Shown here one piece after another: positions 1-64,000 of a stretch of DNA of 64,000 nucleotides. The position numbers were made by a program, and so were the translations under genes. Under the pieces are notes generated by a model, which saw only the letters and a program-made list of their open reading frames with translations, had not been told where the DNA came from and made no database searches. Where the stretch lies: positions 32,001-96,000 of the IMG/VR virus record IMGVR_UViG_3300028591_000008; one strand, written 5' to 3'. Numbering within the stretch: the first letter of the stretch is position 1; each line of letters begins with the position of its first letter. Origin of the DNA: a virus (taxonomy: Duplodnaviria; Caudoviricetes).

Positions 1-3000
1 ATTGTAAATTTAATTGCTAATTCCTCTAATTTTTCAGATTTAAGTGGATGGATTGGAGCAGATCAAGATTTATCTTTCCGTATATCCCCTCCAATGAACG
101 ACGAAGTTGAAATTTCCAATTATAAGCCACAAAGTTTTTTAAAATTAAATAAAACCAATGCAGTAGCAGGTACATACGTTTATAATAGTGGTATACAAAG
201 TAATAGTCAGTATTTAAAAAATGGTTTTACCGTTGGAGAAAAATATATTTTTCGGGTTAAAATAAGAACGGGTTATGAACCAGCGCGTGGATACCATCAA
301 GTAAATAATGCATATGTTGAGCCAATAATACGAAGATATGGTAGTAATTATATTCCTTACGAAGGCACAAATGTCGATTTTTTTACTATTAATCAAATAG
401 AATCTGGCCCAGGTCATGATAATTGGTATGAATTTAAATTAACCTGTTGTCAGTCTTGTTCATATGATGAAATTATAAAGTTTCCTTATAAAATAGGTAT
501 ATTTCTTAAAGTAAAACAAAGTTGTTGGCTAGAAGATATTTAGTTTTTTAAAGAAGCATATGGTGAAGATGAAAACGGTAGACGAACTAGAGTAAACCCT
601 GGTGAAATGCAAACACAATCTATTGCTTAGCCAATTTGGAAATATTTTCTTACAAATTAGTCTAGTGACGTAACCAAAGATAGTTTAAAATATATTCATA
701 CCTCTTTAGAAGAATGGAGCGAAGCTATACCTGTTAATAACGGTTATGAAAAGTTTGGATCAATAACAATTAGCCAATCAAATCGTTTTAATATATTACA
801 AAGTATTGCAGAGACCTTTAAATGTTGGGTAACTTTTATTGTTGAGCATGATGAGTAGGGCCGTATTAAATTTGATGAAAATAATCTTCCTTGTAAATAT
901 GTATAGTTAAAATAGACCATTGGTGAAGATAATGGTATAACTTTTAAATATGGAATTGATTTACAAGGTATTAAACGAGATATAAAATCTTCTTCTATAT
1001 CTACAAAAACAATTGTCTCTCAAAATAATAATGAGTTCGGTAAGAATGGTTTTTGTTCAATCGCGCGCAGTACACAAAATTATCCACGAGAAAATTTCGT
1101 TTTAAATTTTGATTATTATATTAGACAAGGTTTACTAAATGGAAATGCATTAAATAATGATTTATATGGTGCGACTGGTTTATAGTATTATCGCAAGTTA
1201 CATAATTGGAATACTGAATATATAAATAATTTAGAAATTATTCTTAATAAAAAGAATGCACTTACTAAGCAAACTGCAACAGCAAAAGTTTATAAACAAT
1301 ATATTTCTGCTGCCCAGCAAGAAAAAGAAGATGTTGAAGATAATATTATGAAATTGTCTGGTGTGGATAGTTTTTCTGGTGCACAGGATTATATTAGGAG
1401 TCATTTTAATAATATTAAAGTATAGACTTTGATGAATAGTCGGTCTACTATTATAAATAATATAAATAGTTATTAGAATCTTTTAAATAGTGTAAATAGT
1501 AGTATTGATGTTTTAACTACAGTTATTAGTGAATATGAAACTAGACAAAAACAAATAATAGATGATTTATCAGCATTGAACGCAATGTTTTATAAAAAAT
1601 ATTCTCGGTATATTCAAGAAGGAACTTGGAGTTCAGAAGATTATTACAATGATGATCTATATTATTTGGATGCTTTATAGGTTGCATATACAAGCAGCCG
1701 GCCGCAAGTTAGTTATAATATAAATGTTATAAGACTTAGTGGTTTGGAAGAATTTAGTTCTAAGAAATTTAATCTTGGTGATATTTGCTATATTCAAGAT
1801 ACTGATTATTTTGGATATTTAGCAGATGGATTTACTCCATATAAAGAATCTATTTATGTTTCTGAAATAACATCTTATTTTGATAGTCCGGAAAGAGATG
1901 TAATTGTTGTACAAAACTATAAAACTTAGTTTGATGATTTGTTTCAAAGAATAACCGCGGCGACTCAATCGTTAGAATTTAACGAGGGAAAATACAATAA
2001 AACCGCAGATATTGTTAATACTGATGGCACAATTAAATCATCTGTAATTCAATCTACTTTTGATAGTAATAATGATTTAATATACGGCGCGCAGAATGAA
2101 TCTGTTACTATGGATAATACTGGTATTACTGTTACTACAAAAGATGACGCAGTAAGACAAGTAAAAGTTACTTCGGGCGGTTTGTTTGTTTCAAATGATG
2201 GCGGTATGACTTGGAAGAATGCTATACGTGGTGACGGCATTACTGCTGATGTAATTACTGCCGGATCATTGAATGTTGAATAGGTAACTATTTACGGAAA
2301 AGATTCTCCAAGTTTTCTGTGGGATGACAAAGGTATTAGTGCATTTGAAGTTAATAATAGTGGAACTAATTTTTCAAAATATGTACGATTTGATAAATAT
2401 GGTATTTATGGTATTAATAACAATTCCAACTTTTCCCCTACTAGTGAAAATGATGTTTATAATACGGCAAATTTTGGATTAACTTGGTCTAAATTCTTTA
2501 TGAAAAACAGTGATGGTAGTGGTAGGTCTATTGAAATTTCTACTGATAAAGACATAGTAGTAAAATCTAATAATATTAATCGAATTGTAATTGGACGAAT
2601 TGATCCAATATTAGAACCAAATAATTATGGAATGCAAGTTAGAAATGCAGCTGGAGATTTAATTTTCTAGTGCGATACAAATGGTTCAAATATTGCCGGA
2701 TGGTAGCTGGGTTCTTATAAAGAAAACGGAGTAGAACAATATAAATATTTAAAAAGTGGTAATATTGAAATGCGATCAGATGGATCGATTGGCTGTTTTG
2801 CATAGAGTGCTGATACTTTATAGGAATTTACATATAGAGTTACCACCACTAGTAGTTTTACTGCTACAAATATGAGAACTGGAGTTGATACACCCATAGA
2901 TCAAGGTGTTAATATTTTTGTTTTTAGTAGCTATATAGGAAATAGAGTTACTAGTAAAATTATAACAGAGGACTATAATTCAGCAGAGGATAATAATCCA

Positions 3001-3717
3001 GAGTCTCGACCATCTCCGCAGTCAACAATATAGTTTAGATATGATAATAAAAACTTTTTAATAGACGTTACTACTTGGACGAATACAATAGGGAAGACCA
3101 CCCATACTACTCAAGTTATACCAATAAGTCAAACTTAGAGTGATTATACCACCACTTATATATATCAATTTACCTTAACTGCAAAAATTGATTCTAATAA
3201 TATATTTTCAATTCCTTGGAATTATAATCCTCCGAATGGACCATATATTAAACCTAAATATATTCCTCCTGCAGATTTTAAATGGAGTATTGATTAGGAT
3301 GGTAACGCCATTTTCCATGATATTGTCGCGGATGGTGGAACTATAGCTGGGTGGTTTATTGATAATGAAAAAATTTATCAAACCGTTGATGGTACACGAG
3401 AAGGTGCAATTAAAACTTAGTTGAATTCTAAGGGAACTGCATCTCAAGGTGGACTTGATTATAGTATTATTACAGATGCAATTTAGTCTGCAATGGCAAC
3501 AATAGGAAATGTATAGTTAGCAAATGGATTGATTAATGGACAGGATATTGTTTAGTTAGCAAGTGCAGTATAGTATGCAGTAAATTTAGCACAATCTGCA
3601 TATAATAAAGCTGATTCAATTGATTTAAGTGGTTATGTACCCAAAACTTGGATTACAAGTATTTATAGTTCACACTCTCATAGAGTCAACGGTGACTCTA
3701 CTAGTGGTCCTATTTAA
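1..3717 (+). CDS. Large tail/host-specificity structural protein, 5' end outside window (TAG=Gln read-through)
   Basis: Frame 1 is open from base 1 to TAA at 3715-3717 if TAG is read through (more than 20 in-frame TAGs, e.g. 541, 628, 1927, 2281). Joins track ORFs 94..543, 1744..1929 and 1939..2283. Contains the tail-protein-like segment GGLFVSNDGGMTWKNAIRGDGITADVITAGSL. Confidence 0.8.
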
Positions 3718-3718
3718 A

Positions 3719-3750
3719 ATAAAAGCAGGTATTTCTACCTGCTTTTTATT
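3719..3750. terminator. Bidirectional intrinsic terminator
   Basis: AAAAGCAGGTA-TTTC-TACCTGCTTTTT hairpin between convergent genes. Confidence 0.75.
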
Positions 3751-4102
3751 TTACCATATATTGAATCCCTTCAATATCTTCCATATTTAATTCATATCCT
3801 TCTAGTTCTTCTAATGGAATCTTCATAATCTCAATATCACTTTCAATATCCATTAACTCATTAATTTTCTAATTTACTTCTTCTACATTTTCTTTTAAAA
3901 TAACTATATCCCCTTGCTTATCTTTTGTCCCATACTCCATTAGAATTTTCTAACGCAAGTCATAAATTATTTTTGCTTCTTGCTAAAGCTTTTCTTTATT
4001 TTTTAATAAGGCGTATCCAACCGAAACTTTTAATTTTAAACTTTTATCCTAACTAATTCTACTTATAGTTTCATAAAGTTCTAATATTTCACCATTTTTC
4101 AA
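3746..4102 (-). CDS. Hypothetical protein, 118 aa (TAG read-through)
   Basis: GGAGG RBS, TTG start, MKNGEILELYETISRISQDK..., ends TAA; several in-frame TAGs; absent from ORF track. Confidence 0.7.
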
Positions 4103-4104
4103 TT

Positions 4105-4830
4105 TTACTCTGCCTCCCAATCAACTATTTCTACTTTAGGAGACTATATATCACTAAAGTATTTCCCTATACCAATTGCATCGCATTCATCTTCTGTTGG
4201 CTATAAATTAAACCATTCTTTAACAAGTCGCTACATACTTCTTTTCCTATCAGGTCTTGATTTTCCCTTTACACCACAATGTGCACGCCAAGTATTTGTT
4301 GGAGCAATCTTATAGCTAATCTTTTCTTCATAGCAAGTGGCCGCGAGAATACCTTGAAGGCGCGCGAGGGTCTCAAAAGTAGTAACACCTGCGGCAGTCT
4401 AATATTGAATTCCCTCTAATCCAACAAAATCTATTTCATACTAGTCAATTAAAGAGATTAACCACTACTTTACCTATACACTTCTTTCAATATCATTTTC
4501 TCCAGAAGTTTCAAAAGTTCCATAATCAATTAGATTTTTATTATTAAAAACTGCATAACCACTTACATGTGTTGCCTAATCTAAAGCAAGAATGCGGTAT
4601 TCTCCTTTTTTCTTTTTGGTATTTTTAAATTCTTTGGTTTTTAAGCGCTCGCGCATGCAAGTTGGACAAATACGATTATCTCGAATTTTTTTCCAAGGGG
4701 CCACAACAGTGTGGCCCCTATCACATTTAAATTCTAAGTTAGAGTCGAGATTCTAATATGTTTCGCTTATCAGTGTCCATCCATCAGCTGATATACTATT
4801 TTTAATCTCGTCAATACTTATGCGGGCCAT
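4105..4830 (-). CDS. RuvC-like Holliday junction resolvase with N-terminal Zn-finger-like region (TAG read-through)
   Basis: ILALD[TAG=Q]ATHVSGYAV, VGLEGIQY, TLARLQG and EDECDAIGIG motifs of the RuvC fold; N-terminal C..GH and CPTC; start overlaps dUTPase stop. Confidence 0.8.
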
Positions 4831-5726
4831 TACATCACCCCAGTACTACCAAAGCCCGCGCCATGATCGTCTTTAAAGCCACCGAGAGAATTAACTTGCC
4901 GCCACTTTATACGAGGTACTTCAATAAGGCGAAGTTGCGCGAAGCGTTCACCCTTACCAATTGTAATTGGGCCACCATATTCTTTAACAAGTTCAAGGTG
5001 ATCAGAGGGATTGTAAATATCTACATCTTTCACATGAATATCTGTATTCTCAACAATCACGCCAATCTCTTCATGATAATCTTCATCAATAAGACCAGGA
5101 CTATTAGGAATTCGCATTTTCATGCGCGCGCTCATACCAGAACGAGGTTGAATAAGTAGAGCATATCCATGTGGAATTGCTACTTTAATACCAATAGGAA
5201 TAATTACTGTCTTCCCGCAATCAATAGTGTATTCTTCTGGTGAATAAATATCCATGGCGGCCGCGCCATTTGTAGAATACGTAGGAAGCTTTGCATTTTC
5301 TCTACAGAGTTCCACTGGAATTTCTACTATATGCGCGGGATTAATAGTGGAAGAAGCAATTGAATTTGCAGCAGCAGCAAATAGAAATCTAATAAAATCC
5401 TTTTTAGACTCACTAAGATTAGTTTCGCCAGAAGCAAAAACTTGATCAATAACTTCGTCACTAGCATTTATAATATCATTGACAGAAAGCCCGGCTTGAC
5501 CCATTAATTTTATAAGTTGCATTTGTGCTTGTGGATCATCATAAGCTTTAGCCATAGTTTCTTGAAAAATTGGACGAATTATTTCAAATTCTTCATCAGG
5601 TACACTAAGTAAGGCAGCAAAAAGATCCATACCACTAGCTTCGGGATTACTAAGAGCTTCATCAAGAATTCCTAAACTTTCAAGGCTTAGCTAATCAAAA
5701 GCTTTACTAACATCATTCTCATTCAT
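4830..5726 (-). CDS. dut: Trimeric dUTPase with long N-terminal extension
   Basis: AAMDI, PRSG, PGLIDEDYHEEIGV, RFAQL and GFGSTG motifs; start extended from 5630 to ATG 5726 through one TAG (5691-5693). Confidence 0.9.
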
Positions 5727-5937
5727 CTTCCCATACCTCACCAAAAATCTTTGTCGCGGTTACAATCCAAGCTTCGGCGATTACTTCTCCTTTTGCTTTT
5801 TTAGTTTTATATTTGTAACCATTTGCACCGAGAGTATATCCTTCTTTATTTTGATTTGCACGCAAATCGCTGAGGGCTTGAATAGCTTCTTCTTCACTAT
5901 ATGCTTTAAATTCTTCCGTAACTTTAAGTTTTCTCAT
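5719..5937 (-). CDS. Hypothetical protein, 72 aa
   Basis: ORF track; AAGGAG RBS; tightly packed in operon. Confidence 0.7.
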   Translation of the reverse strand: MRKLKVTEEFKAYSEEEAIQALSDLRANQNKEGYTLGANGYKYKTKKAKGEVIAEAWIVTATKIFGEVWEDE

Positions 5938-5950
5938 TTATTTACTCCTT

Positions 5951-6220
5951 TTACTCAACTGAATTATGTGCTTCACAGGTTATCTGAATTGGGTTAGGAA
6001 TGTCACCTGGTGTTGTGGTTATATTTGGATTTATTTCTTTATTCCCAAGATAGGTTATAGTGGGACTGCTCCACCAATTAGAATGATTGCTAGAAACACC
6101 TTTATTATAACCATCATTATAGCCCTAGTCATAAGCTTCTCTTAAGAAATTTTCAAATTCTTTCTTAGTTAGAGCAATCTTATCAGTATTTTCATTTATA
6201 TAAACTACAAAAGGTTTCAT
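5951..6220 (-). CDS. Hypothetical protein, 89 aa (TAG read-through)
   Basis: MKPFVVYINE...EAYD[Q]GYNDG...; ATG overlaps permease stop; fills operon gap. Confidence 0.65.
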
Positions 6221-7440
6221 ATTTTTTTCTCCCGTAAAATAAGATTTAAAATAACTCCTGTAACAAGTGCTAACGCCGTACCACTTAAATTAAATACTTC
6301 GCCACCAAGAACTACTCCGCTAATTCCTAATGATAATACTACAGAACAAATAATTAAATTCTTTTGATTATTAAAATCAACATTTTTCAAAAGACGAATA
6401 CCGCTTGAACTAATAAAACCATATAGCACGCAAGCAGTACCGCCGCCAATAACACAAGAAGGAATTGAAGCTATAAATGCTTGTACTGGTTCAAAGAAAC
6501 CAAGCGCCATCATCATAAGTGCTGCGACAAATGTAACTTTAGTTGAAGCGCATTTACTAAATCCGACTGCAGCCACGCCCTCACCGTAAGAACAAGCACC
6601 TAAACCACCAAATAAACTAGTGGCTAAATTAGCGGCACCCTCACCTACAAAAATTCTTCCAAGACCAGGCTCTTTATATAGATCTACTCCAATAATGCCA
6701 CCAAGCGCGGCGTGATCACTTAAACATTCACAAATAGCACTAATTGTAAAAGCTATATACATAATAATTATAGGAATAATTGATTTATCTACTTTATGCA
6801 TATTCATAAAAGCAAAAGTTGGAACATTAATTAAATGAATATTATTAAATACAGAAAAATCAACAAGTCCAAAAGGAATTGCAACTATATAACCAACTAA
6901 AGTACCGATTAAGAATGGAAACATAGCCAGCGCGCCCTTAAAGTAATGACTTGAAATTGCAATTGCTAATACTGTAATTAATGCAATTATCAATCCAATA
7001 TTACCTGTGTCGCCAATATATCCAGGAATAAAACTCATTAAGTTAATACCAATTACAACAGTTACTGAACCAATTAGAACTCTTGGCATTACTTTATATA
7101 AATTATCTACTGAAATATAATTAAAAATTAATCCAAAAATAATATATACAATACAACTAATAGCGCCACCGATGGCTACTGCTGTATATCCTCCAACCGC
7201 GAGTGCTGCAAGAACTGGAGCTACAAAAGCGCCACTATTTGAGATAAACATCGGAGATTTGCCTTTAGTTACCAGCCAATAAACAATAGTTGCCAATCCA
7301 GCTCCAAAGAAAGCGCCAGAAAGTGGGACGCCGCATACTTGTGCGATAAGAGCTGTTGCTGTAAAGCAACTAAGCATTACCTAAAGAGAAAACAATAACA
7401 ATTTTCCAATTGGTGGCTTATCATTTATATTATATATCAT
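6217..7440 (-). CDS. NCS2-family nucleobase (uracil/xanthine) permease
   Basis: Many hydrophobic segments, SNSGAF and SYGEG motifs like UraA/PyrP; N-terminus MIYNINDKPPIGKLLLFSL[Q]V restored through TAG at 7381-7383, the position of the NCS2 TM1 Gln. Confidence 0.85.
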
Positions 7441-8024
7441 TATTCATTCCTCCAAAACTTTTCATATTCTTCCATACTCATTTTTGTCTCTTTAAGAAGT
7501 TCAGTAATACCATAATTATTTAGCATCCATTCTTTAATAGCTTTAATTGCATCTTCAATATTAGATACTAACATACCATATTCTTTAATCAAACCAGTAA
7601 CATAAAGATTTTGGTAGCTGTACTGCTGTTCTCCAAGACTCGCAGCGCCGCCGTTATCTTTTGCTTCACTATGAGTAAGCGCGCATTGTCGATTATCGGT
7701 ACAAATTCCAACTATATATTTAATATCGCCACGAGCAATTTTTTCATGAAATTTACCAATTTCGGCACACGTACCTGCAGGAAGTACATCACCATCAATA
7801 CAAGCAATTAATATATCTGTATTATCAAGACGCTTATTATCCGCAGCTGCAATTTCTTTGCTACCTGCAAATTTTTTCTTTCCTTCTACTCCATTAATAT
7901 CAGTATTTTCTACTGGGCTATATAAATCAATGTTAGGAAAGGCATTTCGAATTTTCATCGCCCATTCTGTATTTCGTAGAAGATCACCATAAGTAAAAAT
8001 AGGACCTGCTAAGTATGCTTTCAT
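7440..8024 (-). CDS. Nucleoside 2-deoxyribosyltransferase-family protein
   Basis: YLAGPIF, YSPVEN, DILIACIDG and GTCAEIG motifs. Confidence 0.75.
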   Translation of the reverse strand: MKAYLAGPIFTYGDLLRNTEWAMKIRNAFPNIDLYSPVENTDINGVEGKKKFAGSKEIAAADNKRLDNTDILIACIDGDVLPAGTCAEIGKFHEKIARGDIKYIVGICTDNRQCALTHSEAKDNGGAASLGEQQYSYQNLYVTGLIKEYGMLVSNIEDAIKAIKEWMLNNYGITELLKETKMSMEEYEKFWRNE

Positions 8025-8027
8025 ATT

Positions 8028-9233
8028 TTACTCCTTTATTAATTCTTCTGTTTTTTCATAAATGGTTTCATTAGTAATTAAATCAAATATATAATATTCA
8101 TTATCTTCAACTACCAAATGAAGAATATAATTTTTAATATTTTCAAAATCTGTCTTTAAGTCTAATGATTCAATTACAGTTTCAATTAAAGTCATATCTA
8201 TTTCTTCATCATTAGCTTTTTTGTTAGATTCGTTAATAAACTCTTCAGTTACATTATATTTTACTTCAATTGCAAATTCATCAGCATTAATTTCATATGA
8301 CTCTAGATAGTTTTCTTGAATATATTCAGTTTTTTCTTCTTCAGCTTTTAGGCGTTCTTCCTCATAATGTTTTAAAATATCTTCAAAATATTCTTCTACT
8401 TGCTGAGCAAAAATATCTTCATCTGTTATTTCATACTCAGGACTCGGAACCGGGGTATCCGTGGGCTCAGGAATAGGTTCAGTAGTCACTATAGGAGTAG
8501 GCTCAATGGTAGGTTCTGGAGTTGATGTAGGTTCTACTGTGGGAATTGGGGTAGGTTCTATAGTGGGTACTGGAGTAGGCTCAATGGTGGGGATAGGAGT
8601 CGGTTCTACTGTAGGTATTGGAGTAAGAGTGGGTTCTACTGTAGGAGCAGGGGTGGGAATTGGAGTTGGAGTTGGAGTTGGATGAAGAGCAGGTATAACA
8701 GAAATTAAAGCAGCTTTGGTACTAACACTTCCAACATTATTACTATAACGACAATAGACCCACCAACCGTTTAAGCCATATACTACATTTTTTAGATGCA
8801 ATGTACTATACATTCCGTCAATAATTTCTACAGTTGGAAATATCTCTTGTGCAGCTTGATAAGCTAAATCAGTTTTACCATCTGGGCTCACAAAATGCCA
8901 TACCGCGATTGTTGCATTTTCATATTTAGCAACGAAATAACACTCTCCGCCTTCTTGTACAACCTCATCAGTGGGACTCTTCGTAATAATAGGTAGAGAA
9001 GGAGTTGGTATTACCGTTGGAGTTGGTTTTTGAGTTGGCACTGGCGTAGGTGTAGGCGTAGGTATCGCAGTTGGTTTAGGGGTTATCACAGGAAAAGGAG
9101 ATGTAGTTGGTGTTGGAGTGACTTCAATTGTTGGGGTTGGAGTCACTTCTATATTAGGTGTTTTTTTCTATCCACATCCCATAAAAGAAAAACAACAGGC
9201 GATTACCAAAAAATAAATAATTATTTTTTTCAT
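8028..9233 (-). CDS. Lipoprotein with Pro/Thr-rich repeats flanking an Ig-like domain
   Basis: Signal peptide MKKIIIYFLVIACCFSFMG-C restored through TAG at 9168-9170; PTPTP and TVEPTPIP repeats; central beta-rich domain; acidic C-terminus. Confidence 0.75.
8445..8680 (-). repeat. Coding tandem repeat (24-nt PTPIPTVE-type units)
   Basis: Repeated PTVEPTPI/PTIEPTPV units in the translation. Confidence 0.8.
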
Positions 9234-9291
9234 ATTATTACCTCTTATTATATTCAAAATTTTATAATAAAACTCTTCCATTTCTATATAT

Positions 9292-9320
9292 ATTATATCA
9301 CAAATGGAAGAGAAAATCAA
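9292..9320 (-). promoter_or_regulatory. Sigma70/SigA-like promoter
   Basis: TTGATT-N17-TATAAT with TG extension, upstream of lipoprotein-to-resolvase operon. Confidence 0.6.
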
Positions 9321-9322
9321 AT

Positions 9323-9871
9323 TTACGGTTCAAGATATTTAATTTTTTTATTTAATTCTCTTGCCCACTCAATTTCATTTTTAGTGGACTCACCGATATA
9401 TCCATTTGGATTAATAACAAAAATCATATCAGACATTTCAATTTTTGCTTTATGCATTTCGTCTAATTTTTCTTTTGTTCCTTCTTCCCAAACTTCATTA
9501 TCGCCAGAATGTCCAAACAAACCAACACTTAATACTATATATCCCTCAAGTGTTAATTTCTTTTGAACTTCTAAAAATTCATCCTTAAATTTGGTGCTGC
9601 CGCATAAAGTAACTATTGGGTACTTTTTTACTTTATAATATCTACCACAATGACAAAATCCAGCGTGGTTTTGTTCTTTAAATTCCTTACACATACAACG
9701 CGTTTCTGGAATTTTTTCAATCGCGCAACAACAATATCCATCATTATCTTTTATAGCTTCTTCAATTTGTTTGCGATGAATAAAATCAGGATTTGGTAAA
9801 ATCTCATACTCATCTTTATTACTGATTCGCATAGCTTTTATTTTCTCCACAATTTGTTCCTAAATATTCAA
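9323..9871 (-). CDS. Ferredoxin-thioredoxin reductase catalytic-subunit-like domain fused to a DUF4406/deoxyribosyltransferase-like domain
   Basis: GYCCC...CMCKEF...CHCGRYYK Cys pattern of the FTR beta chain; C-terminal TLCGSTKF...YIGESTKNEIEWA; likely TTG start at 9871 via TAG at codon 4. Confidence 0.65.
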
Positions 9872-9881
9872 AAATATCGCC

Positions 9882-10355
9882 TCAACATATATTTTTTGCA
9901 TACTGATTATTAGAAGCTAACTCTACTCCTAAAATAGTATCAAATATATGTGGAGAATTTGGCATAAACCTTCCAAATTTTACAATAATATTATCTAATT
10001 GAGATAAAAATTCTATTTTATCTTGAACTTCTTCTTCTTTATAACCAGTATAAATTATAATTGGATCTTTTGAGAATCCGCGAAAAACACAAATAAAGCT
10101 CCATAGATCATCCCAACTATCAAAAGGTTCAAGGCCACCGCAGACAATTGCATGAGTTAAAGAATTGTTTAAATATCTTTGTACTACATCTATACTTCTA
10201 ATTTCAACTTCTGGCTCATGTGCGAGCGCTGAATTTTGACATATCTCGCGCCCGCACTCTTTGTCGCATTTAAAAGTACAGTTGGGAAAGATTAGAAACA
10301 TGGATGGATTTTTATAATTACATATATCGTAGTCATTTAAGCCCTTAAGTTTCAT
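9882..10355 (-). CDS. nrdG: Anaerobic RNR activating enzyme (radical SAM)
   Basis: CTFKCDKEC...CQN, GGLEPFD and YTGY motifs; adjacent to nrdD. Confidence 0.85.
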   Translation of the reverse strand: MKLKGLNDYDICNYKNPSMFLIFPNCTFKCDKECGREICQNSALAHEPEVEIRSIDVVQRYLNNSLTHAIVCGGLEPFDSWDDLWSFICVFRGFSKDPIIIYTGYKEEEVQDKIEFLSQLDNIIVKFGRFMPNSPHIFDTILGVELASNNQYAKNIC

Positions 10356-12277
10356 GCATCTGCTCCTTTTTCATTTAAAGGCATCCATTCACGTAGTTTA
10401 AATTCTGCTTTACGCTCTTTAGAATAGGTTTTGGTTGGAGTATAAAAACCAACTATTCTTGTATACTCAGTTTCAACCGGTTCTCCACAAACTGGACATA
10501 CCTTGCCATAAAAACTGTGATAATTTTTACATTGCGCGACTTTACCATTAAAAGCAAAATATGTTACACCCTGTGCTGCAACCCAATTTAGCATTTCCCA
10601 AGCTTGCTCAAATGTTGAGAATGGAGCATCAACATTAATATGTTCAATTGACCCACCATTACAGTAAGAATCAAATGCGGCGCAGATTTTGGTACGTTCG
10701 AGAATTGTTGCTTTAATTCCAAGTGGAATCCATTGGTTCCCATAAAGAGGAAGATCTTCTACAACTTTATCGGGGTAAAGGAATTTATCCGCGGCTTGCA
10801 TTTTCGCGGCGGCCTGTTCGGCTGGGACTTGCTCGATATTAAACTTATAGTTCTTATCAAGTGAGAAATTATCAATGCAATTACGAATCACTTGGAAGAT
10901 GCGGCGGCCAAGCGAATAAGCTTCATCTATATAATAAGTGTTACCAAATTCATCAACTTTGGTATAACCAAAAGTCTTCATAGCTTCATAAATACCATTT
11001 ACACCAATTGTTGAATATAAATGTTCAAAATCTACAAGACCAGAAGAAAAGCTAGGCAGTAGACCTTTCTCAACATTTCTAGTAATTATATCACGCTGAA
11101 CGTCAAGGATCTTTAGATTAAGTTCAGTAAGATTACGAAGCCGCACTAAAAATTCCTGCTCAGTTTTACTCTGATAAGCCAGGCGCGCGATATTTAAGGT
11201 AGAAACTTTAACAGAGCCGACTTTTAGTGCAGAACCGCCAATGGAATTAAAGTATAGATCAGTTACATCCGACTTGAGACGGCAGCAATTAGAAAGACTA
11301 TTAACTGTACTATCAGTAAAGAAATTGAAGAGGTTCCATTTGCGGCTAGCTTCACATGCCCAGCGTGCGAATTCATCATCAACAAATTCATTATTTACAT
11401 ACAAAAGTGAAGCCGTAAGAACTGGGAATGTAAAGATATTTTCTTCTCTAATTTCGTTTACAACATCAATAAAGTCTTTCTGGAACTGAATAATTTCTTC
11501 TTCTTCATCAATCATTAGTTCTCCATCAGGGAATATTGAGCCGCCAAAAATAGCCTCAAAATAGGGATGATCAAATACACTCACATTGGTAAAAGCTGCT
11601 TGATCTGTACGCACCCAAGGTTGGTTAAGACGATAGATAAGTGCTTGAAGTTGTTGGTGTTTATAAGTTTCTGGATCTTTAGTATAATAGCCAGCTTTTA
11701 CATCACGACTCCAAAAATAATAAAGATAAGGAATGAGGTTGGGTAAACCGACTGCGCCACTTTGACGGCGGCTGAGCCATGCGATTCCTTCCATTAGAAT
11801 TTGGATAAAGCTATCAAGGTGCTTCGCGGGCTTGGCATTATAATTCTCAATGAAAAATAGACCGCGTTCAACAATATCTTTAATATCATAAGCAAAACAA
11901 TAATGATAAAAAGTAGAAGTATTAAAATCATGCATATAAAGTGCATAGTTCCACATAGCTTCCATAGCTTCATTTGCTGTTTTAAAACCATACTTTTTAT
12001 TTAATTCATAATAAAGCTTATTAAAAGCAAGAAGCTTTTGATGTGGTTTTGACATTTCTGATAATAGAGTCACAATATCTTTTTGTGCGATATTAGCATT
12101 AGCATCTACAGATGCATTTGCCACATTATCAGAGTCAATAAAACCTTCAATAAAATCTGTAAGGCTTAACTTTTCATCATCAAGTCCTTGGAGTTTAAGG
12201 AATTCTTCTCCATATGTCTCAGCCATTTTATTAAACTGAGTCTAAAAATTCTTCTTTGTTCTAATATTTATATTCAT
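10352..12277 (-). CDS. nrdD: Class III (anaerobic) ribonucleotide reductase, no ATP cone
   Basis: SNCCRL finger loop, TFPVLT, CPVCG and YTRIVGFY glycyl-radical motif; start extended to 12277 through one TAG (12242-12244). Confidence 0.92.
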
Positions 12278-12477
12278 TCTAACGTATTCACCCATTTAAT
12301 AGCTTCTGAGAAGCCGTAATATTTATCATCAACTTTAAGGATAGGAGCCGCCTTAAAACCAAGCTACTTCATTACTTCTATATCATCACAAGTAGTATAT
12401 TCAACAGATTTTCTATTTAATTTTGTCTCAAGAGCCCGGCATTGCGGGCAATGTGTAGTATACAATTTAATCTCCAT
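12274..12477 (-). CDS. nrdH: Glutaredoxin-like redoxin (TAG read-through)
   Basis: MEIKLYTTHCPQC...VMK[Q]LGFKAAPILKVDD; the cis-Pro motif is recovered only by read-through. Confidence 0.8.
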
Positions 12478-12667
12478 ATGTTGCTCCTTCAAAAGCATCA
12501 CAGTACTCACAAACTCCATCAATAAAATGATGGTTACATTGCTTGCGAAGATTGTCATTATCTTTCATTAGTTTTTGAATCTCGTCGGTTAAAACAAATT
12601 TATCAAGTGCTTTTCTAATCCAAGCATTATTATTATCAATTCGTTCCCGAATCTCGTTTCCACTCAT
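12467..12667 (-). CDS. Hypothetical protein with C-terminal CxH/CxxC
   Basis: MSGNEIRE...CNHHFIDGVCEYCD; AAGGAGG RBS. Confidence 0.6.
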   Translation of the reverse strand: MSGNEIRERIDNNNAWIRKALDKFVLTDEIQKLMKDNDNLRKQCNHHFIDGVCEYCDAFEGATYGD

Positions 12668-13778
12668 TAATAAGTTTTCCTCCTTGTAAAATAACATTAG
12701 GCATACTATAAAACATATCAAACACTTCATAATTATGTATACGCATATATTGAAAACTGTCTCTTATTTCTTGTAATGTTACCGAGAAGTGACTCCATGG
12801 CATTACTTCAAGGTAAGCTCTTTTTTTCCAAGCGCACCATTTATACAAAGTTTCTCTATGCGGTGGTATAAATTCGCACCGTGATCGTCCATAAAAACAG
12901 TTAAAAAGCTTCATAAGATTTAAAAGTTCTGGTGTCTTGAAGAATTCGTTGTTAATATTAAGTAAAATCTTTGTATCATGACTCCGTAAAAATAATAATT
13001 GCTTATAAAATTCTCCTAATTGATTCATCATAAAATGGTTCTCGTCGGAGCATCCATAGGTGAAATTATATACCATTTGCCGCAATCCAAGTATTGGTTT
13101 TTCACATAAGGCGACTAGTTCATCAGTAGTAAACATTCCATTATATTGTAGATAAAATACCGTTCCCATTGGTGGTAATTTTAACCACTTCATAAGTTCA
13201 TCAAAACTATATACGTTAATTGGATACTTATTCCCAATTCGATATGGGAGACCGCTCGGCCGCCTTCGACTTACATCTTCTAATAATTCAAATGCGCCTG
13301 GTATAGCTGATAAATCATAATCATGAAGAATTACAGATGGATGATATGGTTGAAGCCTTTCATAAGGGAAAGGCTCAAGTGTCTTTCCATCTAATGATAA
13401 TCTTACATGAGTTGCATTAAGAATTGTTCTAATTTCTTCTCGTCTAGGTTTGGTGGTACCATATTGCTCTTTATACTTTTTATAAATCTCGAAGTCAGGA
13501 ATAATATGTTCCATTTCAAGATTAAATGGTTTATATTGCTCAGAAAATGCGCGGCCGCCGTATTCAACATTTGGACGTAAAATTTTATTATCATAAATAC
13601 CATCATCATATTCTTTTCTAAAGAAAATACTAGTGTAACGAGCTGGCTCAAAATCTGGACTAAATACGACTATATCTCGTTTACTCTTGCGCCAAGCTGC
13701 ATATTTTGCACATTCCAAATTTGGAATAACACTGGGATAATGGAAGTAATCCCAATCATAAACTAAAATTACTGCCAT
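12636..13778 (-). CDS. Hypothetical protein, 380 aa
   Basis: Long TAG-free ORF coupled to dnaE. Confidence 0.75.
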   Translation of the reverse strand: MAVILVYDWDYFHYPSVIPNLECAKYAAWRKSKRDIVVFSPDFEPARYTSIFFRKEYDDGIYDNKILRPNVEYGGRAFSEQYKPFNLEMEHIIPDFEIYKKYKEQYGTTKPRREEIRTILNATHVRLSLDGKTLEPFPYERLQPYHPSVILHDYDLSAIPGAFELLEDVSRRRPSGLPYRIGNKYPINVYSFDELMKWLKLPPMGTVFYLQYNGMFTTDELVALCEKPILGLRQMVYNFTYGCSDENHFMMNQLGEFYKQLLFLRSHDTKILLNINNEFFKTPELLNLMKLFNCFYGRSRCEFIPPHRETLYKWCAWKKRAYLEVMPWSHFSVTLQEIRDSFQYMRIHNYEVFDMFYSMPNVILQGGKLINEWKRDSGTN

Positions 13779-16700
13779 TATCCTTCATCCGCCCTTTCTG
13801 TTTTAATTATTAATCTTTCGTTTTCAATACCAACTATTTGTTCAACTCTGTGCCAAGGAGTTGCTTTATATACTTTAGCAACAAAACTTTCTTCTTGCCG
13901 AATGCCTGTTACAATAATTTTGTTGCCACGCGTGAACATTGACTTCTCAATTACGTGTTTCTTACCATCTGGCCCCTTTACAGAAATTTGTTTATCATAT
14001 GCTTCAAAAGCACCATAAATCTTTACTGAAACTACGCCAGTTGGAGTTAATAATTGAACTGTCTTTTTTGCTTTATCTCGATCTAATACCGTGCCCGCGA
14101 TACGATGAAGTCTAAAAATGGGAACTTGTTTACCCTTAATCGGAATAACTCTTTCAACTTCAGCCTGTTCACTTAAATCAAAAAAATCTTCAATCATGTA
14201 AAGGCTTAAATCTACATTTTCTAATTCATGTTCATGCGAATAGAACGAAACAGAATCCATTTCCCATTTACTTAAATTGCCTAAGCAATATTTATTCCAT
14301 ACGTCTGCGGTTAACCGATCATTTACCGCTTTAAGTAGTTCTTCATTATGATCTTTTATATATGGTCTAATAATATCCATTTGCTTTTTATAAATATTAT
14401 CCCATACAACCTGTTTAATACAAAAACCACTTTCAGTAAAATTATTCGGTTCGGTTTTATCTATATCAAAATAAGTTTCAAGAAATTTAAAAGCTGGATT
14501 ATCAAGACCATAATAGCCTTGGTCCATTTTCATTTTCTTTATATACTTATTAAAATTATATACACGTCGCTGTAAATCATATTTATCTGGAATAAGACCA
14601 AAATCAATTAACATTTTCATGTTTTGAAGTGTAATACGCTTTTTAGTATCGCTTATCATATCTACGTATTTATGCATAAGTTCAACTCGATTTCCAAAAC
14701 TATCAAATGCACCAGATTTAATAAGATTTATCATTTGAACTTTATTGACTTTTACTTTTGAAAGAAAATCAGTTATTGAAGTATACGGACGATTTGCGAT
14801 AATTGCTTTTACGAGTTCTTCACCTACGCGTGTAATACCACTAATACCATAACGAATGATATTTAGTTCTGCGTCTGGAGAAAAAGTATAGGTTGATTTA
14901 TTAATATCTGGAGGTTCGACAACAATCCCACTCATTCTCATTTTTCCGATTGCAGTTGCAATTTTACCATAGTTTACACTTGAAGTTTTCTTTTTCTTTT
15001 TTACACCGGCTTCAGCTTCTTCATCTTCGTCATCATCATCTTCATCATCTTGCGTAAACTCTTCAATCTCATTACTATATACTTCTTCCACAACTTCAAC
15101 TTCTTCATCTTCCTGTTCTTTTTCATCGCCGCCCGCGTCCGTAATTAAACATGCGCAGTTCCAGAAGATAATTGGATAATGATATGCAAGATTCATTTCT
15201 TGAAGCGCAATCAAACTATATGCAAGAGTATGAGATTGGTTAAATCCATATCCACGACTCATTGCAATCAATACGTTCCATACATAATTCGCAAACTTTT
15301 GATTAATTCCTTTTTCTTTCGTTACTTCAAAGAACTCTTTTGTTAAAGCGTCATAATCTTTTGGGTTCTTTTTTGCGATTGATTTACGAAGTTTATCTGC
15401 CCAGGTTAGACTAAAACCACCAAGTTCTGGAAGTTGAACCAACTCCATAAACTGTTCCTGTGCAATACAAAGACCATATGACATACCAAGAACTGGTTCA
15501 AGAATCTTTCTTTCTTCTTCTCCAAGTCCATATCGCTCCATTTCTTTTTCCCATTCATCTGGATTTGCTTTGAAGCGCGCGAGCTTATCAGTCGGCATTT
15601 CTCCACCTTTTTCTTGCGCCATAAGACGAATTGTAGAGTTAAGAATCGCAAGGTCATCAACAGAAGTCGGCTTTAAAGTTGCGATACCATTAATACCAGA
15701 TTGCTTTTCCATTTGGAACAAAGACTGAATCTCATGATTCCAAACCATCTGCCACATCTCTGGATTATCGCGCTCAAGATTATATACACCAATTATATTT
15801 TCATAAGTTTCTTTTAATGTGCGCTCACGCTCAACTAAACCAGCATCACATAAAAGATCAATACAATTATGAATCTTATCCATTGCTTCAACTGATAACG
15901 CATCATACTTAATAAGACTTACATCTTCTGCGTCATGAAGCTCAAACTGTGTACAAATCGTACCATCAGGCGCGCGCATTAAAGCAGTTGATTCTGTAAA
16001 AGGTTCATCAACAAAGATAACGCCACCGGCATGAATACCAGATCCACAAATCAGACCCTCAATCTTTTGAGCTACATTCCATAACTCTGGATAGTTATTC
16101 ATTTCAATAATGAATTGTTTAATTGGCGCGAAGTCGTTTTCAGTATCACCATTGTAACACTGACTCAACGTTCTTAACATACCACGGTCTGCCGGAATCA
16201 AACTTGCAATATACTGAGCTATATCTACATCAATGCCTAGACCGCGCGCGGCTGTAAGAATTGCAGATTTAGATTTTTCTGTACGAAATGTTGCAACGTT
16301 TGCAACTCTATCTTCTCCATAATATTTACGGAATGCATTTAAAACTTGTGCACGCCGGCCGCCCTCAATATCAAAATCAACATCAAGGACTGATACACGA
16401 TCTGGATTAAGAAATCTCCATCGGAAACATTTAGTTGTCTCTCTAAGAGGATTAATCTGAGTAATATCAAGACAGTACAAAAGTATAAAACCAACACCTG
16501 AACCGCGTCCAGGTCCAACAAGACTACCAGCTTCCCAACAAATATCAATTATATTTTGAAGATTTAAATAATATGCGCTCCATCGTGCGTTATTTACATT
16601 TGATGATACCCATGTATCTTCAAGACATGCATTAATTTCATTATATGCTTCTTGGTTTTGAAGATCAGGATGACGTTTTATTCCATCTATAACAGCATCA

Positions 16701-17749
16701 ACTAAATATTTATCTGCTTTATATGGTGATTCTGAAAATGTTTTTAACATTGGAATAAAAGGATACCATATGTTTTCTTTTTGTCGTGAACTAATATGTA
16801 AACAATTTTTCCATATTAATTCTGGAATTTTGAGCGGCCGCAGTAAACTATAATCTTCAATGCTATCTCTAATCTTTAAAATATTTTGATATGCTCGTTG
16901 AAGTTCTTCTTCACTAAAATATGAAAAGTAACTTTCTAGCTCTTCTGTACTCATCATATATGTAGTTGCATAAAAATCATCAACTTCGCGGTCGCCATTC
17001 TGTGCATTAAGATACGCTTTATGAACAACCCTATCTTCTTTACGAAGATAATGGCTATCAGTTGTGATAATATACGGAATATCAAAATAAATCGAATGTT
17101 TTAAAAGCGTCTTATTAACTAAGATTTGATCTTTATTTTTTGACGGTTGCATTTCAAAATAAAAATTGCCATGCCCAAAAAGTTTATCCATCTGTTGAAT
17201 CCATATATCAATCTTTGGTAAAAGATCCGGATTTGATTGCGCGCGAAGAATCTGCGTCGGGAGCGCGCCGCCAAGGCAAGCTGTTGAACCAATTACATGA
17301 CCTGGATTTGCTCCAATAATTTCAAACAAATCATTATAATATGTTGGAACTCTACGCATACCGCGCGCCATGCAACTACGCATCCACGCGCGAGTTGAAA
17401 TTTCACGAATTTGCTGCGCGCCAATTGCATCCTTTGCAAGAAGAATAAAGTGATAATATCTATCAACTTCTTTATTATAATTCTGTGCATTTAATCCATT
17501 TCTACAAAGATAAATCTCATTACCAAGAATTACTTTTAGATCTGGATATTTTTCTTTCAATTTTTTTGCAGCCTTTTCAGCCTTAACCCATCCACTAATA
17601 CTTTCATGGTCAGTTAAGGCTACTACTTTATGTCCAAGTTCTCCTGCATAATTAAATAAATCATCTAGTTTATTTATGCAGTCACGCAAACGAATATTTG
17701 AATAATCTGAATGATTATGTAAGCTCCCTGGATAATTCAGTTTCTCCAT
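13778..17749 (-). CDS. dnaE: DNA polymerase III alpha subunit (family C)
   Basis: PHP motifs LHNHSDYS and TDHE; GPGRGSG; VLDVDFD; GIHAGG; YGFNQSH. Confidence 0.95.
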   Translation of the reverse strand: MEKLNYPGSLHNHSDYSNIRLRDCINKLDDLFNYAGELGHKVVALTDHESISGWVKAEKAAKKLKEKYPDLKVILGNEIYLCRNGLNAQNYNKEVDRYYHFILLAKDAIGAQQIREISTRAWMRSCMARGMRRVPTYYNDLFEIIGANPGHVIGSTACLGGALPTQILRAQSNPDLLPKIDIWIQQMDKLFGHGNFYFEMQPSKNKDQILVNKTLLKHSIYFDIPYIITTDSHYLRKEDRVVHKAYLNAQNGDREVDDFYATTYMMSTEELESYFSYFSEEELQRAYQNILKIRDSIEDYSLLRPLKIPELIWKNCLHISSRQKENIWYPFIPMLKTFSESPYKADKYLVDAVIDGIKRHPDLQNQEAYNEINACLEDTWVSSNVNNARWSAYYLNLQNIIDICWEAGSLVGPGRGSGVGFILLYCLDITQINPLRETTKCFRWRFLNPDRVSVLDVDFDIEGGRRAQVLNAFRKYYGEDRVANVATFRTEKSKSAILTAARGLGIDVDIAQYIASLIPADRGMLRTLSQCYNGDTENDFAPIKQFIIEMNNYPELWNVAQKIEGLICGSGIHAGGVIFVDEPFTESTALMRAPDGTICTQFELHDAEDVSLIKYDALSVEAMDKIHNCIDLLCDAGLVERERTLKETYENIIGVYNLERDNPEMWQMVWNHEIQSLFQMEKQSGINGIATLKPTSVDDLAILNSTIRLMAQEKGGEMPTDKLARFKANPDEWEKEMERYGLGEEERKILEPVLGMSYGLCIAQEQFMELVQLPELGGFSLTWADKLRKSIAKKNPKDYDALTKEFFEVTKEKGINQKFANYVWNVLIAMSRGYGFNQSHTLAYSLIALQEMNLAYHYPIIFWNCACLITDAGGDEKEQEDEEVEVVEEVYSNEIEEFTQDDEDDDDEDEEAEAGVKKKKKTSSVNYGKIATAIGKMRMSGIVVEPPDINKSTYTFSPDAELNIIRYGISGITRVGEELVKAIIANRPYTSITDFLSKVKVNKVQMINLIKSGAFDSFGNRVELMHKYVDMISDTKKRITLQNMKMLIDFGLIPDKYDLQRRVYNFNKYIKKMKMDQGYYGLDNPAFKFLETYFDIDKTEPNNFTESGFCIKQVVWDNIYKKQMDIIRPYIKDHNEELLKAVNDRLTADVWNKYCLGNLSKWEMDSVSFYSHEHELENVDLSLYMIEDFFDLSEQAEVERVIPIKGKQVPIFRLHRIAGTVLDRDKAKKTVQLLTPTGVVSVKIYGAFEAYDKQISVKGPDGKKHVIEKSMFTRGNKIIVTGIRQEESFVAKVYKATPWHRVEQIVGIENERLIIKTERADEG

Positions 17750-17781
17750 TCAACCACTCTCCATTTCTATTTTCTATAATA

Positions 17782-17810
17782 ATTATACCATAAAATAAAA
17801 GGAAAGTCAA
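17782..17810 (-). promoter_or_regulatory. Sigma70/SigA-like promoter for dnaE operon
   Basis: TTGACT-N17-TATAAT with TG extension. Confidence 0.65.
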
Positions 17811-17879
17811 ATTAACTTCCCTTAATGAATATTATATATCCAATATAAATTAATTAAAATCCAAATTATAAAAATCATT

Positions 17880-19619
17880 TTAAAACTCCAAAAGATCGTC
17901 GATAACCTCATAGTCCTCAATCATTATCTGCGGAGATTGATTTCCCATCCATTCATTGATATTTGGTTTTCCAACTATACTAATTTTGATTTCATTACAT
18001 TTCTGTAATTGTTCAATTAAATCAGAAGCGTGAAATTTGATAAATATAACTCCACTCTTTTCAAAACGTACAGTGTCTTTATTTGTTCCGATAATTTTAT
18101 AATCAGTGCTATCTAAATAAATATTTGGAACAAAAATTAATGGCTCTGAGTTACCTTGCCCCCAAATTGAAGTATTACTAGCTAAATCATAAATTAAATC
18201 TTCTAGATCAGGAGCGTTTGGCTCTCTAATAAAGTTTACATCATACATGCCTTCATTAAAGTTAATATCTTTAAGAGCTTCGTTTGCATATTCATGAAAC
18301 GCGCGCAAATTACTATCCAATATACTCGCGCCCGCTGCATTAGCATGGCCTTGTACCCATTCAAAATACCCACTATCATTTAAAAACTTTTTGAGATCTT
18401 GTAGTTCACAATCGGCCACATTACGAATTGAACCACGATCATATCCTTCATCATTAAGGCGCGCGAGTATGGTTGGACGCTTATACTTAGCCGCGAGTTT
18501 CATCGCACATAGACCATTAATTTCAGATGGATAATCTTCGTCATCATCAAGCCGTACAAATAGAATTTTATTTTCAAGCAGATCATATTTAAAAATCTTT
18601 TGTTCAAGTTCACTTACAATTTGGTCAGTAATTCTATTTTGCTTTGCTTTTGCATTTGTGCATTCGCGCAAAGATTCAATAGCGACTTCTTCCATTGTCC
18701 CTTTCGCGCCACGCTTATTGCAAGGAACCATTTTATGTCCATCAATTAAGCCAAGAAAAAGTCTTTCTTTCTCGTCCATACTACCAATGCGAATCATAGC
18801 GTTCATCATAGGTACAATATAAAAAGCAACACTAATAGGAGTTACTTCATTATTCATAGAGTAAGCTTGCTTTTCAATGGCACATTTAAAGAAGTAGTTT
18901 TTTACATGACTAAAACCATAAAGCATAATATAGCGGTTTTCTAAATTTAGAACAGATCCCATATCACCACATACACCCAGTGCGGCCAGGTCAATTAAAT
19001 CATTGGCAATCTTATTAACTGGATCATAAAGTGCTTCATGGTATCGACAAAACTGCCAAGCCACACCTGCACCTGTTAGCTCTTTATTAGTATAGTTTGG
19101 TGAAAGCTGGTTGTTTATAATACATGCATTATCACTAATAGGCTGATCATCATCAATTTCATGGTGATCCAACACTAAACAGCGCATACCAAGTTCTTTT
19201 AATTTTTCGTGATATTCATAATCATTACTAGAACTATCGGGTAAAATAATTAAATCATAAAATTCATTACTATCAATAATTGTCTGTGTATGATCTTGAA
19301 GGCCGTGTTCCTTATGTTCATGTAACATATATGAAATCTTTTGATTTGGGGCTATAGCTTTAATATATTCGTGCATAATTGCGCTTGAAGTAAAACCATC
19401 TACATCACAATCTACAATAAGTAAGATATGTGAGTTTTCTTTATTAAGAGCTTCCTCAAGCCAAATCGCTCCTTTTCTAATATTATCCAAATTTAAAGGA
19501 TCATTTAAACAAGAAATATCTGGATGGAGATATTTATTAAAATCTGTTACACCACGCGCGGCTAATAGCTCCTTTAAATAGTCATGTTGAAAATTTTCAT
19601 TTACTAAGTTTACTTTCAA
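17880..19619 (-). CDS. recJ: RecJ-like DHH ssDNA exonuclease
   Basis: DCDVDG, LDHH, RGSIR and GHANAAG motifs. Confidence 0.9.
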   Translation of the reverse strand: MKVNLVNENFQHDYLKELLAARGVTDFNKYLHPDISCLNDPLNLDNIRKGAIWLEEALNKENSHILLIVDCDVDGFTSSAIMHEYIKAIAPNQKISYMLHEHKEHGLQDHTQTIIDSNEFYDLIILPDSSSNDYEYHEKLKELGMRCLVLDHHEIDDDQPISDNACIINNQLSPNYTNKELTGAGVAWQFCRYHEALYDPVNKIANDLIDLAALGVCGDMGSVLNLENRYIMLYGFSHVKNYFFKCAIEKQAYSMNNEVTPISVAFYIVPMMNAMIRIGSMDEKERLFLGLIDGHKMVPCNKRGAKGTMEEVAIESLRECTNAKAKQNRITDQIVSELEQKIFKYDLLENKILFVRLDDDEDYPSEINGLCAMKLAAKYKRPTILARLNDEGYDRGSIRNVADCELQDLKKFLNDSGYFEWVQGHANAAGASILDSNLRAFHEYANEALKDINFNEGMYDVNFIREPNAPDLEDLIYDLASNTSIWGQGNSEPLIFVPNIYLDSTDYKIIGTNKDTVRFEKSGVIFIKFHASDLIEQLQKCNEIKISIVGKPNINEWMGNQSPQIMIEDYEVIDDLLEF

Positions 19620-20662
19620 ATTTTTACACGTCCTTTTAACAATTTTTCAAAGACTTCTTGACCGCGATCGGTAGGTGAGTCTTTTAATCTAAGTAAATCT
19701 TCTTTATCATATATAAAACTAAAATTTGCATATGCTTGATATTTCTTACACAATTCATAAAGATAATTGAAATATTTATCTTCATGCGGCAATTCTTCTT
19801 TATCAAAACATACGACAATTTCTTGTGGATGACAAGTCCTCACTAATATATCAAGTGCATACTTATTTAGTTTTGACCCACATACAGCGGCCGCGCAATT
19901 GGGAATTGAAAAAGAGTCCATTTGAAGAACACTTTTTTCAGCCTCAAATAAATATGCAATTCCAGTTGCTTTTATATTTTCTTTTGTTTTATCAAGTCCA
20001 TAAAGATTAAGACTCAATGGATGACTATACCATTTTCCTTCTATTTGAACTGGCATATATTTTCCCCATGTATCTATATCTTCTTGATTTAGCGCGCGGC
20101 TGCGTATTCCTACGAGCCGGCCGCCCACATCATAATGAGGAATAATAATTTTATTTTGTGAAGGAGAATATCTAATATTAAATTTATCCATAGCTTCACG
20201 GCTAATCCCATCATTGAGCCATTCAATTGGGTAATATTTAACAAAACATTCCATAATTTTATCTGAATAGGCTGGGAGTTCTTGGCGCGTCTTTTTTAAA
20301 GTATAATCATCACGAATTGATTTATATGAATTAGAGTTATAATCTGTCTCACTAAAATATGAGCATCCTCGAATTACTTCATATATATCCGTAAACCAAT
20401 CATAATCTATATCTCTAGCTTCATAAAAGTGCTTTAAGAAAGAAAAAATCGACATCGCACCATCTTCAGTATAGCAATAAAAGATATGCGTATTCTTATA
20501 GTAATATAACTTTAATGAAGCTTCATCTATATTACTATGATGACAAACTGTTGGCATAACTAGATAATCCCCTCTATCATCATAGGAAATATCTAATTTA
20601 TCCAACATAACTTTTACTTTATTATCATCTAATTCTTCAATAATAGCTTGATAATCTATCAC
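19616..20662 (-). CDS. DNA primase (Zn-finger + TOPRIM)
   Basis: N-terminal CHH...CYT, FEAEKS and CFDKE TOPRIM acidic residues; adjacent to helicase. Confidence 0.8.
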   Translation of the reverse strand: MIDYQAIIEELDDNKVKVMLDKLDISYDDRGDYLVMPTVCHHSNIDEASLKLYYYKNTHIFYCYTEDGAMSIFSFLKHFYEARDIDYDWFTDIYEVIRGCSYFSETDYNSNSYKSIRDDYTLKKTRQELPAYSDKIMECFVKYYPIEWLNDGISREAMDKFNIRYSPSQNKIIIPHYDVGGRLVGIRSRALNQEDIDTWGKYMPVQIEGKWYSHPLSLNLYGLDKTKENIKATGIAYLFEAEKSVLQMDSFSIPNCAAAVCGSKLNKYALDILVRTCHPQEIVVCFDKEELPHEDKYFNYLYELCKKYQAYANFSFIYDKEDLLRLKDSPTDRGQEVFEKLLKGRVKI

Positions 20663-22200
20663 TTAATCTCATTCACTTTCTGTAAGATTTCATTATAATT
20701 AGTTCCTTCCCAATCTATCTCATATAAGAAGTGTTTTTCATAATCATTTATAATTTCCATTCGTGAATCAGTCATATACAAGTCAACTTTTCTCAAACAT
20801 CCAAGATCAACAATACTCCAAATACGAACCTGACTCCATTCGCCACTTCTTACTTTATATATATCTGTTACCATTGTTGGAATCGCTTGCCCCATACTTG
20901 CAAAGAAATCAATTTCTTCTTTGGTTGGCCGCGACATTACCATACCAACATCCGCTTTATTAATAATCGCACGTGATCCAGCAATTACGCCTTCATTTTT
21001 AATATTTGTATTATTATCTGCATTTGCATTTACTTGTGTTGAAGTAAATACACACACATTTAATTCAACTGCCAATTCTTTTAACGCCGTTGAAAACATT
21101 AAAAGAATTTCATCATTTCTTAAACTAACGCCCTTAAACTCTCCCAAAAGACTTGGACAAATAAAAACATAATCAAAGAATACATATTCAATACCATGAA
21201 GTAGCACTTGTTCTCTAACTAAGTTTTTTACCAAGTCAATTCTCGGCGCTGGCATTTGAACAATATAGAAGTTGTCCTTATACTGTTCCATAATCCATAC
21301 AGCTTGATGAATTATTTGAGTTTCTTTTTGTGTAAAGTTACCATATCTAAATTTAGATTCATTAAAACCAGTTAAATAAGCTAAAATCATTTTCTGAATT
21401 TCTGGAATAGTTTGCTCGGTTGCAATAAAAATAACTTTACGTCCAGAGCCAGTTTGAACCCATGCATTTTTTACTGGTTCATATCTAAAAGGATAAGCAA
21501 TTAAACATGCATCACCAACCGCTTGACGAGTTTTACCAGTACCACTACTTGCACTTCGCACAATAAAAGTACCAAGTCGCGCACCAGATATAACCTCATT
21601 TATAATTTCACCTTGAATTGGAACACCAATATCTACATTTTCAACTGCATTTTCAATTATATCTTCAATTCCAGTAAAAGCCATTTCGGTTTGAGTAATT
21701 TCGTTTTGGGTAAACTTATTCTCAAGTCCAAGAACTTTACGTTTTAATGTATCAAGTATTTCATCAATTTCAAGTTTCTCAAAGTTTTTGTTTATATCAA
21801 GAGCCTTCGGATTCGTTAAATCTTCAATATAGAACTCACTTATATCAAAACCCTCATCTTTGAGTTTGGTAAGTAAGTTAATTTTCTTTAACCGTTTATA
21901 ATAGAACTCAAAGTTTTGTTCCTCAGAAAGATATTCCGCATCTTGAAGATATTCAATACCATTATTCTGTTTAAAGATGACGGCGGCGGCCCCATTCGTT
22001 TGGAGGTAATTCTCAATATCTACTGGTTGAATTTTATTGGCACCGCCGCGATATAAATTTTCGATTGCTGCAAAAATATATTTATCAAACTTATAATAAA
22101 AGTCATCTAAACTTAACTTATACTTATCTGTTTCACTAAGAAATTGTGGATGCTTCATTAAGGAGCCAAAGATTTGAAGTATTGAATTTTTATCAACCAA
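20659..22200 (-). CDS. dnaB: DnaB-like replicative helicase
   Basis: Walker A SGTGKT, FFDY Walker B, STQVN, KVRSG. Confidence 0.88.
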   Translation of the reverse strand: MVDKNSILQIFGSLMKHPQFLSETDKYKLSLDDFYYKFDKYIFAAIENLYRGGANKIQPVDIENYLQTNGAAAVIFKQNNGIEYLQDAEYLSEEQNFEFYYKRLKKINLLTKLKDEGFDISEFYIEDLTNPKALDINKNFEKLEIDEILDTLKRKVLGLENKFTQNEITQTEMAFTGIEDIIENAVENVDIGVPIQGEIINEVISGARLGTFIVRSASSGTGKTRQAVGDACLIAYPFRYEPVKNAWVQTGSGRKVIFIATEQTIPEIQKMILAYLTGFNESKFRYGNFTQKETQIIHQAVWIMEQYKDNFYIVQMPAPRIDLVKNLVREQVLLHGIEYVFFDYVFICPSLLGEFKGVSLRNDEILLMFSTALKELAVELNVCVFTSTQVNANADNNTNIKNEGVIAGSRAIINKADVGMVMSRPTKEEIDFFASMGQAIPTMVTDIYKVRSGEWSQVRIWSIVDLGCLRKVDLYMTDSRMEIINDYEKHFLYEIDWEGTNYNEILQKVNEIK

Positions 22201-22710
22201 TTATTCTTCGCCCCCAATATCATCTAAGTTATATTTTTCTCTTGAACGCTCTTTACGTATTAATCTCACAACAGCCCGCTCTTTTGCTTGCTCTTCTAGC
22301 TGCTTCATAAAACCATGTTTTTTACGCTCTTGTTCAATCCAATAGCTTTTTGCTTCTGCAAAAACATATGGAACTATACCCAGGCCACCATGTCCTTTTT
22401 CCCATGAATTATTCTTTATTTGATAAAAATATTTAAGTGTAAAATAAATACCTTTTGGATTAATTTTATTTTCTTTCCAAAACTTTTTTATTTGAGCTTC
22501 GCATAAAAAATAATCATAAGATACTTTCATATCTCGTGCTAAAAAGTCATAAATCATTTTAACCCAGTCACTGTCTGAAGCAGGCTGGGCTTTCCATGTT
22601 TCATAACAAACCTTATGGTAGTAATAATTACGTGATGGCATTATCCAATCAACATTTTCGATTTCTCTTGTTTTGTCAATTGGCATATGACATAATCTAC
22701 ATTCAGGCAT
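22201..22710 (-). CDS. Hypothetical replication-associated protein (N-terminal CxxC...HxxC)
   Basis: ORF track; directly upstream of dnaB. Confidence 0.7.
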   Translation of the reverse strand: MPECRLCHMPIDKTREIENVDWIMPSRNYYYHKVCYETWKAQPASDSDWVKMIYDFLARDMKVSYDYFLCEAQIKKFWKENKINPKGIYFTLKYFYQIKNNSWEKGHGGLGIVPYVFAEAKSYWIEQERKKHGFMKQLEEQAKERAVVRLIRKERSREKYNLDDIGGEE

Positions 22711-22741
22711 TCCATCACCCTTTCAATTTTATTCTATATAT

Positions 22742-22770
22742 ATTATACCATAGATTTTTCTTTTTGTCAA
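22742..22770 (-). promoter_or_regulatory. Sigma70/SigA-like promoter
   Basis: TTGACA-N17-TATAAT with TG extension. Confidence 0.7.
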
Positions 22771-22787
22771 ATTTAAAAGACGCAGGA

Positions 22788-23771
22788 TTAACCCTGCGTC
22801 CTTACCATTTCTTCCATATCTATTACTACAAGCTGGAGTAAGTCTACCTGGTCTTCTGTAAACTCACTGAGCTTCATTCGACGTCCCATTGTCATTTCAA
22901 TTTTCTTTAGAATTGCACTTGCTACTTCTGGTCGAGCATTTTCACCTTCACCGACAAGTTGTTTCCAAAGAGTTTGTGCCTTTTCTCTAACTTCCCCAAA
23001 ATCGAGTTTTGTTTCGCTTTTGGTTTTAGTAGTATCAACAACAGTAGCTCCGTCCTTCTTTTCAGCCATTTCAATAGCGTCTGCAATTGCATTTACCAGC
23101 TCGTCATAACCAAATGGAATCTTATCGGGCATATATTTAAAACGACTACCTGCGAACAGAGTGGGAGTTTCACGAGTATAAAGCCAACGCTTACGTTCCC
23201 CATTTACCCATTCATTACCAATATATCCAATAATATCCACGATTCCGTTACAAACTTCACTCGCGCGCTTTGGAAGGTCTGGAGAAATGATTTCAACATC
23301 ACTACCATCAGCTGTCTTTTCAACACGAGAAGCACTATGTGCAATTAGTACAACACCATATCCAAGCTAAGTGATTCTACGGATAGAGGATTCAAATTCC
23401 TTTTTACAGGCTGTATAGCCTGCACCCCATGGAACATCACTAATTTTTTGAACACCATTTTGCTGGCAAATAAATTTTTCACACATTTCCCAGCAAATAG
23501 AAACTGTATCAATAATTACGGTTTTAAAACGCTCTTTAGAACGATTATCTTCGAGGTCACGTAGAGCCATTTTAAAATCGCTCCATTTATTTATATCAAA
23601 AGGATAAGCATCACCGATAGCATTATATCCTTTCTCAAAAGCCAAGAGAACTGCATCGGGGAAGGAGCAAGCCGCGGTAGTTTTACCGCTTTTTGGCTTG
23701 CCATAAAGTAGAACATACTTCCCTTTGAGATCTCTTGAAATTACATTCTTTTCAACTTCCCAAAGATGCAT
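22788..23771 (-). CDS. AAA_24/Sak4-like NTP-binding recombination protein (TAG read-through)
   Basis: Track ORFs 23367..23771 and 22788..23240 are in frame, joined at TAG 23367-23369 (IRRIT[Q]LGYGVVLIAH); GKPKSGKTT and IIDT motifs. Confidence 0.82.
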
Positions 23772-23782
23772 AAGGCACCTCC

Positions 23783-24694
23783 TTAGAAGCCAAGATCAAA
23801 GTCCTGCTTTGAACTAGTAGGTGCGGGAGTAGGATGAGTCTTGCTATTAGTCTTATCCTTAAGAGTCTCAAGATAAGCCTTATGCTCCTTAAGAGCCGCA
23901 GCCAGATCTGCTGGTGCAAAAGCCATATCATCTTCCATCGGAGACTGAGTTCCCTTAGTAACAATAAGCTCACTTACACTCACAGTCTGATGACGAACTT
24001 CTGGCTCACCAAAATCCATTTCCTCGATAATTTCACGAGTCGTACTAGTAAAATTAAGGCGTCCCTTCGCGCTATAAGTCTTCTGATTCTCCCAATAAGA
24101 AGTAATGGCATCAATTACGCGAGGATTGGTTGCATAAAGCTCCATCGTATCAACCTTGCCGCCGTACTGAGGCACAATTGCCTTAATACGAAGTTTCTTA
24201 GGTTCAACTTCAACACCATCAGCATCGGTTACAAAATCCATTGAAGAGATTGCAAATTCAAGGCTCCAAGAAGCCTCAGGACGGAACTCACCAGTTGCCT
24301 TTGCCACAAAAGAAGCATTAATGCGAGGAAACGAAACAAGCTGACCCTGGGGATTGTAATACTCATTCATTCGGATATTTGCATTAGTAATACGGATCTT
24401 ATCCGCGCCGGCCTCTCCAGCACCGGATGCAATAGATGTAAACTCAGTCATTACTTTTTCAATAGACTCATACGCGGGATTAGGCTTACCAGCATTAGTA
24501 AGCTTAGTCGCAAACATATACACAGGAATTTCCAGTGCAACATCTTCACCATTGATGGTCTGATTTACGAGAACTTTAATATTACCACCAATATTATCAA
24601 CAGTGCGGCCATCTTTAACAAAAGAACCATATTTTAGGTTGATTTCAGAGAGAATACCTTCAATACGTACCTTATTTTCTGCTTGTCTTAACAT
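23783..24694 (-). CDS. Putative single-stranded DNA-binding protein
   Basis: Beta-rich, two OB-like halves, acidic-aromatic tail DFDLGF, next to recombinase-like ATPase. Confidence 0.55.
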   Translation of the reverse strand: MLRQAENKVRIEGILSEINLKYGSFVKDGRTVDNIGGNIKVLVNQTINGEDVALEIPVYMFATKLTNAGKPNPAYESIEKVMTEFTSIASGAGEAGADKIRITNANIRMNEYYNPQGQLVSFPRINASFVAKATGEFRPEASWSLEFAISSMDFVTDADGVEVEPKKLRIKAIVPQYGGKVDTMELYATNPRVIDAITSYWENQKTYSAKGRLNFTSTTREIIEEMDFGEPEVRHQTVSVSELIVTKGTQSPMEDDMAFAPADLAAALKEHKAYLETLKDKTNSKTHPTPAPTSSKQDFDLGF

Positions 24695-24779
24695 ATTTTT
24701 ACCTCAGTTTTTGTTTAATAGTTTTTGTTTAATAGTTTCTTTTTACTAAAAAGGGAGTCAAATGACTCCCAATTCATTC

Positions 24780-25031
24780 TTACTCGTCTTCGCCCTGAAC
24801 GAAGTTAATACCCTCATCAGTCAGCTGAACATAGGTCAGAGGCTTCTCCTCGCCCTCAACAGCAACCTTCTCACGATAGGCCAGATTATTCTTTACGAGG
24901 GAATTTACACGACCAGTAATGGATGCGATCTTCTCACAATTCAGTGCAGTCTTCATTTCCTCAGTAGTGGCGCGGCCGCCGTGTGCCTGCAGATACTCAA
25001 GTGCCTCAAAAGTCTTTTCAGTTAGCTTCAT
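24780..25031 (-). CDS. Small winged-helix-like protein
   Basis: VNSLVKNNLA...YVQLTDEG pattern typical of MarR-type wHTH. Confidence 0.6.
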   Translation of the reverse strand: MKLTEKTFEALEYLQAHGGRATTEEMKTALNCEKIASITGRVNSLVKNNLAYREKVAVEGEEKPLTYVQLTDEGINFVQGEDE

Positions 25032-25142
25032 AATTCATATTCTCCTATTAATTAAAATATTTTTTTATTTGTTTTTAAAAGGTTTATCTCTCTCAACCTT
25101 TCTGTATATATTATACTATAAATTTCGTAAGATTTCAAATTT

Positions 25143-27482
25143 TCACAGCGAAGAAATTCCAATTACATAATTATTTGTTAATTTAATAAGTTTGGTTCCC
25201 TGCGCGCCGCGTGAAAGATTTGGAATATCATTATATTTAATTCTAATTTGAGTTGTGTTAGAATTAATTAATATATCTGCTTGTGAAGTAATTGCTATAA
25301 AATCACACATATTATCTGCTTTTTGAATTTTTACACCCTTGGTATTAGTTCCTGTTGTATTAAATTCATTAATATTAGTGCTTTTTCCATATCCATCAGA
25401 TGCTATACTAAAGATAGAAGTTGTATTTTTTGGTATGACTCGCGCGCTGACTACATAATCTCCAGTAGAAAGTTTCATACCAATAATACCTCGCGTTACG
25501 CGTCCAATTGATTTTATTGGTGCTGTAGCAACCATGATAAATTGTCCATCACGAGACATAATTCCAAGTCGTTCATCTTCCATAATAAGAATAGATACGA
25601 TCTCGTCATTTGAGTCAAGCTTTATAGCAAGTGCGCCAGTATTACGTTTCATATTGTACTCACTAAGTTTACTCTTTTTAATAAGTCCATTCTTAGTTAC
25701 AAAGACAATGTTTTTCGCGGCATTATTAGGATTAACTCCTACTGCTGCTGTAAGAGTTTCATCATCTCCTACAGAAAAATAATTTGCCAAGTATTGTTTT
25801 TCTCCAATTGTAAATTCTCCCATCTTCATGTGGTAATAATTTCCTTTATTGGTAAAGAACAAAATCATTTCTGTATTCTCACCAACTATATTATCTACCA
25901 AAATTTCATCTTTTTCAAGTTTTAACTTTGTCCCAATTCCATTGCGGCGTTGAGAATAAAGTGAAGAAGTCTCTGTTACGAATACTGCGCCTTTATTGGT
26001 GAAAGAAAGAGAAAGCTGTTTCTTCTCAGTCGGTTCGTCAGATTCATTTTCGATGTTAAGAATTTGAGTGCGGCGGGCGTCTCCAAATTTCTGCGCAATT
26101 TCGCGCCAGCCATTTATAAGTTCTTGATTGAAAAGCTCTTCACTTTTGAGAATTGCGTGGATGCGCGCGGCTTCAATCTGAAGTTTTTCTCTTTCGTCTT
26201 CAAGTTTTTTTACTTCGAGATTTGCCAGACGAGAAAGTTTCATATCAAGAACAGCTTTTGCTTGCTCATCGTCAAGGAGAAAACGATTTTGTAGTTCTTT
26301 TGAGGCGGCCGCGGTAGACGAAGAAGTTTTAATTACCTTTACTACCTCATCAATATTGGCAATACAAATTAGAAGTCCGTCCAAAATATGGATGCGCTTT
26401 TCTATCTTTGCAAGATCAAATTCAAAACCTCTCCTATACACAATCTTCTCATGGTCAATATGAGCTTGAAGCGCGGCCTTCCATCCAAATACTTTTGGAT
26501 AGCGTCCATCATCAAGCATTGTCATATTAATACCAAAATAGCTTTGAAGCGAAGTATTTTTATATAGATATTTAAGGACTCTATCTGGATTTGCTTTCTT
26601 TGTTAAGTAAATCTTAATAAGAGGATCAACGCCAGTAAGATCATTAAAACGTTCAATGCCTGGGTTATTAAGCTCATCATTTAGAATTTCTTCGAGTTCT
26701 CCACAGATTGTGTTGGTGTACACAGCATAAGGGATTTGAGATACAATAAAACATCTTTCTGCGGAGTCCCATTCCACAACAGATCTAAGCTTGCACGCCA
26801 ACCCCTGACCGGTTTTAAGGGCTTCTCTAACTTCTTTTTCATTAAGAAGCAGCGCGCCCGTAGCAAAGTCAGGCGCACAGTAAATATCATCGAACGTAGC
26901 GTCTGGATTAAGTAGTAATACTTCTAATGCATGATTTACCTCTTTAATATTAAATTGCGGGATAGAGCTGGCTGCGCCTATACCAATGCCCATAGTACCA
27001 TTTACTATATTATAAAAGCCTTTAGTAGGAAGTACAGACGGATATTGCTCCGTATCATCATAATTATCTCGCCATTCTTTAATAGTATTTTTATCAATAT
27101 CATTAAAGAGACGAACAGAGAACTCACTAAGACGTGAAGCTGTATAACGGGGCGCCGCCCAGTTGCCGCTTGACATCAAATTACCTTCATTACCTTCAAC
27201 CTCAATAAGAGGATAACGCATAGCAAAAGATTGACCCGCGCGCATAATAACTCCTTCACAGGAAGCATCGCCATGAATATACATGCGTGCTGCGCTACCA
27301 ATTGCTTTTAGTGTCTTTTTAAATGGCTTTGAAGGCAGAAATTTATCTGTATAAAGGCAATAAAAAATCTGACGAGCAGATGGCTTTAAACAGTCTCTTA
27401 CATCAACGAGTGCGCGGGATTGTAGAACAGCGCCGCTATATTGAGTAAAAGATTCTTCAATTACTTGTTTTAAATTACTCAT
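25143..27482 (-). CDS. gyrA: Type II topoisomerase subunit A (GyrA/ParC)
   Basis: DCLKPSARQI, YIHGD and AAPRYT catalytic Tyr; C-terminal pinwheel repeats. Confidence 0.9.
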   Translation of the reverse strand: MSNLKQVIEESFTQYSGAVLQSRALVDVRDCLKPSARQIFYCLYTDKFLPSKPFKKTLKAIGSAARMYIHGDASCEGVIMRAGQSFAMRYPLIEVEGNEGNLMSSGNWAAPRYTASRLSEFSVRLFNDIDKNTIKEWRDNYDDTEQYPSVLPTKGFYNIVNGTMGIGIGAASSIPQFNIKEVNHALEVLLLNPDATFDDIYCAPDFATGALLLNEKEVREALKTGQGLACKLRSVVEWDSAERCFIVSQIPYAVYTNTICGELEEILNDELNNPGIERFNDLTGVDPLIKIYLTKKANPDRVLKYLYKNTSLQSYFGINMTMLDDGRYPKVFGWKAALQAHIDHEKIVYRRGFEFDLAKIEKRIHILDGLLICIANIDEVVKVIKTSSSTAAASKELQNRFLLDDEQAKAVLDMKLSRLANLEVKKLEDEREKLQIEAARIHAILKSEELFNQELINGWREIAQKFGDARRTQILNIENESDEPTEKKQLSLSFTNKGAVFVTETSSLYSQRRNGIGTKLKLEKDEILVDNIVGENTEMILFFTNKGNYYHMKMGEFTIGEKQYLANYFSVGDDETLTAAVGVNPNNAAKNIVFVTKNGLIKKSKLSEYNMKRNTGALAIKLDSNDEIVSILIMEDERLGIMSRDGQFIMVATAPIKSIGRVTRGIIGMKLSTGDYVVSARVIPKNTTSIFSIASDGYGKSTNINEFNTTGTNTKGVKIQKADNMCDFIAITSQADILINSNTTQIRIKYNDIPNLSRGAQGTKLIKLTNNYVIGISSL

Positions 27483-27750
27483 TAATTATCTCCCTCATAT
27501 CAGCACCGCAGTTGGGACAGAAATGAAAGTACACAAAGTCGCAATATATCTGTCCACATTCCGAGCATTTGCCGATGTGTTGTCTATCCCACGGATCAAT
27601 TTCATCAATCCATTTTCCGTGTTTGATAAGCCGCACATCAGCGGCAGGAATTTCATTAAAGGCTTCCAATGCATTATGAAGATTTAAATGCCCAAATGTT
27701 TTATAAGTAGTGATTACTTTATCAAAATCAACATACTTTTTTTCTTCCAT
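27475..27750 (-). CDS. Small Zn-ribbon hypothetical protein
   Basis: HGKW...CSECG...FCPNCGADM; has its own promoter at 27782-27810. Confidence 0.7.
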   Translation of the reverse strand: MEEKKYVDFDKVITTYKTFGHLNLHNALEAFNEIPAADVRLIKHGKWIDEIDPWDRQHIGKCSECGQIYCDFVYFHFCPNCGADMREIINE

Positions 27751-27823
27751 ATTATAATCTCCATTTTCATTTTATATAAATATTATATCATAAAATTAAA
27801 GAGAAGTCAAATTAAGACTTCTC

Positions 27824-29674
27824 TTATTCTCTAACCTCCGAAAAATCAATCTTATTAAAAATAAAATCTTTTCTTGGTCCAACATCGCTACCCATTAGTT
27901 CTTCCAGCATATATAGACTATCTGGATCTGGTTCAAGCACATCCATACGCTGAAATTCTGGAGTGAACATAGATTTGTGTGCTTGTTCTACACTTAGGGC
28001 GCCCAGACCTTTCGCACGTTGTACTTCACCTTTAAGCTTGCCGCGGACTTTATTAAATTCTTCATCTGTAAAATAATAAGATTCATTTTTCCCATTCTTT
28101 ACAATATAGAGCGGTGAGCGGAGCCAACAAAGTCGCTTCTCGTTTAGGAACTCTGGTGCGAGGTATCGAAGGGCGGTCATTATAAGAAGACCAATATGGT
28201 AGCCATCTGAATCAGCGTCTGTACAAATTCCAATACGTCCATATCTAAGTTTAGATGCGTTGTATTTCCCAGGTACAATATTCATTGCACTTAGCAGTAA
28301 CTTAATCTCTTCATTCTGAAAAATCTTTTCTTCTGGATGTGCCAAGCAATTCAAAATTTTTCCTCGAATAGCTAAGATTCCATAATTCTTATAGTCACGC
28401 GCTTTTGCAATGCCGCCAGCCGCGGAATCACCCTCGACAATAAGTAGAGTTGCATTTTGTCCAAGGAATTCAGCATCTTTGAGTTTATCAGACGAGAATA
28501 CTTTTTTCTTTTGATTCTTTTCAATGTCTTTTGTAGCTTCAAGGACTTGCTTGCGCGCACGCTCTGCCGCAGCTTCTGCTTTGGCAATTTTTTTCAACAA
28601 TTCAACAATAGTATCAAATTCATCGCTATATTTTGTTTTCATTTGTTTTAGCGCATTACTAAAACAAGTTGAAGCCATAGTGCGAAGATTTGCATTGTTG
28701 ATTTTTGATTTTGTCTGATTCGCAAATGAAGGTTGTGCAACAGTACAATTAATTACATAGAATAGCCCGCCGCGAATTGCGTCACCATCAAAATTTTGTT
28801 TTGAAAGTGAATTAAATGTACGGGTAATTGAAGTCTTTGCACCAGTAATTGGTGTTCCCCCTTCTGGTACTCGTAAACCATTTACAAATACATAACTTTG
28901 TTCTTTTTTATCTCCCCATTGAAAAGCAATTTCAAGCTTGTCGCCATTTTCGTCTGTAATAGAATCATATATAATATGTTTATGAAGCGGCCGCCCTATA
29001 TTTTCTTTCACAAGGTCAATAATACCATTTTTACAATATTGTACTTGTGCGCCCGTGTCATCGTTTTTAATTGCAAAAGTAATTTTTGGATATAGATAAC
29101 TTATATTTTCAATATCTGTACAAATACGTTCAAAAGAATATTGAATTACTTCATCTTTAAACACTTCTGGATCGGGAATAAAACGAACATAAGTTCCATC
29201 TTGGTCTTTTGTTGTACCTTCTTTATAGTTAATTAAGTCACCTTTTTCAAAATAAGCAGAAGCACATTTACCATTTCTATTACTTTGTACTTCAAATTTT
29301 AATGAAGAAAGACAGGTACAACTAGCACCTATACCATTGAGGCCCGACGAGTTCTTATAAACATGGTCATCAAACTTACCACCAGTATGTGCTTTGGAAA
29401 ATACATCAACAAGCACATTAGTCCCATCTTCTTTTACAAGAAAAGGCACTCCACGCCCATAATCTCTAACAGCAATAAAATTTTCTTTTTCACTTACTGC
29501 AATTTCAATTTTATTACCATATCCAGCAAGTGCTTCGTCTGTCGCATTATTTATAATTTCTTTAAATGCTTGATAAGCACCTTCATTATCAGCGCTTCCA
29601 AGATACATTTGTATACGAGTACGTACTCCTTCTTTAAAAGTTAAAGATTTTATATCTTCTGCTTCATAACTCAT
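27824..29674 (-). CDS. gyrB: Type II topoisomerase subunit B (GyrB/ParE)
   Basis: EIINNATDE, HTGGKF, GLNGIG, VEGDSA, RGKILN, DADSDG and KGLG motifs. Confidence 0.92.
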   Translation of the reverse strand: MSYEAEDIKSLTFKEGVRTRIQMYLGSADNEGAYQAFKEIINNATDEALAGYGNKIEIAVSEKENFIAVRDYGRGVPFLVKEDGTNVLVDVFSKAHTGGKFDDHVYKNSSGLNGIGASCTCLSSLKFEVQSNRNGKCASAYFEKGDLINYKEGTTKDQDGTYVRFIPDPEVFKDEVIQYSFERICTDIENISYLYPKITFAIKNDDTGAQVQYCKNGIIDLVKENIGRPLHKHIIYDSITDENGDKLEIAFQWGDKKEQSYVFVNGLRVPEGGTPITGAKTSITRTFNSLSKQNFDGDAIRGGLFYVINCTVAQPSFANQTKSKINNANLRTMASTCFSNALKQMKTKYSDEFDTIVELLKKIAKAEAAAERARKQVLEATKDIEKNQKKKVFSSDKLKDAEFLGQNATLLIVEGDSAAGGIAKARDYKNYGILAIRGKILNCLAHPEEKIFQNEEIKLLLSAMNIVPGKYNASKLRYGRIGICTDADSDGYHIGLLIMTALRYLAPEFLNEKRLCWLRSPLYIVKNGKNESYYFTDEEFNKVRGKLKGEVQRAKGLGALSVEQAHKSMFTPEFQRMDVLEPDPDSLYMLEELMGSDVGPRKDFIFNKIDFSEVRE

Positions 29675-30093
29675 TTATTCATCTCCCACCGTTCATATGC
29701 TTCTTCAATTTTCTGCCAGTCTTCATCTTTGATGCCGCCGCACATCCATTTTTCTTTTAGATTGTAATAGCAAATAATCCAATATGTATCATTCATCCAA
29801 TTTTCATAAATTTCATTAATTGGAAGAATGTTATAATCTCCATCACAAACACTTGTAATTTTATCCCAGACCTTGTCCAGTGTGCGGTAGCCGCGACGAG
29901 TTATCTCAGCGCGAACGGCCGCGGCGTAAGTAATAAAATGATTCATTGGATAGTTCATTATTTTATTTACAAGAATATGATTTGGGGTACCTTTTGTTTG
30001 AATGTTGCTAGCAATCGCACTAATCTCGCGCCATTGAGCTATAAGCTGCTCACGAGGAAGAATAGAAATCATATCTTTATGCCAAAGTCTCAT
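29671..30093 (-). CDS. Pyrimidine-dimer DNA glycosylase (T4 endonuclease V-like)
   Basis: MRLWH...LPREQLIAQWRE family motif; start at ATG 30093 after AAAGGAG; promoter at 30122-30150. Confidence 0.7.
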   Translation of the reverse strand: MRLWHKDMISILPREQLIAQWREISAIASNIQTKGTPNHILVNKIMNYPMNHFITYAAAVRAEITRRGYRTLDKVWDKITSVCDGDYNILPINEIYENWMNDTYWIICYYNLKEKWMCGGIKDEDWQKIEEAYERWEMNK

Positions 30094-30238
30094 ATATTTT
30101 CTCCTTTCATTATATATAAATATTATAACATAAAAATATCGAGAAGTCAAATTTACTTCTCGATACCTTATTATAATTATATAAATATTCTTTACGATGG
30201 TTTTATTATATCATAATTTTAAATAAAAATCAAATTTA

Positions 30239-30754
30239 TTAATAACTTCCTCCAGACCATGCTGTAAAATCTGTTTGATCTAAAGTAGATATAATTAAAT
30301 CTCCATTATTATTCTAAAATGTGTATTTAGATGATGGATTAAATAAATATACTAAATCCCAGCAGCCATTAGTTACTCTATTTTCATTATATATAAACAT
30401 CCATGTACAGTTTATTGTAAATTCAGATGTAACTTTAGTAGCATTTGAAGAAACTAAATAAATTGGTTTTGCTCCAAGATTATTTACATTTAATGTACAT
30501 TCACCAGTAGATGAAATAATATTATTTGTTATAATGCAACAAGTACCACTTTTTAATTCAGTAATACCCTATACTGTTGCAGTAAAAATAGTGCTTGTAG
30601 AATTACTATTAATATTACCAAAAGGAATTTTTTCAGTTAGTAGCGCTGCGCCACCGGCGTTTTTTGATCCAGCATATGTTGAAGGTATTAATTGTTTTAA
30701 TTTATTTATTGCTCTCTCTAATAAGCTTACATTTATTAATTTATCATAAGCCAC
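30239..30754 (-). CDS. Tail-fibre-associated protein (TAG read-through)
   Basis: Open through two TAGs to TAA 30239; TLNVNNLGAKPI motif common in phage fibre proteins. Confidence 0.65.
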
Positions 30755-30766
30755 TTAGATCACTCC

Positions 30767-31933
30767 TTACTCAAACAGCGCATCAATATCGTCGGTTGTT
30801 GCAAGAGATATTTCACTTTCCTCCACATAGCCAGAGAGATCAATAGTACTTCCAAGTTCTTCCCAAGAGGTTCCATTCCAAGCATATTCACCACCAGTTT
30901 CTGTTACATGCCAAACATCACCAGTTGTATTGCCACTACTTGGTAAGGCTGAAACAGTAGCTTTTGTGCCTTTATAATTCATTGCTGCGGATATTTTATT
31001 ATCAATTTCGGTTTTAGTATACGCATCTGTGATACCATATCCAGATAAAGTGGTAGCACTATTTGCTTTGCCAGAAACAGCTGCTGCAACAAAAGCAGTA
31101 GATGCAATTTGAGTGGTACTAGTTCCTGGAGCTGCAGTTGGCGCTTTTGGAGTCCCCTTAAAATCTGGAGAGGTTATTGGTGCACGACTTGTATCAGTTG
31201 GATGGACATGATCTCCACGCGCGAAAGCCATTTCAGTACCAACCGCAGCGGTGCCGTCCATTTTTGGAGTGGTAGTACTTGCAGCCGCGCCTTCGGGCAC
31301 ATCAGCTCCAGTAATATAACCACTATCATTTGTTAAATCACTGGTTTTTGTTGGAACGGTAATATTTACTGTTTTATCAGTAACTGTTAATTCAGTGCCA
31401 TTTTTTTGAATGGCTTCGATGACATTATCTTTTGCGCTTTCAGAAATACCAGATAATTTATTTTTTTCTGTTGTAGTAAAATCTTCAGTACTAAGACCTT
31501 TTCCAGCAACTTTATCTACTTTATCATTTAATGCTGCATTTATAACTTTATTTTGTACTGGATTTGTAGAGGTAGTAGAAAATGTAGCATCTACAGTTGT
31601 TTTATTAGCACCTGCTGCTATTCCGGAAAGTTTTTGCTTCTCTTCTGTTGTATAGTTATTATCTGTATGAGTATAATTTGCATCCTATACTAAATTTTCT
31701 GGTTTGTTTAAAATCGCAGCGTCACCAGTTGTAGCATTCCAATCTGCGTTAACATTGACTTCTGCACCAGTGGCGATGTTTGCTAATTTTGTTTTTTCTT
31801 CTTGTGTGAAGTTAGTATCTGATAATCCTTTACCATCTACTTTATCTACTTTACTAGCAAATAATAAGTCTAATTTTGTTTTAAAATATGATAAAAGATC
31901 AATATCAATTAATTTCTGTAAGTCTACTGCCAT
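30767..31933 (-). CDS. Fibre/minor structural protein with internal repeats (TAG read-through)
   Basis: Track ORFs 31685..31933 and 30767..31300 are in frame; DKVDGKGLS...EKxKLxxI repeats, ARGDHVHPTD and GTPKAPTA fibre motifs. Confidence 0.75.
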
Positions 31934-31945
31934 TTTTATCCTCCA

Positions 31946-32455
31946 TTAACTAAACATTTTATTTATTGCAGCAACATCTGCTTTACCAATATTAAAGTAT
32001 TCTAAACTATTGTCTCCTTCTAGAATTGGTTTAGAATTGATAGACGGTTTATTTGTGATTGATCTATAATCAACAGGTTTTTCTGATAAGAAAGGAAGAT
32101 CTATTACTTTTGTAATACCGTCACCAATTTTAACTCCAGGTATTACGGTATTTTTATTTGTGTAGTAGTTAGTATAAATATAAAAAGCACCATCTTCAGA
32201 TGTTAAATTTATCTAATCATTCCAACCTTCTGTTGTATTATAATAAATAGCTCGCAAATTTAATTCTGATAACTATATATTTCCTTGTAAAGTTACTGAA
32301 TTAATTTGCGGTTTGTTTTTCAAGTTATTATAATCTTGCCCACCGCTTGGCTTACCTGGATTAATACTTTGAGATATGTCTAAATCATATCCATTAGTAT
32401 CTAATTCTAAATCAATTATGCCATTATTTTCTAATATAATTCCATAGTCAGCCAT
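31946..32455 (-). CDS. Structural/fibre-associated protein (TAG read-through)
   Basis: DYNNLKNKPQINSVTLQG and KIGDG motifs; open to TAA 31946. Confidence 0.65.
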
Positions 32456-32457
32456 AA

Positions 32458-32766
32458 TTATAATACCTCTTTAATTAGATTTTTAAAGAGCATTATTTTT
32501 TTAACTTTTGTCGCTGCGCGGGCACCGTTATCATAAATCCAGTTTAGCTATATTTCTGCTTCTAAATTCCAGCGGAAAGCTAAAGTTTCTTCTTGAGTAA
32601 AAGTTACTTGAAGAGTGTTTTTATCTATAATTATTATATCTTCTCCAGTTTTAGTATATTTAATACTGCCCTAACGAATTGTAAAATAAATTTTTGCTGG
32701 CTCGTTGAAGTCTAGACTATCATCTAATACTGTTAAAGTAAAGGTTGGAGTAGTTCCTATTATCAT
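32458..32766 (-). CDS. BppU-like small structural protein (TAG read-through)
   Basis: MIIGTTPTFT...FTIR[Q]G...FTQEETL...EI[Q]LNW; GGAGG RBS. Confidence 0.65.
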
Positions 32767-32876
32767 TTTTCTTACCTCCAATTATGGCTATAAAAAAGTA
32801 GTAAAAAGAAAATGTAACTACTATAATTTGAATATTTAATAAATTTATGTTATTATATAATAAAGGATGTGGAGAT

Positions 32877-33371
32877 ATGTTTAAAGTTAAAAATAAAAAT
32901 ACAAATGAAATAATTCAAGTGCTTGACACATATTGTGATGATTATGGAAAAACTTGGTTTTTAATTTGGAAAGATAAATGGTGTTGGCGCGCGGCAGATA
33001 TATTTGTGCCACCCAATTATATACCAAAGAAGAAACTTATAATTGCGGGCAGTCGGACTTTTAATAATTTTCAACTTATACGTCAGACTCTTGATAATGA
33101 AAAAGATTCAATTTCTGAAGTTGTATGCGGTGAAGCACAGGGTGCAGATCTTTATGGGAAGGCCTGGGCACAATATCATGATATTCCAGTAAAAAGTTTT
33201 CCTGCTGATTGGCAACATCATGGCGCGGCCGCAGGATACATAAGAAATCATGAAATGGGTGACTATGCAGATGAACTGGTTGCTTTTTGGGATGGTAATA
33301 GTCCTGGTACAAAAGAAATGATTGAATATATGCAAAAACTTAATAAACCAGTTAGAGTTGTAGAATTTTGA
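32877..33371 (+). CDS. SLOG/DUF2493-like protein
   Basis: IIAGSRTF, GEAQGAD, AAGYIRN and AFWDGNSPGT motifs. Confidence 0.75.
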   Translation: MFKVKNKNTNEIIQVLDTYCDDYGKTWFLIWKDKWCWRAADIFVPPNYIPKKKLIIAGSRTFNNFQLIRQTLDNEKDSISEVVCGEAQGADLYGKAWAQYHDIPVKSFPADWQHHGAAAGYIRNHEMGDYADELVAFWDGNSPGTKEMIEYMQKLNKPVRVVEF

Positions 33372-33396
33372 CTTTTTAAAAATTTTGTGATACAAT
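33368..33396 (+). promoter_or_regulatory. Sigma70/SigA-like promoter
   Basis: TTGACT-N17-TACAAT with TG extension. Confidence 0.6.
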
Positions 33397-33450
33397 ATAA
33401 TTAAACGTGGATAGGAACACGTAATATAAATATAAAAGGAGATATTTATT

Positions 33451-33735
33451 ATGAAGTATTATAGTGAAGTAACTAAGAAAATTTATGATTCTGTTAATGA
33501 ACTAAAACAGGCAGAATCTGAAATCACAGAGAAGGCTAATGCCCGTAAGAAGGATGCAGAGATCGTAGAGAAGGCTTTTAGTGATTATCAAAACGCGCGC
33601 GTAGCTTATGAAAAGGCTATTAAAGATTTTTGTGATAAGTATGGTTCTTATCATAAAACCATTAAAAGTGAAGATGCTGATGATGTGATGGATGGAATCG
33701 GAAGTCTACGAGAGTTGGTTAATCTTTTATTTTAA
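33451..33735 (+). CDS. Hypothetical coiled-coil protein
   Basis: ORF track; AAGGAG RBS. Confidence 0.75.
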   Translation: MKYYSEVTKKIYDSVNELKQAESEITEKANARKKDAEIVEKAFSDYQNARVAYEKAIKDFCDKYGSYHKTIKSEDADDVMDGIGSLRELVNLLF

Positions 33736-33764
33736 CGAATAGAATTAAAGTTACTTTAAATAAT

Positions 33765-33800
33765 AAACCCTTAGATATAATATCTAAGGGTCATTTTTTA
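33765..33800. terminator. Intrinsic terminator between convergent genes
   Basis: ACCCTTAGATAT-A-ATATCTAAGGGT inverted repeat followed by a T-run. Confidence 0.7.
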
Positions 33801-34205
33801 TTTAATAAGATCCCAGCCATATACGCCAGGCTCCCAAACATTTCCATCGACATTAGAAATCCAATGCTGATCGCTGTGACTAACTTTCGCGCCGTTTGCA
33901 TAAGCGTCTTCTGCGCCAAGAGGTTGTCTCCATTCAGGCCATTCTTCACCAGGTTCGTCGACTCTGGTCCATACAGCAGGAATCAAATGCGGTGCCCAAT
34001 CGGATTGAGAAGTATGTGTTTCTGGAATCAACTTATACAGAAATTCATCTTCAGGATCTCTGACACGATCGCCTTTTACATAATTCGTATCGGATTTCCA
34101 CCAGGGAAAGAGTTCAACTGCTTCCAAAGCATCTTCGTCATCCAAGGATGCGGCAGCTTTTTCAATAAGAGGTCTAAGAGCTCTTGCTTTTTCTTGAGGA
34201 GTCAT
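33798..34205 (-). CDS. Tail-associated protein with Trp-rich CBM-like repeats
   Basis: WKSDTNYVKGDRV and AYANGAKVSHSDQHWISNVDGNVWEPG motifs. Confidence 0.7.
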   Translation of the reverse strand: MTPQEKARALRPLIEKAAASLDDEDALEAVELFPWWKSDTNYVKGDRVRDPEDEFLYKLIPETHTSQSDWAPHLIPAVWTRVDEPGEEWPEWRQPLGAEDAYANGAKVSHSDQHWISNVDGNVWEPGVYGWDLIK

Positions 34206-34432
34206 TCACTCACCCCCGTGAGAATATCATAGGCTTCGGCTTTATTCGCCATTATTGTTTCATCGCGCTCTTCTTCTGGCATTAGTTCGCCTTCTGTATA
34301 TGTTCTACCAAACTCTGCAGGATCGCAAGCCTCGCTATATGAAACATCATCACGAACTACAAAGCGCCCAGAGTTGGAGTAGGTACGGATGAAGTCACGT
34401 TCACCAACTTTGAAGTTTTCAGTTACAATCAT
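34202..34432 (-). CDS. Small tail-associated hypothetical protein
   Basis: ORF track; GGAGG RBS; overlaps downstream start. Confidence 0.7.
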   Translation of the reverse strand: MIVTENFKVGERDFIRTYSNSGRFVVRDDVSYSEACDPAEFGRTYTEGELMPEEERDETIMANKAEAYDILTGVSE

Positions 34433-34444
34433 TTCCGCGCCTCC

Positions 34445-35155
34445 TTATATGATCGATGTACCATCAGCATATTGCGTCTCGTAGATACTGCCTTCGATTG
34501 GGAGAATCTGATTGTTGGCATAGCCGAGGATGGTGCTCCAGTTGGTAGCTTGAGTGTACTGGCTGAGGAGTGACTGAGGAACATATAAAGTTCCGCCTGT
34601 GCCGCCATCTGCAAATGGTGTTTGTGCGAATGCATTAATTGCAAGCAACGATGGTAGGCCATACTGACTTCTTATTATTAATGTTGATAACATCGTGTTT
34701 TTTCGGAAGCAGTTATTTGCAAATTGAACAAGAGTATTTACTGTTTTGCCAACTACATCTATAGCTTCCAATGCTGAACAACTGGAAATAGAATCGCTTG
34801 AAAAGCTCGCATTCGGTTTTGTACTCACAAATGTTTTTAGCGCCGGGCAATTTTGGACACCATAAGATTTAAAGGTGATAACTGAGGAGGCAAAAATTGA
34901 TGTCAATGCAGTTTTCCCCTTGAACGAATCGGCTTCGATTGCCGTTGCGGTGTCTAACACCATTCTACCGGAAGGTGCTGTTCCCATGGCGAGATCATTA
35001 ACATCTATACCGCCCCCGCCTGTTCCGGTCCCCTCCGTCATAACGCCAGTTGCAATCAAAGCCGTTTTAGGAGCAATGATATCTTCAGCCGTCGCAGTAG
35101 CAGTTGTCGCATCCATAAGAGTAGTGCCATTTAAAACCACTTTCGAAATTGCCAT
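34445..35155 (-). CDS. BspA/LRR-like adhesin or fibre protein
   Basis: LRR-like units and LYVP...YTQATNWS C-cap. Confidence 0.65.
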   Translation of the reverse strand: MAISKVVLNGTTLMDATTATATAEDIIAPKTALIATGVMTEGTGTGGGGIDVNDLAMGTAPSGRMVLDTATAIEADSFKGKTALTSIFASSVITFKSYGVQNCPALKTFVSTKPNASFSSDSISSCSALEAIDVVGKTVNTLVQFANNCFRKNTMLSTLIIRSQYGLPSLLAINAFAQTPFADGGTGGTLYVPQSLLSQYTQATNWSTILGYANNQILPIEGSIYETQYADGTSII

Positions 35156-35157
35156 AA

Positions 35158-36492
35158 TTATATCACCTCTTTTACGTAATTAGTTCCATTTTGAAATATA
35201 TTCGTCAAATCTGATTGTTCGACCCAGGAACCGTTGACCTTCTTGTAGGCTTTCGAAGCTGCAACCCACGATCCATTGATTTTCACATATAAAACATTTG
35301 TACCTGCCGCCGATACCAAAATAACATGGTCAGCAGAAATGTTTTCAATATCGTAGCCGTAATACGTACCGGGGGTAAACGGCTCATCAAGTGTGATCGT
35401 AACCTTAAACTGCAACGTATCGTTATTGGCGTCACTGGCATCATCCTTGGAGTATTTCACCCAGATCGAGTGGCTTCCGGACGACATATCATATGTTAGA
35501 GTTTGTGTCGATGATGTGTTGTATGTAGATGTATTACAGGCTCGCTTATAACTACTATCGGTTATTGTTGCGCCACCGCTTCCAGCGGCATAGTAGTCAT
35601 TATTTAATTCCGTATCTATATTACCAAACACGCCAAAGTCATAACCTTGCTCTGCATAGTTAATATAAGTAAAGGTTATAGTCGCTGCTACTGGCACATG
35701 AAAATCAACTCTACATACAGCAGCCGATTTACTTACACCTTTATTATTACTGACATAGTAACCAGTACTACTATTTAGCGTGAAACCATATGAGCCAACA
35801 TTATTTACAGTATAACTCTCGGCAGTTTCGCTTCGTTGCGTAAACTGTGAGGTTACATCGGTTCCATTATCCTTAATAGTAATTCCGGATAAGGTATTAG
35901 CCCGTATTTCGACATCTGAACCTTCAAGAGGATTTGTATCAGATGTAGTTACAGTTGCTGATGTATTATTCGTGATAGTAACGTCGTAATATACCGGAAT
36001 AGTATACGTTACTTCAATTTCAGCACCGTAAACATACACATATGAACTGTTACTCGTACTGCTTCTACGCAATGGAATTCGAATGCCGAAATTTGAGCCA
36101 TAGTCTACTATTGTTTCCCAGGTAAGCGTACTCGGAATTGGAAAAGTAAAGGTGTTTACTGATGTAGAAAGTGAACTTGTTACAGTAGTGCTACCAATCG
36201 AAGTTGTTCCATTATACAGAGACATCCGATATGAAGAGGATGTACTCATGTACGATTCAGACGCTTTGATTTTAATAGTAAAACCAGTAACCGTTGCATT
36301 ACTTGGAACAGAGTTAAAATTAAATCCTCTTAGATAACAATAATACGTATTACTTGTGCTGTTTCGAGTATTTTGAAGAGATGCGTAAGTTGTGCTATCC
36401 GTATTCTCATACATATTATTGGCGTTTGTAACAGTAACATATGATGAGTTATTACGATAATATGTTGACGGTACTAATCTTATGGTGGCCAT
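35158..36492 (-). CDS. Beta-rich tail fibre/receptor-binding protein
   Basis: Ser/Thr/Tyr-rich, lectin-like beta segments, C-terminal YVKINGSW repeats. Confidence 0.65.
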   Translation of the reverse strand: MATIRLVPSTYYRNNSSYVTVTNANNMYENTDSTTYASLQNTRNSTSNTYYCYLRGFNFNSVPSNATVTGFTIKIKASESYMSTSSSYRMSLYNGTTSIGSTTVTSSLSTSVNTFTFPIPSTLTWETIVDYGSNFGIRIPLRRSSTSNSSYVYVYGAEIEVTYTIPVYYDVTITNNTSATVTTSDTNPLEGSDVEIRANTLSGITIKDNGTDVTSQFTQRSETAESYTVNNVGSYGFTLNSSTGYYVSNNKGVSKSAAVCRVDFHVPVAATITFTYINYAEQGYDFGVFGNIDTELNNDYYAAGSGGATITDSSYKRACNTSTYNTSSTQTLTYDMSSGSHSIWVKYSKDDASDANNDTLQFKVTITLDEPFTPGTYYGYDIENISADHVILVSAAGTNVLYVKINGSWVAASKAYKKVNGSWVEQSDLTNIFQNGTNYVKEVI

Positions 36493-37742
36493 CAGCTCAC
36501 CACCTTAAGATAAATGTCGCCATTTACACCAGTCGAAGCTGATGGATCGCTACTTCCGGTATAGTAATGCTGAATAACAAGTGAGCCATGAACCACTGTA
36601 CCTGACGAATTCACGATATCTTTTCCAGATATAACATCAGATGCTGTAGCGGTAACACCTGTAACATCTTGGTAAGCCGCTGGGATAGCTGCTACGGTAA
36701 TATTGCCAGTGGTGTATTTCCCGGCAGAAACAGCAGTTTGCGACGTCTTGGTCGGAGTAATTGTGGTTGCCGCCTGCGTAGATAATTGCTGTGTATTGCT
36801 GCCGCTTACGCTGACAGTTCCAGATGTGCCGCTTGACACATAACCCGCAGAGACGGACGGCGTTACGCTCTGAGACGCACTTGCCGTTGCCGTGATAAGG
36901 CCAGAAGCACTAACGCTAATTGACGGATTTGCTGTGATCGTAGTTGTGGGAGTCGTAGCCGAACCCGAGGTAATAGCTTTGCTTGCTTGAGCTGAATAAT
37001 AACCAGCAGGAACTGTTACAGTTGCACCAGAAGCTGTTAAATCAGTGCTGCTGCGTCTGGTAATCTCAGATCCAACAAAAGTTTTGCTAATAGCAGCAAC
37101 CACAACCGATTTTAAATATTTCCCACTATCAGGGGTAACTGTTTGAGCAGTTTCGGTTGGTGTTACATTTTTAGTTTGTGTTGAAATTGCATTAATTGTA
37201 ATTTCTACACTAGATAAGCCATCTTTCCCTGTATCTGGAGTTACCGTTTGAGTTTGTAATGATTCGGTTGGAGTAAAAGTTATTTCTTTATTTTGTAAAT
37301 TTGGTTCACTTGTATCAGTTGGAACATTAACCGTGACAGAAGAATAACCGTCAAGATTATCAGAAGACGCGTTATATGTCCCATTTGCAGTGATATTTTT
37401 TGCTCCAAGAGAAGGACTAGAAATAATTAACTCACCAGTAATTAAATTTCCAGATGCATCATGGGCAGTATATCCATATTCTAAATGTGGTGCTGTTATT
37501 GTATCACTTGATAGGTCAAGAGAATTGGGACTGGTTATATAAATAATTTCTCCACCATGACTATCTTGTTCTTTAGTAATAAGAACACTACCTTCTCCAG
37601 TTTTAATTGTATTGATTGCCTATACGAAATCTTCTGGAAATAAGAGTTGTGCACTCGTACCACCTTTGGTACGGATTGCATTGGCAATAGAAGTTAGGTC
37701 GGAATCTAATTGTGTGCTATCTACAAGTTTATCTAATGCCAT
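36492..37742 (-). CDS. Thr/Ser-rich tail fibre protein (TAG read-through)
   Basis: MALDKLVDSTQLDSDLTSIANAIR...; single TAG at 37620-37622, in frame with track ORF 36492..37103. Confidence 0.72.
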
Positions 37743-37776
37743 AGAATTACCTCTTTTATAAATTAATTTAGATTGT

Positions 37777-37800
37777 GCCCCGGCTATTACGCCGGGGCAT
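37777..37800 (-). terminator. GC-rich hairpin, probable terminator
   Basis: TGCCCCGGC-TATTAC-GCCGGGGCA. Confidence 0.5.
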
Positions 37801-37818
37801 TGTCGTTTAAAGTGCCCA

Positions 37819-39618
37819 TTAATCCGTCATGATAACCCGGGTTGTAGCAACATACATTTTACCCGTGGCATTATCCACGTCGATTCCCTCTAATGGATAT
37901 GCGGTGTCTACTGTTGCGGTTTTGCTTAGTAAGTTACCGTCTGTGTCGTAAACACTTATGGATGATGGGATGCCTGTATGTCCTGCTGACACAATGATTG
38001 CTCCGTCATAATATGTCATGCCTTCGATATAAGGGAGATTTCCAATTGCTTTCGTACTCAAAACATTTCCATTAAAATCACCTACGACGAAATCAATATC
38101 GCCTATTTCGGCCGATGTTTTAGCAACCAGCATATATACTCTTTGATTCGCTTCATCTACACAAGCGTTCATGTAGCCAGTGAGCGTCGAAAAACTGATG
38201 GTATTAACAAGCGTAAACGCGCCGTTAGTATACTGATTCACATAGATTTTTGCATCGTCCTTTTTCCATGAAGCACAGTACAGATAAGGGTAGTCTCCAT
38301 GGAGGACGGTTCCGAACATTGCGTTATTTCCGTGATCGTTTGTGATGGAAATCAATCCGCCATTATTTACTGAGCATTGCCCTTCAATGAAGTCAAAAAC
38401 CGTGCCGTTATATACAGCTATGTCCTATGCTGATAATCCAACAGTTTTTGTTCTGGACATATACATCGAGTTAAATGATCTGCTCCCAACCGAAGGACGT
38501 ACATAATTTAGCGTCACGGCGTTGGCGCTTATTGCTTGCAATTCATTCCACGCAAGCCATGTACCGTTTGCCTAACGCTGTCTGAAATACCTCGCTGGAA
38601 TTGTTGGATACCACAAGTCTTGGTAGACAATGTTGTTAAGGGTTTTCTTTGTTATAAGAAAACAGGTTTGTCCGGTAATAGGCACATTGGTTAAAACCTT
38701 TGCGCCAGCCCACGACAGATAACTATCGCCTGCAATAAGATTTGCGTCCAGATTGTAGTAATCAATATAATGAGCAAGTCGAGAATTATACTTTTTTACT
38801 ACCAGGACATCGGACGGCAGCGGGTGCGCGGCATCAGTAGAATAATACACATATAAATACGCTTTGTTCCAGACATTGGTAATTGTCAGCGTTTCCCCAT
38901 AGCTTTTGCGATCAAGATACCCAACGTTGGATACTCCCGCTGCCAAGGCAGATGCGGCGGTATCACCAAACGCAAGCCTAAACTGGTTCGCGCCAGCGGC
39001 TGTATCTCTGGTTACTTGATAAGTCCCACCAGGTTCAACTTCATAAACAGCAACCGCGCCGTTGTTAACAGTACTTATTGTGCCATTGGCAACGAAAACA
39101 TTAAGCACCTGTGTTCCCGCGATTTTGCCAGCAAACTCTCCGTCAGCGGCAGCAGCCGCTTCGTCAGCGTTTACAAAACCACTATCGTTGGTCAGATCGG
39201 AAGTCTTGGTAGGAATGGAACCTCCACCGCCAATATTCTATATTGCTTGAAAAACACCGCCACTACTTACTGCATTTGTACTTCCTTCCGTTGGATAAGC
39301 ATCAACATTATATATTGCACTGTCCTCATCATTATCAATCCATAAGTCTCCCACTCTTGGATTAGACGGAGCAGATGGAGAAGAAACAGGAATTGTTAGT
39401 CTTCTATCTAATTCATTATCAATATTTGTTTCTGTAAAATGCGTTGCATTCCACGCGCCTGCAGAGTGTGCAGTTATACATCTATATAAACTTCCTTGAT
39501 ATGTACAATAGTCTCCAATCGCATAATTAGTACGAACATTAAAGGCTATAGCTACTTCAGGAGCTCTTGCAGTTGGTAGCCCTGGTAAAGTTATACTACG
39601 AAATGTTACATCTGCCAT
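37819..39618 (-). CDS. Modular tail fibre/receptor-binding protein with C-terminal beta-propeller-like region (TAG read-through)
   Basis: Track ORFs 39238..39618, 38572..39108 and 37819..38355 are one frame (600 codons) separated by TAGs. Confidence 0.75.
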
Positions 39619-39630
39619 TTAAATCCTCCT

Positions 39631-41019
39631 TTAAGCTAACTCGACTGTTAGATTTCCAACATCATTTAAGAATTTTAATTTTTGCTAAGTATAATTATTT
39701 AATTTTTCTGCACTCCAAGTTTTAGTGTTTAAGGTACTATTATCATCAATAATACCTCCTAAATCAGATGGGAAAACAAAATCAAAATAACATACATTAT
39801 TATTAATTCGAATACTTACATCAAAAGCTGTACCAGTGGTAACATTACCTATTGCAAAACTAGTTGCTCCAGAAGAAACTGCTCCAGCAGGTCCACGTAC
39901 TGAAGATGTAGTTTTAGTACTTCCATCAGATAAGGTAAAGGTTAGAGTATAATCACTATTTAGGGCAATATTAGTAATACCAACACCTTCAGAGCCTTTT
40001 GGACCCTAAGGGCCTGGATTACCTGTATCGCCTTTTTCTCCTGTATCGCCTTTCCCACCGGTTGGACCTACCGCACCGGTTGCTCCAGTTGGGCCAGCTG
40101 GTAAACCAAAAGTAAACTTAAAACTTTTTTCAGAATCTGAATCTATTGTTTGAACTTCTGCTGTCGCGCCACTTCCTGCAGGTAACGCATTAGCAGTCGC
40201 AGTAGCGGAAACATTTTTTAAAACATTTTCAGCGTCTTTTAAATCTTCTTCTGCATCTTTTAATGCATTAGCGTACCATTTTGCATTATTATGCCAGGTT
40301 GGATCTGCAAATGATGCAGTTACTTCAATATAATTACCAGATATAGGAGTGCCGGTAATATTAAAGCCAAGTTCTGACATATTTACAGTATCATTGTTAT
40401 ATTCCCAATTATTATTAGTATATAAAAAATTATACGTAGTTAATTTTCCAATAGATGGTGGAGTTATATTATTTTTAAAAGTTTCAAAGTCTAAACTAAC
40501 ACTAAGATTGTTAGAGAACTTTGTTGTATATGAATCTCCTAAGACATCTTCTGTTCCACGTTTTCCTTCTGCCCAAGCTTGTGCAGATTCAATTGTATTA
40601 TTTGCTGCATCTATTACATTATAAAGATACCCAAACGCTTCTGATTCTATTACTCCTTGAGCGATGGCTGGCGCGGCCTGAACATCAATAATAAAAGTAA
40701 CAGTGGCTAATTGAGTGCTACCATTTGTAAGTAATACGTCAGCAAAACATCTGCCAGAAGTAGAAAGATCCGCGGCGTTTAAAGTAATTATTACTTTACT
40801 TTCTGAAGTATATATATCTGCATTGTTCCATGTTGCTTGTCCATTTGGCTTACGAATGCGATACGATGCAAGAGTACCATCTGGAATAGTAAACAATTCT
40901 CCATTTTTTAAAATTGTTGCAGTTAATGTTCGGCTATTATTATCACCCTACTTTGCGCCGACTACAAGATAAGATGTGCTGGTGTTTAAATCTAAGGTTA
41001 TGTCTTGATTATAAATCAT
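39631..41019 (-). CDS. BppU-domain baseplate/fibre protein with collagen-like repeats (TAG read-through)
   Basis: VGAK[TAG=Q]GDNNSR BppU N-terminal motif at 40948-40950; GxY collagen run; open to TAA 39631. Confidence 0.8.
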
Positions 41020-41205
41020 AATAATTCTCCTAAGATGCATTTACTGTTCTTTCAAAAATAAGTGGAATAAAAAGTAGTATATTACAAAAAGAAAATGAAC
41101 AGGTTGGGTATTTTTATTATTTAAGTTATCAAAGTAGTATATTTATTATTTGATTTACGTACTTAAATATGAAAGAAACTCTTAGGAGGTTTAAAAGATA
41201 GATTT

Positions 41206-43995
41206 ATGAGTGTTTTAAAAAGATGGAATGGCGTAAATTGGGAAGCGATTGGCCCAGCCATTCATAGAACAAGTAACGTTAATATTTATGGTGGAGAAAG
41301 TACAGAAATAAATTAGGCTGGTAATAGTTATGAAGTATCAAAATCAACTATACCTAATACTCCTAATATAAATATTGGTGATTATATTATTGGGAAACTT
41401 AGACTTTCTGGTGAACTTCATTGTATACAAGTAGAAGGTTTAGGTGAAACCTATGTTTGGTCAACTGAATTACTTGATGTTCCAATGATTGATGCAAATG
41501 GAGAAGTAACTGGTATTATAAATGGAAGCATCACGGAGGCAAAATTAGATGCAAATTTACAAGAAAAAATAAATTCAACCGGTAGTGGTGATAGATTAAC
41601 AGAATCTATTAAATAGGCTCTCCTTTAGCTCGCGCAGAAAGTCGCGTACATTGACGCACAGGGCCAGACCTACTATCAAGACCTTTATGATGCGCTTTAT
41701 CCGTCTGCTGTCCTGACCTCGATCACAGCGGTATACACGCAGAGCGGGACAGTTTACACCACGGACACGCTTGACAGCTTAAAGCCTGATCTTGTTGTTA
41801 CCGCGCACTATGATGATGACACATCTGAAGTTGTCACGAATTACACGTTGAGTGGCAATCTGACTGTCGGCACTTCGGTCATCACGGCAAGCTATGGTGG
41901 CAAAACTACAACATTCAATGTAACAGTGACAGAACGGTATTATCCGGATGTTGTTCTGAGTGATACTGCATTGAGAATGGATGGTGGAACAACTGAGACA
42001 TTCAGTGTTAAACTTGCTGGACAGCCTACACAATCACAAAAGGTGTATTTAATTGCAAATGGCGTTACGTTGTCTGCAGATGTTCTGACGTTTACTACAC
42101 AAAACTGGAATACTTATCAGAGTGTTACTGTCAGTGCTGATATGGTTGATGATACAACCTATGCTGGAATTATAGTTCGCAACAGTGATCCGCTTATGAC
42201 GGACACTGGCATAAGTGTTACTATCTATGCAATTCGGTATGAAGATGTCGTTGATATGACAATTCCTGCTGGACAAGTGACGTGTGTATTGTCCGACTTT
42301 GAGACTATGGCATATCAAGGTGGTACATTCCTATCTAAGTATATTGGCAGCGATACAAATATAAAGGTTCCGCTGAGCCTTGATTCGGGGAATAAACTGT
42401 ATATTGGTGGCGATACTTTTAGGAACAATACATCAATTCAATACCTTGAGATTGAATCCGGAATGCAAGCGCTGTCAAGTTTTTCGGACAAAGGATTTGG
42501 CGGTATGACTTCGCTCGTTGGTCTGAAATGGAGAAATTCTGGATTAACAAACCTCAACAGCTTTTTCAAAGGTGATACCGCTTTTGAGTGGTGGGACGGA
42601 CTTACAGATTGTACAGATGCTACAGATATGGGTTCTTTTGTTTCGTCCAATACTGGCACATATGCACTGGAATATCTGCCTGATTTGTCTGCATTTACCA
42701 AGCTGACATCGTTACGAACTGCGTTCTATGGCTGTACAAATCTCAAAAAAGTGTTTGGATTGCCAACGGCATATGATAGTGCTTGTGATATGACCAGTGC
42801 ATTTTATGGTTGTACATCCCTTGAGAGCGCTGTTGTTGGGTATAATGTCACTTCTGCAAGCCATACGTTCCGAATGGCAAGTGGGGCGGTATCTGCATTG
42901 AAGAGAGTTGATTTCTACACAGATGTTCTTACAAGTTCGACAGCGTCATACATCTTTACTGGCAATACCAGTGGTGCTGATGTATATGCCCACAATAATA
43001 CAGACACTTGGGCAACACTTTCGCCATATGCTCAATCTGGCGGTATTAAACTGCATGACTTGTCTGGTGGTTCGGATTTGCCGACAATCGTAACTTGGGG
43101 CGATTCTACAACATCTGAGGGAACTGCTTGGACTTGTTGGCCCGATCGTCTACAGACGAAACTTGGTTCCAGCAACTTTATTGTACGAAATGAGGCAATT
43201 AGTGGTGAGTTTACTACATCCACATCCGCAAGACAAGGCGGCAATACTCTAAAAATCCTTAATGAGATCACTATACCTGCAAGTGGATCAGTAACCATTT
43301 TGCGCAGTAATCTCGGAACAAGAGATGGGCAAGTGTTTGGAAGCAGTGGTGGTACATTTACACCACTTGAGAGTTTTAATCCATGCGTGATCAGTGGTGT
43401 GACTGGTATACTGAGTGGGAGTGGGAATGACTATGTGTTTAACAGGTCAGAAGCAGGAAATGAAGTAGTTGTTCCCGCAGGAACTTATGTGTACTCAGCG
43501 CAGGATACAGAGCTAAACAACAGCAATGTAATCATGCTGATAAACCTTGGTATCAACTCTGGTTGGGGATCAAGCTCATCAATTCCCGCAGTTGCCTCCA
43601 AACTGTTAGCACAAACACAGTACATGGTTAATCACTTCCTTGAGAATGGCGGTACAAAATACATTGTTTGTGGACCTTCAACTGGCAAGTTTGTTGATTC
43701 TGAAGCAAAATACTATACCGATGTGGGAAGATCTGCTACTTTGGAATACGAGAGTCTTGCAGCAAACGCTTTTGGAGAACATTGGCTTAACCTTAGAGAG
43801 TATGGTGTACAGAACGGTCTTTCTCAGAATGGTCTTACACCGACCGCAGAAGACAATGAAAGAATATCCAATGGTGTATGGCCTGTTCCTTTGCTCAAGG
43901 GTGATGATGACTATACACATCCCAGTACATATGGTGCTAACACTCAGATGCTGGCATTTTATGAAAAGGGTGTTGCACTTGGCTATTGGAGCTGA
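41206..43995 (+). CDS. Multi-domain virion/adhesin protein: Ig-like + LRR + SGNH hydrolase
   Basis: Start extended to ATG 41206 via TAGs at 41314, 41614 and 41626; WGDSTT, GINSG and DDDYTHP SGNH motifs; LRR units AFYGCTxL. Confidence 0.75.
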
Positions 43996-44003
43996 GAGAA
44001 ATC

Positions 44004-44096
44004 ATGGAAACTTGTATCTGCTGTGGCGCCCCAATCCCAGAAGGGAGAATGGTGTGCTGGATATGTGAGCATCAATTTAATAAAATAAAATTTTAA
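44004..44096 (+). CDS. Tiny Zn-ribbon peptide
   Basis: METCICCGAPIPEGRMVCWICE. Confidence 0.5.
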   Translation: METCICCGAPIPEGRMVCWICEHQFNKIKF

Positions 44097-44295
44097 TTTT
44101 ATTGAATTCATCAAAATTTTATATACATATTCTTTAAATCCTACTTATAAATGGACAAAGAAAGTTAAACTGTTCTCGGCTCAGTTTCTCGTTTTACAAC
44201 CGAGTAAATTAAAATTATCAAAAAAATTAAAATCTTTATATTATAAATTCTACTTATGAATGAAAGGAGCGAGAAAACTCGCGCAAGGAGTAAAT

Positions 44296-44793
44296 ATGGC
44301 TAATAATAATTTAAACACATTATAGCAACAAATTCAAAATCTCCAATAGCAATATTAGGCTCTTAATGGAAATCAGCAGCAACAACCGCAACTTTTTCCA
44401 AATTTTCAGCAACCTATACAACAACCAATACCTGTCCAAGTCCCAATTCCGATTCCTTCACGGTAGGTTCAATATGTTGAAGGTATGGCTGGTGCAAAAC
44501 TTTATCAAGATAATCTTCCCTCTAATAGTTCTGAAATTATTATGGATAAAGATGAAAATATTTTCTATCTTGTATCAAAAGATGCTAATGGGACTCCATC
44601 AAAACGTATTACACGTTGTCGTTTTGAAATTGAAGACTATCAAGAAGAAGAGCCTGTGTTTTTAACTCGTAAAGATTTTGATGATTTTAAGGAAGAAATT
44701 CGTTAGATGTTTAATAATTCATAGCCTGCGCAGAGGCAAGTAACTTTAAGTTCTAATGCTCCTAAATAGACTGCGCAGAAGCCAAAGGAGTAA
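44296..44793 (+). CDS. Gln/Pro-rich hypothetical protein (TAG read-through)
   Basis: AAGGAG RBS; TAGs embedded in CAA/CAG runs; joins track ORF 44485..44706. Confidence 0.75.
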
Positions 44794-44809
44794 AAGGGGA
44801 GGAAGCTAA

Positions 44810-45124
44810 ATGAATAGTTTATTTGGTGGTGGATTAGGTAATACCCTTATGAATATGGCGCGCGGAGCACAGTCTACACCCATGTAGGTCGCATAGAAAG
44901 GAGCAAGTATGCCAAATATGCTTATGCAGGCTTTTGGCGCGGCTTTGCGTGGGGAAGATCCTCATACTTTTCTTCAAAATCTTGCGTCGCAACATCCACA
45001 GCTTCGTCAATATGATTTGTCAAATCTTCAACAAACAGCGCAGCAGGTATGTCAGCAAAACGGTGTTGATATGCAATCGGCCATAAATTAGATTGACAAT
45101 ATCACTTCCTCAATTATTAAGTAA
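44810..45124 (+). CDS. Gln/Met-rich hypothetical protein (TAG read-through)
   Basis: GGAGG RBS; three in-frame TAGs; ends TAA. Confidence 0.72.
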
Positions 45125-45175
45125 TCACCACACTTTGTGTGTTGAAATTTTTATTTAATCGGAGGAAACCTAAAG

Positions 45176-45697
45176 ATGAATGGTAATTCTACTGGTTCTT
45201 TCTTCGGCTCTGATTGGCTTGGTGCTTTCTTAATCATTGCCGTACTGTTCGGTGGTTTCGGTGGTTTTGGTTTCAATCGTGGAGGAGAAAACGTGGCTAC
45301 AGTTGAATATGTACAAAGTGCTATCAATAATCAGTCCACTCAAGAGGGTCTCCGTGATGTTCTTCTGTCCTCAGCAAACAACAACTACGAGACTGCTCAA
45401 CTGATTAATGGTCAAACAAACGCACTTCAGCAACAGAATTATGCAAATCAGATCAATGTTGTGCAAGGCTTCAATGCTATTCAGCAAGCTATTGCTCAGC
45501 TTGGCTATCAGATGGATTCCTGCTGCTGCTCTATCAAGACTCAGATGCTTCAAGACAAATACGAGGCTCTTGAAAATCAATATCGTACTGCTCAGAATGA
45601 TCTGTCCAATGCTGCACAAAGCCAGTACATTCTTAATGCACTTGGCCGCTTCGTTGCATATCCTCCTGTTGCAGCTACTATCGCTACCCAGGGTTAA
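45176..45697 (+). CDS. Hypothetical protein: hydrophobic segment, Gly-rich linker, coiled coil with CCC motif
   Basis: ORF track; GGAGG RBS; terminator hairpin at 45711-45740. Confidence 0.8.
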   Translation: MNGNSTGSFFGSDWLGAFLIIAVLFGGFGGFGFNRGGENVATVEYVQSAINNQSTQEGLRDVLLSSANNNYETAQLINGQTNALQQQNYANQINVVQGFNAIQQAIAQLGYQMDSCCCSIKTQMLQDKYEALENQYRTAQNDLSNAAQSQYILNALGRFVAYPPVAATIATQG

Positions 45698-45800
45698 TTT
45701 ATAGGTGGCTTGAGTGGGTAAGAAATTACCCACTCTTTTTATATTTATGGATAATAGAGGCAAGATGAAAAAATTAATAAAATAATGGAGGCATTGAAAA

Positions 45801-46112
45801 TTGAAGATAATTAAATGTCTAACTGATTATATAGATGATAAAATTCATTGCAGCAAGAAATATATAAAGAAAGCGCTGGCTTTGCATGAAGAGTATCCTG
45901 AGGTATCTGAGGTTCTTAATATGATTTCTATAGAAGAAATGAAGCATATGCAAATGCTTCATAATCAAGTAGTGAAAATTATTGAGAATTATCGTAAAAC
46001 TGAGGGCGAGCCACCCGCGGCAATGCTGGCCGTATATGACTATCTGCATGAAAAATTTATTGAAGAAGCAAAAGAAGTAAAAATGCTTCAACAAATGTAT
46101 ATGGAAAAATAA
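45801..46112 (+). CDS. Ferritin-like four-helix protein
   Basis: EEMKH (ExxH) motif, helical composition. Confidence 0.6.
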   Translation: MKIIKCLTDYIDDKIHCSKKYIKKALALHEEYPEVSEVLNMISIEEMKHMQMLHNQVVKIIENYRKTEGEPPAAMLAVYDYLHEKFIEEAKEVKMLQQMYMEK

Positions 46113-46116
46113 AATT

Positions 46117-46150
46117 AAACCTCAGAAGTTTAAACTTCTGAGGTATTTTA
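46117..46150. terminator. Bidirectional terminator
   Basis: ACCTCAGAAGTT-TA-AACTTCTGAGGT. Confidence 0.7.
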
Positions 46151-46456
46151 TTAAACAATTTCAGTATAGCTTAACATAATCCATTTATTTTCATCAATCA
46201 TTCCCCAACCATTAGCTTCGTCGAGTATTTCATAAATACCTTCGTCACGAATTACATCTACAACTTCTGCCTGGGTATTGGGTGCGCGCCGTATACGTAA
46301 AGCGGGATGAGTAACTTTTACTTTATATTTAAATTCTTTATTGGTAAGTCCATTTATTCCAGCTGGTCCACGTGGGCCCTCAGCCGAAAAGCTATCTAAG
46401 AAATCCATAGGTTTTTCCTCCGTTTTTGGTTTAGAGTTTTTTCTCATTTCTTTCAC
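46151..46456 (-). CDS. SH3b-like domain protein
   Basis: LRIRRAPNT...GWG...WI pattern. Confidence 0.6.
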   Translation of the reverse strand: MKEMRKNSKPKTEEKPMDFLDSFSAEGPRGPAGINGLTNKEFKYKVKVTHPALRIRRAPNTQAEVVDVIRDEGIYEILDEANGWGMIDENKWIMLSYTEIV

Positions 46457-46567
46457 CTCATTTATAAGTGAACAATATCTTGCTTCTTTTCTAAAAACTT
46501 GATTTCTTTTTGGAAATATGGTATAATATAATTAAAGAAAATAGATAAATAGGAGTTATGGAATATT

Positions 46568-46951
46568 ATGCCTATATATGAAAATTTAGATTTTAATTTA
46601 CTTGATTAGATTAATACGCTTGCCGCCAGATGGCTTGTATGGAATTCAAAAGAACAAAAAAAGCCGTTAGGAATAAAAAAGTTTACAAGAAAAAATTCAA
46701 CTCATATGTGGTTGTTATATATAATGAACTCTGTTAGTATCGTTACGGGTTATCCAGATTTTTATTTGGATTGTTCTTGGATTGATTATCTGTATATAAG
46801 ATTTATTAGAAAAATGCGGCATGTAAGAAAAGTAAATAAAAGTATAGATATTTTTTTAATTGAACCGGAAATTTTTACTAAAGAAGTTTGTGAAAAGTTT
46901 GATTATGATAAAAGTATAGTTGGTTATATTTATGAACAATATTGGAGGTAA
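46568..46951 (+). CDS. Hypothetical protein (TAG read-through)
   Basis: Start extended via TAG at 46607; promoter TTGATT-N17-TATAAT at 46499-46527. Confidence 0.6.
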
Positions 46952-46953
46952 TA

Positions 46954-47913
46954 ATGGTTGAAATAGGAATTCCTGTTTACAGAGCCAAAGCAACTTTACC
47001 GGACACTTTGGATTCTTTAGTTGTATAGACTTATAAAAGATTTATTGTGACACTTTCTATAGATGGCGATGGAGAAGATTATAGTGATATAGTTGATACA
47101 TATAGGGCGCGCGGGCTTAAAATTAGAGTTATAACATCGGCAGTAAATCATGGGCCAGGTATGGCACGGCAGCTTATACTTAATGCAACAATATGCGATT
47201 ATATAATGTTTGTTGACGCTGACGATTTACTTATGCCGCGTGCGGTTGAAGTTTTATATACACAAGCAAAAGCCGCAAATTATGATATACTTCAAGGAAG
47301 TTTTATTAAAGAATCAAAAACTTCAAATGATATGATGATGGCCTCTACAGACAACGTAATCACATGGTTTCATGGAAAGATCTATAAGGTAGATTATTTA
47401 AATAAGAAACATATTACTTTTCTTCCAGAGTTACGTGTTGATGAAGATGCATATTTTAATGCAATTGCTTGGAACTCTACAGAAAATAAAGGTGTAACTG
47501 GAGAAGTAGTATATCTTTGGCGTGATAATAAGTCTTCTGTTACTCGTGCGCTTCCACTAAAAGACTATTTCATTAAGACACATAATGATTATATCTATGG
47601 TCAAGTACAAGCATTAAAGAAGTTATTTGAAATAAATGAGTCTGTAAGTCAGTTACTTATTACAATGACTTTAATAAATATATATTATTTCTATATGAAG
47701 GCTCGTTTTTATAAATGTGATGAAACAGAAATGGATGAAATTATTTCTACTTTGAAAGATGAAAAGTGGATGCAGCTATGGCTTCAACAGGGTGAGAACT
47801 GGATGGATGTTATGGCTAATATAAAACCAGGGCAAATTTATGATGATGAATATGTAGTTTTTTATGAAGAAACATTCAATTTATGGGCCGCGCGCCTTCT
47901 AAGGAGAAACTAA
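46954..47913 (+). CDS. Family 2 glycosyltransferase
   Basis: IGIPVY...SLVV[TAG=Q]TY, NHGPGMAR, FVDADD and DED motifs. Confidence 0.85.
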
Positions 47914-47914
47914 A

Positions 47915-48454
47915 ATGTATAGTACTGGATTAAGAGTTGTAATTGTGAATGGTAAACCTGGAGTGGGGAAAAGTTTAATTGAAAAAATGGCAGAAGAGAT
48001 TCTTGGCCCAGCTTTTTGTGAACAGCGCTCAACAGTAGATAAGGTTAAAGAAATTGCTATAAATATTGGCTGGAATGGAGTAAAAGATTTAAAAAGTAGA
48101 AAATTACTTAGTGATCTAAAAGATATTTGCACTAAATATAATGATATGCCCATTAATGATATTATATCTTATTTAGGACGTTGGGAAGATGATTTGGCAT
48201 ATTATGGTGTAGAAAACTTGCCTCATGTATTTTTTATAGATGATAGAGAACCTGAACATATTGAACGGCTAAAGAACATTTTAAATGCTACTACTTTACT
48301 TGTGCGGCGGCCGGGTGATGAAGAAATAACAACTTCAAATCATGCAGATGAAAATGTTTTTGATTATGATTATGATTGGATAATTAATAATGATGGAACT
48401 ATTAATGATTTGCATGGAAGCGTTGAAAGATTTTTAAATTGGCTTTTTAGTTAA
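47915..48454 (+). CDS. P-loop nucleotide (dNMP) kinase-like protein
   Basis: GKPGVGKS, IDDREPE, NHAD and IINNDG motifs. Confidence 0.65.
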   Translation: MYSTGLRVVIVNGKPGVGKSLIEKMAEEILGPAFCEQRSTVDKVKEIAINIGWNGVKDLKSRKLLSDLKDICTKYNDMPINDIISYLGRWEDDLAYYGVENLPHVFFIDDREPEHIERLKNILNATTLLVRRPGDEEITTSNHADENVFDYDYDWIINNDGTINDLHGSVERFLNWLFS

Positions 48455-48499
48455 TTTTATGGTATAATTTATATATAAAATAGTAAAGGATGTATATAA

Positions 48500-49612
48500 A
48501 TGAAAGGTTACGTAAATGGAATTGATTGGATTAATGCGGAGGCAATGAAATACTGGAGTTTTACCGCAGCAACTCCGGCAGAAAAGCGTCATCAAGAAGC
48601 CCATAATATGGTATTTTCTGGTGATTACATAGGCGCTCTTAAAGTAGATGGATATTATGAGCGTCTTATTAAAGACGAAGATGGTAACTGCTTTATGGTT
48701 GCGCGCAGCAAGAATGTGAAAGGTGAAGCCACTGAAAAGCTTGCATGGGTGCCGCAGATTCATGACTTTATGGATGGCTTGCCGGATGGAACTGTTTTAC
48801 TTTCTGAGTGTTATCTGCCTGGTAATGAAGGAAGCCAGAAGATTACTGGTTTACTTGGATGTTTGAAGGATAGATGTATTGAGCGACAGGAGAAAAGCCA
48901 AAAGCTTCATTTCTATATTTTTGATGTGATGGCTTGGGCTGGAGCTGATTTTACTAAAATTCCATTTGAGCAGCGAGTTGATTTTCTTAAAACTGTTCCA
49001 TATGGTCATCCATGTGAATATGTTGAGTGGGCAACTTACTACGAGGGCGAAGAACTTTGGAATAAACTTCAGGACTATCTTGCTTCTGATCGTGAGGGCA
49101 TTGTAATTATGCGTAAAGATGCTCCTGTATATTTTAAACGGACGCCCGCGCGCGTAAGTCTCAAAATTAAGAAAGAACTTCGAGAGTCGATTGATTGTTT
49201 CTTTACTGGTAAGGCCGCCGCGCCCACAAAATATTATACTGGTAAAGAAATTGAAAATTGGAAATATTGGATTAACGAAACTACAGGAGAGCGGCTTCCC
49301 GAAGGCACTCATTATTATGAGTCTTCTATGGAAGGAAAGCCATATTCTGCAGTTACAAAACCATTTTACTACCATTGGGCAGGTAGTTTGGAAATTGGTC
49401 TTATGGATGGTGATAAAGAAGTTGGCATTGGTTATTTGAGTGGCCTTACCGATGAGGTTAAAGCTAATTATAAGGATTACACCCATTATGTAATTGAAGT
49501 CGGTGCAATGCAGTTGACACCAGATGGCGCGCTTCGCCATGGTAAAATGCTTGGATGGCGGCCGGATAAGCTCTGGCGTGAGTGTAGTATTGAACAAATT
49601 AAGAATATTTAA
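48500..49612 (+). CDS. ATP-dependent DNA ligase-like protein
   Basis: KVDG, FYIFDV, EGIV, KIK and LRHG...RPDK ligase motifs. Confidence 0.8.
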   Translation: MKGYVNGIDWINAEAMKYWSFTAATPAEKRHQEAHNMVFSGDYIGALKVDGYYERLIKDEDGNCFMVARSKNVKGEATEKLAWVPQIHDFMDGLPDGTVLLSECYLPGNEGSQKITGLLGCLKDRCIERQEKSQKLHFYIFDVMAWAGADFTKIPFEQRVDFLKTVPYGHPCEYVEWATYYEGEELWNKLQDYLASDREGIVIMRKDAPVYFKRTPARVSLKIKKELRESIDCFFTGKAAAPTKYYTGKEIENWKYWINETTGERLPEGTHYYESSMEGKPYSAVTKPFYYHWAGSLEIGLMDGDKEVGIGYLSGLTDEVKANYKDYTHYVIEVGAMQLTPDGALRHGKMLGWRPDKLWRECSIEQIKNI

Positions 49613-49659
49613 ATTCTTCTTTTTTGTATAGCCCATATCGTGAAATTCCACTTTATAAC

Positions 49660-50055
49660 ATGAGTAAGATAGAAGATAAATTTGCTTAGATCTTTATATC
49701 TGCTAATATACCATATGTTCGAGAAAAAACATTCCCTGAACTAAAAAATGGAATTTTACGATATGACTTTTATTTGCCGACTATGGGAATATTAATTGAA
49801 ATAGATTCAATGCTTCATTTTAAACCAATTCCCAAATTCCATAAAAGTAAAACGGACTTTACTCACGCATAGCAAAATGACCGACTAAAAAACAGCTTTG
49901 CGCTTTCGCATAATCTTCCTCTATATCGTATTCCTGAATGGGAGTTCTCTAACATAAAAAGTATTACAGATATATTATCGCCAAAGTTTCGAGTAACTAG
50001 TAAATGGCATAATGATCGTATATATCGTGAGTATTTAAAGGGGCAATAGCCCTAA
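49660..50055 (+). CDS. DUF559/Vsr-like endonuclease (TAG read-through)
   Basis: LRYDFYLP...LIEIDSMLHF...[Q]QNDRLKN...LYRIP; absent from ORF track. Confidence 0.7.
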
Positions 50056-50076
50056 TTTTTATGTGGGGGCCGCGAG

Positions 50077-50586
50077 ATGTTTGAAAATTTAAATTTATAG
50101 GGGGTCTGCAATATAATAATCCTTGTAAGTGCGGTTATTATTGCAGTAAAAAACATTTATGGTTTTATGAAAAAGCCAGTTGATGACCTCCATAGCCATG
50201 CTCATAAAGTAGAAAGACAACATATAGAAGAAGTTTTAAATGAAAAACTTCCAGAAGAGGTAGAAAAAAGACAAGAAACAATAATTGATTCACTTGAAGA
50301 AATAAAGGGACTTGTATTAGATCAACAACATAATTTTGATAAAATTTAGAAATCTGTTGATTTACTTAATGTCTCTCAAATGGATTTAATGAGATATAAT
50401 ATGAATCGACTTTATTATAAATATCGTCCTTTTAAAAAAATTTTAGACTGTGATAAGAAAGCATTTATGAAATTATATAATGATTATCATGATATGGGTG
50501 GCAATACTTGGATTGACACGTTGCATAATGAAGTTATGCATTGGGAAATTGTTGAGGACGAAGGCGAATTAAAAGTTGACAATTAA
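50077..50586 (+). CDS. Membrane protein with coiled coil (TAG read-through)
   Basis: N-terminal hydrophobic helix; joins track ORFs 50167..50349 and 50380..50586; LYNDYHDMGGN motif. Confidence 0.7.
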
Positions 50587-50604
50587 GTAAATATATGATA
50601 TAAT
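50576..50604 (+). promoter_or_regulatory. Consensus sigma70/SigA promoter
   Basis: TTGACA-N17-TATAAT with TG extension. Confidence 0.7.
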
Positions 50605-50650
50605 ATACATAGATTGAGAAATCTATGTATATTTTTTTGGAGTAAATAAA

Positions 50651-51661
50651 ATGGAATTATAGTATATTTATTTAATGGGTTTATCTGCATTAGCCATTTT
50701 TGTTATAGGATTAATTTTTATTGTTTATGGAATAAAAACCTCTCGTCTTAGTGCGGAATAGGCTGCAGAGAAACACAAGAAATATGTAGAGGAATTAACT
50801 AGAGAATAGGATGAAGAATATTAGAAATCTATTTAGTATTGTCAAGCTATAAAGAAAGATATATAGAAGGCCGAAGCTGATCGTAAAGTTGCTATGGAGA
50901 GGGCGGCCGAGGCATAGGTAGCGACAGATAAACTGCTCCAATCCGAACAGGGGCGACTGGCCGCAGAGCTTCAACGTAGGAAAGAATTGGAAGAAGTTAA
51001 ATTTGAATAGGAAAAAGAAAAAAGATAGCAATGGATTGATCTTTATTATGCTAAATTAAATGAACAAGAAGAACATGCTTATAAACAAAAGAGAGAAGAA
51101 TTATAGGCTGAAATTATATTATTATAGTGCGAGTTAAACGATTTTAAAGCTCGCCAAGACTCAATAAATGAAGCTATTCTTCGTCAAAAGGAACTTAAAG
51201 AAAAAGAAGCTTTTTACTCTATTCAAATCTCAGACAATGATAAAGAAGATATAAAAGTTTTATAGTCGATGGATCTAAAGCTTCATAATCGTGATGTAAT
51301 CCCCAAGCTTATTTGGGAATTATATATACGGCGGCCGGCGCAAGAAATGATTAAGCGAATAACAGGTGGCCGCAAAGTTAGCGGTATTTATAAAATCACA
51401 AATAAAGAAACTGGAGAGTCTTATATAGGGAAAACTACTGATTTTTCTACACGTTGGCAAAATCATTGCAAAACGGCAATTGGTCTTGAGGGTGCGGCCC
51501 GTGCGACTTTACATAATCGTTTAGCACAAGATGGATTATGGAATTATACATTTGAAATACTAGAAGAAGTAGACAAAGAAAATTTGTCTTCAAGAGAAGC
51601 ATTTTATATAGATTTATATGGAACAAAACAACAGCTTAATATGAAAGAAGGGAGTAAATAA
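50651..51661 (+). CDS. Membrane-anchored coiled-coil GIY-YIG nuclease (TAG read-through)
   Basis: N-terminal TM helix, about 170-aa charged coiled coil with about 12 TAGs, C-terminal GIYKITN...YIGKT. Confidence 0.78.
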
Positions 51662-52722
51662 TGCAACTTAGTAAACTACAAGAAAAAATCGTAAATACAA
51701 CTGAGCCATATGTTGCAGTATCCGCTGCGGCCGCGGCAGGAAAAACTGCAACGCTTACAGAACGTGTCCGAAAAATGCTTCGGGATGGAATTAATCCGTC
51801 TGATATAGCTGTAATTACTTTTACTAATTTGGCCGCGCAAGAGCTTAGAGATAGACTTGCTGATGATTATAAAAATGGAATTTATATTGGAACCATTCAT
51901 GGGCTTGCAAATTATTTTCTATTATCTCATGGAATTGATACTAGCGATTTGATTAAGAAAGAAGAATTCGATATGTTCTTTCAACGAATTAAAGAAAATC
52001 CTCATTGTATTAGGCACATCAAACATATTTTACTTGATGAGGCTCAAGATACTTCACCAGAAGAATATGAATTTATTTTTAATATGATTAAGCCAGAAAC
52101 CTTTTTTATTGTTGGAGATTTACGGCAGTCAATCTATTCTTTTAAAGGATGTGATCCTGATATATTTGATCATTTAATGGAAAATCCAGAAGTAACTGTA
52201 TATAGTTTAAATGAAAATTATCGAAATGGTAATAATATTCTTAATTATGCAAAAAAAATTCTTCAAAAAAGTTATATGGATGATGATTCTGTTGCTATGC
52301 GGCATGGCGGTACTGTATGGGAAGGAGAGGCTACTTTAGAAAATTTAAAAGGTTGGATTCAAAGTAAGGGAGAATATAGAGATTGGGCTGTATTATGTAC
52401 AACTAATGCTATAATTGATTATATTCGTACTAAACTTGAAAGTAATGGAATCCCAACTGTAACATTTCGTCAAGGCGACATAGATAAAACAAAACTTGAA
52501 GAATTAATGGCCTCAAATACTGTAAAAGTATTAACTTATTGGAGTGCAAAAGGATTAGAGTTTCCATATGTGGCAGCGTGGGAACCGAAGCAATGGGGCG
52601 GCGATGAAACTTATCGAGTTAATTATGTTGGAGCTACACGCGCGAAAGATGTTCTTCTTTGGATGAAAGAACCAAAGAAAGTAAAAAAAGCAACTAAAAA
52701 AGAAAAGAGTAAGTGGTTTTAA
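51661..52722 (+). CDS. Compact UvrD/Rep-like SF1 helicase
   Basis: AAAGKT, TFTN, TIHG, LDEAQD, VGDLRQSIY, NYR, SAKGLEF and YVGATRA motifs. Confidence 0.9.
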   Translation: MQLSKLQEKIVNTTEPYVAVSAAAAAGKTATLTERVRKMLRDGINPSDIAVITFTNLAAQELRDRLADDYKNGIYIGTIHGLANYFLLSHGIDTSDLIKKEEFDMFFQRIKENPHCIRHIKHILLDEAQDTSPEEYEFIFNMIKPETFFIVGDLRQSIYSFKGCDPDIFDHLMENPEVTVYSLNENYRNGNNILNYAKKILQKSYMDDDSVAMRHGGTVWEGEATLENLKGWIQSKGEYRDWAVLCTTNAIIDYIRTKLESNGIPTVTFRQGDIDKTKLEELMASNTVKVLTYWSAKGLEFPYVAAWEPKQWGGDETYRVNYVGATRAKDVLLWMKEPKKVKKATKKEKSKWF

Positions 52723-52738
52723 CACTTACTCTTTAAAA

Positions 52739-54241
52739 TTAAATTATTTCTAATTTATCTTTATCTACCCATCCATATGCAGTAGAAGTATTATCTACAT
52801 GCATTACATGATATGGGTGTTTTGTATTTGCATTATTACTAATCATAGTAATTTTTACTTTGCCAGGTTTACATGGGTATCCATTTGGAGCTATTGCACT
52901 AACATAATGCATATTGCCAGTAAAATTAACGATGTCTCCGACTTTAAGTTCTTTAGTGGCATTAGCATACGCTTTATTTAATGCAGCAAATGTTAATGGT
53001 CCAACTTCTCCATCTGTATGTAAACCGTATTCTCCTTGGAACTATAGAACTGCAGAAAGTGTATTTTTACCAAAGTCACTATCTGCACCATATGGGCCAC
53101 AGCTATATCCAAGTTTAATAAGTTTTTCTTGTAATTCTTTTACTACATTTCCAGTTGAGCCTTTTCTTAAAATTGTGGTTGTAGAGTACGTAGGAGTAGT
53201 ATTAATTTGATTTAAAGATTGCCACCGAGGTCTACCAAAACCAACTATACTCGTGTTGCCTCGAATATAGGTTCTGCGATTAACCTAATCGCTAGAGTTA
53301 CCTTCAATAACACTAATAGCCGACCAATTTTCTCCTAAACCAGTAACCGTTTCAACAATGCCAGTATGACTTATAGAACCATCATAAGAGAAGAACACTT
53401 GATCTCCTTTTTGTGGATAGTTATAAATTGCTCCATTGTTTTTATAATATGAAAAACTTGTACTACATTGCATTGAGCCGCGACCGAGAGTTTGGTATGT
53501 TAAAGAAGCTGCATTCTATACTCCAAATGCCGTTGAGAAACAATAGTGTACAAAAATATCACACCAAGGTACATTCTAAGCATTTGCACCATATAATTGA
53601 TTATCCCAATTACTTTCAGTATATTTTATATAGTTATCATTTCCTTCATGGTATCCAACTTCATTTTTAGCGACGCTTAAAAGTTTCTCAATACTTGAGG
53701 TTTGAGTAGCACTATTAATAATTGGTGTAGTGGAAGTAAGGGAATTTACTTGATTATACCATGCCTGCGCGTATTGATAACGAATAGAAATATTTTTTAC
53801 AGTAGGATTTTCCCATTTATCAAGTAGCTTCCAAGTTAATTCATACAAATTTGTGCTAGTTTTTAATGACTACCATATACCTGGGAAATCTTTCTAAAAT
53901 TCAATAATAAGATACTCTACTTGAGTATAAATATCTCCAATGGATTTTCCTTTAGACTTAGCATATTTTAAAAATCCATCTTTTCGGCTGTAGAAAGTCC
54001 ATTGTGGTAATCCATACCCGGCTGAGTCATGTACAAAGTTCGTATAACTACCATTATCTACTCGCTCAGTGTATTGAGCATCACTAAGTCCAAGACTTCT
54101 ATTTTTTGGATCTTCAAGGTTATTTACGATAAAAGCACTTTCTGCCTAAATATTTCCTAAAACTGCGCAGGCGCCTTCTTTAGTGACGCCTGCGGCGATT
54201 AATTGATTATAGATGTATTTTGCAACTTCTAGAGTTGTCAT
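52739..54241 (-). CDS. Multi-domain endolysin: phage tail-lysozyme + CHAP + peptidoglycan-binding domain (TAG read-through)
   Basis: GNI[Q]AES and GYGLPQW lysozyme motifs; VPWCDIFV, HTGIVE and IEGNS CHAP motifs; LQEKLIKLGY...DSDFG PG-binding motif; several in-frame TAGs. Confidence 0.85.
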
Positions 54242-54555
54242 TTATTTAACTCCTTAGATACATCACAGATTTTATCAATCATATCACTGATTACATCCCA
54301 ATCAATATCATAGTTTAATGTATTAGACATAGCTTCTAGTTCGCTCATAACCCATTCTTTTTTATCTGCGCCTTTGTCAAATTTTTCTTCAGCTTCCGCC
54401 ATTAAATTCATAACAAGTTTTAACATTTGATTCCAATTTTTTTCTTTTGTATTAGCTTGAATAAATTGAATTAATTTTACCATTAGTGGTACAAGTACTG
54501 CAATGCCACTAAGAATAGAAATAACTGCTTGAATCCAAAAATTAAACTGTCCCAT
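54238..54555 (-). CDS. Putative holin (LL-H-like)
   Basis: N-terminal TM helix, AEE...GADKK motif, directly upstream of endolysin. Confidence 0.65.
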   Translation of the reverse strand: MGQFNFWIQAVISILSGIAVLVPLMVKLIQFIQANTKEKNWNQMLKLVMNLMAEAEEKFDKGADKKEWVMSELEAMSNTLNYDIDWDVISDMIDKICDVSKELNK

Positions 54556-54565
54556 AATTTCCTCC

Positions 54566-54871
54566 TTATTGATTCATATAAAAGTTTTCTTTCATACTTT
54601 CTTGTATTGCTTTTCTTTGCCGTTCTTCGTCTTCGACTTGCCATTCATGTTCTTGATAACGGACTTTTGCCGCTTTTATCCAGCCCATAAATCCACATTC
54701 ACCAGTACAAGCAACAAAAAAACAAGTACATAGAGTATCTGGTATTCCTCCAGTAATTAAATAAATCCAGATCATAATAACAGTAAATATTATAACTGAA
54801 ATTCCAACCATTACTAGAATGAAATCCATTGTTTTCTTTTGAGTGTGTTTTGTATGTTTCATATAATTCAC
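54566..54871 (-). CDS. Two-TM membrane protein in lysis module
   Basis: Two hydrophobic segments; first gene of lysis operon. Confidence 0.65.
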   Translation of the reverse strand: MNYMKHTKHTQKKTMDFILVMVGISVIIFTVIMIWIYLITGGIPDTLCTCFFVACTGECGFMGWIKAAKVRYQEHEWQVEDEERQRKAIQESMKENFYMNQ

Positions 54872-55012
54872 TTCCTCTATATTATTAAGTAAATATAAAT
54901 TTGTCTTTACTATAGGAAAAGGATGTAATTATTAAGAACTTGCATTTTTATAATGAGTTAACCACTTTTAAATGTCAGGTTCTGACAAATAAAAATAGGA
55001 GGTACATTTATT

Positions 55013-55636
55013 ATGAATGATACCGAATTTGTAATTGATCTACCAGAAGAATTATTTGATACTAAACTACCAAATAGTTATAGTTTAAAATATTATTAGG
55101 ATTTAAGTAATCGAACTATTTGGATTAATGATGAAATTACTGGAGATCTTACACATGAGCTTGTGCATTATATTATGAAATGGAATAGAGAAGATAAAGA
55201 TATTCCAGAAATGAACCGAGTTCCAATAAAACTACTTTTTGATAGCCCAGGCGGTGATTTAGATGCTCAAGCTGCAATTTGTAGTATTATTGAGCTTTCA
55301 AAAACTCCTGTAATTGGTATAGCTATTGGTATGGTTGCTAGTGCAGCATCTTATATTTATCTTTCTTGCCATGTACGCTTAGCATTGAAGTCTAGTTATT
55401 TTATTCTTCATAAAGGAAGTGCGGCCCTTAGCGGAGATTTTGATAATATAATGAGTTCTATTGACGATTATAAGAAAGAAATTGATAAATTAATTAATTT
55501 CATAATTGAAAGAAGTAAATATACTCGTGCCGAAGTTGAAGAACAAATTAAGAAAGACTGGTACGTGCGTGCGCCCGAGGCATTGCAAAAAGGTTTAGTT
55601 GACGAAATTATAACTGATATTAATGCTTTGCTTTAA
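55013..55636 (+). CDS. clpP: ClpP-like protease
   Basis: DSPGG, VASAAS (Ser), HKG (His), DWY (Asp); start extended via TAG at 55097. Confidence 0.85.
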
Positions 55637-55647
55637 GGGGTGAACTT

Positions 55648-56472
55648 ATGTATACTGGATATAAAGAATTTGTTTGCACTGATAATAATTTAGCTGATTT
55701 TTATACCAATTCTGATTAGCTGGCCGCCCAGTTCATAGAGAACGAATATTTATTAATTAGTGATATGGATGGAAAGGTAGTTGATAAGTACTGCTTCCAA
55801 AATGGTTAGTTTAGAAAAGTTTTATTTCCAACTATTAATAATAAGTTTACAAAAACTATTAAACCGCGTAACGATCAATAGGTTTTGGCATTAGATTTAC
55901 TTCAAGATAGGCGTTCCAAAGTTAAGCTGATACGTGGCGTATATGGAAGTGGTAAAGACTTCCTCATGTTAAATTAGGCTCTTGACTATATTGAAAGTGG
56001 AGAGTTTGAAAAGATTGTGTATATACGTCCAAATGTAACTGTTGCTAATGTACCTGATATTGGATACTTAAAGGGCAGTCTTGAAGAGAAATTAGAATGG
56101 ACGCTTGCACCGCTTTATGATAAAGTTGGTGGACGTGATGGTGTTGAAATGTTAATTGATCGTAGTCAGCTTGAAATGGTTCCATTACTTCATATACGCG
56201 GCCGCAGCTTTGAGAATAGTTTGATTTATGTTTGTGAAGCATAGAATATTACAAGTGAAATAGCAAAGCTTATTATTAGCCGTGTTGGAGAAGGAAGCGA
56301 GCTTTGGTTAAATTCTGATACACATCAAACTGATAATAAGGTATACGAGAAAGATAATGGCATTATTAAAATGATAGATAAACTAAGCGGTAATAAATTA
56401 TTTGGTTATGTTTATCTACCAAAGACCGAACGTGGCGAAGTCGCTGAATTGGCGACTTTATTAGATGATTAA
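55648..56472 (+). CDS. phoH: PhoH-like protein (TAG read-through)
   Basis: PRNDQ[Q], GVYGSGKD, IGYLKGSLEEK, RGRSF, CEA[Q]N, SRVGEGS and DTHQTD motifs. Confidence 0.85.
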
Positions 56473-56689
56473 AGGAGAGGGGAACCTCTCCTTTAAATTT
56501 GCTTTTTTAAAAATTTCTTGGTATAATATATATAGAATAGAGAGGAGTAAATTATGATTACTATAAAAAGTTTTTATATTAATGGGAAAAAACTTTATCG
56601 TGTAGCTGAGTCGACAAAAAATGGTATAAAAATAAGCTGGTGTACACTTGAAGAAGTATTGCGCATTCTTTCCACAAGGGAGGAAGAAT

Positions 56690-57511
56690 ATGATTAAAAA
56701 TTGGTTAGTGCGAGGAGATACTCACGGTAATTTCTCGTGGATGTATAATGGTAGTTTAAATAACTATAAACCTGAAGAAACAGCAATCATTATTCTCGGT
56801 GATGCAGGATTTAACTTTTATTTAAATAAAACAGATGAACGCAAGAAAAAAGAAGTTAATGATCTACATTATACTTTTTACTGTGTGCGTGGGAATCATG
56901 AGGCGCGGCCAAGTGATATTCCTGGTATGTTGGAAGTCTTTGATCCAGAAGTAGATGGATATGTATATCTCCAGAATGATTACCCGTATATTCGTTATTT
57001 CAAAGATTACGCAATATATAATATTAATGGATACTCTGTTGGTGTGATTGGTGGCGCATATTCTGTTGATAAATGGTATAGACTTGCGCGGGCTGGATAT
57101 CTTACTCCAAATTATAACGATCCTAAAAAAACAGGATGGTTCTCTAATGAACAGTTAAACAATGAGGAAATGGAAGCAGCTGAATATTTGTTTAAAGGGA
57201 AGAAACTAGATTTCGTATTAACTCATACTTGTCCACATTCTTGGCGGCCGACAGATCTTTTCCTTTCTGGAATTGATCAGTCTTTAGTTGATAATACAAT
57301 GGAACTTTGGATGGATGAGTTGAAAGATAAATTTCAATGGAATATATGGTTATTTGGACATTATCATGCTGACCGTTTGGAGCGGCCGCGCGTAGAAATG
57401 TATTATAACAATCTTGATGAATTAGAAATTATCTACGAAAGATGGCGTCAATATGATAGCACTGGTACTCTTCCTTGGTGGATTACAAAAAGTCCTAATT
57501 TTGACTTTTAA
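56690..57511 (+). CDS. Calcineurin-like metallophosphoesterase
   Basis: GDTHG, LGD, GNHE, THTCP and FGHYH motifs. Confidence 0.85.
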   Translation: MIKNWLVRGDTHGNFSWMYNGSLNNYKPEETAIIILGDAGFNFYLNKTDERKKKEVNDLHYTFYCVRGNHEARPSDIPGMLEVFDPEVDGYVYLQNDYPYIRYFKDYAIYNINGYSVGVIGGAYSVDKWYRLARAGYLTPNYNDPKKTGWFSNEQLNNEEMEAAEYLFKGKKLDFVLTHTCPHSWRPTDLFLSGIDQSLVDNTMELWMDELKDKFQWNIWLFGHYHADRLERPRVEMYYNNLDELEIIYERWRQYDSTGTLPWWITKSPNFDF

Positions 57512-57559
57512 ATAATTTTATGTTACAATATATATACAAAATGAAAAAGGAGCAAAAAG

Positions 57560-57724
57560 ATGGCTAAACGCGATAAAAATCGTTCTTATAATGAGTGGGA
57601 AGATGATTGGTCTGATTACGCCGAGGAAGATTCAAAAAAAGAGCGAGAAATTGATCGACGTAATAAGCGTGCGCAGAAGCACATAATTACTACTACTACT
57701 GAAGATTGGAATGATGAAGATTGA
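57560..57724 (+). CDS. Small charged hypothetical protein
   Basis: AAGGAG RBS, promoter at 57501-57529, 54-aa ORF. Confidence 0.55.
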   Translation: MAKRDKNRSYNEWEDDWSDYAEEDSKKEREIDRRNKRAQKHIITTTTEDWNDED

Positions 57725-58002
57725 AGCGCGTAACTCAAGATGATATAATTGCGATGAATGAAGCATATCTGGCCTGTGGTACTTATAGTGGCGCGGCCAA
57801 GGCTACAGGTTGGAGTGCTTCTACTGTAAAAAAATATATTATACCTGATTATAAAGGTGAGCAAAAAGTTGAAGTTATTGATATTGAACTTCCACCTATT
57901 GAAGAAATCGCAGATAAATTACTACCATGGTATGATCTAACTTGTCTGACTCCAGAAGAAGAAAAAGAAATTAAGCAGCTTTGGAAGGAAATGCTTGTAT
58001 GA
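57721..58002 (+). CDS. HTH-domain protein
   Basis: TYSGAAKATGWSASTVKKY helix-turn-helix pattern. Confidence 0.65.
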   Translation: MKRVTQDDIIAMNEAYLACGTYSGAAKATGWSASTVKKYIIPDYKGEQKVEVIDIELPPIEEIADKLLPWYDLTCLTPEEEKEIKQLWKEMLV

Positions 58003-58313
58003 AGTCTTACTTTGTTTATAGAGAAAGTAGCAATAAGGGTTGGACAATTTGCCCAGTTCATACAGCTTTTTTAGGTGAAGATTTATCTAAATCTATTAAC
58101 GGTAGCTTCGCGCTTCTTGCTTGTAGAGTTAGCGGGCTTAGTTGGCCTCAGTGGTTGCGCTATTGTAGGCAAAATGGGGCCGCTTTATATGGTAAGGGAC
58201 ATAAATATCCTGTTGCTATTTGGAAGGAACCAAATAAAGAATTTCTTAATATGCTTAACGCGCGGGCGAATGAACTTGCGAAAGTAATAAATTTTGAGGA
58301 GTTGCATCTTTAA
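57999..58313 (+). CDS. Hypothetical protein
   Basis: ATGA overlap with upstream gene; AAGGA RBS. Confidence 0.65.
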   Translation: MKSYFVYRESSNKGWTICPVHTAFLGEDLSKSINGSFALLACRVSGLSWPQWLRYCRQNGAALYGKGHKYPVAIWKEPNKEFLNMLNARANELAKVINFEELHL

Positions 58314-58471
58314 TGAATAAAGAGATCTTTAAAAAGACCGGCGAAGAACTTCAAGAGTTTTTGGCTTTTCGTAAGCGCGGTTCGAAGATAAAAAATAAGA
58401 AAGGTAAGGGGTCTTACGATAGGCAAGATTTTAAGAAAGGAGAATAGAAAGATGAGGGTAATCTTTCTTGA
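58313..58471 (+). CDS. ArfA-like alternative ribosome-rescue factor (ends 58447 if TAG stops)
   Basis: FLAFRKRGSKIKNKKGKGSYDR matches the ArfA KGKGSY-R signature; GAGGAG RBS. Confidence 0.6.
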
Positions 58472-58499
58472 TGTCGATGGAATCATTTTTCTGTAGTAA
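58452..58499 (+). pseudogene. Truncated 5' copy of HAD gene (MRVIFLDVDGIIFL)
   Basis: AAGGAG RBS; HAD motif I, then stops just before the homing endonuclease. Confidence 0.7.
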
Positions 58500-58550
58500 T
58501 AATTCATAAGTGTTACTTATTAGTAGAAGAAATAGTTGGAGGTAACATTT

Positions 58551-59384
58551 ATGGGATATATTTATAAGATTACCAATACCATTAATAATAAAATTTATAT
58601 AGGTTAGACACGTTATACCATACAAAAACGTTGGACTGAGCATTGTTCTGTTTATAATAAATTAGACTATCCTTTATATAAAGCTATACGGAAATATGGC
58701 TAGGATAATTTTATAATCGAAGAAATAGAACAAATTTCAGATGAATTGCTAAATGAACGTGAAATTTACTGGATTGATTTTTATCATTCATACGCACCAT
58801 TAGGGTACGGTTATAATGTAACTCTTGGTGGCGAAGGTAATAGATTATATGAACAAAAGTAGATTTATGAAATGTGGGATAATGGGTTGTGTATAACAGA
58901 AATTAGTGAGTAGACTGGTGCCGATCGTCATGTCGTAACAGATATCCTTAAGAGTTATAAAAACTATTCTATTGAAGAGTCTGAAAAACGTGGTCATGAA
59001 TTTTTATGGAGCAAACGTGGCAGAAAAGTAAATCAATATGATTTAAAAGGTAACTATATAGCAACTTTTAATAGTCTAATGGATGCTCAAAGACAAACGG
59101 GTGTAGCATAGAAAAATATTTTTTGGGTTGTTTCTCATAAAAGTTATAGTGCTGGTGGATATCAATGGAAGTATATAGATGATGACTTTATAATTACAGA
59201 TATTTCTTCTAAAACTATCCGTCAAAAATAGCCGGTAATATAGTTAATTAATGGTGAAGAAAAAGAATATGAATCAGCAGCAGAAGCCGCAAGGTAGACA
59301 GGTATAAACGCTACTTGCATTAGAAAAGTCTGCCAAGGTAAATAGAACTCTGCTGGTGGATATATGTGGAAATATAAAAAGTGA
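58551..59384 (+). mobile_element. GIY-YIG homing endonuclease with NUMOD1 repeats (TAG read-through)
   Basis: MGYIYKITN...YIG[TAG=Q]T, GYNVTLGG and two SAGGYxWKY NUMOD1-type repeats; lies between two copies of the HAD gene start. Confidence 0.85.
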
Positions 59385-59397
59385 GGTGATGCGGTCC

Positions 59398-59863
59398 ATG
59401 AAAGTTATTTTCTTGGACGTTTAGCGTCGATGGAGTATTAAATAATCGTCACACTCGTACAAGAACATCTGATGGTTGGTGTTTTGTAGATGATAGACTT
59501 GTCGCGCGGCTTAGAAGACTTATTAATCAAAGTGGTGCGAGAATTGTGCTTAGCTCTACTTGGCGCGAAGGCTGGCATCAAGAAGATGAGTCTAAGAATG
59601 ATATTTCTTTTATTGAGCTTAGGGATAAGTTTAATCAGTTTGGTATTGAAATTTTTGATCGAACTAGTGAAATGCGGCAGCATAGATGGCAATCAATTCA
59701 AGAATATTTTGAACGCCCGCGTGAAGACCCAATTGAACATTATGTAATTATAGATGATTGGGACGATATGGGTCAATATAGTGACCACCTTGTATGGACA
59801 AATCCTTCTACTGGTTTAACAGAAGCAGATGTGCAAGAAGCTTTAAGAATTTTGGAGATTTAA
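59398..59863 (+). CDS. HAD-family phosphatase (RNA-repair 'Swiss Army Knife' type), interrupted by a 7-nt insertion at motif I
   Basis: MKVIFLDV in frame 0, then VDGVLN...IVLSSTWR...YVIIDD...GLT in +1 frame; GAGGTG RBS. Confidence 0.7.
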
Positions 59864-59866
59864 AAT

Positions 59867-59895
59867 TTGATTTTTCTCAAAATTTATTGTATAAT
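59867..59895 (+). promoter_or_regulatory. Sigma70/SigA-like promoter of tRNA region
   Basis: TTGATT-N17-TATAAT. Confidence 0.6.
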
Positions 59896-59930
59896 ATATA
59901 TGTAAGATGAAGAAAGGAGATAAATCAAAA

Positions 59931-60038
59931 ATGTTTGATGATTTTGATACTGAGATTCAGGCTGATGAAATTAATTGGGAAGAATATCAGGATTGGCTTA
60001 GATGGGTTTATAGTGGTCAGTCTAATGAAGATACTTAA
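59931..60038 (+). CDS. 35-aa acidic peptide
   Basis: AGAAAGGAG RBS; MFDDFDTEIQADEINWEEYQDWLRWVYSGQSNEDT. Confidence 0.6.
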   Translation: MFDDFDTEIQADEINWEEYQDWLRWVYSGQSNEDT

Positions 60039-60111
60039 TGCTATGGTATAACGGCTATTATATCGGATTGTCTCTCCGAGGATCGGGGTTCGATTCCCCG
60101 TAGCATTGCCA
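60037..60111 (+). tRNA. tRNA-Asp(GTC)
   Basis: AATGCTA/TAGCATT acceptor stem, TT-GTC-TC loop, GGTTCGATTCC, CCA. Confidence 0.88.
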
Positions 60112-61190
60112 GCCGGTGTCCTGACACCACGGGACCCGAAAGATAAAGAATGTGGGCGCGGAGCTTGTAGGTATGGCGCGAGACGGGCTTAAACCTTCTG
60201 GTGTTAAAAGAACATCATTAATTCTGGTGTCTAGACACAGATAAAATCTTTTCGTAGGTGTGCTATCACCTATCGTTAGGCGGTGGACATGTCTGGGAAC
60301 TTAGCAAACCCTTGCCGCAATAGGGCAGATAGTGGAGTAGAAATCCGGCCACTTAAAATATTGGGGAGAGCAGATTAGCCATTCTGTGAAATAAAAATGG
60401 ACTACTCTAAGGCGGAGACCCATTAGAGTATAAATAATTTTTGGATCTGACCTGATCGTAGGCGAACGATGTCACAAAGAAGTCGCTAAGCACTGGTGAA
60501 CGCTTTGACTTCCACCCATTATTTGCCAATTCTATCTGTTGCCGCGGATAGTGAGGAAACGGCAATTTCCAAAAACGTATAGGTGACGCGTTATAGGTCA
60601 TCCGGACACCGCGCCCGTTGAGGCGGGAAGTGCTGGTAAGTTGTCCATAACACCAGACACCAGAACATAAGGGCATATGGAATGGTAACAACTGGACGTT
60701 TGCAAACCTGGAGACGTGGGTTCAAAGCCCTCTCTGGCCGCGAATAGGCTTGAAACCTAGGGCTGGATAGCTTAAGAGGATTAGAGCGCCAGGTAAATAT
60801 GGGAGTCGCATAAAGGGAACCTGCACGTGGTGGCTCCTGCCTAGTGGAATGGGATAGAATCCGCTAGCTGATGCCCTTAGGTATGGTAGAAGAGATTCTA
60901 TCTACTGCTCAACTACATAGACACTTGCTGGACGTCCCCAGCCTGACGATGTAAATTGATTGAAGTTAGATACAACAGTAACTAAGCGCGCGTCAAATTT
61001 CGGCTATAATTAGAGAGTGAGCCGTGGAAAAGTGTCACATACCGTTTCGTCCCTTCGTTCTACTTGGTTACGAAATAAAATGAAAATGAGCAGAAGTAGA
61101 CTTGCGCGGAAGCGTGATGTAAGCCGCAATATAAATTCATCATGCTGTTGGCGCAAGAGCTGGGAGTGCGCCATATAAATTAATCAGCAT
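60112..61190 (+). ncRNA. Candidate large structured ncRNA(s)
   Basis: About 1.1 kb, GC-richer, no credible ORF; many hairpins and long-range pairs (GCCGG/CCGGC, AAGGGCAT/ATGCCCTT, GGTATG/CATACC). Confidence 0.45.
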
Positions 61191-61196
61191 ATATAT

Positions 61197-61271
61197 GCTC
61201 GGTTGGTCAAGTGGCTAAGACGTCGCCCTTTCACGGCGGAAGCATGGGTTCGATCCCCATATCGAGTACCA
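61197..61271 (+). tRNA. tRNA-Glu(TTC)
   Basis: GCTCGGT/ATCGAGT acceptor stem, CT-TTC-AC loop, CCA. Confidence 0.92.
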
Positions 61272-61290
61272 TATCGCCCCAGCGATATAA

Positions 61291-61537
61291 AATATATGGG
61301 TAGTGAGAAGAAAGCATGGATTTTTCGGTTAAACTACCGCCGGCGGCGTGCGTAATAGGCGTTGATATGTGGCAGATTTGTGGTTTGGCAACTCACTATA
61401 ATAAAATACAAGCAAAGTAAACCGAAATTATTCTTTGGAGGATTGATAGTTATGAAAGTAGTGAAAAATCTCCAAAGCGAGGACACGCCAATTGGCTAAT
61501 CCTCAACCTGGGTAAGTTGTAAAACTGCCTATATATT
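61291..61537 (+). ncRNA. Candidate structured ncRNA, about 245 nt
   Basis: 13-bp closing helix AATATATGGGTAG/CTGCCTATATATT; internal TTTCGGTT/AACCGAAA and TTTGGAG/CTCCAAA stems. Confidence 0.4.
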
Positions 61538-61611
61538 GCGGGGTAGAGGAGTGGTTCCTTACTAGCCTCATAAGCTAGAGACGCTGGTTCGAATCCAGCC
61601 CCACGCAACCA
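61537..61611 (+). tRNA. tRNA-Met(CAT), bulged acceptor stem
   Basis: CTAGC-CT-CAT-AA-GCTAG anticodon arm, GGTTCGAATCC, CCA. Confidence 0.85.
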
Positions 61612-61792
61612 TTTGTTTCAACCTCCTTTCTTTACTTTTGTTAAGACTCACTTAAGGGAACTATTTCACTGATAGAGACGAAAATCTATCGGCGGTGGAA
61701 ATAGCTGTGAGAATATACACTACCTATTTTATATAATTGAATAAGTAGTATCTGAGTAAAGTAAGATATTATTTATTCAATTATATAAATTA

Positions 61793-61903
61793 AAGGCACA
61801 CACAGCAATTTTCTTTTAAAAGAATATTAGCATAATGGTAATGCATTTGTTTTTGGTACAAACTATACGGTTCGAGTCCGTAATAACTCTTTTATTGTGC
61901 CTT
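61793..61903 (+). ncRNA. Wrapped tRNA-Gln(TTG)-like element without CCA
   Basis: AAGGCACA/TGTGCCTT outer stem + ACAGCAA enclosing D arm, TT-TTG-GT anticodon arm and GGTTCGAGTCC T arm. Confidence 0.6.
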
Positions 61904-61909
61904 GTATAT

Positions 61910-61983
61910 GGGCTTGTAGGCTAATGGGAAACTTCGTCCTTTGCACGGATGGGTTGTGAGTTCGATTCTCACCAGGTCCACCA
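61910..61983 (+). tRNA. tRNA-Ala(TGC)
   Basis: G3:U70 pair, TT-TGC-AC loop, CCA. Confidence 0.92.
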
Positions 61984-62244
61984 GTGCGCGTAGCTTTGAG
62001 ATCATGCACAACTACTAAAAATCCTTTTGCCAAAGGTATTGCTACACAACTTTGGAGGTCTAAATGGTTACTCGTAGCCACTATGCGCGAGGTTAAATAT
62101 AAGTCATAGTGTAAGTCGAATGAAGTCGAGGATACTCATAGAATGGTATGAGGATGTGAGATAACGGAGGCGACTCTCACAGGTGAGCTGGTCAGTGCGG
62201 CGTTGCAGAAAGCTCACATTAATAAAAACGGGGCTGCCGCAAAT

Positions 62245-62321
62245 GGTCTCTTCTTCTAAATGGATAGGAAGCCGGCCTCTCAAGTCGGTAATTGTGAGTT
62301 CAAATCTCCAAGAGATCACCA
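62245..62321 (+). tRNA. tRNA-Glu(CTC)
   Basis: GGTCTCT/AGAGATC acceptor stem, CT-CTC-AA loop, CCA. Confidence 0.85.
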
Positions 62322-62323
62322 TA

Positions 62324-62417
62324 AAGATACATACAGCAAATCGTAAATAGTGTTTTGGTTACACAACTTGTCTGTAAAACAGGTCGAAGCGGTTCAAATC
62401 CGTATTTTATGTATCTT
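62324..62417 (+). ncRNA. Wrapped tRNA-Tyr(GTA)-like element without CCA
   Basis: AAGATACAT/ATGTATCTT outer stem + ACAGCAA enclosing D arm, CT-GTA-AA anticodon arm and GGTTCAAATCC T arm. Confidence 0.6.
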
Positions 62418-62423
62418 GTATAT

Positions 62424-62500
62424 GCGAGGTTAGCGCAACTGGTTAACGCATCTGCCTTACAAGCAGAGGATTCTGAGTTCAAGTCTCGGGCTTCGCACCA
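62424..62500 (+). tRNA. tRNA-Val(TAC)
   Basis: TCTGC-CT-TAC-AA-GCAGA anticodon arm, CCA. Confidence 0.92.
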
Positions 62501-62930
62501 AACGAAAGCAACCGGCCGGCTATAGGTTGTGAGTAGATCCCTGCACGCCCAACATTAGAACGGCGTACCACGCAGGGTTTTTGTTATAGACGGCAGCTTG
62601 ACTGTGCGTCGTGGCATTGAAGCAAATGACGGAATCAGCGTCCGTACATTTATGGAGCCATGAATGAGGGTTAGACAGTTTCCACAGGCTGATGTAGGGG
62701 AAACCTGAAAGAAAATGTCATAGGAAGTAGGGCTGTGAAAGGCAGCTAGTGCGAGCCTCCCGCACGAACGAAAATTAGATAGGTTCGGCCACCCTGAAAT
62801 GAAAGACCCGACTCCATATGGGGCAGTCCTCGGAGGATAAGCATCCGGATTAAAAATTTAGTTTATCATTTATTAATGAAATTTGCTAAGCGCGTGTGCC
62901 CTACTGGTGAGACCGGTCCCTCCACTAACA
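62501..62930 (+). ncRNA. Candidate structured ncRNA(s)
   Basis: GC-rich, ORF-free; TATGGAG/CTCCATA and AGGGT/ACCCT helices close a domain of about 170 nt at 62651-62818. Confidence 0.4.
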
Positions 62931-62933
62931 CGT

Positions 62934-62965
62934 TAACACTCTCTTATGAGAGTGTTATTTTTTTA
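62934..62965 (+). terminator. Intrinsic terminator of tRNA region
   Basis: TAACACTCTC-TTAT-GAGAGTGTTA followed by a T-run. Confidence 0.8.
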
Positions 62966-63032
62966 TTAAACTTGATTTTTTATAAAATTTAGGGTATAAT
63001 ATATATGTAAGATAAAGAAAGGGGTAATAAAA

Positions 63033-63350
63033 ATGCTCAAGCTTTGGATTGATGATATGCGCCGGCCGCCCTCCGATGGTTGGCTTTGGATTAAGACAGT
63101 TAAAATGGCTAAATCTGTTATTTGGTACTATGAGCATCAATATCAGGATGATACTATTATGATTGATCTCGATCATGATGCTGGCGATTATGCCAAGGAT
63201 GGTGGCGACTATATTGAGATTCTGAATTGGCTTGAGCGTGAGGGTATCGTTGATACTGGTTACTTCTTTCATATTCATAGTCAAAATCCAGTCGGGATAG
63301 AAAATATGCGTCGTATTATTGAACATAATAACTGGCGAGAAATAAGGTAA
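63033..63350 (+). CDS. Cyclic-phosphate-processing receiver-domain protein
   Basis: LWIDDMRRPP, IDLDHDAG and HIHSQNPVG motifs; promoter at 62972-63000. Confidence 0.7.
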   Translation: MLKLWIDDMRRPPSDGWLWIKTVKMAKSVIWYYEHQYQDDTIMIDLDHDAGDYAKDGGDYIEILNWLEREGIVDTGYFFHIHSQNPVGIENMRRIIEHNNWREIR

Positions 63351-63424
63351 TTAAAATTTTATAGAGATATGCATACTATGTTACTTATTAATAGAAGGAA
63401 ATTCATAGTATGGAGGATGCTAAA

Positions 63425-64000
63425 ATGCCTAAAAAAATTGATTTAATTGGATAGAGATTCGGTTCTTTATTAGTAATAAAACAAGCCCCTAATATAATTA
63501 CACCGAATAAAAGAAGTCATGTGGCATGGGAGTGTTAGTGTGACTGTGGGAATAAAATAATAGTTCGTTCTGATTGTTTAAGAAATGGTCATACTGTATC
63601 TTGCGGGTGTAAGAAAAAAGAAGTTTTATTATCTGCAGGCCATAATAGATTAATAGATTTGACTGGACAGAGATTTGGTTATTTAACCGTTATAGAGAGT
63701 ACTGATTAGCGTAGTTCTAAAGGTGAAGTAAAGTGGAAGTGCCAATGTGATTGTGGTAATATTGTTTATGTTACTTCGAGTAATTTAAGGCGAGAAAAAG
63801 GAGGAACAATTTCTTGTGGATGTAAAAAATCTAAAGGGGAAGAAAAAATTACTTAGATTTTATTAAATTTACAAATTCCTTTTATTATTTAGAAAAAATT
63901 TGACGATTGCATTTTTCCAGATACTGGGAGAAATTTAATTTTTGATTTCTTTTTACCAGAACAAAATTTATTAATTGAGTATGATGGTATATAGCATTTT
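63425..64000 (+). CDS. Putative homing endonuclease: two Cys-rich DNA-binding repeats + DUF559-like nuclease, 3' end outside window (TAG read-through)
   Basis: Two DLxG[Q]RFG...WxC[Q]CDCGN...SCGC repeats, then SKGEEKI...FDFFLP...LIEYDGI[Q]HF. Confidence 0.75.

Follow-up and report, generated by a model that had tools for sequence, protein, structure and literature searches.

In phages using genetic code 15, stop-codon recoding has been described to block late and lytic genes (Borges et al., bioRxiv 10.1101/2021.08.26.457843; Peters et al., PMC9523058), and the same studies attributed lone in-frame stops in the N-terminal extension of integrase genes to miscalled starts (bioRxiv 10.1101/2021.08.26.457843; PMC9523058). 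Another code-15 phage, phAss-1 (OQ749652), has probable Clostridia hosts, and TAG position is not discussed in the paper describing it (PMC10607447). phAss-1 is a distant relative of the phage analyzed here: the two are 34–38% identical in TerL, a 349-aa probable capsid protein, dnaE and gyrA.

The window, i.e., the whole stretch of 64,000 nt that was analyzed, lies in a complete 124-kb rumen phage genome in which TAG stands for Gln. The 149 called genes all end with TAA (109) or TGA (40), and essential genes are broken by TAG only before closing with one of these two codons; a 2510-aa ORF is interrupted by 76 TAGs and the terminase gene by 13. When TAG columns were compared with homologues, Gln accounted for 207 of the 628 aligned non-TAG codons (33% against a background of 3.3%, a 10-fold enrichment), with codon 20 of a permease gene, codon 25 of a family 2 glycosyltransferase (GT2) gene and codon 12 of nrdD as examples. 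The host presumably uses the standard code.

An earlier note on this DNA had proposed a three-tier translational timer, in which core replisome genes carry no TAG, metabolic genes carry one early TAG, and tail and lysis genes mostly carry several to many. The TAG counts given for the two extremes were reproduced: dnaE, recJ, primase, dnaB, gyrA, gyrB, ligase and uvrD are all TAG-free, and the tape measure and endolysin genes have 76 and 7 TAGs, respectively. The division into TAG-free replication genes and TAG-rich structural and lysis genes has caveats on both sides, because several virion structural genes are TAG-free as well, and recJ, primase and dnaB have TAGs in some relatives; on one reading, abundant proteins may avoid TAG since reading it is costly. 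Dependence on suppression can be retained from the proposed timer; clean tiers cannot, considering the TAG-free virion structural genes and the continuum of TAG counts (56, 12, 6, 8 and 24 genes with 0, 1, 2, 3, and 4 or more).

All eight early TAGs listed in the earlier note proved to be in-frame codons past the true start, and every codon position was reproduced: in each of the eight genes, one TAG stands no further than about 30 codons from a verified start and the frame is otherwise free of TAG. The genes concern nucleotide supply, ClpP, GT2, a permease and a lipoprotein, and in several carriers, which encode membrane or exported proteins, the TAG falls ahead of or within the first hydrophobic segment. 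Of the nine consecutive minus-strand genes that run from nrdH to dut, seven have a single TAG and none has two. The NrdH/glutaredoxin-like gene (12274–12477), with weak Pfam Thioredoxin_3 and Glutaredoxin matches, has its single TAG at codon 38 of 67 (12364–12366), found in no other genome among 30 orthologues; it is one of two exceptions to the 5' rule, both correctly named in the earlier note. Its stop codon is overlapped (ATGA) by the ATG of the gene for the anaerobic ribonucleotide reductase NrdD (10352–12277, 641 aa, Pfam NRDD), whose TAG is codon 12 (12242–12244). The NrdD N-terminus is kept from the same ATG in 27 related contigs, the TAG column being CAA, CAG or TAG, and depending on the relative the single TAG lies at codon 12, 14, 30 or 65, or is absent. 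A TAG-free gene for an NrdG-like radical-SAM activase (9882–10355, Pfam Fer4_12) follows, and then a gene for a Cys-rich protein (9323–9871, 182 aa) with its TAG at codon 4 (9860–9862). The identity of an FTR fusion given to this product finds no Pfam or PHROG support, its sole match being a PHROG of unknown function; we keep 'FTR' as a label. Its start column is TTG, ATG or GTG in 11 of 11 relatives, which have the TAG at codon 4, 5, 6 or 12 (four lineages), at codon 67 (one), or not at all.

Further along the same strand, a predicted lipoprotein gene (8028–9233, 401 aa), whose ATG is preceded by a GAGG Shine-Dalgarno sequence, has its TAG at codon 22 (9168–9170), two residues past the lipobox Cys, so that the signal peptide and the FMGC lipobox are encoded upstream of it; a promoter-like site with a TG extension is present at 9320–9292, and no orthologue was found in the relatives. 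The TAG-free nucleoside 2-deoxyribosyltransferase gene (7440–8024, Pfam PF05014) is followed by that of an NCS2 (xanthine/uracil family) permease (6217–7440, 407 aa; GGAGG ahead of the start), in which the TAG at codon 20 (7381–7383) sits in the first membrane segment and inside the Pfam Xan_ur_permease domain (residues 13–377). Of 12 orthologues, 7 retain this TAG and 5 have CAG or CAA instead; the permease gene of one relative has four TAGs, all at codons 6–61, and its later Gln sites remain CAA or CAG. A gene for an 89-aa protein with no assigned function (5951–6220) has its TAG at codon 32 (6125–6127), shared by 4 of 9 relatives and replaced by GCA, GGT or AGC in the rest. The last of the nine, dut (4830–5726, 298 aa), encodes a dUTPase (Pfam residues 144–228, with a PHROG dUTPase match too) with an N-terminal extension of about 130 aa, and its TAG is codon 12 (5691–5693); its ATG is preceded by GAGG, and its N-terminus (M-NE) can be aligned in 13 relatives, none of which has the TAG.

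Outside this cluster, the plus strand has a gene with no assigned function (46568–46951, 127 aa), TAG at codon 14 (46607–46609), which is shared by the relative G002 and replaced by GCA in the complete relative G001; the N-terminus is conserved. The adjacent GT2 gene (46954–47913, 319 aa) has its TAG at codon 25 (47026–47028), kept in both of these close relatives and CAA in two more distant homologues; the Pfam Glycos_transf_2 domain begins at residue 4, ahead of the TAG. The gene for a ClpP-like protease (55013–55636, plus strand, 207 aa) has its TAG at codon 29 (55097–55099), and its Pfam CLP_protease domain (residues 27–201) likewise begins ahead of it; G002 has CAA at codon 29 and a TAG at codon 86, and G001 ClpP has no TAG. 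As in nrdD, a kept N-terminus with Gln codons or TAG in the TAG column was found for the permease, 'FTR', dut, gene 46568 and GT2. The second exception is the gene for an AAA_24 ATPase (22788–23771, minus strand, Pfam AAA_24), whose single TAG is codon 135 (23367–23369), a column occupied by CAA or CAG in relatives. These alignments show the early TAGs to be real coding codons read as Gln, so that, provided the host uses the standard code, the genes can be completed only with amber read-through.

The TAG-free dnaE gene (13778–17749, minus strand; DNA polymerase III alpha, assigned by Pfam) is headed by a near-consensus host-type promoter at 17810–17782. Leftward of it, the next strong terminator-like site, two-way with an 11-pair stem, is at 3746–3721; weaker candidates lie inside dnaE (about 16000–16500) and dut (about 5260). 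With no terminator-like site of comparable strength before 3721–3746, the cluster with early TAGs lies at the far end of a dnaE-headed unit, the last two genes of which (3746–4830, minus strand) encode a RuvC-like resolvase (9 TAGs) and a 118-aa protein (4 TAGs). Because the cluster shares the promoter unit of TAG-free dnaE, its mRNA may precede read-through. Consensus host-type promoters are also present ahead of TAG-dense genes at genome positions 8579 and 82576.

The preference for start-proximal positions holds up statistically and is limited to TAG-poor genes. Permutation of the TAG among the Gln codons within genes, the check suggested in the earlier note, gave a non-random position (p = 5e-5), and of the 12 single-TAG genes, 8 have the TAG as their first Gln codon against 2.2 expected (P = 1.2e-4). 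In genes with 1–3 TAGs, TAG occupies 19 of 33 Gln sites in codons 1–30 vs 29 of 219 later (p = 9e-8), and its share of Gln-type codons is 56% in the first 30 codons and 13% later. TAG-dense genes use TAG for 43–50% of Gln-type codons throughout, with no significant 5' excess (OR 1.3, p = 0.36), and TAG-free genes have none among their 40 early Gln codons; the excess thus belongs to one gene class and is not general. Across relatives, with each alignment column counted once, the bias recurs (13/36 vs 25/266; OR 5.4, p = 8e-5), and TAG-poor genes of phAss-1 have an early excess as well (12/37 vs 29/254, p = 0.002), the bias as such recurring there with p = 0.003.

We lean to the view that this placement of real Gln codons is best explained by a cost that depends on position. 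On a host ribosome reading TAG as a stop, the products would end after 3–28 residues, and translation would need amber read-through. As long as read-through is missing or partial, a TAG close to the start would cost no more than a short peptide; one far into the gene would waste synthesis and yield truncated, possibly harmful proteins, membrane proteins especially. TAG would then drift to its ordinary frequency at the earliest Gln sites while the gene body is purged of it, and early-TAG proteins would be delayed or reduced relative to TAG-free genes of the same early-type transcripts. This explanation draws on the starts verified upstream of every early TAG and the alignment of TAG with Gln, on an early TAG share like that of TAG-dense genes next to a much lower later share, and on the membrane and exported carriers with the TAG at or before the first hydrophobic segment. 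It draws also on turnover: at sites in the first 30 codons that are CAA or CAG in this genome, 5 of the 11 Gln-type codons of relatives are TAG, sites shift in nrdD and 'FTR', one relative's permease has accumulated its four TAGs near the start, and retention in orthologues (as a fraction of Gln-type codons) is 0.63 for early sites and 0.50–0.60 for late genes. The TAG-free virion structural genes and the recurrence of the bias across relatives and in phAss-1 fit it too. Since the loss of full-length yield is the same at any TAG position, the argument would hold only if waste or toxicity outweighs yield; and since a total early block would shield later TAGs, which have not accumulated, leaky read-through is required. 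Also against it, the close relatives taken singly show only a weak bias (G001, p = 0.12) or none (G002, p = 0.83). In our reading, the early TAGs occupy sites of low cost where they are tolerated, and gating follows as a consequence.

A selected single-codon gate, in which one early TAG per gene is kept as a cheap lock until amber suppression starts and early, middle and late genes have no, one early and many TAGs, respectively, is possible but rather doubtful. It is favored by the run of nine genes with one TAG in seven and two in none, by the position of this cluster downstream of TAG-free dnaE in apparently one host-promoter unit, and by the nrdD TAG, which is at different Gln sites by lineage and never doubled; the consensus promoters ahead of TAG-dense genes also make a translational block of early transcripts plausible. 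The orthologues of dut and ClpP in the distant phAss-1 have one early TAG too, and this recurrence in a relative about 30% identical, together with the few double-TAG haplotypes, leans towards one selected gate. However, conservation of the 5' TAG in related phages, which the earlier note had proposed as a check, is no better than that of late-gene TAGs. The dut TAG is present in this genome only, the ClpP TAG is missing in both close relatives, and the 'FTR' TAG at codon 4 is likewise not common to them; nrdD, permease, 'FTR' or dut lacks TAG in several recoded relatives; the tiers are blurred by the caveats given above; and the under-dispersion is not significant (1 haplotype with at least 2 early TAGs vs 3.1 expected, P = 0.09). 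Equal retention, gain and loss of sites, and this P value do not establish positive selection for a gate or a timer; of the cheap gate aborting translation, the dependence on read-through stands.

No uninterrupted tRNA with anticodon CUA was found in the phage by ARAGORN, Rfam or a pattern scan, nor any anticodon-CUA tRNA in the complete relative G001; according to Borges et al. (bioRxiv 10.1101/2021.08.26.457843), such a tRNA can be detected in only 40% of genomes with recoded TAG. The phage has a single candidate for an amber suppressor tRNA, at genome positions 117825–117974, and it is interrupted by a nested tRNA-like gene. Two inserts, of 71 and 75 nt, are tRNA-like with a discriminator base and CCA, and excision of exactly the tRNA-like unit restores a 7-nt anticodon loop. 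Neither insert matched Rfam intron or ribozyme families, and both fall short of the length of a group I intron. The phage RNA ligase gene is TAG-free. It is conceivable, although we think it improbable, that the early TAGs are selected locks of middle genes released by processing of this split suppressor tRNA and not by transcription; the suppressor would then be active only after the inner unit is excised and the halves are sealed by the phage RNA ligase, and the locked set would comprise nucleotide supply, ClpP, GT2 and the permease.

Still less probable is an effect of composition or of a translational ramp, in which AT-rich or slowly read 5' ends favor TAG independently of suppression timing, the AT-rich variant being the alternative offered in the earlier note. 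Genes with 1–3 TAGs do have a GC content of 0.310 in the first 30 codons vs 0.367 in the rest, and CAA/(CAA+CAG) in TAG-free genes is 0.68 at 5' ends vs 0.55; but this shift is too weak, AT-richness is equally served by CAA, and neither the early Gln codons of TAG-free genes nor those of TAG-dense genes show the excess. An annotation artefact, with TAGs as ordinary stops in non-coding sequence upstream of the true starts, has a negligible probability in spite of in-frame ATGs past the TAG (permease codon 22, nrdD codon 18, dut codon 33) and the downstream GenBank starts of phAss-1 ClpP and dut, because downstream starts are ruled out for all eight genes by Pfam domains spanning the TAG (permease, GT2, ClpP), protein-level conservation upstream of it with Gln codons in its column, Shine-Dalgarno sites before the upstream starts and not before the downstream ATGs, and the lipoprotein signal peptide.

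Bacterial genes have a 5' codon ramp and 5' AT-richness. The early TAGs resemble the ramp in that a poorly read codon is concentrated in roughly the first 30 codons, and differ from it in that the excess is found in one gene class only and the host reads the codon as a stop. Inserted units within tRNA genes are also known: an archaeal box C/D RNA is located in a tRNA-Trp intron, and a cyanobacterial tRNA-fMet group I intron encodes I-Ssp6803I. Like these, the candidate suppressor tRNA gene, and it only, holds an inserted unit in its anticodon loop; unlike them, the inserts are short and are themselves tRNA-like, with CCA. phAss-1 is similar to this phage in having single early TAGs in dut (codon 8), ClpP (codon 11, kept in 9 close relatives), ThyX and nrdG (codon 39 in the counterpart), and differs in that it encodes three ordinary tRNA-Sup(CUA) genes, of which two lie immediately upstream of nrdD. 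With the phages of Borges et al. and Peters et al., this phage shares TAG as Gln, a presumed standard-code host, TAG-free replication genes, TAG-rich structural and lysis genes, and the expectation that TAG-bearing genes await read-through. Those studies treat TAG density per gene or block, and we found in them no mention of position within the gene; unlike the integrase stops discussed there, the early TAGs here lie within coding sequence, and their placement has been quantified.

TAG is a sense codon in this phage genome, whose source virus record is complete (124,253 bp; the window spans 32001-96000 of it) with direct terminal repeats and which is contained in public runs from sheep, cattle and goat gut. 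Every called gene ends with TAA or TGA (149/149), and when only these two codons are taken as stops, one ORF of 2510 aa contains 76 TAGs and another of 1565 aa contains 31. At the TAG positions of the phage, 33% of the non-TAG codons in relatives are Gln codons, against a background of 3.3%. The ribosome-binding sites are strong and of the GGAGG type, which points to a low-GC Gram-positive host, probably with the standard code.

The earlier note had described single TAGs very near the starts of several genes and had read them as a three-tier translational timer. All of its TAG positions were reproduced, and the replisome genes carry no TAG as it had stated; the identity of 'FTR', its label for a 182-aa Cys-rich gene (window 9323..9871, minus strand), received no support from Pfam or PHROG and is unconfirmed. 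We also checked whether the true starts might lie downstream of these TAGs, and Pfam spans, conserved N-termini, start columns and a lipobox placed them upstream. The Pfam match begins at residue 13 in the NCS2 permease (TAG at codon 20), at residue 4 in GT2 (codon 25) and at residue 27 in ClpP (codon 29). NrdD has the same ATG start and a conserved N-terminus in 27 related contigs, and the column of the window's nrdD TAG is occupied in relatives by CAA (9), CAG (8) or TAG (3); in this genome, the start of nrdD and the stop of nrdH share the sequence ATGA. Of 12 permease orthologues, 7 retain the TAG and the others have CAG or CAA in its place, the start column of 'FTR' is TTG, ATG or GTG in every relative, and the N-termini of dut and of gene 46568, which encodes a 127-aa protein on the plus strand, align with those of relatives. 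In the lipoprotein, for which no orthologues were found in the relatives, the TAG comes after the signal peptide and the lipobox Cys. The reading frames show that the gated genes cannot be completed unless one TAG, 3–28 codons past the start, is read through. Re-initiation at a downstream ATG was rejected as the purpose of the TAG, because relatives do not conserve the ATG that follows the TAG in nrdD and one relative has its TAG beyond that ATG.

Start-proximal TAGs are a real feature and occur well above chance. Of the 12 single-TAG genes of at least 100 codons, 8 have their TAG at the first Gln-type position, where 2.2 would be expected to (exact P = 1.2e-4), and a permutation test of TAG position within genes, which the earlier note had proposed, gave p = 5e-5. 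When genes have one to three TAGs, TAG occupies 19 of 33 Gln-type codons within the first 30 codons versus 29 of the 219 that follow (odds ratio 8.9, p = 9e-8); genes with at least four TAGs have no 5′ bias (odds ratio 1.3, p = 0.36). Alignment columns were also counted once across the recoded relatives, so that inherited codons were not tallied repeatedly, and in TAG-poor families TAG was present in some member at 13 of 36 early Gln columns versus 25 of 266 later ones (odds ratio 5.4, p = 8e-5). Taken alone, the close relatives G001 and G002 gave a weak bias (p = 0.12) and no bias (p = 0.83), respectively, and the bias is present (p = 0.003) in phAss-1 (OQ749652), a distant code-15 relative whose core proteins are 30–38% identical. 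As a control, three standard-code relatives had TAGs mainly in the final few codons of readthrough ORFs, as expected of real stops. TAG-poor genes have TAG at 56% of the Gln-type codons of their 5′ ends and at 13% of those of their bodies; the share is 43–50% throughout TAG-dense genes and 0% in TAG-free ones, 5′ ends included. Because 56% is close to the share in TAG-dense genes, TAG appears to be as acceptable at the 5′ ends of TAG-poor genes as in late genes, with no special excess. Over the whole genome, CAG is almost displaced by TAG wherever TAG is permitted; TAG/(TAG+CAG) reaches 83% in TAG-dense genes; in TAG-poor genes it is 79% over the first 30 codons and 39% in the bodies, and in TAG-free genes, where CAG makes up 45% of Gln codons, it is 0%.

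Comparison among relatives revealed that the early TAGs turn over. The lone nrdD TAG stands at codon 12, 14, 30 or 65 according to lineage and is absent from other lineages, and the 'FTR' TAG stands at codon 4, 5, 6 or 12. The TAG at dut codon 12 was found in this genome alone; for that at ClpP codon 29, one close relative has TAG at codon 86 instead and the other has none. The rule that the TAG is always the first Gln codon holds in this genome and was rejected for relatives, in which the nrdD TAG occupies the second or third Gln site and the 'FTR' TAG the second to fourth. In phAss-1, for which relatives from IMG/VR served as the comparison set, single TAGs are found downstream of verified starts at dut codon 8, ClpP codon 11, ThyX codon 22 and nrdG codon 39.

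TAG-free replication genes are preceded, at a distance of about 60 nt, by near-consensus host-type promoters (window 30150, 27810, 25138, 22770 and 17810). Leftward of 17810, there are only weaker promoter-like matches, the best at 9320-9292, and the sole strong terminator-like site is a two-way terminator with an 11-pair stem at 3721-3746; weaker terminator candidates lie inside dnaE (~16000-16500) and dut (~5260). Since no further strong promoter or terminator was found between the promoter at 17810 and the site at 3721-3746, the genes from dnaE to that of a 118-aa protein are probably co-transcribed as one unit. This putative unit would start with dnaE, a 380-aa gene and a 66-aa gene, all without TAG, and continue with nrdH, nrdD, 'FTR', lipoprotein, permease, an 89-aa gene and dut, which carry one TAG each and among which the TAG-free nrdG, deoxyribosyltransferase and a 72-aa gene are interspersed; RuvC with 9 TAGs and lastly the 118-aa protein with 4 would follow. 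Two TAG-dense genes, those of a sigma-like factor (11 TAGs) and a GIY-YIG nuclease (window 50651-51661, plus strand; 12 TAGs), are also under consensus promoters, so that a translational block on early-type transcripts is plausible. The nuclease gene has a perfect TTGACA-17-TATAAT promoter (genome 82576), a clear early-type promoter on a TAG-dense gene. The division into three tiers is blurred: TAG counts form a continuum, and the genes of a virion structural protein and a probable capsid protein are TAG-free; recJ, primase and dnaB have TAGs in some relatives.

We lean slightly towards the explanation that the placement of start-proximal TAGs was shaped by cost and that gating is its consequence. 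Where read-through is absent or partial, ribosomes would stop at an early TAG and release a short peptide, which would be the cheapest abort, and a TAG deeper in the gene would raise the cost and yield truncated proteins; this cost would weigh most heavily on membrane proteins, the permease and the lipoprotein among them. The TAGs of these membrane proteins lie before or within the first hydrophobic segment. A position-dependent cost would purge TAG from gene bodies and leave it free at the first Gln sites, and would also account for one relative's permease with four TAGs, every one within codons 6-61. Synthesis of the gated proteins would be delayed or reduced as the outcome. That a one-codon gate was positively selected seems possible but rather doubtful: the run of single-TAG genes and the repeated gating of dut and ClpP in phAss-1 would suit such selection, but early TAGs turn over, with a retention in G001 and G002 of 0.63 of Gln-type codons versus 0.50–0.60 for late-gene TAGs, and the rarity of genes having at least two early TAGs (1 observed vs 3.1 expected) is nonsignificant (P = 0.09). 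The timer reading is plausible but undemonstrated, and tolerated low-cost sites agree with the data no less well. The AT-rich 5′ ends that the earlier note had offered as an alternative fail as an explanation, because CAA would be equally suitable and the CAA share in TAG-free genes shifts only from 0.55 to 0.68.

The phage genome encodes no ordinary tRNA(CUA) with which TAG could be read, and searches of the complete relative G001 and of G002 with ARAGORN, Rfam and a stem-loop scan recovered no suppressor tRNA; an additional Rfam tRNA of G001 has the Thr anticodon UGU. A lack of this kind is not unusual, because suppressors were found in just 40% of TAG-recoded genomes (Borges et al., bioRxiv 10.1101/2021.08.26.457843). 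When introns were allowed, ARAGORN assigned a tRNA with a 75-nt insert at genome 117825-117974 (L005:5825-5974). The insert lies in the anticodon and is itself tRNA-like, in that it has an acceptor-like stem, both D and T arms, an anticodon loop of 8 nt, a discriminator G and CCA; ARAGORN with relaxed thresholds called this inner unit at exactly the coordinates from acceptor stem to CCA. After removal of the inner unit, the loop becomes CUCUAAA with the amber suppressor anticodon CUA, and this tRNA is the phage's only candidate amber suppressor. Other phage contigs contain 21 tRNA genes in which this 18-nt CUA anticodon stem-loop is uninterrupted, several of them from the metagenome series of the relatives, and none with its CUG version. 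A pattern search of IMG/VR for the same stem found no other interrupted suppressors, an exact search with the 3′ half gave no match, and Rfam, even at a lax threshold, matched neither a ribozyme nor an intron family in the insert region.

A second nested unit is present at genome 107854-108001 (L004:11854-12001), which ARAGORN assigned as tRNA-Trp(CCA) with a 71-nt intron. We rejected this assignment, because the 'CCA' forms the 3′ terminus of a nested tRNA-like unit that matches Rfam tRNA with 31 bits. When the 71-nt unit is removed, the gene becomes a 77-nt tRNA with loop CUUAUAA and the Ile anticodon UAU, and it aligns gaplessly with the syntenic uninterrupted tRNA-Ile(UAU) of G001 (53/77 identical, with an identical loop). 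For contigs from three DNA runs and a single RNA run over genome 107001-119000, no join across either tRNA insert is listed, which is uninformative on splicing. Genes of an RNA ligase (genome 102695-103942; TAG-free, with Pfam RNA_ligase and a PHA02142 OB-fold) and of a calcineurin-type metallophosphoesterase (105158-105721) adjoin the tRNA arrays, and the two could be an RNA end-healing and sealing pair. At genome 109809-110357 (L004:13809-14357), a tRNA-Thr(UGU)-like gene has a 471-nt insert in the anticodon loop; nearly all of this insert is a 144-aa PD-(D/E)XK endonuclease ORF (Pfam PDDEXK_5, E=9e-31), so that the core of a group I ribozyme would not fit into the remainder, and Rfam found no such ribozyme in it. 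Directly after the interrupted suppressor tRNA lies a GIY-YIG/HTH homing-endonuclease-like gene with 5 TAGs (genome 118001-118645; L097:11001-11645). In contigs from a DNA run and from an RNA-library run, the last base of the suppressor tRNA is joined to L097:11662 with 14 other letters between, indicating that strains without this gene exist.

Several other RNA features were observed. Within the tRNA array, tRNA-Val is immediately followed by a drum RNA (Rfam RF02958, 73 bits; window 62612-62723, plus strand). Two low-scoring, AT-rich and CCA-less tRNA-like genes at window 61821-61891 and 62342-62412 (plus strand) have anticodons UUG and GUA, and the latter, 'Tyr', is without the long variable arm of bacterial tRNA-Tyr. 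The nrdD region of G001 has a group I intron (Rfam, 90 bits; L049:2650-2963), and its nrdD match is about 940 nt longer than that of the window; the tRNA array of G001 includes a CPEB3/HDV-like ribozyme match (L046:991-1078). The further relative G003, with no in-frame TAG use, has a long-arm tRNA with anticodon UCA at genome 76722-76818 (L067), 'SeC' according to ARAGORN, which hints at UGA read-through.

Phage stop-codon recoding is regarded as a translation clock, and a TAG position bias limited to TAG-poor genes points, at the level of sequence, to missing or incomplete read-through during translation of their mRNAs. It singles out nrdD, dut, ClpP, the NCS2 permease and GT2 as the gene set for testing the clock by protein timing. 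Should the interrupted suppressor tRNA prove functional, its gene would represent a new type of tRNA architecture and might act as a delay element. Such N-termini are routinely trimmed by gene callers and annotators, as in the GenBank ClpP and dut of phAss-1, and thus signal peptides and first membrane helices are missing from predicted proteins; N-terminal in-frame stops of integrases have been put down to wrong start calls (Borges et al.). Borges et al. and Peters et al. (PMC9523058) described recoding at the level of genes or blocks and proposed a late-gene block, and we found no statement on TAG position within genes in these two papers, the phAss-1 paper (PMC10607447) or the theta-ribozyme paper.

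Follow-up and report, generated by a model that had tools for sequence, protein, structure and literature searches.

A candidate ribosomal hop over a micro coding gap associated with a GIY-YIG endonuclease cassette in a phage HAD phosphatase gene

INTRODUCTION

We report a seven-nucleotide interruption, TAG-C-GTC (59422-59428), within the catalytic motif of a phage HAD_SAK_2 phosphatase gene, which probably represents a programmed micro coding gap in a working gene. Recoding of some kind is likely, and the specific form that we favour, with measured confidence, is a hop of the ribosome from one valine codon to another. The gap is most likely a miniature of the bypass in gene 60 of bacteriophage T4, with ribosomes hopping over it.

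The gene lies in a stretch of 64,000 nucleotides, hereafter the window, taken from a complete IMG/VR phage genome of 124,253 bp that has terminal repeats. In the present work, we utilise comparisons with homologous genes, assembled contigs of independent sequencing runs and an analysis of selection in the downstream reading frame to examine how the gap is read, where it came from and how widely it recurs.

RESULTS

The gap site and the interrupted protein

From position 59398 the + strand reads ATG AAA GTT ATT TTC TTG GAC GTT TAG C GTC GAT GGA GTA TTA AAT, the interruption being seen directly at 59416-59431 (GAC GTT TAG C GTC GAT). The features of the site are as follows.

59398-59421, + strand: HAD ORF1, 8 codons (MKVIFLDV), supplying strand beta-1 and the nucleophile Asp.
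59419-59421, + strand: take-off codon GTT, identical in every carrier.
59422-59428, + strand: 7-nt gap, proposed to be untranslated (TAG 59422-59424, C 59425, landing codon GTC 59426-59428), an insertion relative to all intact homologues.
59429-59863, + strand, +1 frame: HAD ORF2, 144 codons and TAA, Pfam HAD_SAK_2, open in every carrier.

Seven extra bases separate the Asp and Val codons of the L-D-V-D-G motif in the window alone when it is aligned with seven IMG/VR homologues (alignment A1), all of which read ...CTT GAY RTT GAY GG... at this place, and the same excess is found relative to the nearest ENA and Logan relatives. Some 90 homologues carry GAY-RTN-GAY (Asp-x-Asp) here, relative to which the 7 nt of the window form (type A), or the 5 nt of a second form described below (type B), are an insertion. 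The preliminary description had placed a 7-nt insertion inside the D-V-D motif, and both these alignments and the reproduction of the bases in an independent assembly bear this out.

Straight reading from 59398 ends after 8 residues, or after 15 where TAG is read as Gln, the 15-residue peptide mentioned in that description being correct for the latter case. The +1 frame from GTC (59426) has 145 open codons up to TAA at 59861-59863, and the ORF2 frame contains no ATG, GTG or TTG between its preceding stop and GTG 59546. Translation confirms two further expectations of the first reading: a simple +1 shift at the window site yields DVSVD, which breaks the DxD motif, and skipping TAG-C with re-pairing on GTC yields MKVIFLDVDGVLN, which restores it in frame. 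The product of the latter, at 8 + 144 = 152 residues, has the size of the approximately 35 closest intact homologues (76-91% identity).

ORF2 matches the Pfam family HAD_SAK_2 (PF18143) with an E-value of 9e-24 and 84.8 bits (gathering cut-off 27.5), the alignment spanning positions 6-139 of the 139 in the profile; all that is missing from the match is the first strand and the first Asp, which ORF1 supplies only via a bypass. The residues D7, D9, G10 and V11 are invariant in 44 of 44 aligned intact homologues. In the AlphaFold model of a protein with 91% identity (P0001; pLDDT 96.6), residues 2-6 form strand beta-1 and are followed by D7 and D9, in a fold like that of the capless HAD phosphatases MDP-1, HisB-N, GmhB and the phosphatase domain of T4 PNK; a sequence search of the PDB returned no match. 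Since D7 and D9 are invariant and residues 1-8 form beta-1 of the capless HAD fold, the N-terminal piece is needed.

In the mechanism that we propose, translation would begin at the ATG at 59398 and proceed until peptidyl-tRNA-Val sits on GUU (59419-59421) with a slowly decoded UAG in the A site. The anticodon would then release, the mRNA would slide by 7 nt and the tRNA would re-pair with the next valine codon, GUC (59426-59428), which would not be decoded again. Decoding would restart at GAU to give the canonical MKVIFL-D-V-D-GVLN protein of 152 residues, whose tryptic peptide across the hop junction would be VIFLDVDGVLNNR.

The gap in independent assemblies

In the probable source run, from sheep gut, Logan contigs show 0 differences from the window over 58281-59403 and 59374-59760. 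A 98.7-kb contig of a run from another study (X2) covers 58201-59900 with 98 substitutions, its indels over that range being solely a compensated pair at 59519/59522, and a contig of a run from a third study (X6) crosses the gap site with 0 indels there. The contig of an RNA library (run X9) likewise keeps the 7 nt with 0 indels; as it may derive from DNA, it is not proof of transcription. Confirmation of the bases in sequencing data had been called for, and at the level of assembled contigs the source run is thus identical and three other studies show no indel at the site. None of the contigs of the four runs joins across the gap or the cassette described below, which is a statement about contigs, starts, ends, rare variants and RNA levels being beyond their reach. 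The same gap is, moreover, present in assemblies of many independent studies.

An endonuclease cassette inside the HAD gene

Upstream of the gap lies an insert with the following parts.

58452-58496, + strand: remnant of the native HAD start, ATG AGG GTA ATC TTT CTT GAT GTC GAT GGA (MRVIFLDVDG), colinear with loci L070-L072 up to 58479-58481.
58482-59425, + strand: inserted cassette, 944 nt (approximate edges), absent from L001-L003 and L070-L073.
58551-59384, + strand: GIY-YIG homing endonuclease gene (277 aa), identified by Pfam, in which 9 TAG codons stand in frame and are read as Gln.
59381-59397, + strand: leader of the mobile start module, GTGAGGTGATGCGGTCC, with a Shine-Dalgarno-like GAGGTG 9 nt before the ATG.

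The cassette contains, in order, a leader, the GIY-YIG gene, a new ribosome-binding site, a recoded HAD start and the first 4 bases of the gap. At L001-L003 and L070-L073 the HAD gene follows an ArfA-like ORF directly, without the cassette, and in a blastn comparison with the endonuclease-free L070-L072 (rumen assemblies) the left homology arm ends at 58479 and the right one resumes at 59425. The native start remnant consists of 10 codons, followed by 4 foreign codons and TAG (58494-58496), while the second copy of the HAD start, from 59398 on, is recoded at almost all wobble positions. The homology arms and the start remnant together place the endonuclease cassette inside the HAD gene at its DxD codons, with the gap as its right-hand junction. 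The endonuclease had been described at first as a neighbour of the HAD gene; the enzyme is indeed there, but mere adjacency does not hold, the cassette being inserted inside the gene, whose start remnant survives at 58452-58496.

Both edges of the cassette share the V-D-G codons GTCGATGGA (58473-58481 and 59426-59434). This 9-nt direct repeat was considered as a target-site duplication and rejected, as it is shared V-D-G coding sequence, of which the left copy differs in run X2 (GAC ATT GAT GGA in that version of the remnant). The order of remnant, GIY-YIG gene, recoded start and gap is found also in X2 and X6, and in L078 as far as its contig reaches.

The endonuclease matches the Pfam profiles GIY-YIG (1.9e-8), NUMOD1 (9e-8) and I-HmuI NUMOD-like (8e-11). 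Between the window and L078 it shows 34 differences in 558 nt, which amount to 4 codon changes, two of them CAG/TAG swaps, from which it follows that the endonuclease is under selection and that TAG encodes Gln; the enzyme is probably active. None of 49 endonuclease relatives (at most 47% identity) adjoins a HAD gene, and a similarity search of GenBank phages gave only tRNA-Asp similarity. About 110 nt of the insert are non-coding, and an Rfam search of 58300-59700 at E-values up to 10 found no match to an intron or other family. The suggestion that the gap might be removed as a micro-intron was therefore not upheld, there being no Rfam intron in 58300-59700 and no contig that joins across the gap.

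The gap forms part of a portable start module made up of the leader, eight recoded codons and the gap, which in this phage came with the GIY-YIG cassette that splits the resident HAD gene at the DxD codons. A further role, spoiling the target of the endonuclease, may be attributed to the gap, and would be consistent with the architecture of the cassette and with the precedent of T4 MobA.

Recurrence of the gap in two lengths

Further carriers came to light as N-terminally truncated HAD calls in the protein database. Type A, GTT-TAG-C-GTY (in context GAC GTT TAG C GTY GAY GG), follows a shared leader and start in the window, L075/L076, L077, L078 and L081, and also, without indel, in runs X2, X6 and X9; its landing codon is GTC in the window and GTT in L075-L078 and L081. 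The leader GTGAGGTGATGCGGTCC is near-identical in L075, L077, L078 and L081, and is related to the leaders of the type B clade and of L083. The type A module follows a Lar-like 67-aa ORF in L075/L076 and L077, the window's type of endonuclease in L078, and, in L081 (a 116-kb JGI contig), directly an ArfA-like ORF.

Type B has a 5-base gap, GTT-TA-GTT or GTT-TA-GTA (GAY GTT TA GTT GAY GG), in which the TAG overlaps the landing codon, and so differs from type A by two bases (CG). It occurs in L084/L085, L086, L171, L172 and L173/L174, whose HAD proteins are 54% identical to that of the window, and in L087, a 180-kb phage whose HAD_SAK_2 protein is only 32% identical to it; L173/L174 have ATA where the ATG start is expected. 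The hop product of type B would be 155 residues long, the length of intact homologues in its clade, as compared with 152 for type A. L083, from the type B subclade, has a related leader and start and no gap.

The take-off sequence GTT-TAG is invariant in all 10 distinct DNA-verified carriers, which belong to three HAD lineages, and the landing codon is Val in every one (GTT, GTC or GTA). In both types the landing codon is the first GUN triplet after take-off, none lying between. The search for similar stop-hop inserts in phage genomes, one of the checks first suggested, thus produced 10 distinct DNA-verified carriers with two gap lengths.

In a protein tree the type B carriers form one clade, sister to that of the window, with 16 N-truncated database proteins, L087 lying far off, while the type A carriers fall at no fewer than four separate places among intact alleles and are not a clade. 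Type A modules (45-60 nt) are 94-98% identical between carriers and the parts downstream approximately 80%, so that the module must be younger than its host alleles. For type B, L084 and L086 differ at 11-14 positions per 100 nt around the gap, as they do in the flanks, and it follows that this gap was inherited vertically. Neither the type A carriers L081 and L075-L077 nor any member of the type B clade has an adjacent endonuclease.

Several candidates from the scans were set aside. The exact window junction has five matches in IMG/VR (L016-L020), all unrelated and due to chance, as are two of three metagenome matches (L080 and L082). A broad IMG/VR scan (GTTTAG, 1-8 nt, D-G-V-L-N codons) gave 84 matches, among which L087 is the one true carrier, the others being in-frame G-L-D-R-D-G and not gaps, and the same kind of scan of bacterial genomes gave no carrier among the at least 120 matches listed. 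P0025/L074 was rejected as a carrier, its allele being intact and starting with GTG. When the 124-kb genome was scanned for other hop sites, 27 loose pattern matches emerged: the two most hop-like (G000 28084+ and 60733-) lie inside ORFs in which TAG is Gln, 17 more have a start codon of the downstream frame before the landing site, and the rest were dismissed, without individual reading, because their upstream ORFs are short and downstream starts are close by.

Selection on the downstream frame

ORF2 is open to its normal stop in 10 of 10 distinct DNA-verified carriers, and the approximately 20 N-truncated database proteins contain no stop or frameshift in it. Across all carrier comparisons the dN/dS of the downstream frame is 0.02-0.23. 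The window-type ORF2 gives 0.10-0.17 against its relatives (0.10 for the window and its nearest intact relative), and type B pairs, at dS 0.16-0.80, give 0.02-0.12, this range holding also for inherited divergence at dS 0.56-0.80. Synonymous and non-synonymous changes in type B stand at 14:1, 42:5 and 44:20 (each P<1e-8 against neutrality), the first ratio being that of the closest pair, L171/L172, and for the type A carriers L075 and L077, which share the Lar-like context, the count is 22 synonymous to 12 non-synonymous (P 3e-8). The carrier-to-carrier median of 0.17 is somewhat above the non-carrier value of 0.10. An estimate of dN/dS had been proposed as a check on decay of the downstream frame, and the outcome is purifying selection with no decayed ORF2 among the 10 distinct carriers.

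Over the first 20 codons counted from the landing codon, variable sites at first, second and third codon positions number 2/4/16 in type B and 2/3/15 in type A; as third-position variation begins there, selection at the protein level starts at the landing codon. On either side of the gap, the flanking Asp and Gly codons show synonymous changes in their respective frames, while GTTTAG stays constant, and the codons upstream of the gap are conserved among carriers.

Frame arithmetic adds a further constraint: to reach the frame of ORF2, a shift of +1 is required where the gap has 7 nt and one of -1 or +2 where it has 5 nt. As one move from GUU to GUN fits both 7 and 5 nt, only a hop covers both gap lengths by one mechanism, and such a hop would also account for the invariance of GUU-UAG and the restriction of landing codons to Val. 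The initial proposal, of take-off at Val GTT with UAG in the A site and landing on Val to rebuild DxD, is accordingly strengthened by the invariant GTT-TAG, the Val-only landing, the two gap lengths and the selection on ORF2.

Hop signals, TAG decoding and tRNAs

The mini-hairpin of the window (GACG-TTTAG-CGTC) comprises 5 pairs including a U.G and has -7.3 kcal/mol in 31 nt (z -1.8), which is not better than shuffled sequences; the stems predicted for types A and B differ from each other (z -1.5 to -3.0, not significant). The structure exists on paper, as initially noted, but does not qualify as a hallmark or conserved signal, being no better than shuffles and not kept in the 5-base relatives. 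Because the nascent chain has only 8-11 residues at take-off, a nascent-peptide signal of the gene 60 type cannot act, and a chain so short carries a risk of peptidyl-tRNA drop-off. Both kinds of signal may be dispensable when the slide spans no more than 5-7 nt.

These phages decode TAG as Gln, as the CAG/TAG swaps in the endonuclease (window against L078) and a further one in the ArfA-like gene (L084 against L086) show. There is no tRNA with a CUA anticodon among the 22 tRNAs of the phage genome, which do include one for valine.

62424-62500, + strand: phage tRNA-Val, anticodon UAC, identified by ARAGORN.

This tRNA could pair with several GUN codons and is a candidate for the hopping tRNA. 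As TAG is Gln, the A-site codon may not always be slow and hopping may be inefficient. The same decoding makes a tie between the hop and the TAG code switch plausible and, purely as a hypothesis, the hop, and with it expression of the phosphatase, would fall once UAG is quickly decoded late in infection.

DISCUSSION

Alternative explanations

The carriers could be dead or dying genes, with the gap as a selfish scar, or as a mark of immunity against the endonuclease, spread by homing and gene conversion into live alleles that have not yet decayed. The scattered type A carriers, with a module younger than their alleles, would fit such a history, as would the slightly raised dN/dS between carriers (0.17 against 0.10), an endonuclease under strong selection and probably active, and the want of an ATG start in L173/L174. 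Moreover, because the module spread horizontally into at least four HAD backgrounds, part of the intactness of type A could reflect recent arrival. It is mainly the horizontally spread type A that this reading concerns. Against it stand the type B genes, kept through dS 0.6-0.8 at dN/dS 0.02-0.12 and with 14:1 in L171/L172, and the 22:12 of L075/L077; the absence of any stop or frameshift from ORF2 in 10 distinct carriers or in the approximately 20 truncated database proteins; and a GTT-TAG that never varies before a landing codon that is always Val. We consider decay unlikely on this evidence. Should the gene instead be expressed by local frameshifting without a hop, type A would make a prfB-like +1 shift on GUU-UAG-C to give DVSVDG (junction peptide VIFLDVSVDGVLNNR) and type B a -1 or +2 shift to give DVLVDG or DVVDG. 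A stop codon in the A site followed by C does resemble the prfB site, and every carrier has a GGA triplet 1 nt upstream of the take-off codon; a strong Shine-Dalgarno sequence at the prfB spacing is absent, however, and the two gap lengths demand two different mechanisms. The tRNA-Val would, furthermore, re-pair poorly or not at all with UUU, YGU or UUA, in contrast to the cognate GUN landing codon, and the shifts would set 1-2 extra residues between an Asp pair that is invariant in 44 homologues. Frameshifting of this kind is, in our estimation, improbable.

Were ORF2 made alone, through internal initiation or through termination and re-initiation, an N-terminally truncated, non-catalytic protein would result. 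Gene callers do place starts inside ORF2, at TTG in L075/L077 and at GTG 59546 in the window, but conservation of these starts among carriers is lacking, all of them lie well downstream of the landing codon, where selection sets in, and the product would be without strand beta-1 and the nucleophile Asp, so we give this explanation very little weight. Finally, the extra bases might be removed from the RNA, by a micro-intron or by editing, or might be an artefact of sequencing or assembly. The classical home of GIY-YIG endonucleases is the group I intron, but nothing was found in favour of either possibility: 58300-59700 has no Rfam match at E-values up to 10, no contig in four runs joins across the gap or the cassette, the RNA-library contig (which may derive from DNA) keeps its 7 nt, and numerous independent studies have the gap in their assemblies, all of which makes removal or artefact extremely improbable. 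The hop from GUU to a downstream GUN codon thus stays the reading that we prefer.

Implications

With about 60 nt, the locus makes a compact test system in which alleles without a gap, with 5 nt and with 7 nt, three landing codons and the presence or absence of the endonuclease are all available, and such an allelic series could reveal the minimum sequence for a ribosome hop. There are consequences for annotation also: these genes come out of gene callers split or truncated, public protein sets contain at least 25 truncated HAD calls of this family, and such loci would score as pseudogenes. The pairing of an endonuclease with a bypass would no longer be confined to T4-like topoisomerase genes but would take in a GIY-YIG enzyme and a phosphatase of the RNA-repair type, from rumen phages in which amber is recoded. 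More tentatively, the 5- and 7-nt gaps might represent a natural, evolvable class of hop that needs almost no accessory signal and provides both endonuclease immunity with the protein unchanged and a translational timer; we hold this broader idea to be possible and rather doubtful. If the idea of the timer is true, the phosphatase would be made while UAG is slow and shut off once suppressor activity appears.

Relation to known systems

The +1 frameshift site of prfB (RF2) is CUU-UGA-C, and it needs re-pairing from CUU to UUU as well as a strong Shine-Dalgarno sequence 3 nt upstream. The HAD site resembles it in having an in-frame stop codon and C in the A site after an NUU codon; a shift of the prfB type cannot, however, explain the 5-nt variant (type B). 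Closer in form are the synthetic stop-hops and short hops (+5, +6) reportedly obtained in E. coli by Weiss et al. 1987 and O'Connor et al. 1989, and summarised in PMC5009743. In these, as in the present proposal, peptidyl-tRNA leaves the codon before a stop for a matched codon a few bases on, and tRNA-Val is among the cases; the synthetic hops were engineered and of roughly per-cent efficiency, whereas the HAD configuration is natural, conserved and under selection.

In the literature we found no paper on a hop of 5 or 7 nt within a HAD gene, nor on a micro-gap linked to a GIY-YIG enzyme. The earlier suggestion of an undescribed system can be retained to this extent, the pairing of an endonuclease with a bypass being already known from T4 gene 60 and MobA. 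A 2016 review presumes natural, utilised short hops but does not know of any (PMC5009743), and names only a few natural cases of bypassing, most of them unproven: gene 60, yeast mitochondrial byps, a likely one in Streptomyces phage Hau3 and an unconfirmed one in Prevotella (PMC5009743). The likely short bypass in the Hau3 large terminase similarly crosses a small coding gap in a phage gene, at the head of which stands a slow A-site codon, there the rare sense codon UUA and not UAG; no endonuclease cassette is reported for it, and the bypass is likewise likely only (PMC5009743). The byp elements of Magnusiomyces capitatus mitochondria are alike in being many short mobile inserts corrected in translation, but they measure 27-55 nt, are mitochondrial and depend on relaxed organellar decoding, unlike the HAD gap (PMC5009743).

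The nearest parallel remains T4 gene 60 with MobA, where the bypass moves together with a homing endonuclease, prevents self-cleavage and outlasts loss of the endonuclease (bioRxiv 10.1101/2022.08.31.505936). In homologues of gene 60 the A site holds a stop codon or a hungry one, wobble between take-off and landing codons is tolerated and premature landing triplets are absent (bioRxiv 10.1101/2022.08.31.505936). The differences are considerable. The gene 60 gap measures 50 nt and the HAD gap 5 or 7 nt, and by size alone the latter cannot be homologous to the gene 60 cassette, with which the HAD cassette shares no sequence homology; the HAD take-off is at Val GUU at codon 8-10, so that no long nascent-peptide signal is possible, and there is no conserved take-off stem-loop, unlike in T4; the endonuclease is a GIY-YIG enzyme with NUMOD instead of the HNH enzyme MobA; and the host gene encodes a HAD phosphatase instead of a topoisomerase. 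In both systems, nonetheless, an endonuclease cassette sits in the conserved catalytic region of an enzyme gene and brings a recoded copy of the flanking gene together with a gap, UAG comes right after the take-off codon and the landing codon is matched or wobble-matched to it, the gap is retained in genomes without the endonuclease, and one site has been invaded repeatedly.

Decoding of TAG

The HAD gene, which encodes a HAD_SAK_2 phosphatase, is directly preceded in all relatives examined by a short ArfA-like ORF, represented in the window by:

58313-58447: basic ORF of 44 aa with a KGKGSY motif and a weak Pfam match to ArfA (E 0.002)

In the related contig L086, an in-frame TAG of this ORF corresponds to CAG in L084. 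Swaps of CAG and TAG at codons that are otherwise conserved are found between these two contigs and also between the GIY-YIG endonuclease gene of the window (58551-59384) and its relative L078:1-558, and they show TAG to be a Gln codon in these phages. No tRNA with the anticodon CUA is present among the 22 tRNAs identified by ARAGORN in the 124-kb genome, which include two tRNA-Gln(UUG) and two tRNA-Tyr(GUA).

The endonuclease cassette and its surroundings

Around the endonuclease cassette that splits the HAD gene, and elsewhere in the window and in related contigs, are found:

Window 59861-59900: promoter-like motif of 40 nt (TTGATT, 17 nt, TATAAT), just 3' of the HAD gene
Window 50651-51661: second GIY-YIG domain, placed C-terminally in an ORF rich in TAG (12 TAG codons)
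L084:3580-3858 and L085:3350-3628: GIY-YIG-like sequence, 40% identical to the catalytic domain of the window endonuclease
L075:460-663 and L077:251-454: Cys-rich ORF of 67 aa with a weak match to the Lar restriction-alleviation protein

The promoter-like motif has seven further intergenic copies in the 124-kb genome, 82-95% identical to it. The second GIY-YIG ORF of the window is followed by an ORF of 353 aa, and the GIY-YIG-like sequence of L084 and L085 lies some 0.9 kb downstream of a type B (5-nt gap) HAD gene. Upstream of the type A (7-nt gap) module of L075 and L077, the Lar-like ORF stands where the endonuclease would be, and the leader is still preceded by some 12 nt that match the endonuclease gene at its 3' end.

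In a relative from run X2, a sequencing run of another study, which is roughly 6% diverged from the window, the native HAD start remnant (window 58470-58481) reads GAC ATT GAT GGA, as against GAT GTC GAT GGA in the window, a difference showing that the cassette is inserted there in another resident HAD allele.

Atypical HAD alleles

Two gap-free alleles, L073:599-919 and the database protein P0038, appear damaged, one by a premature stop after codon 106 and the other by a C-terminal frameshift extension, which shows that the non-carriers include occasional broken copies or assembly errors. A further gap-free allele has TAG (L083:2155-2157) in place of the otherwise conserved Trp codon of the DDWDDMG motif; this TAG is a nonsense mutation, or else it is not decoded as a stop. 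In two identical type B contigs from different runs, L173 (at ~640) and L174, ATA replaces the ATG start of other type B genes, with the spacing to the GGGAG box unchanged, and selection on ORF2 persists despite this substitution.
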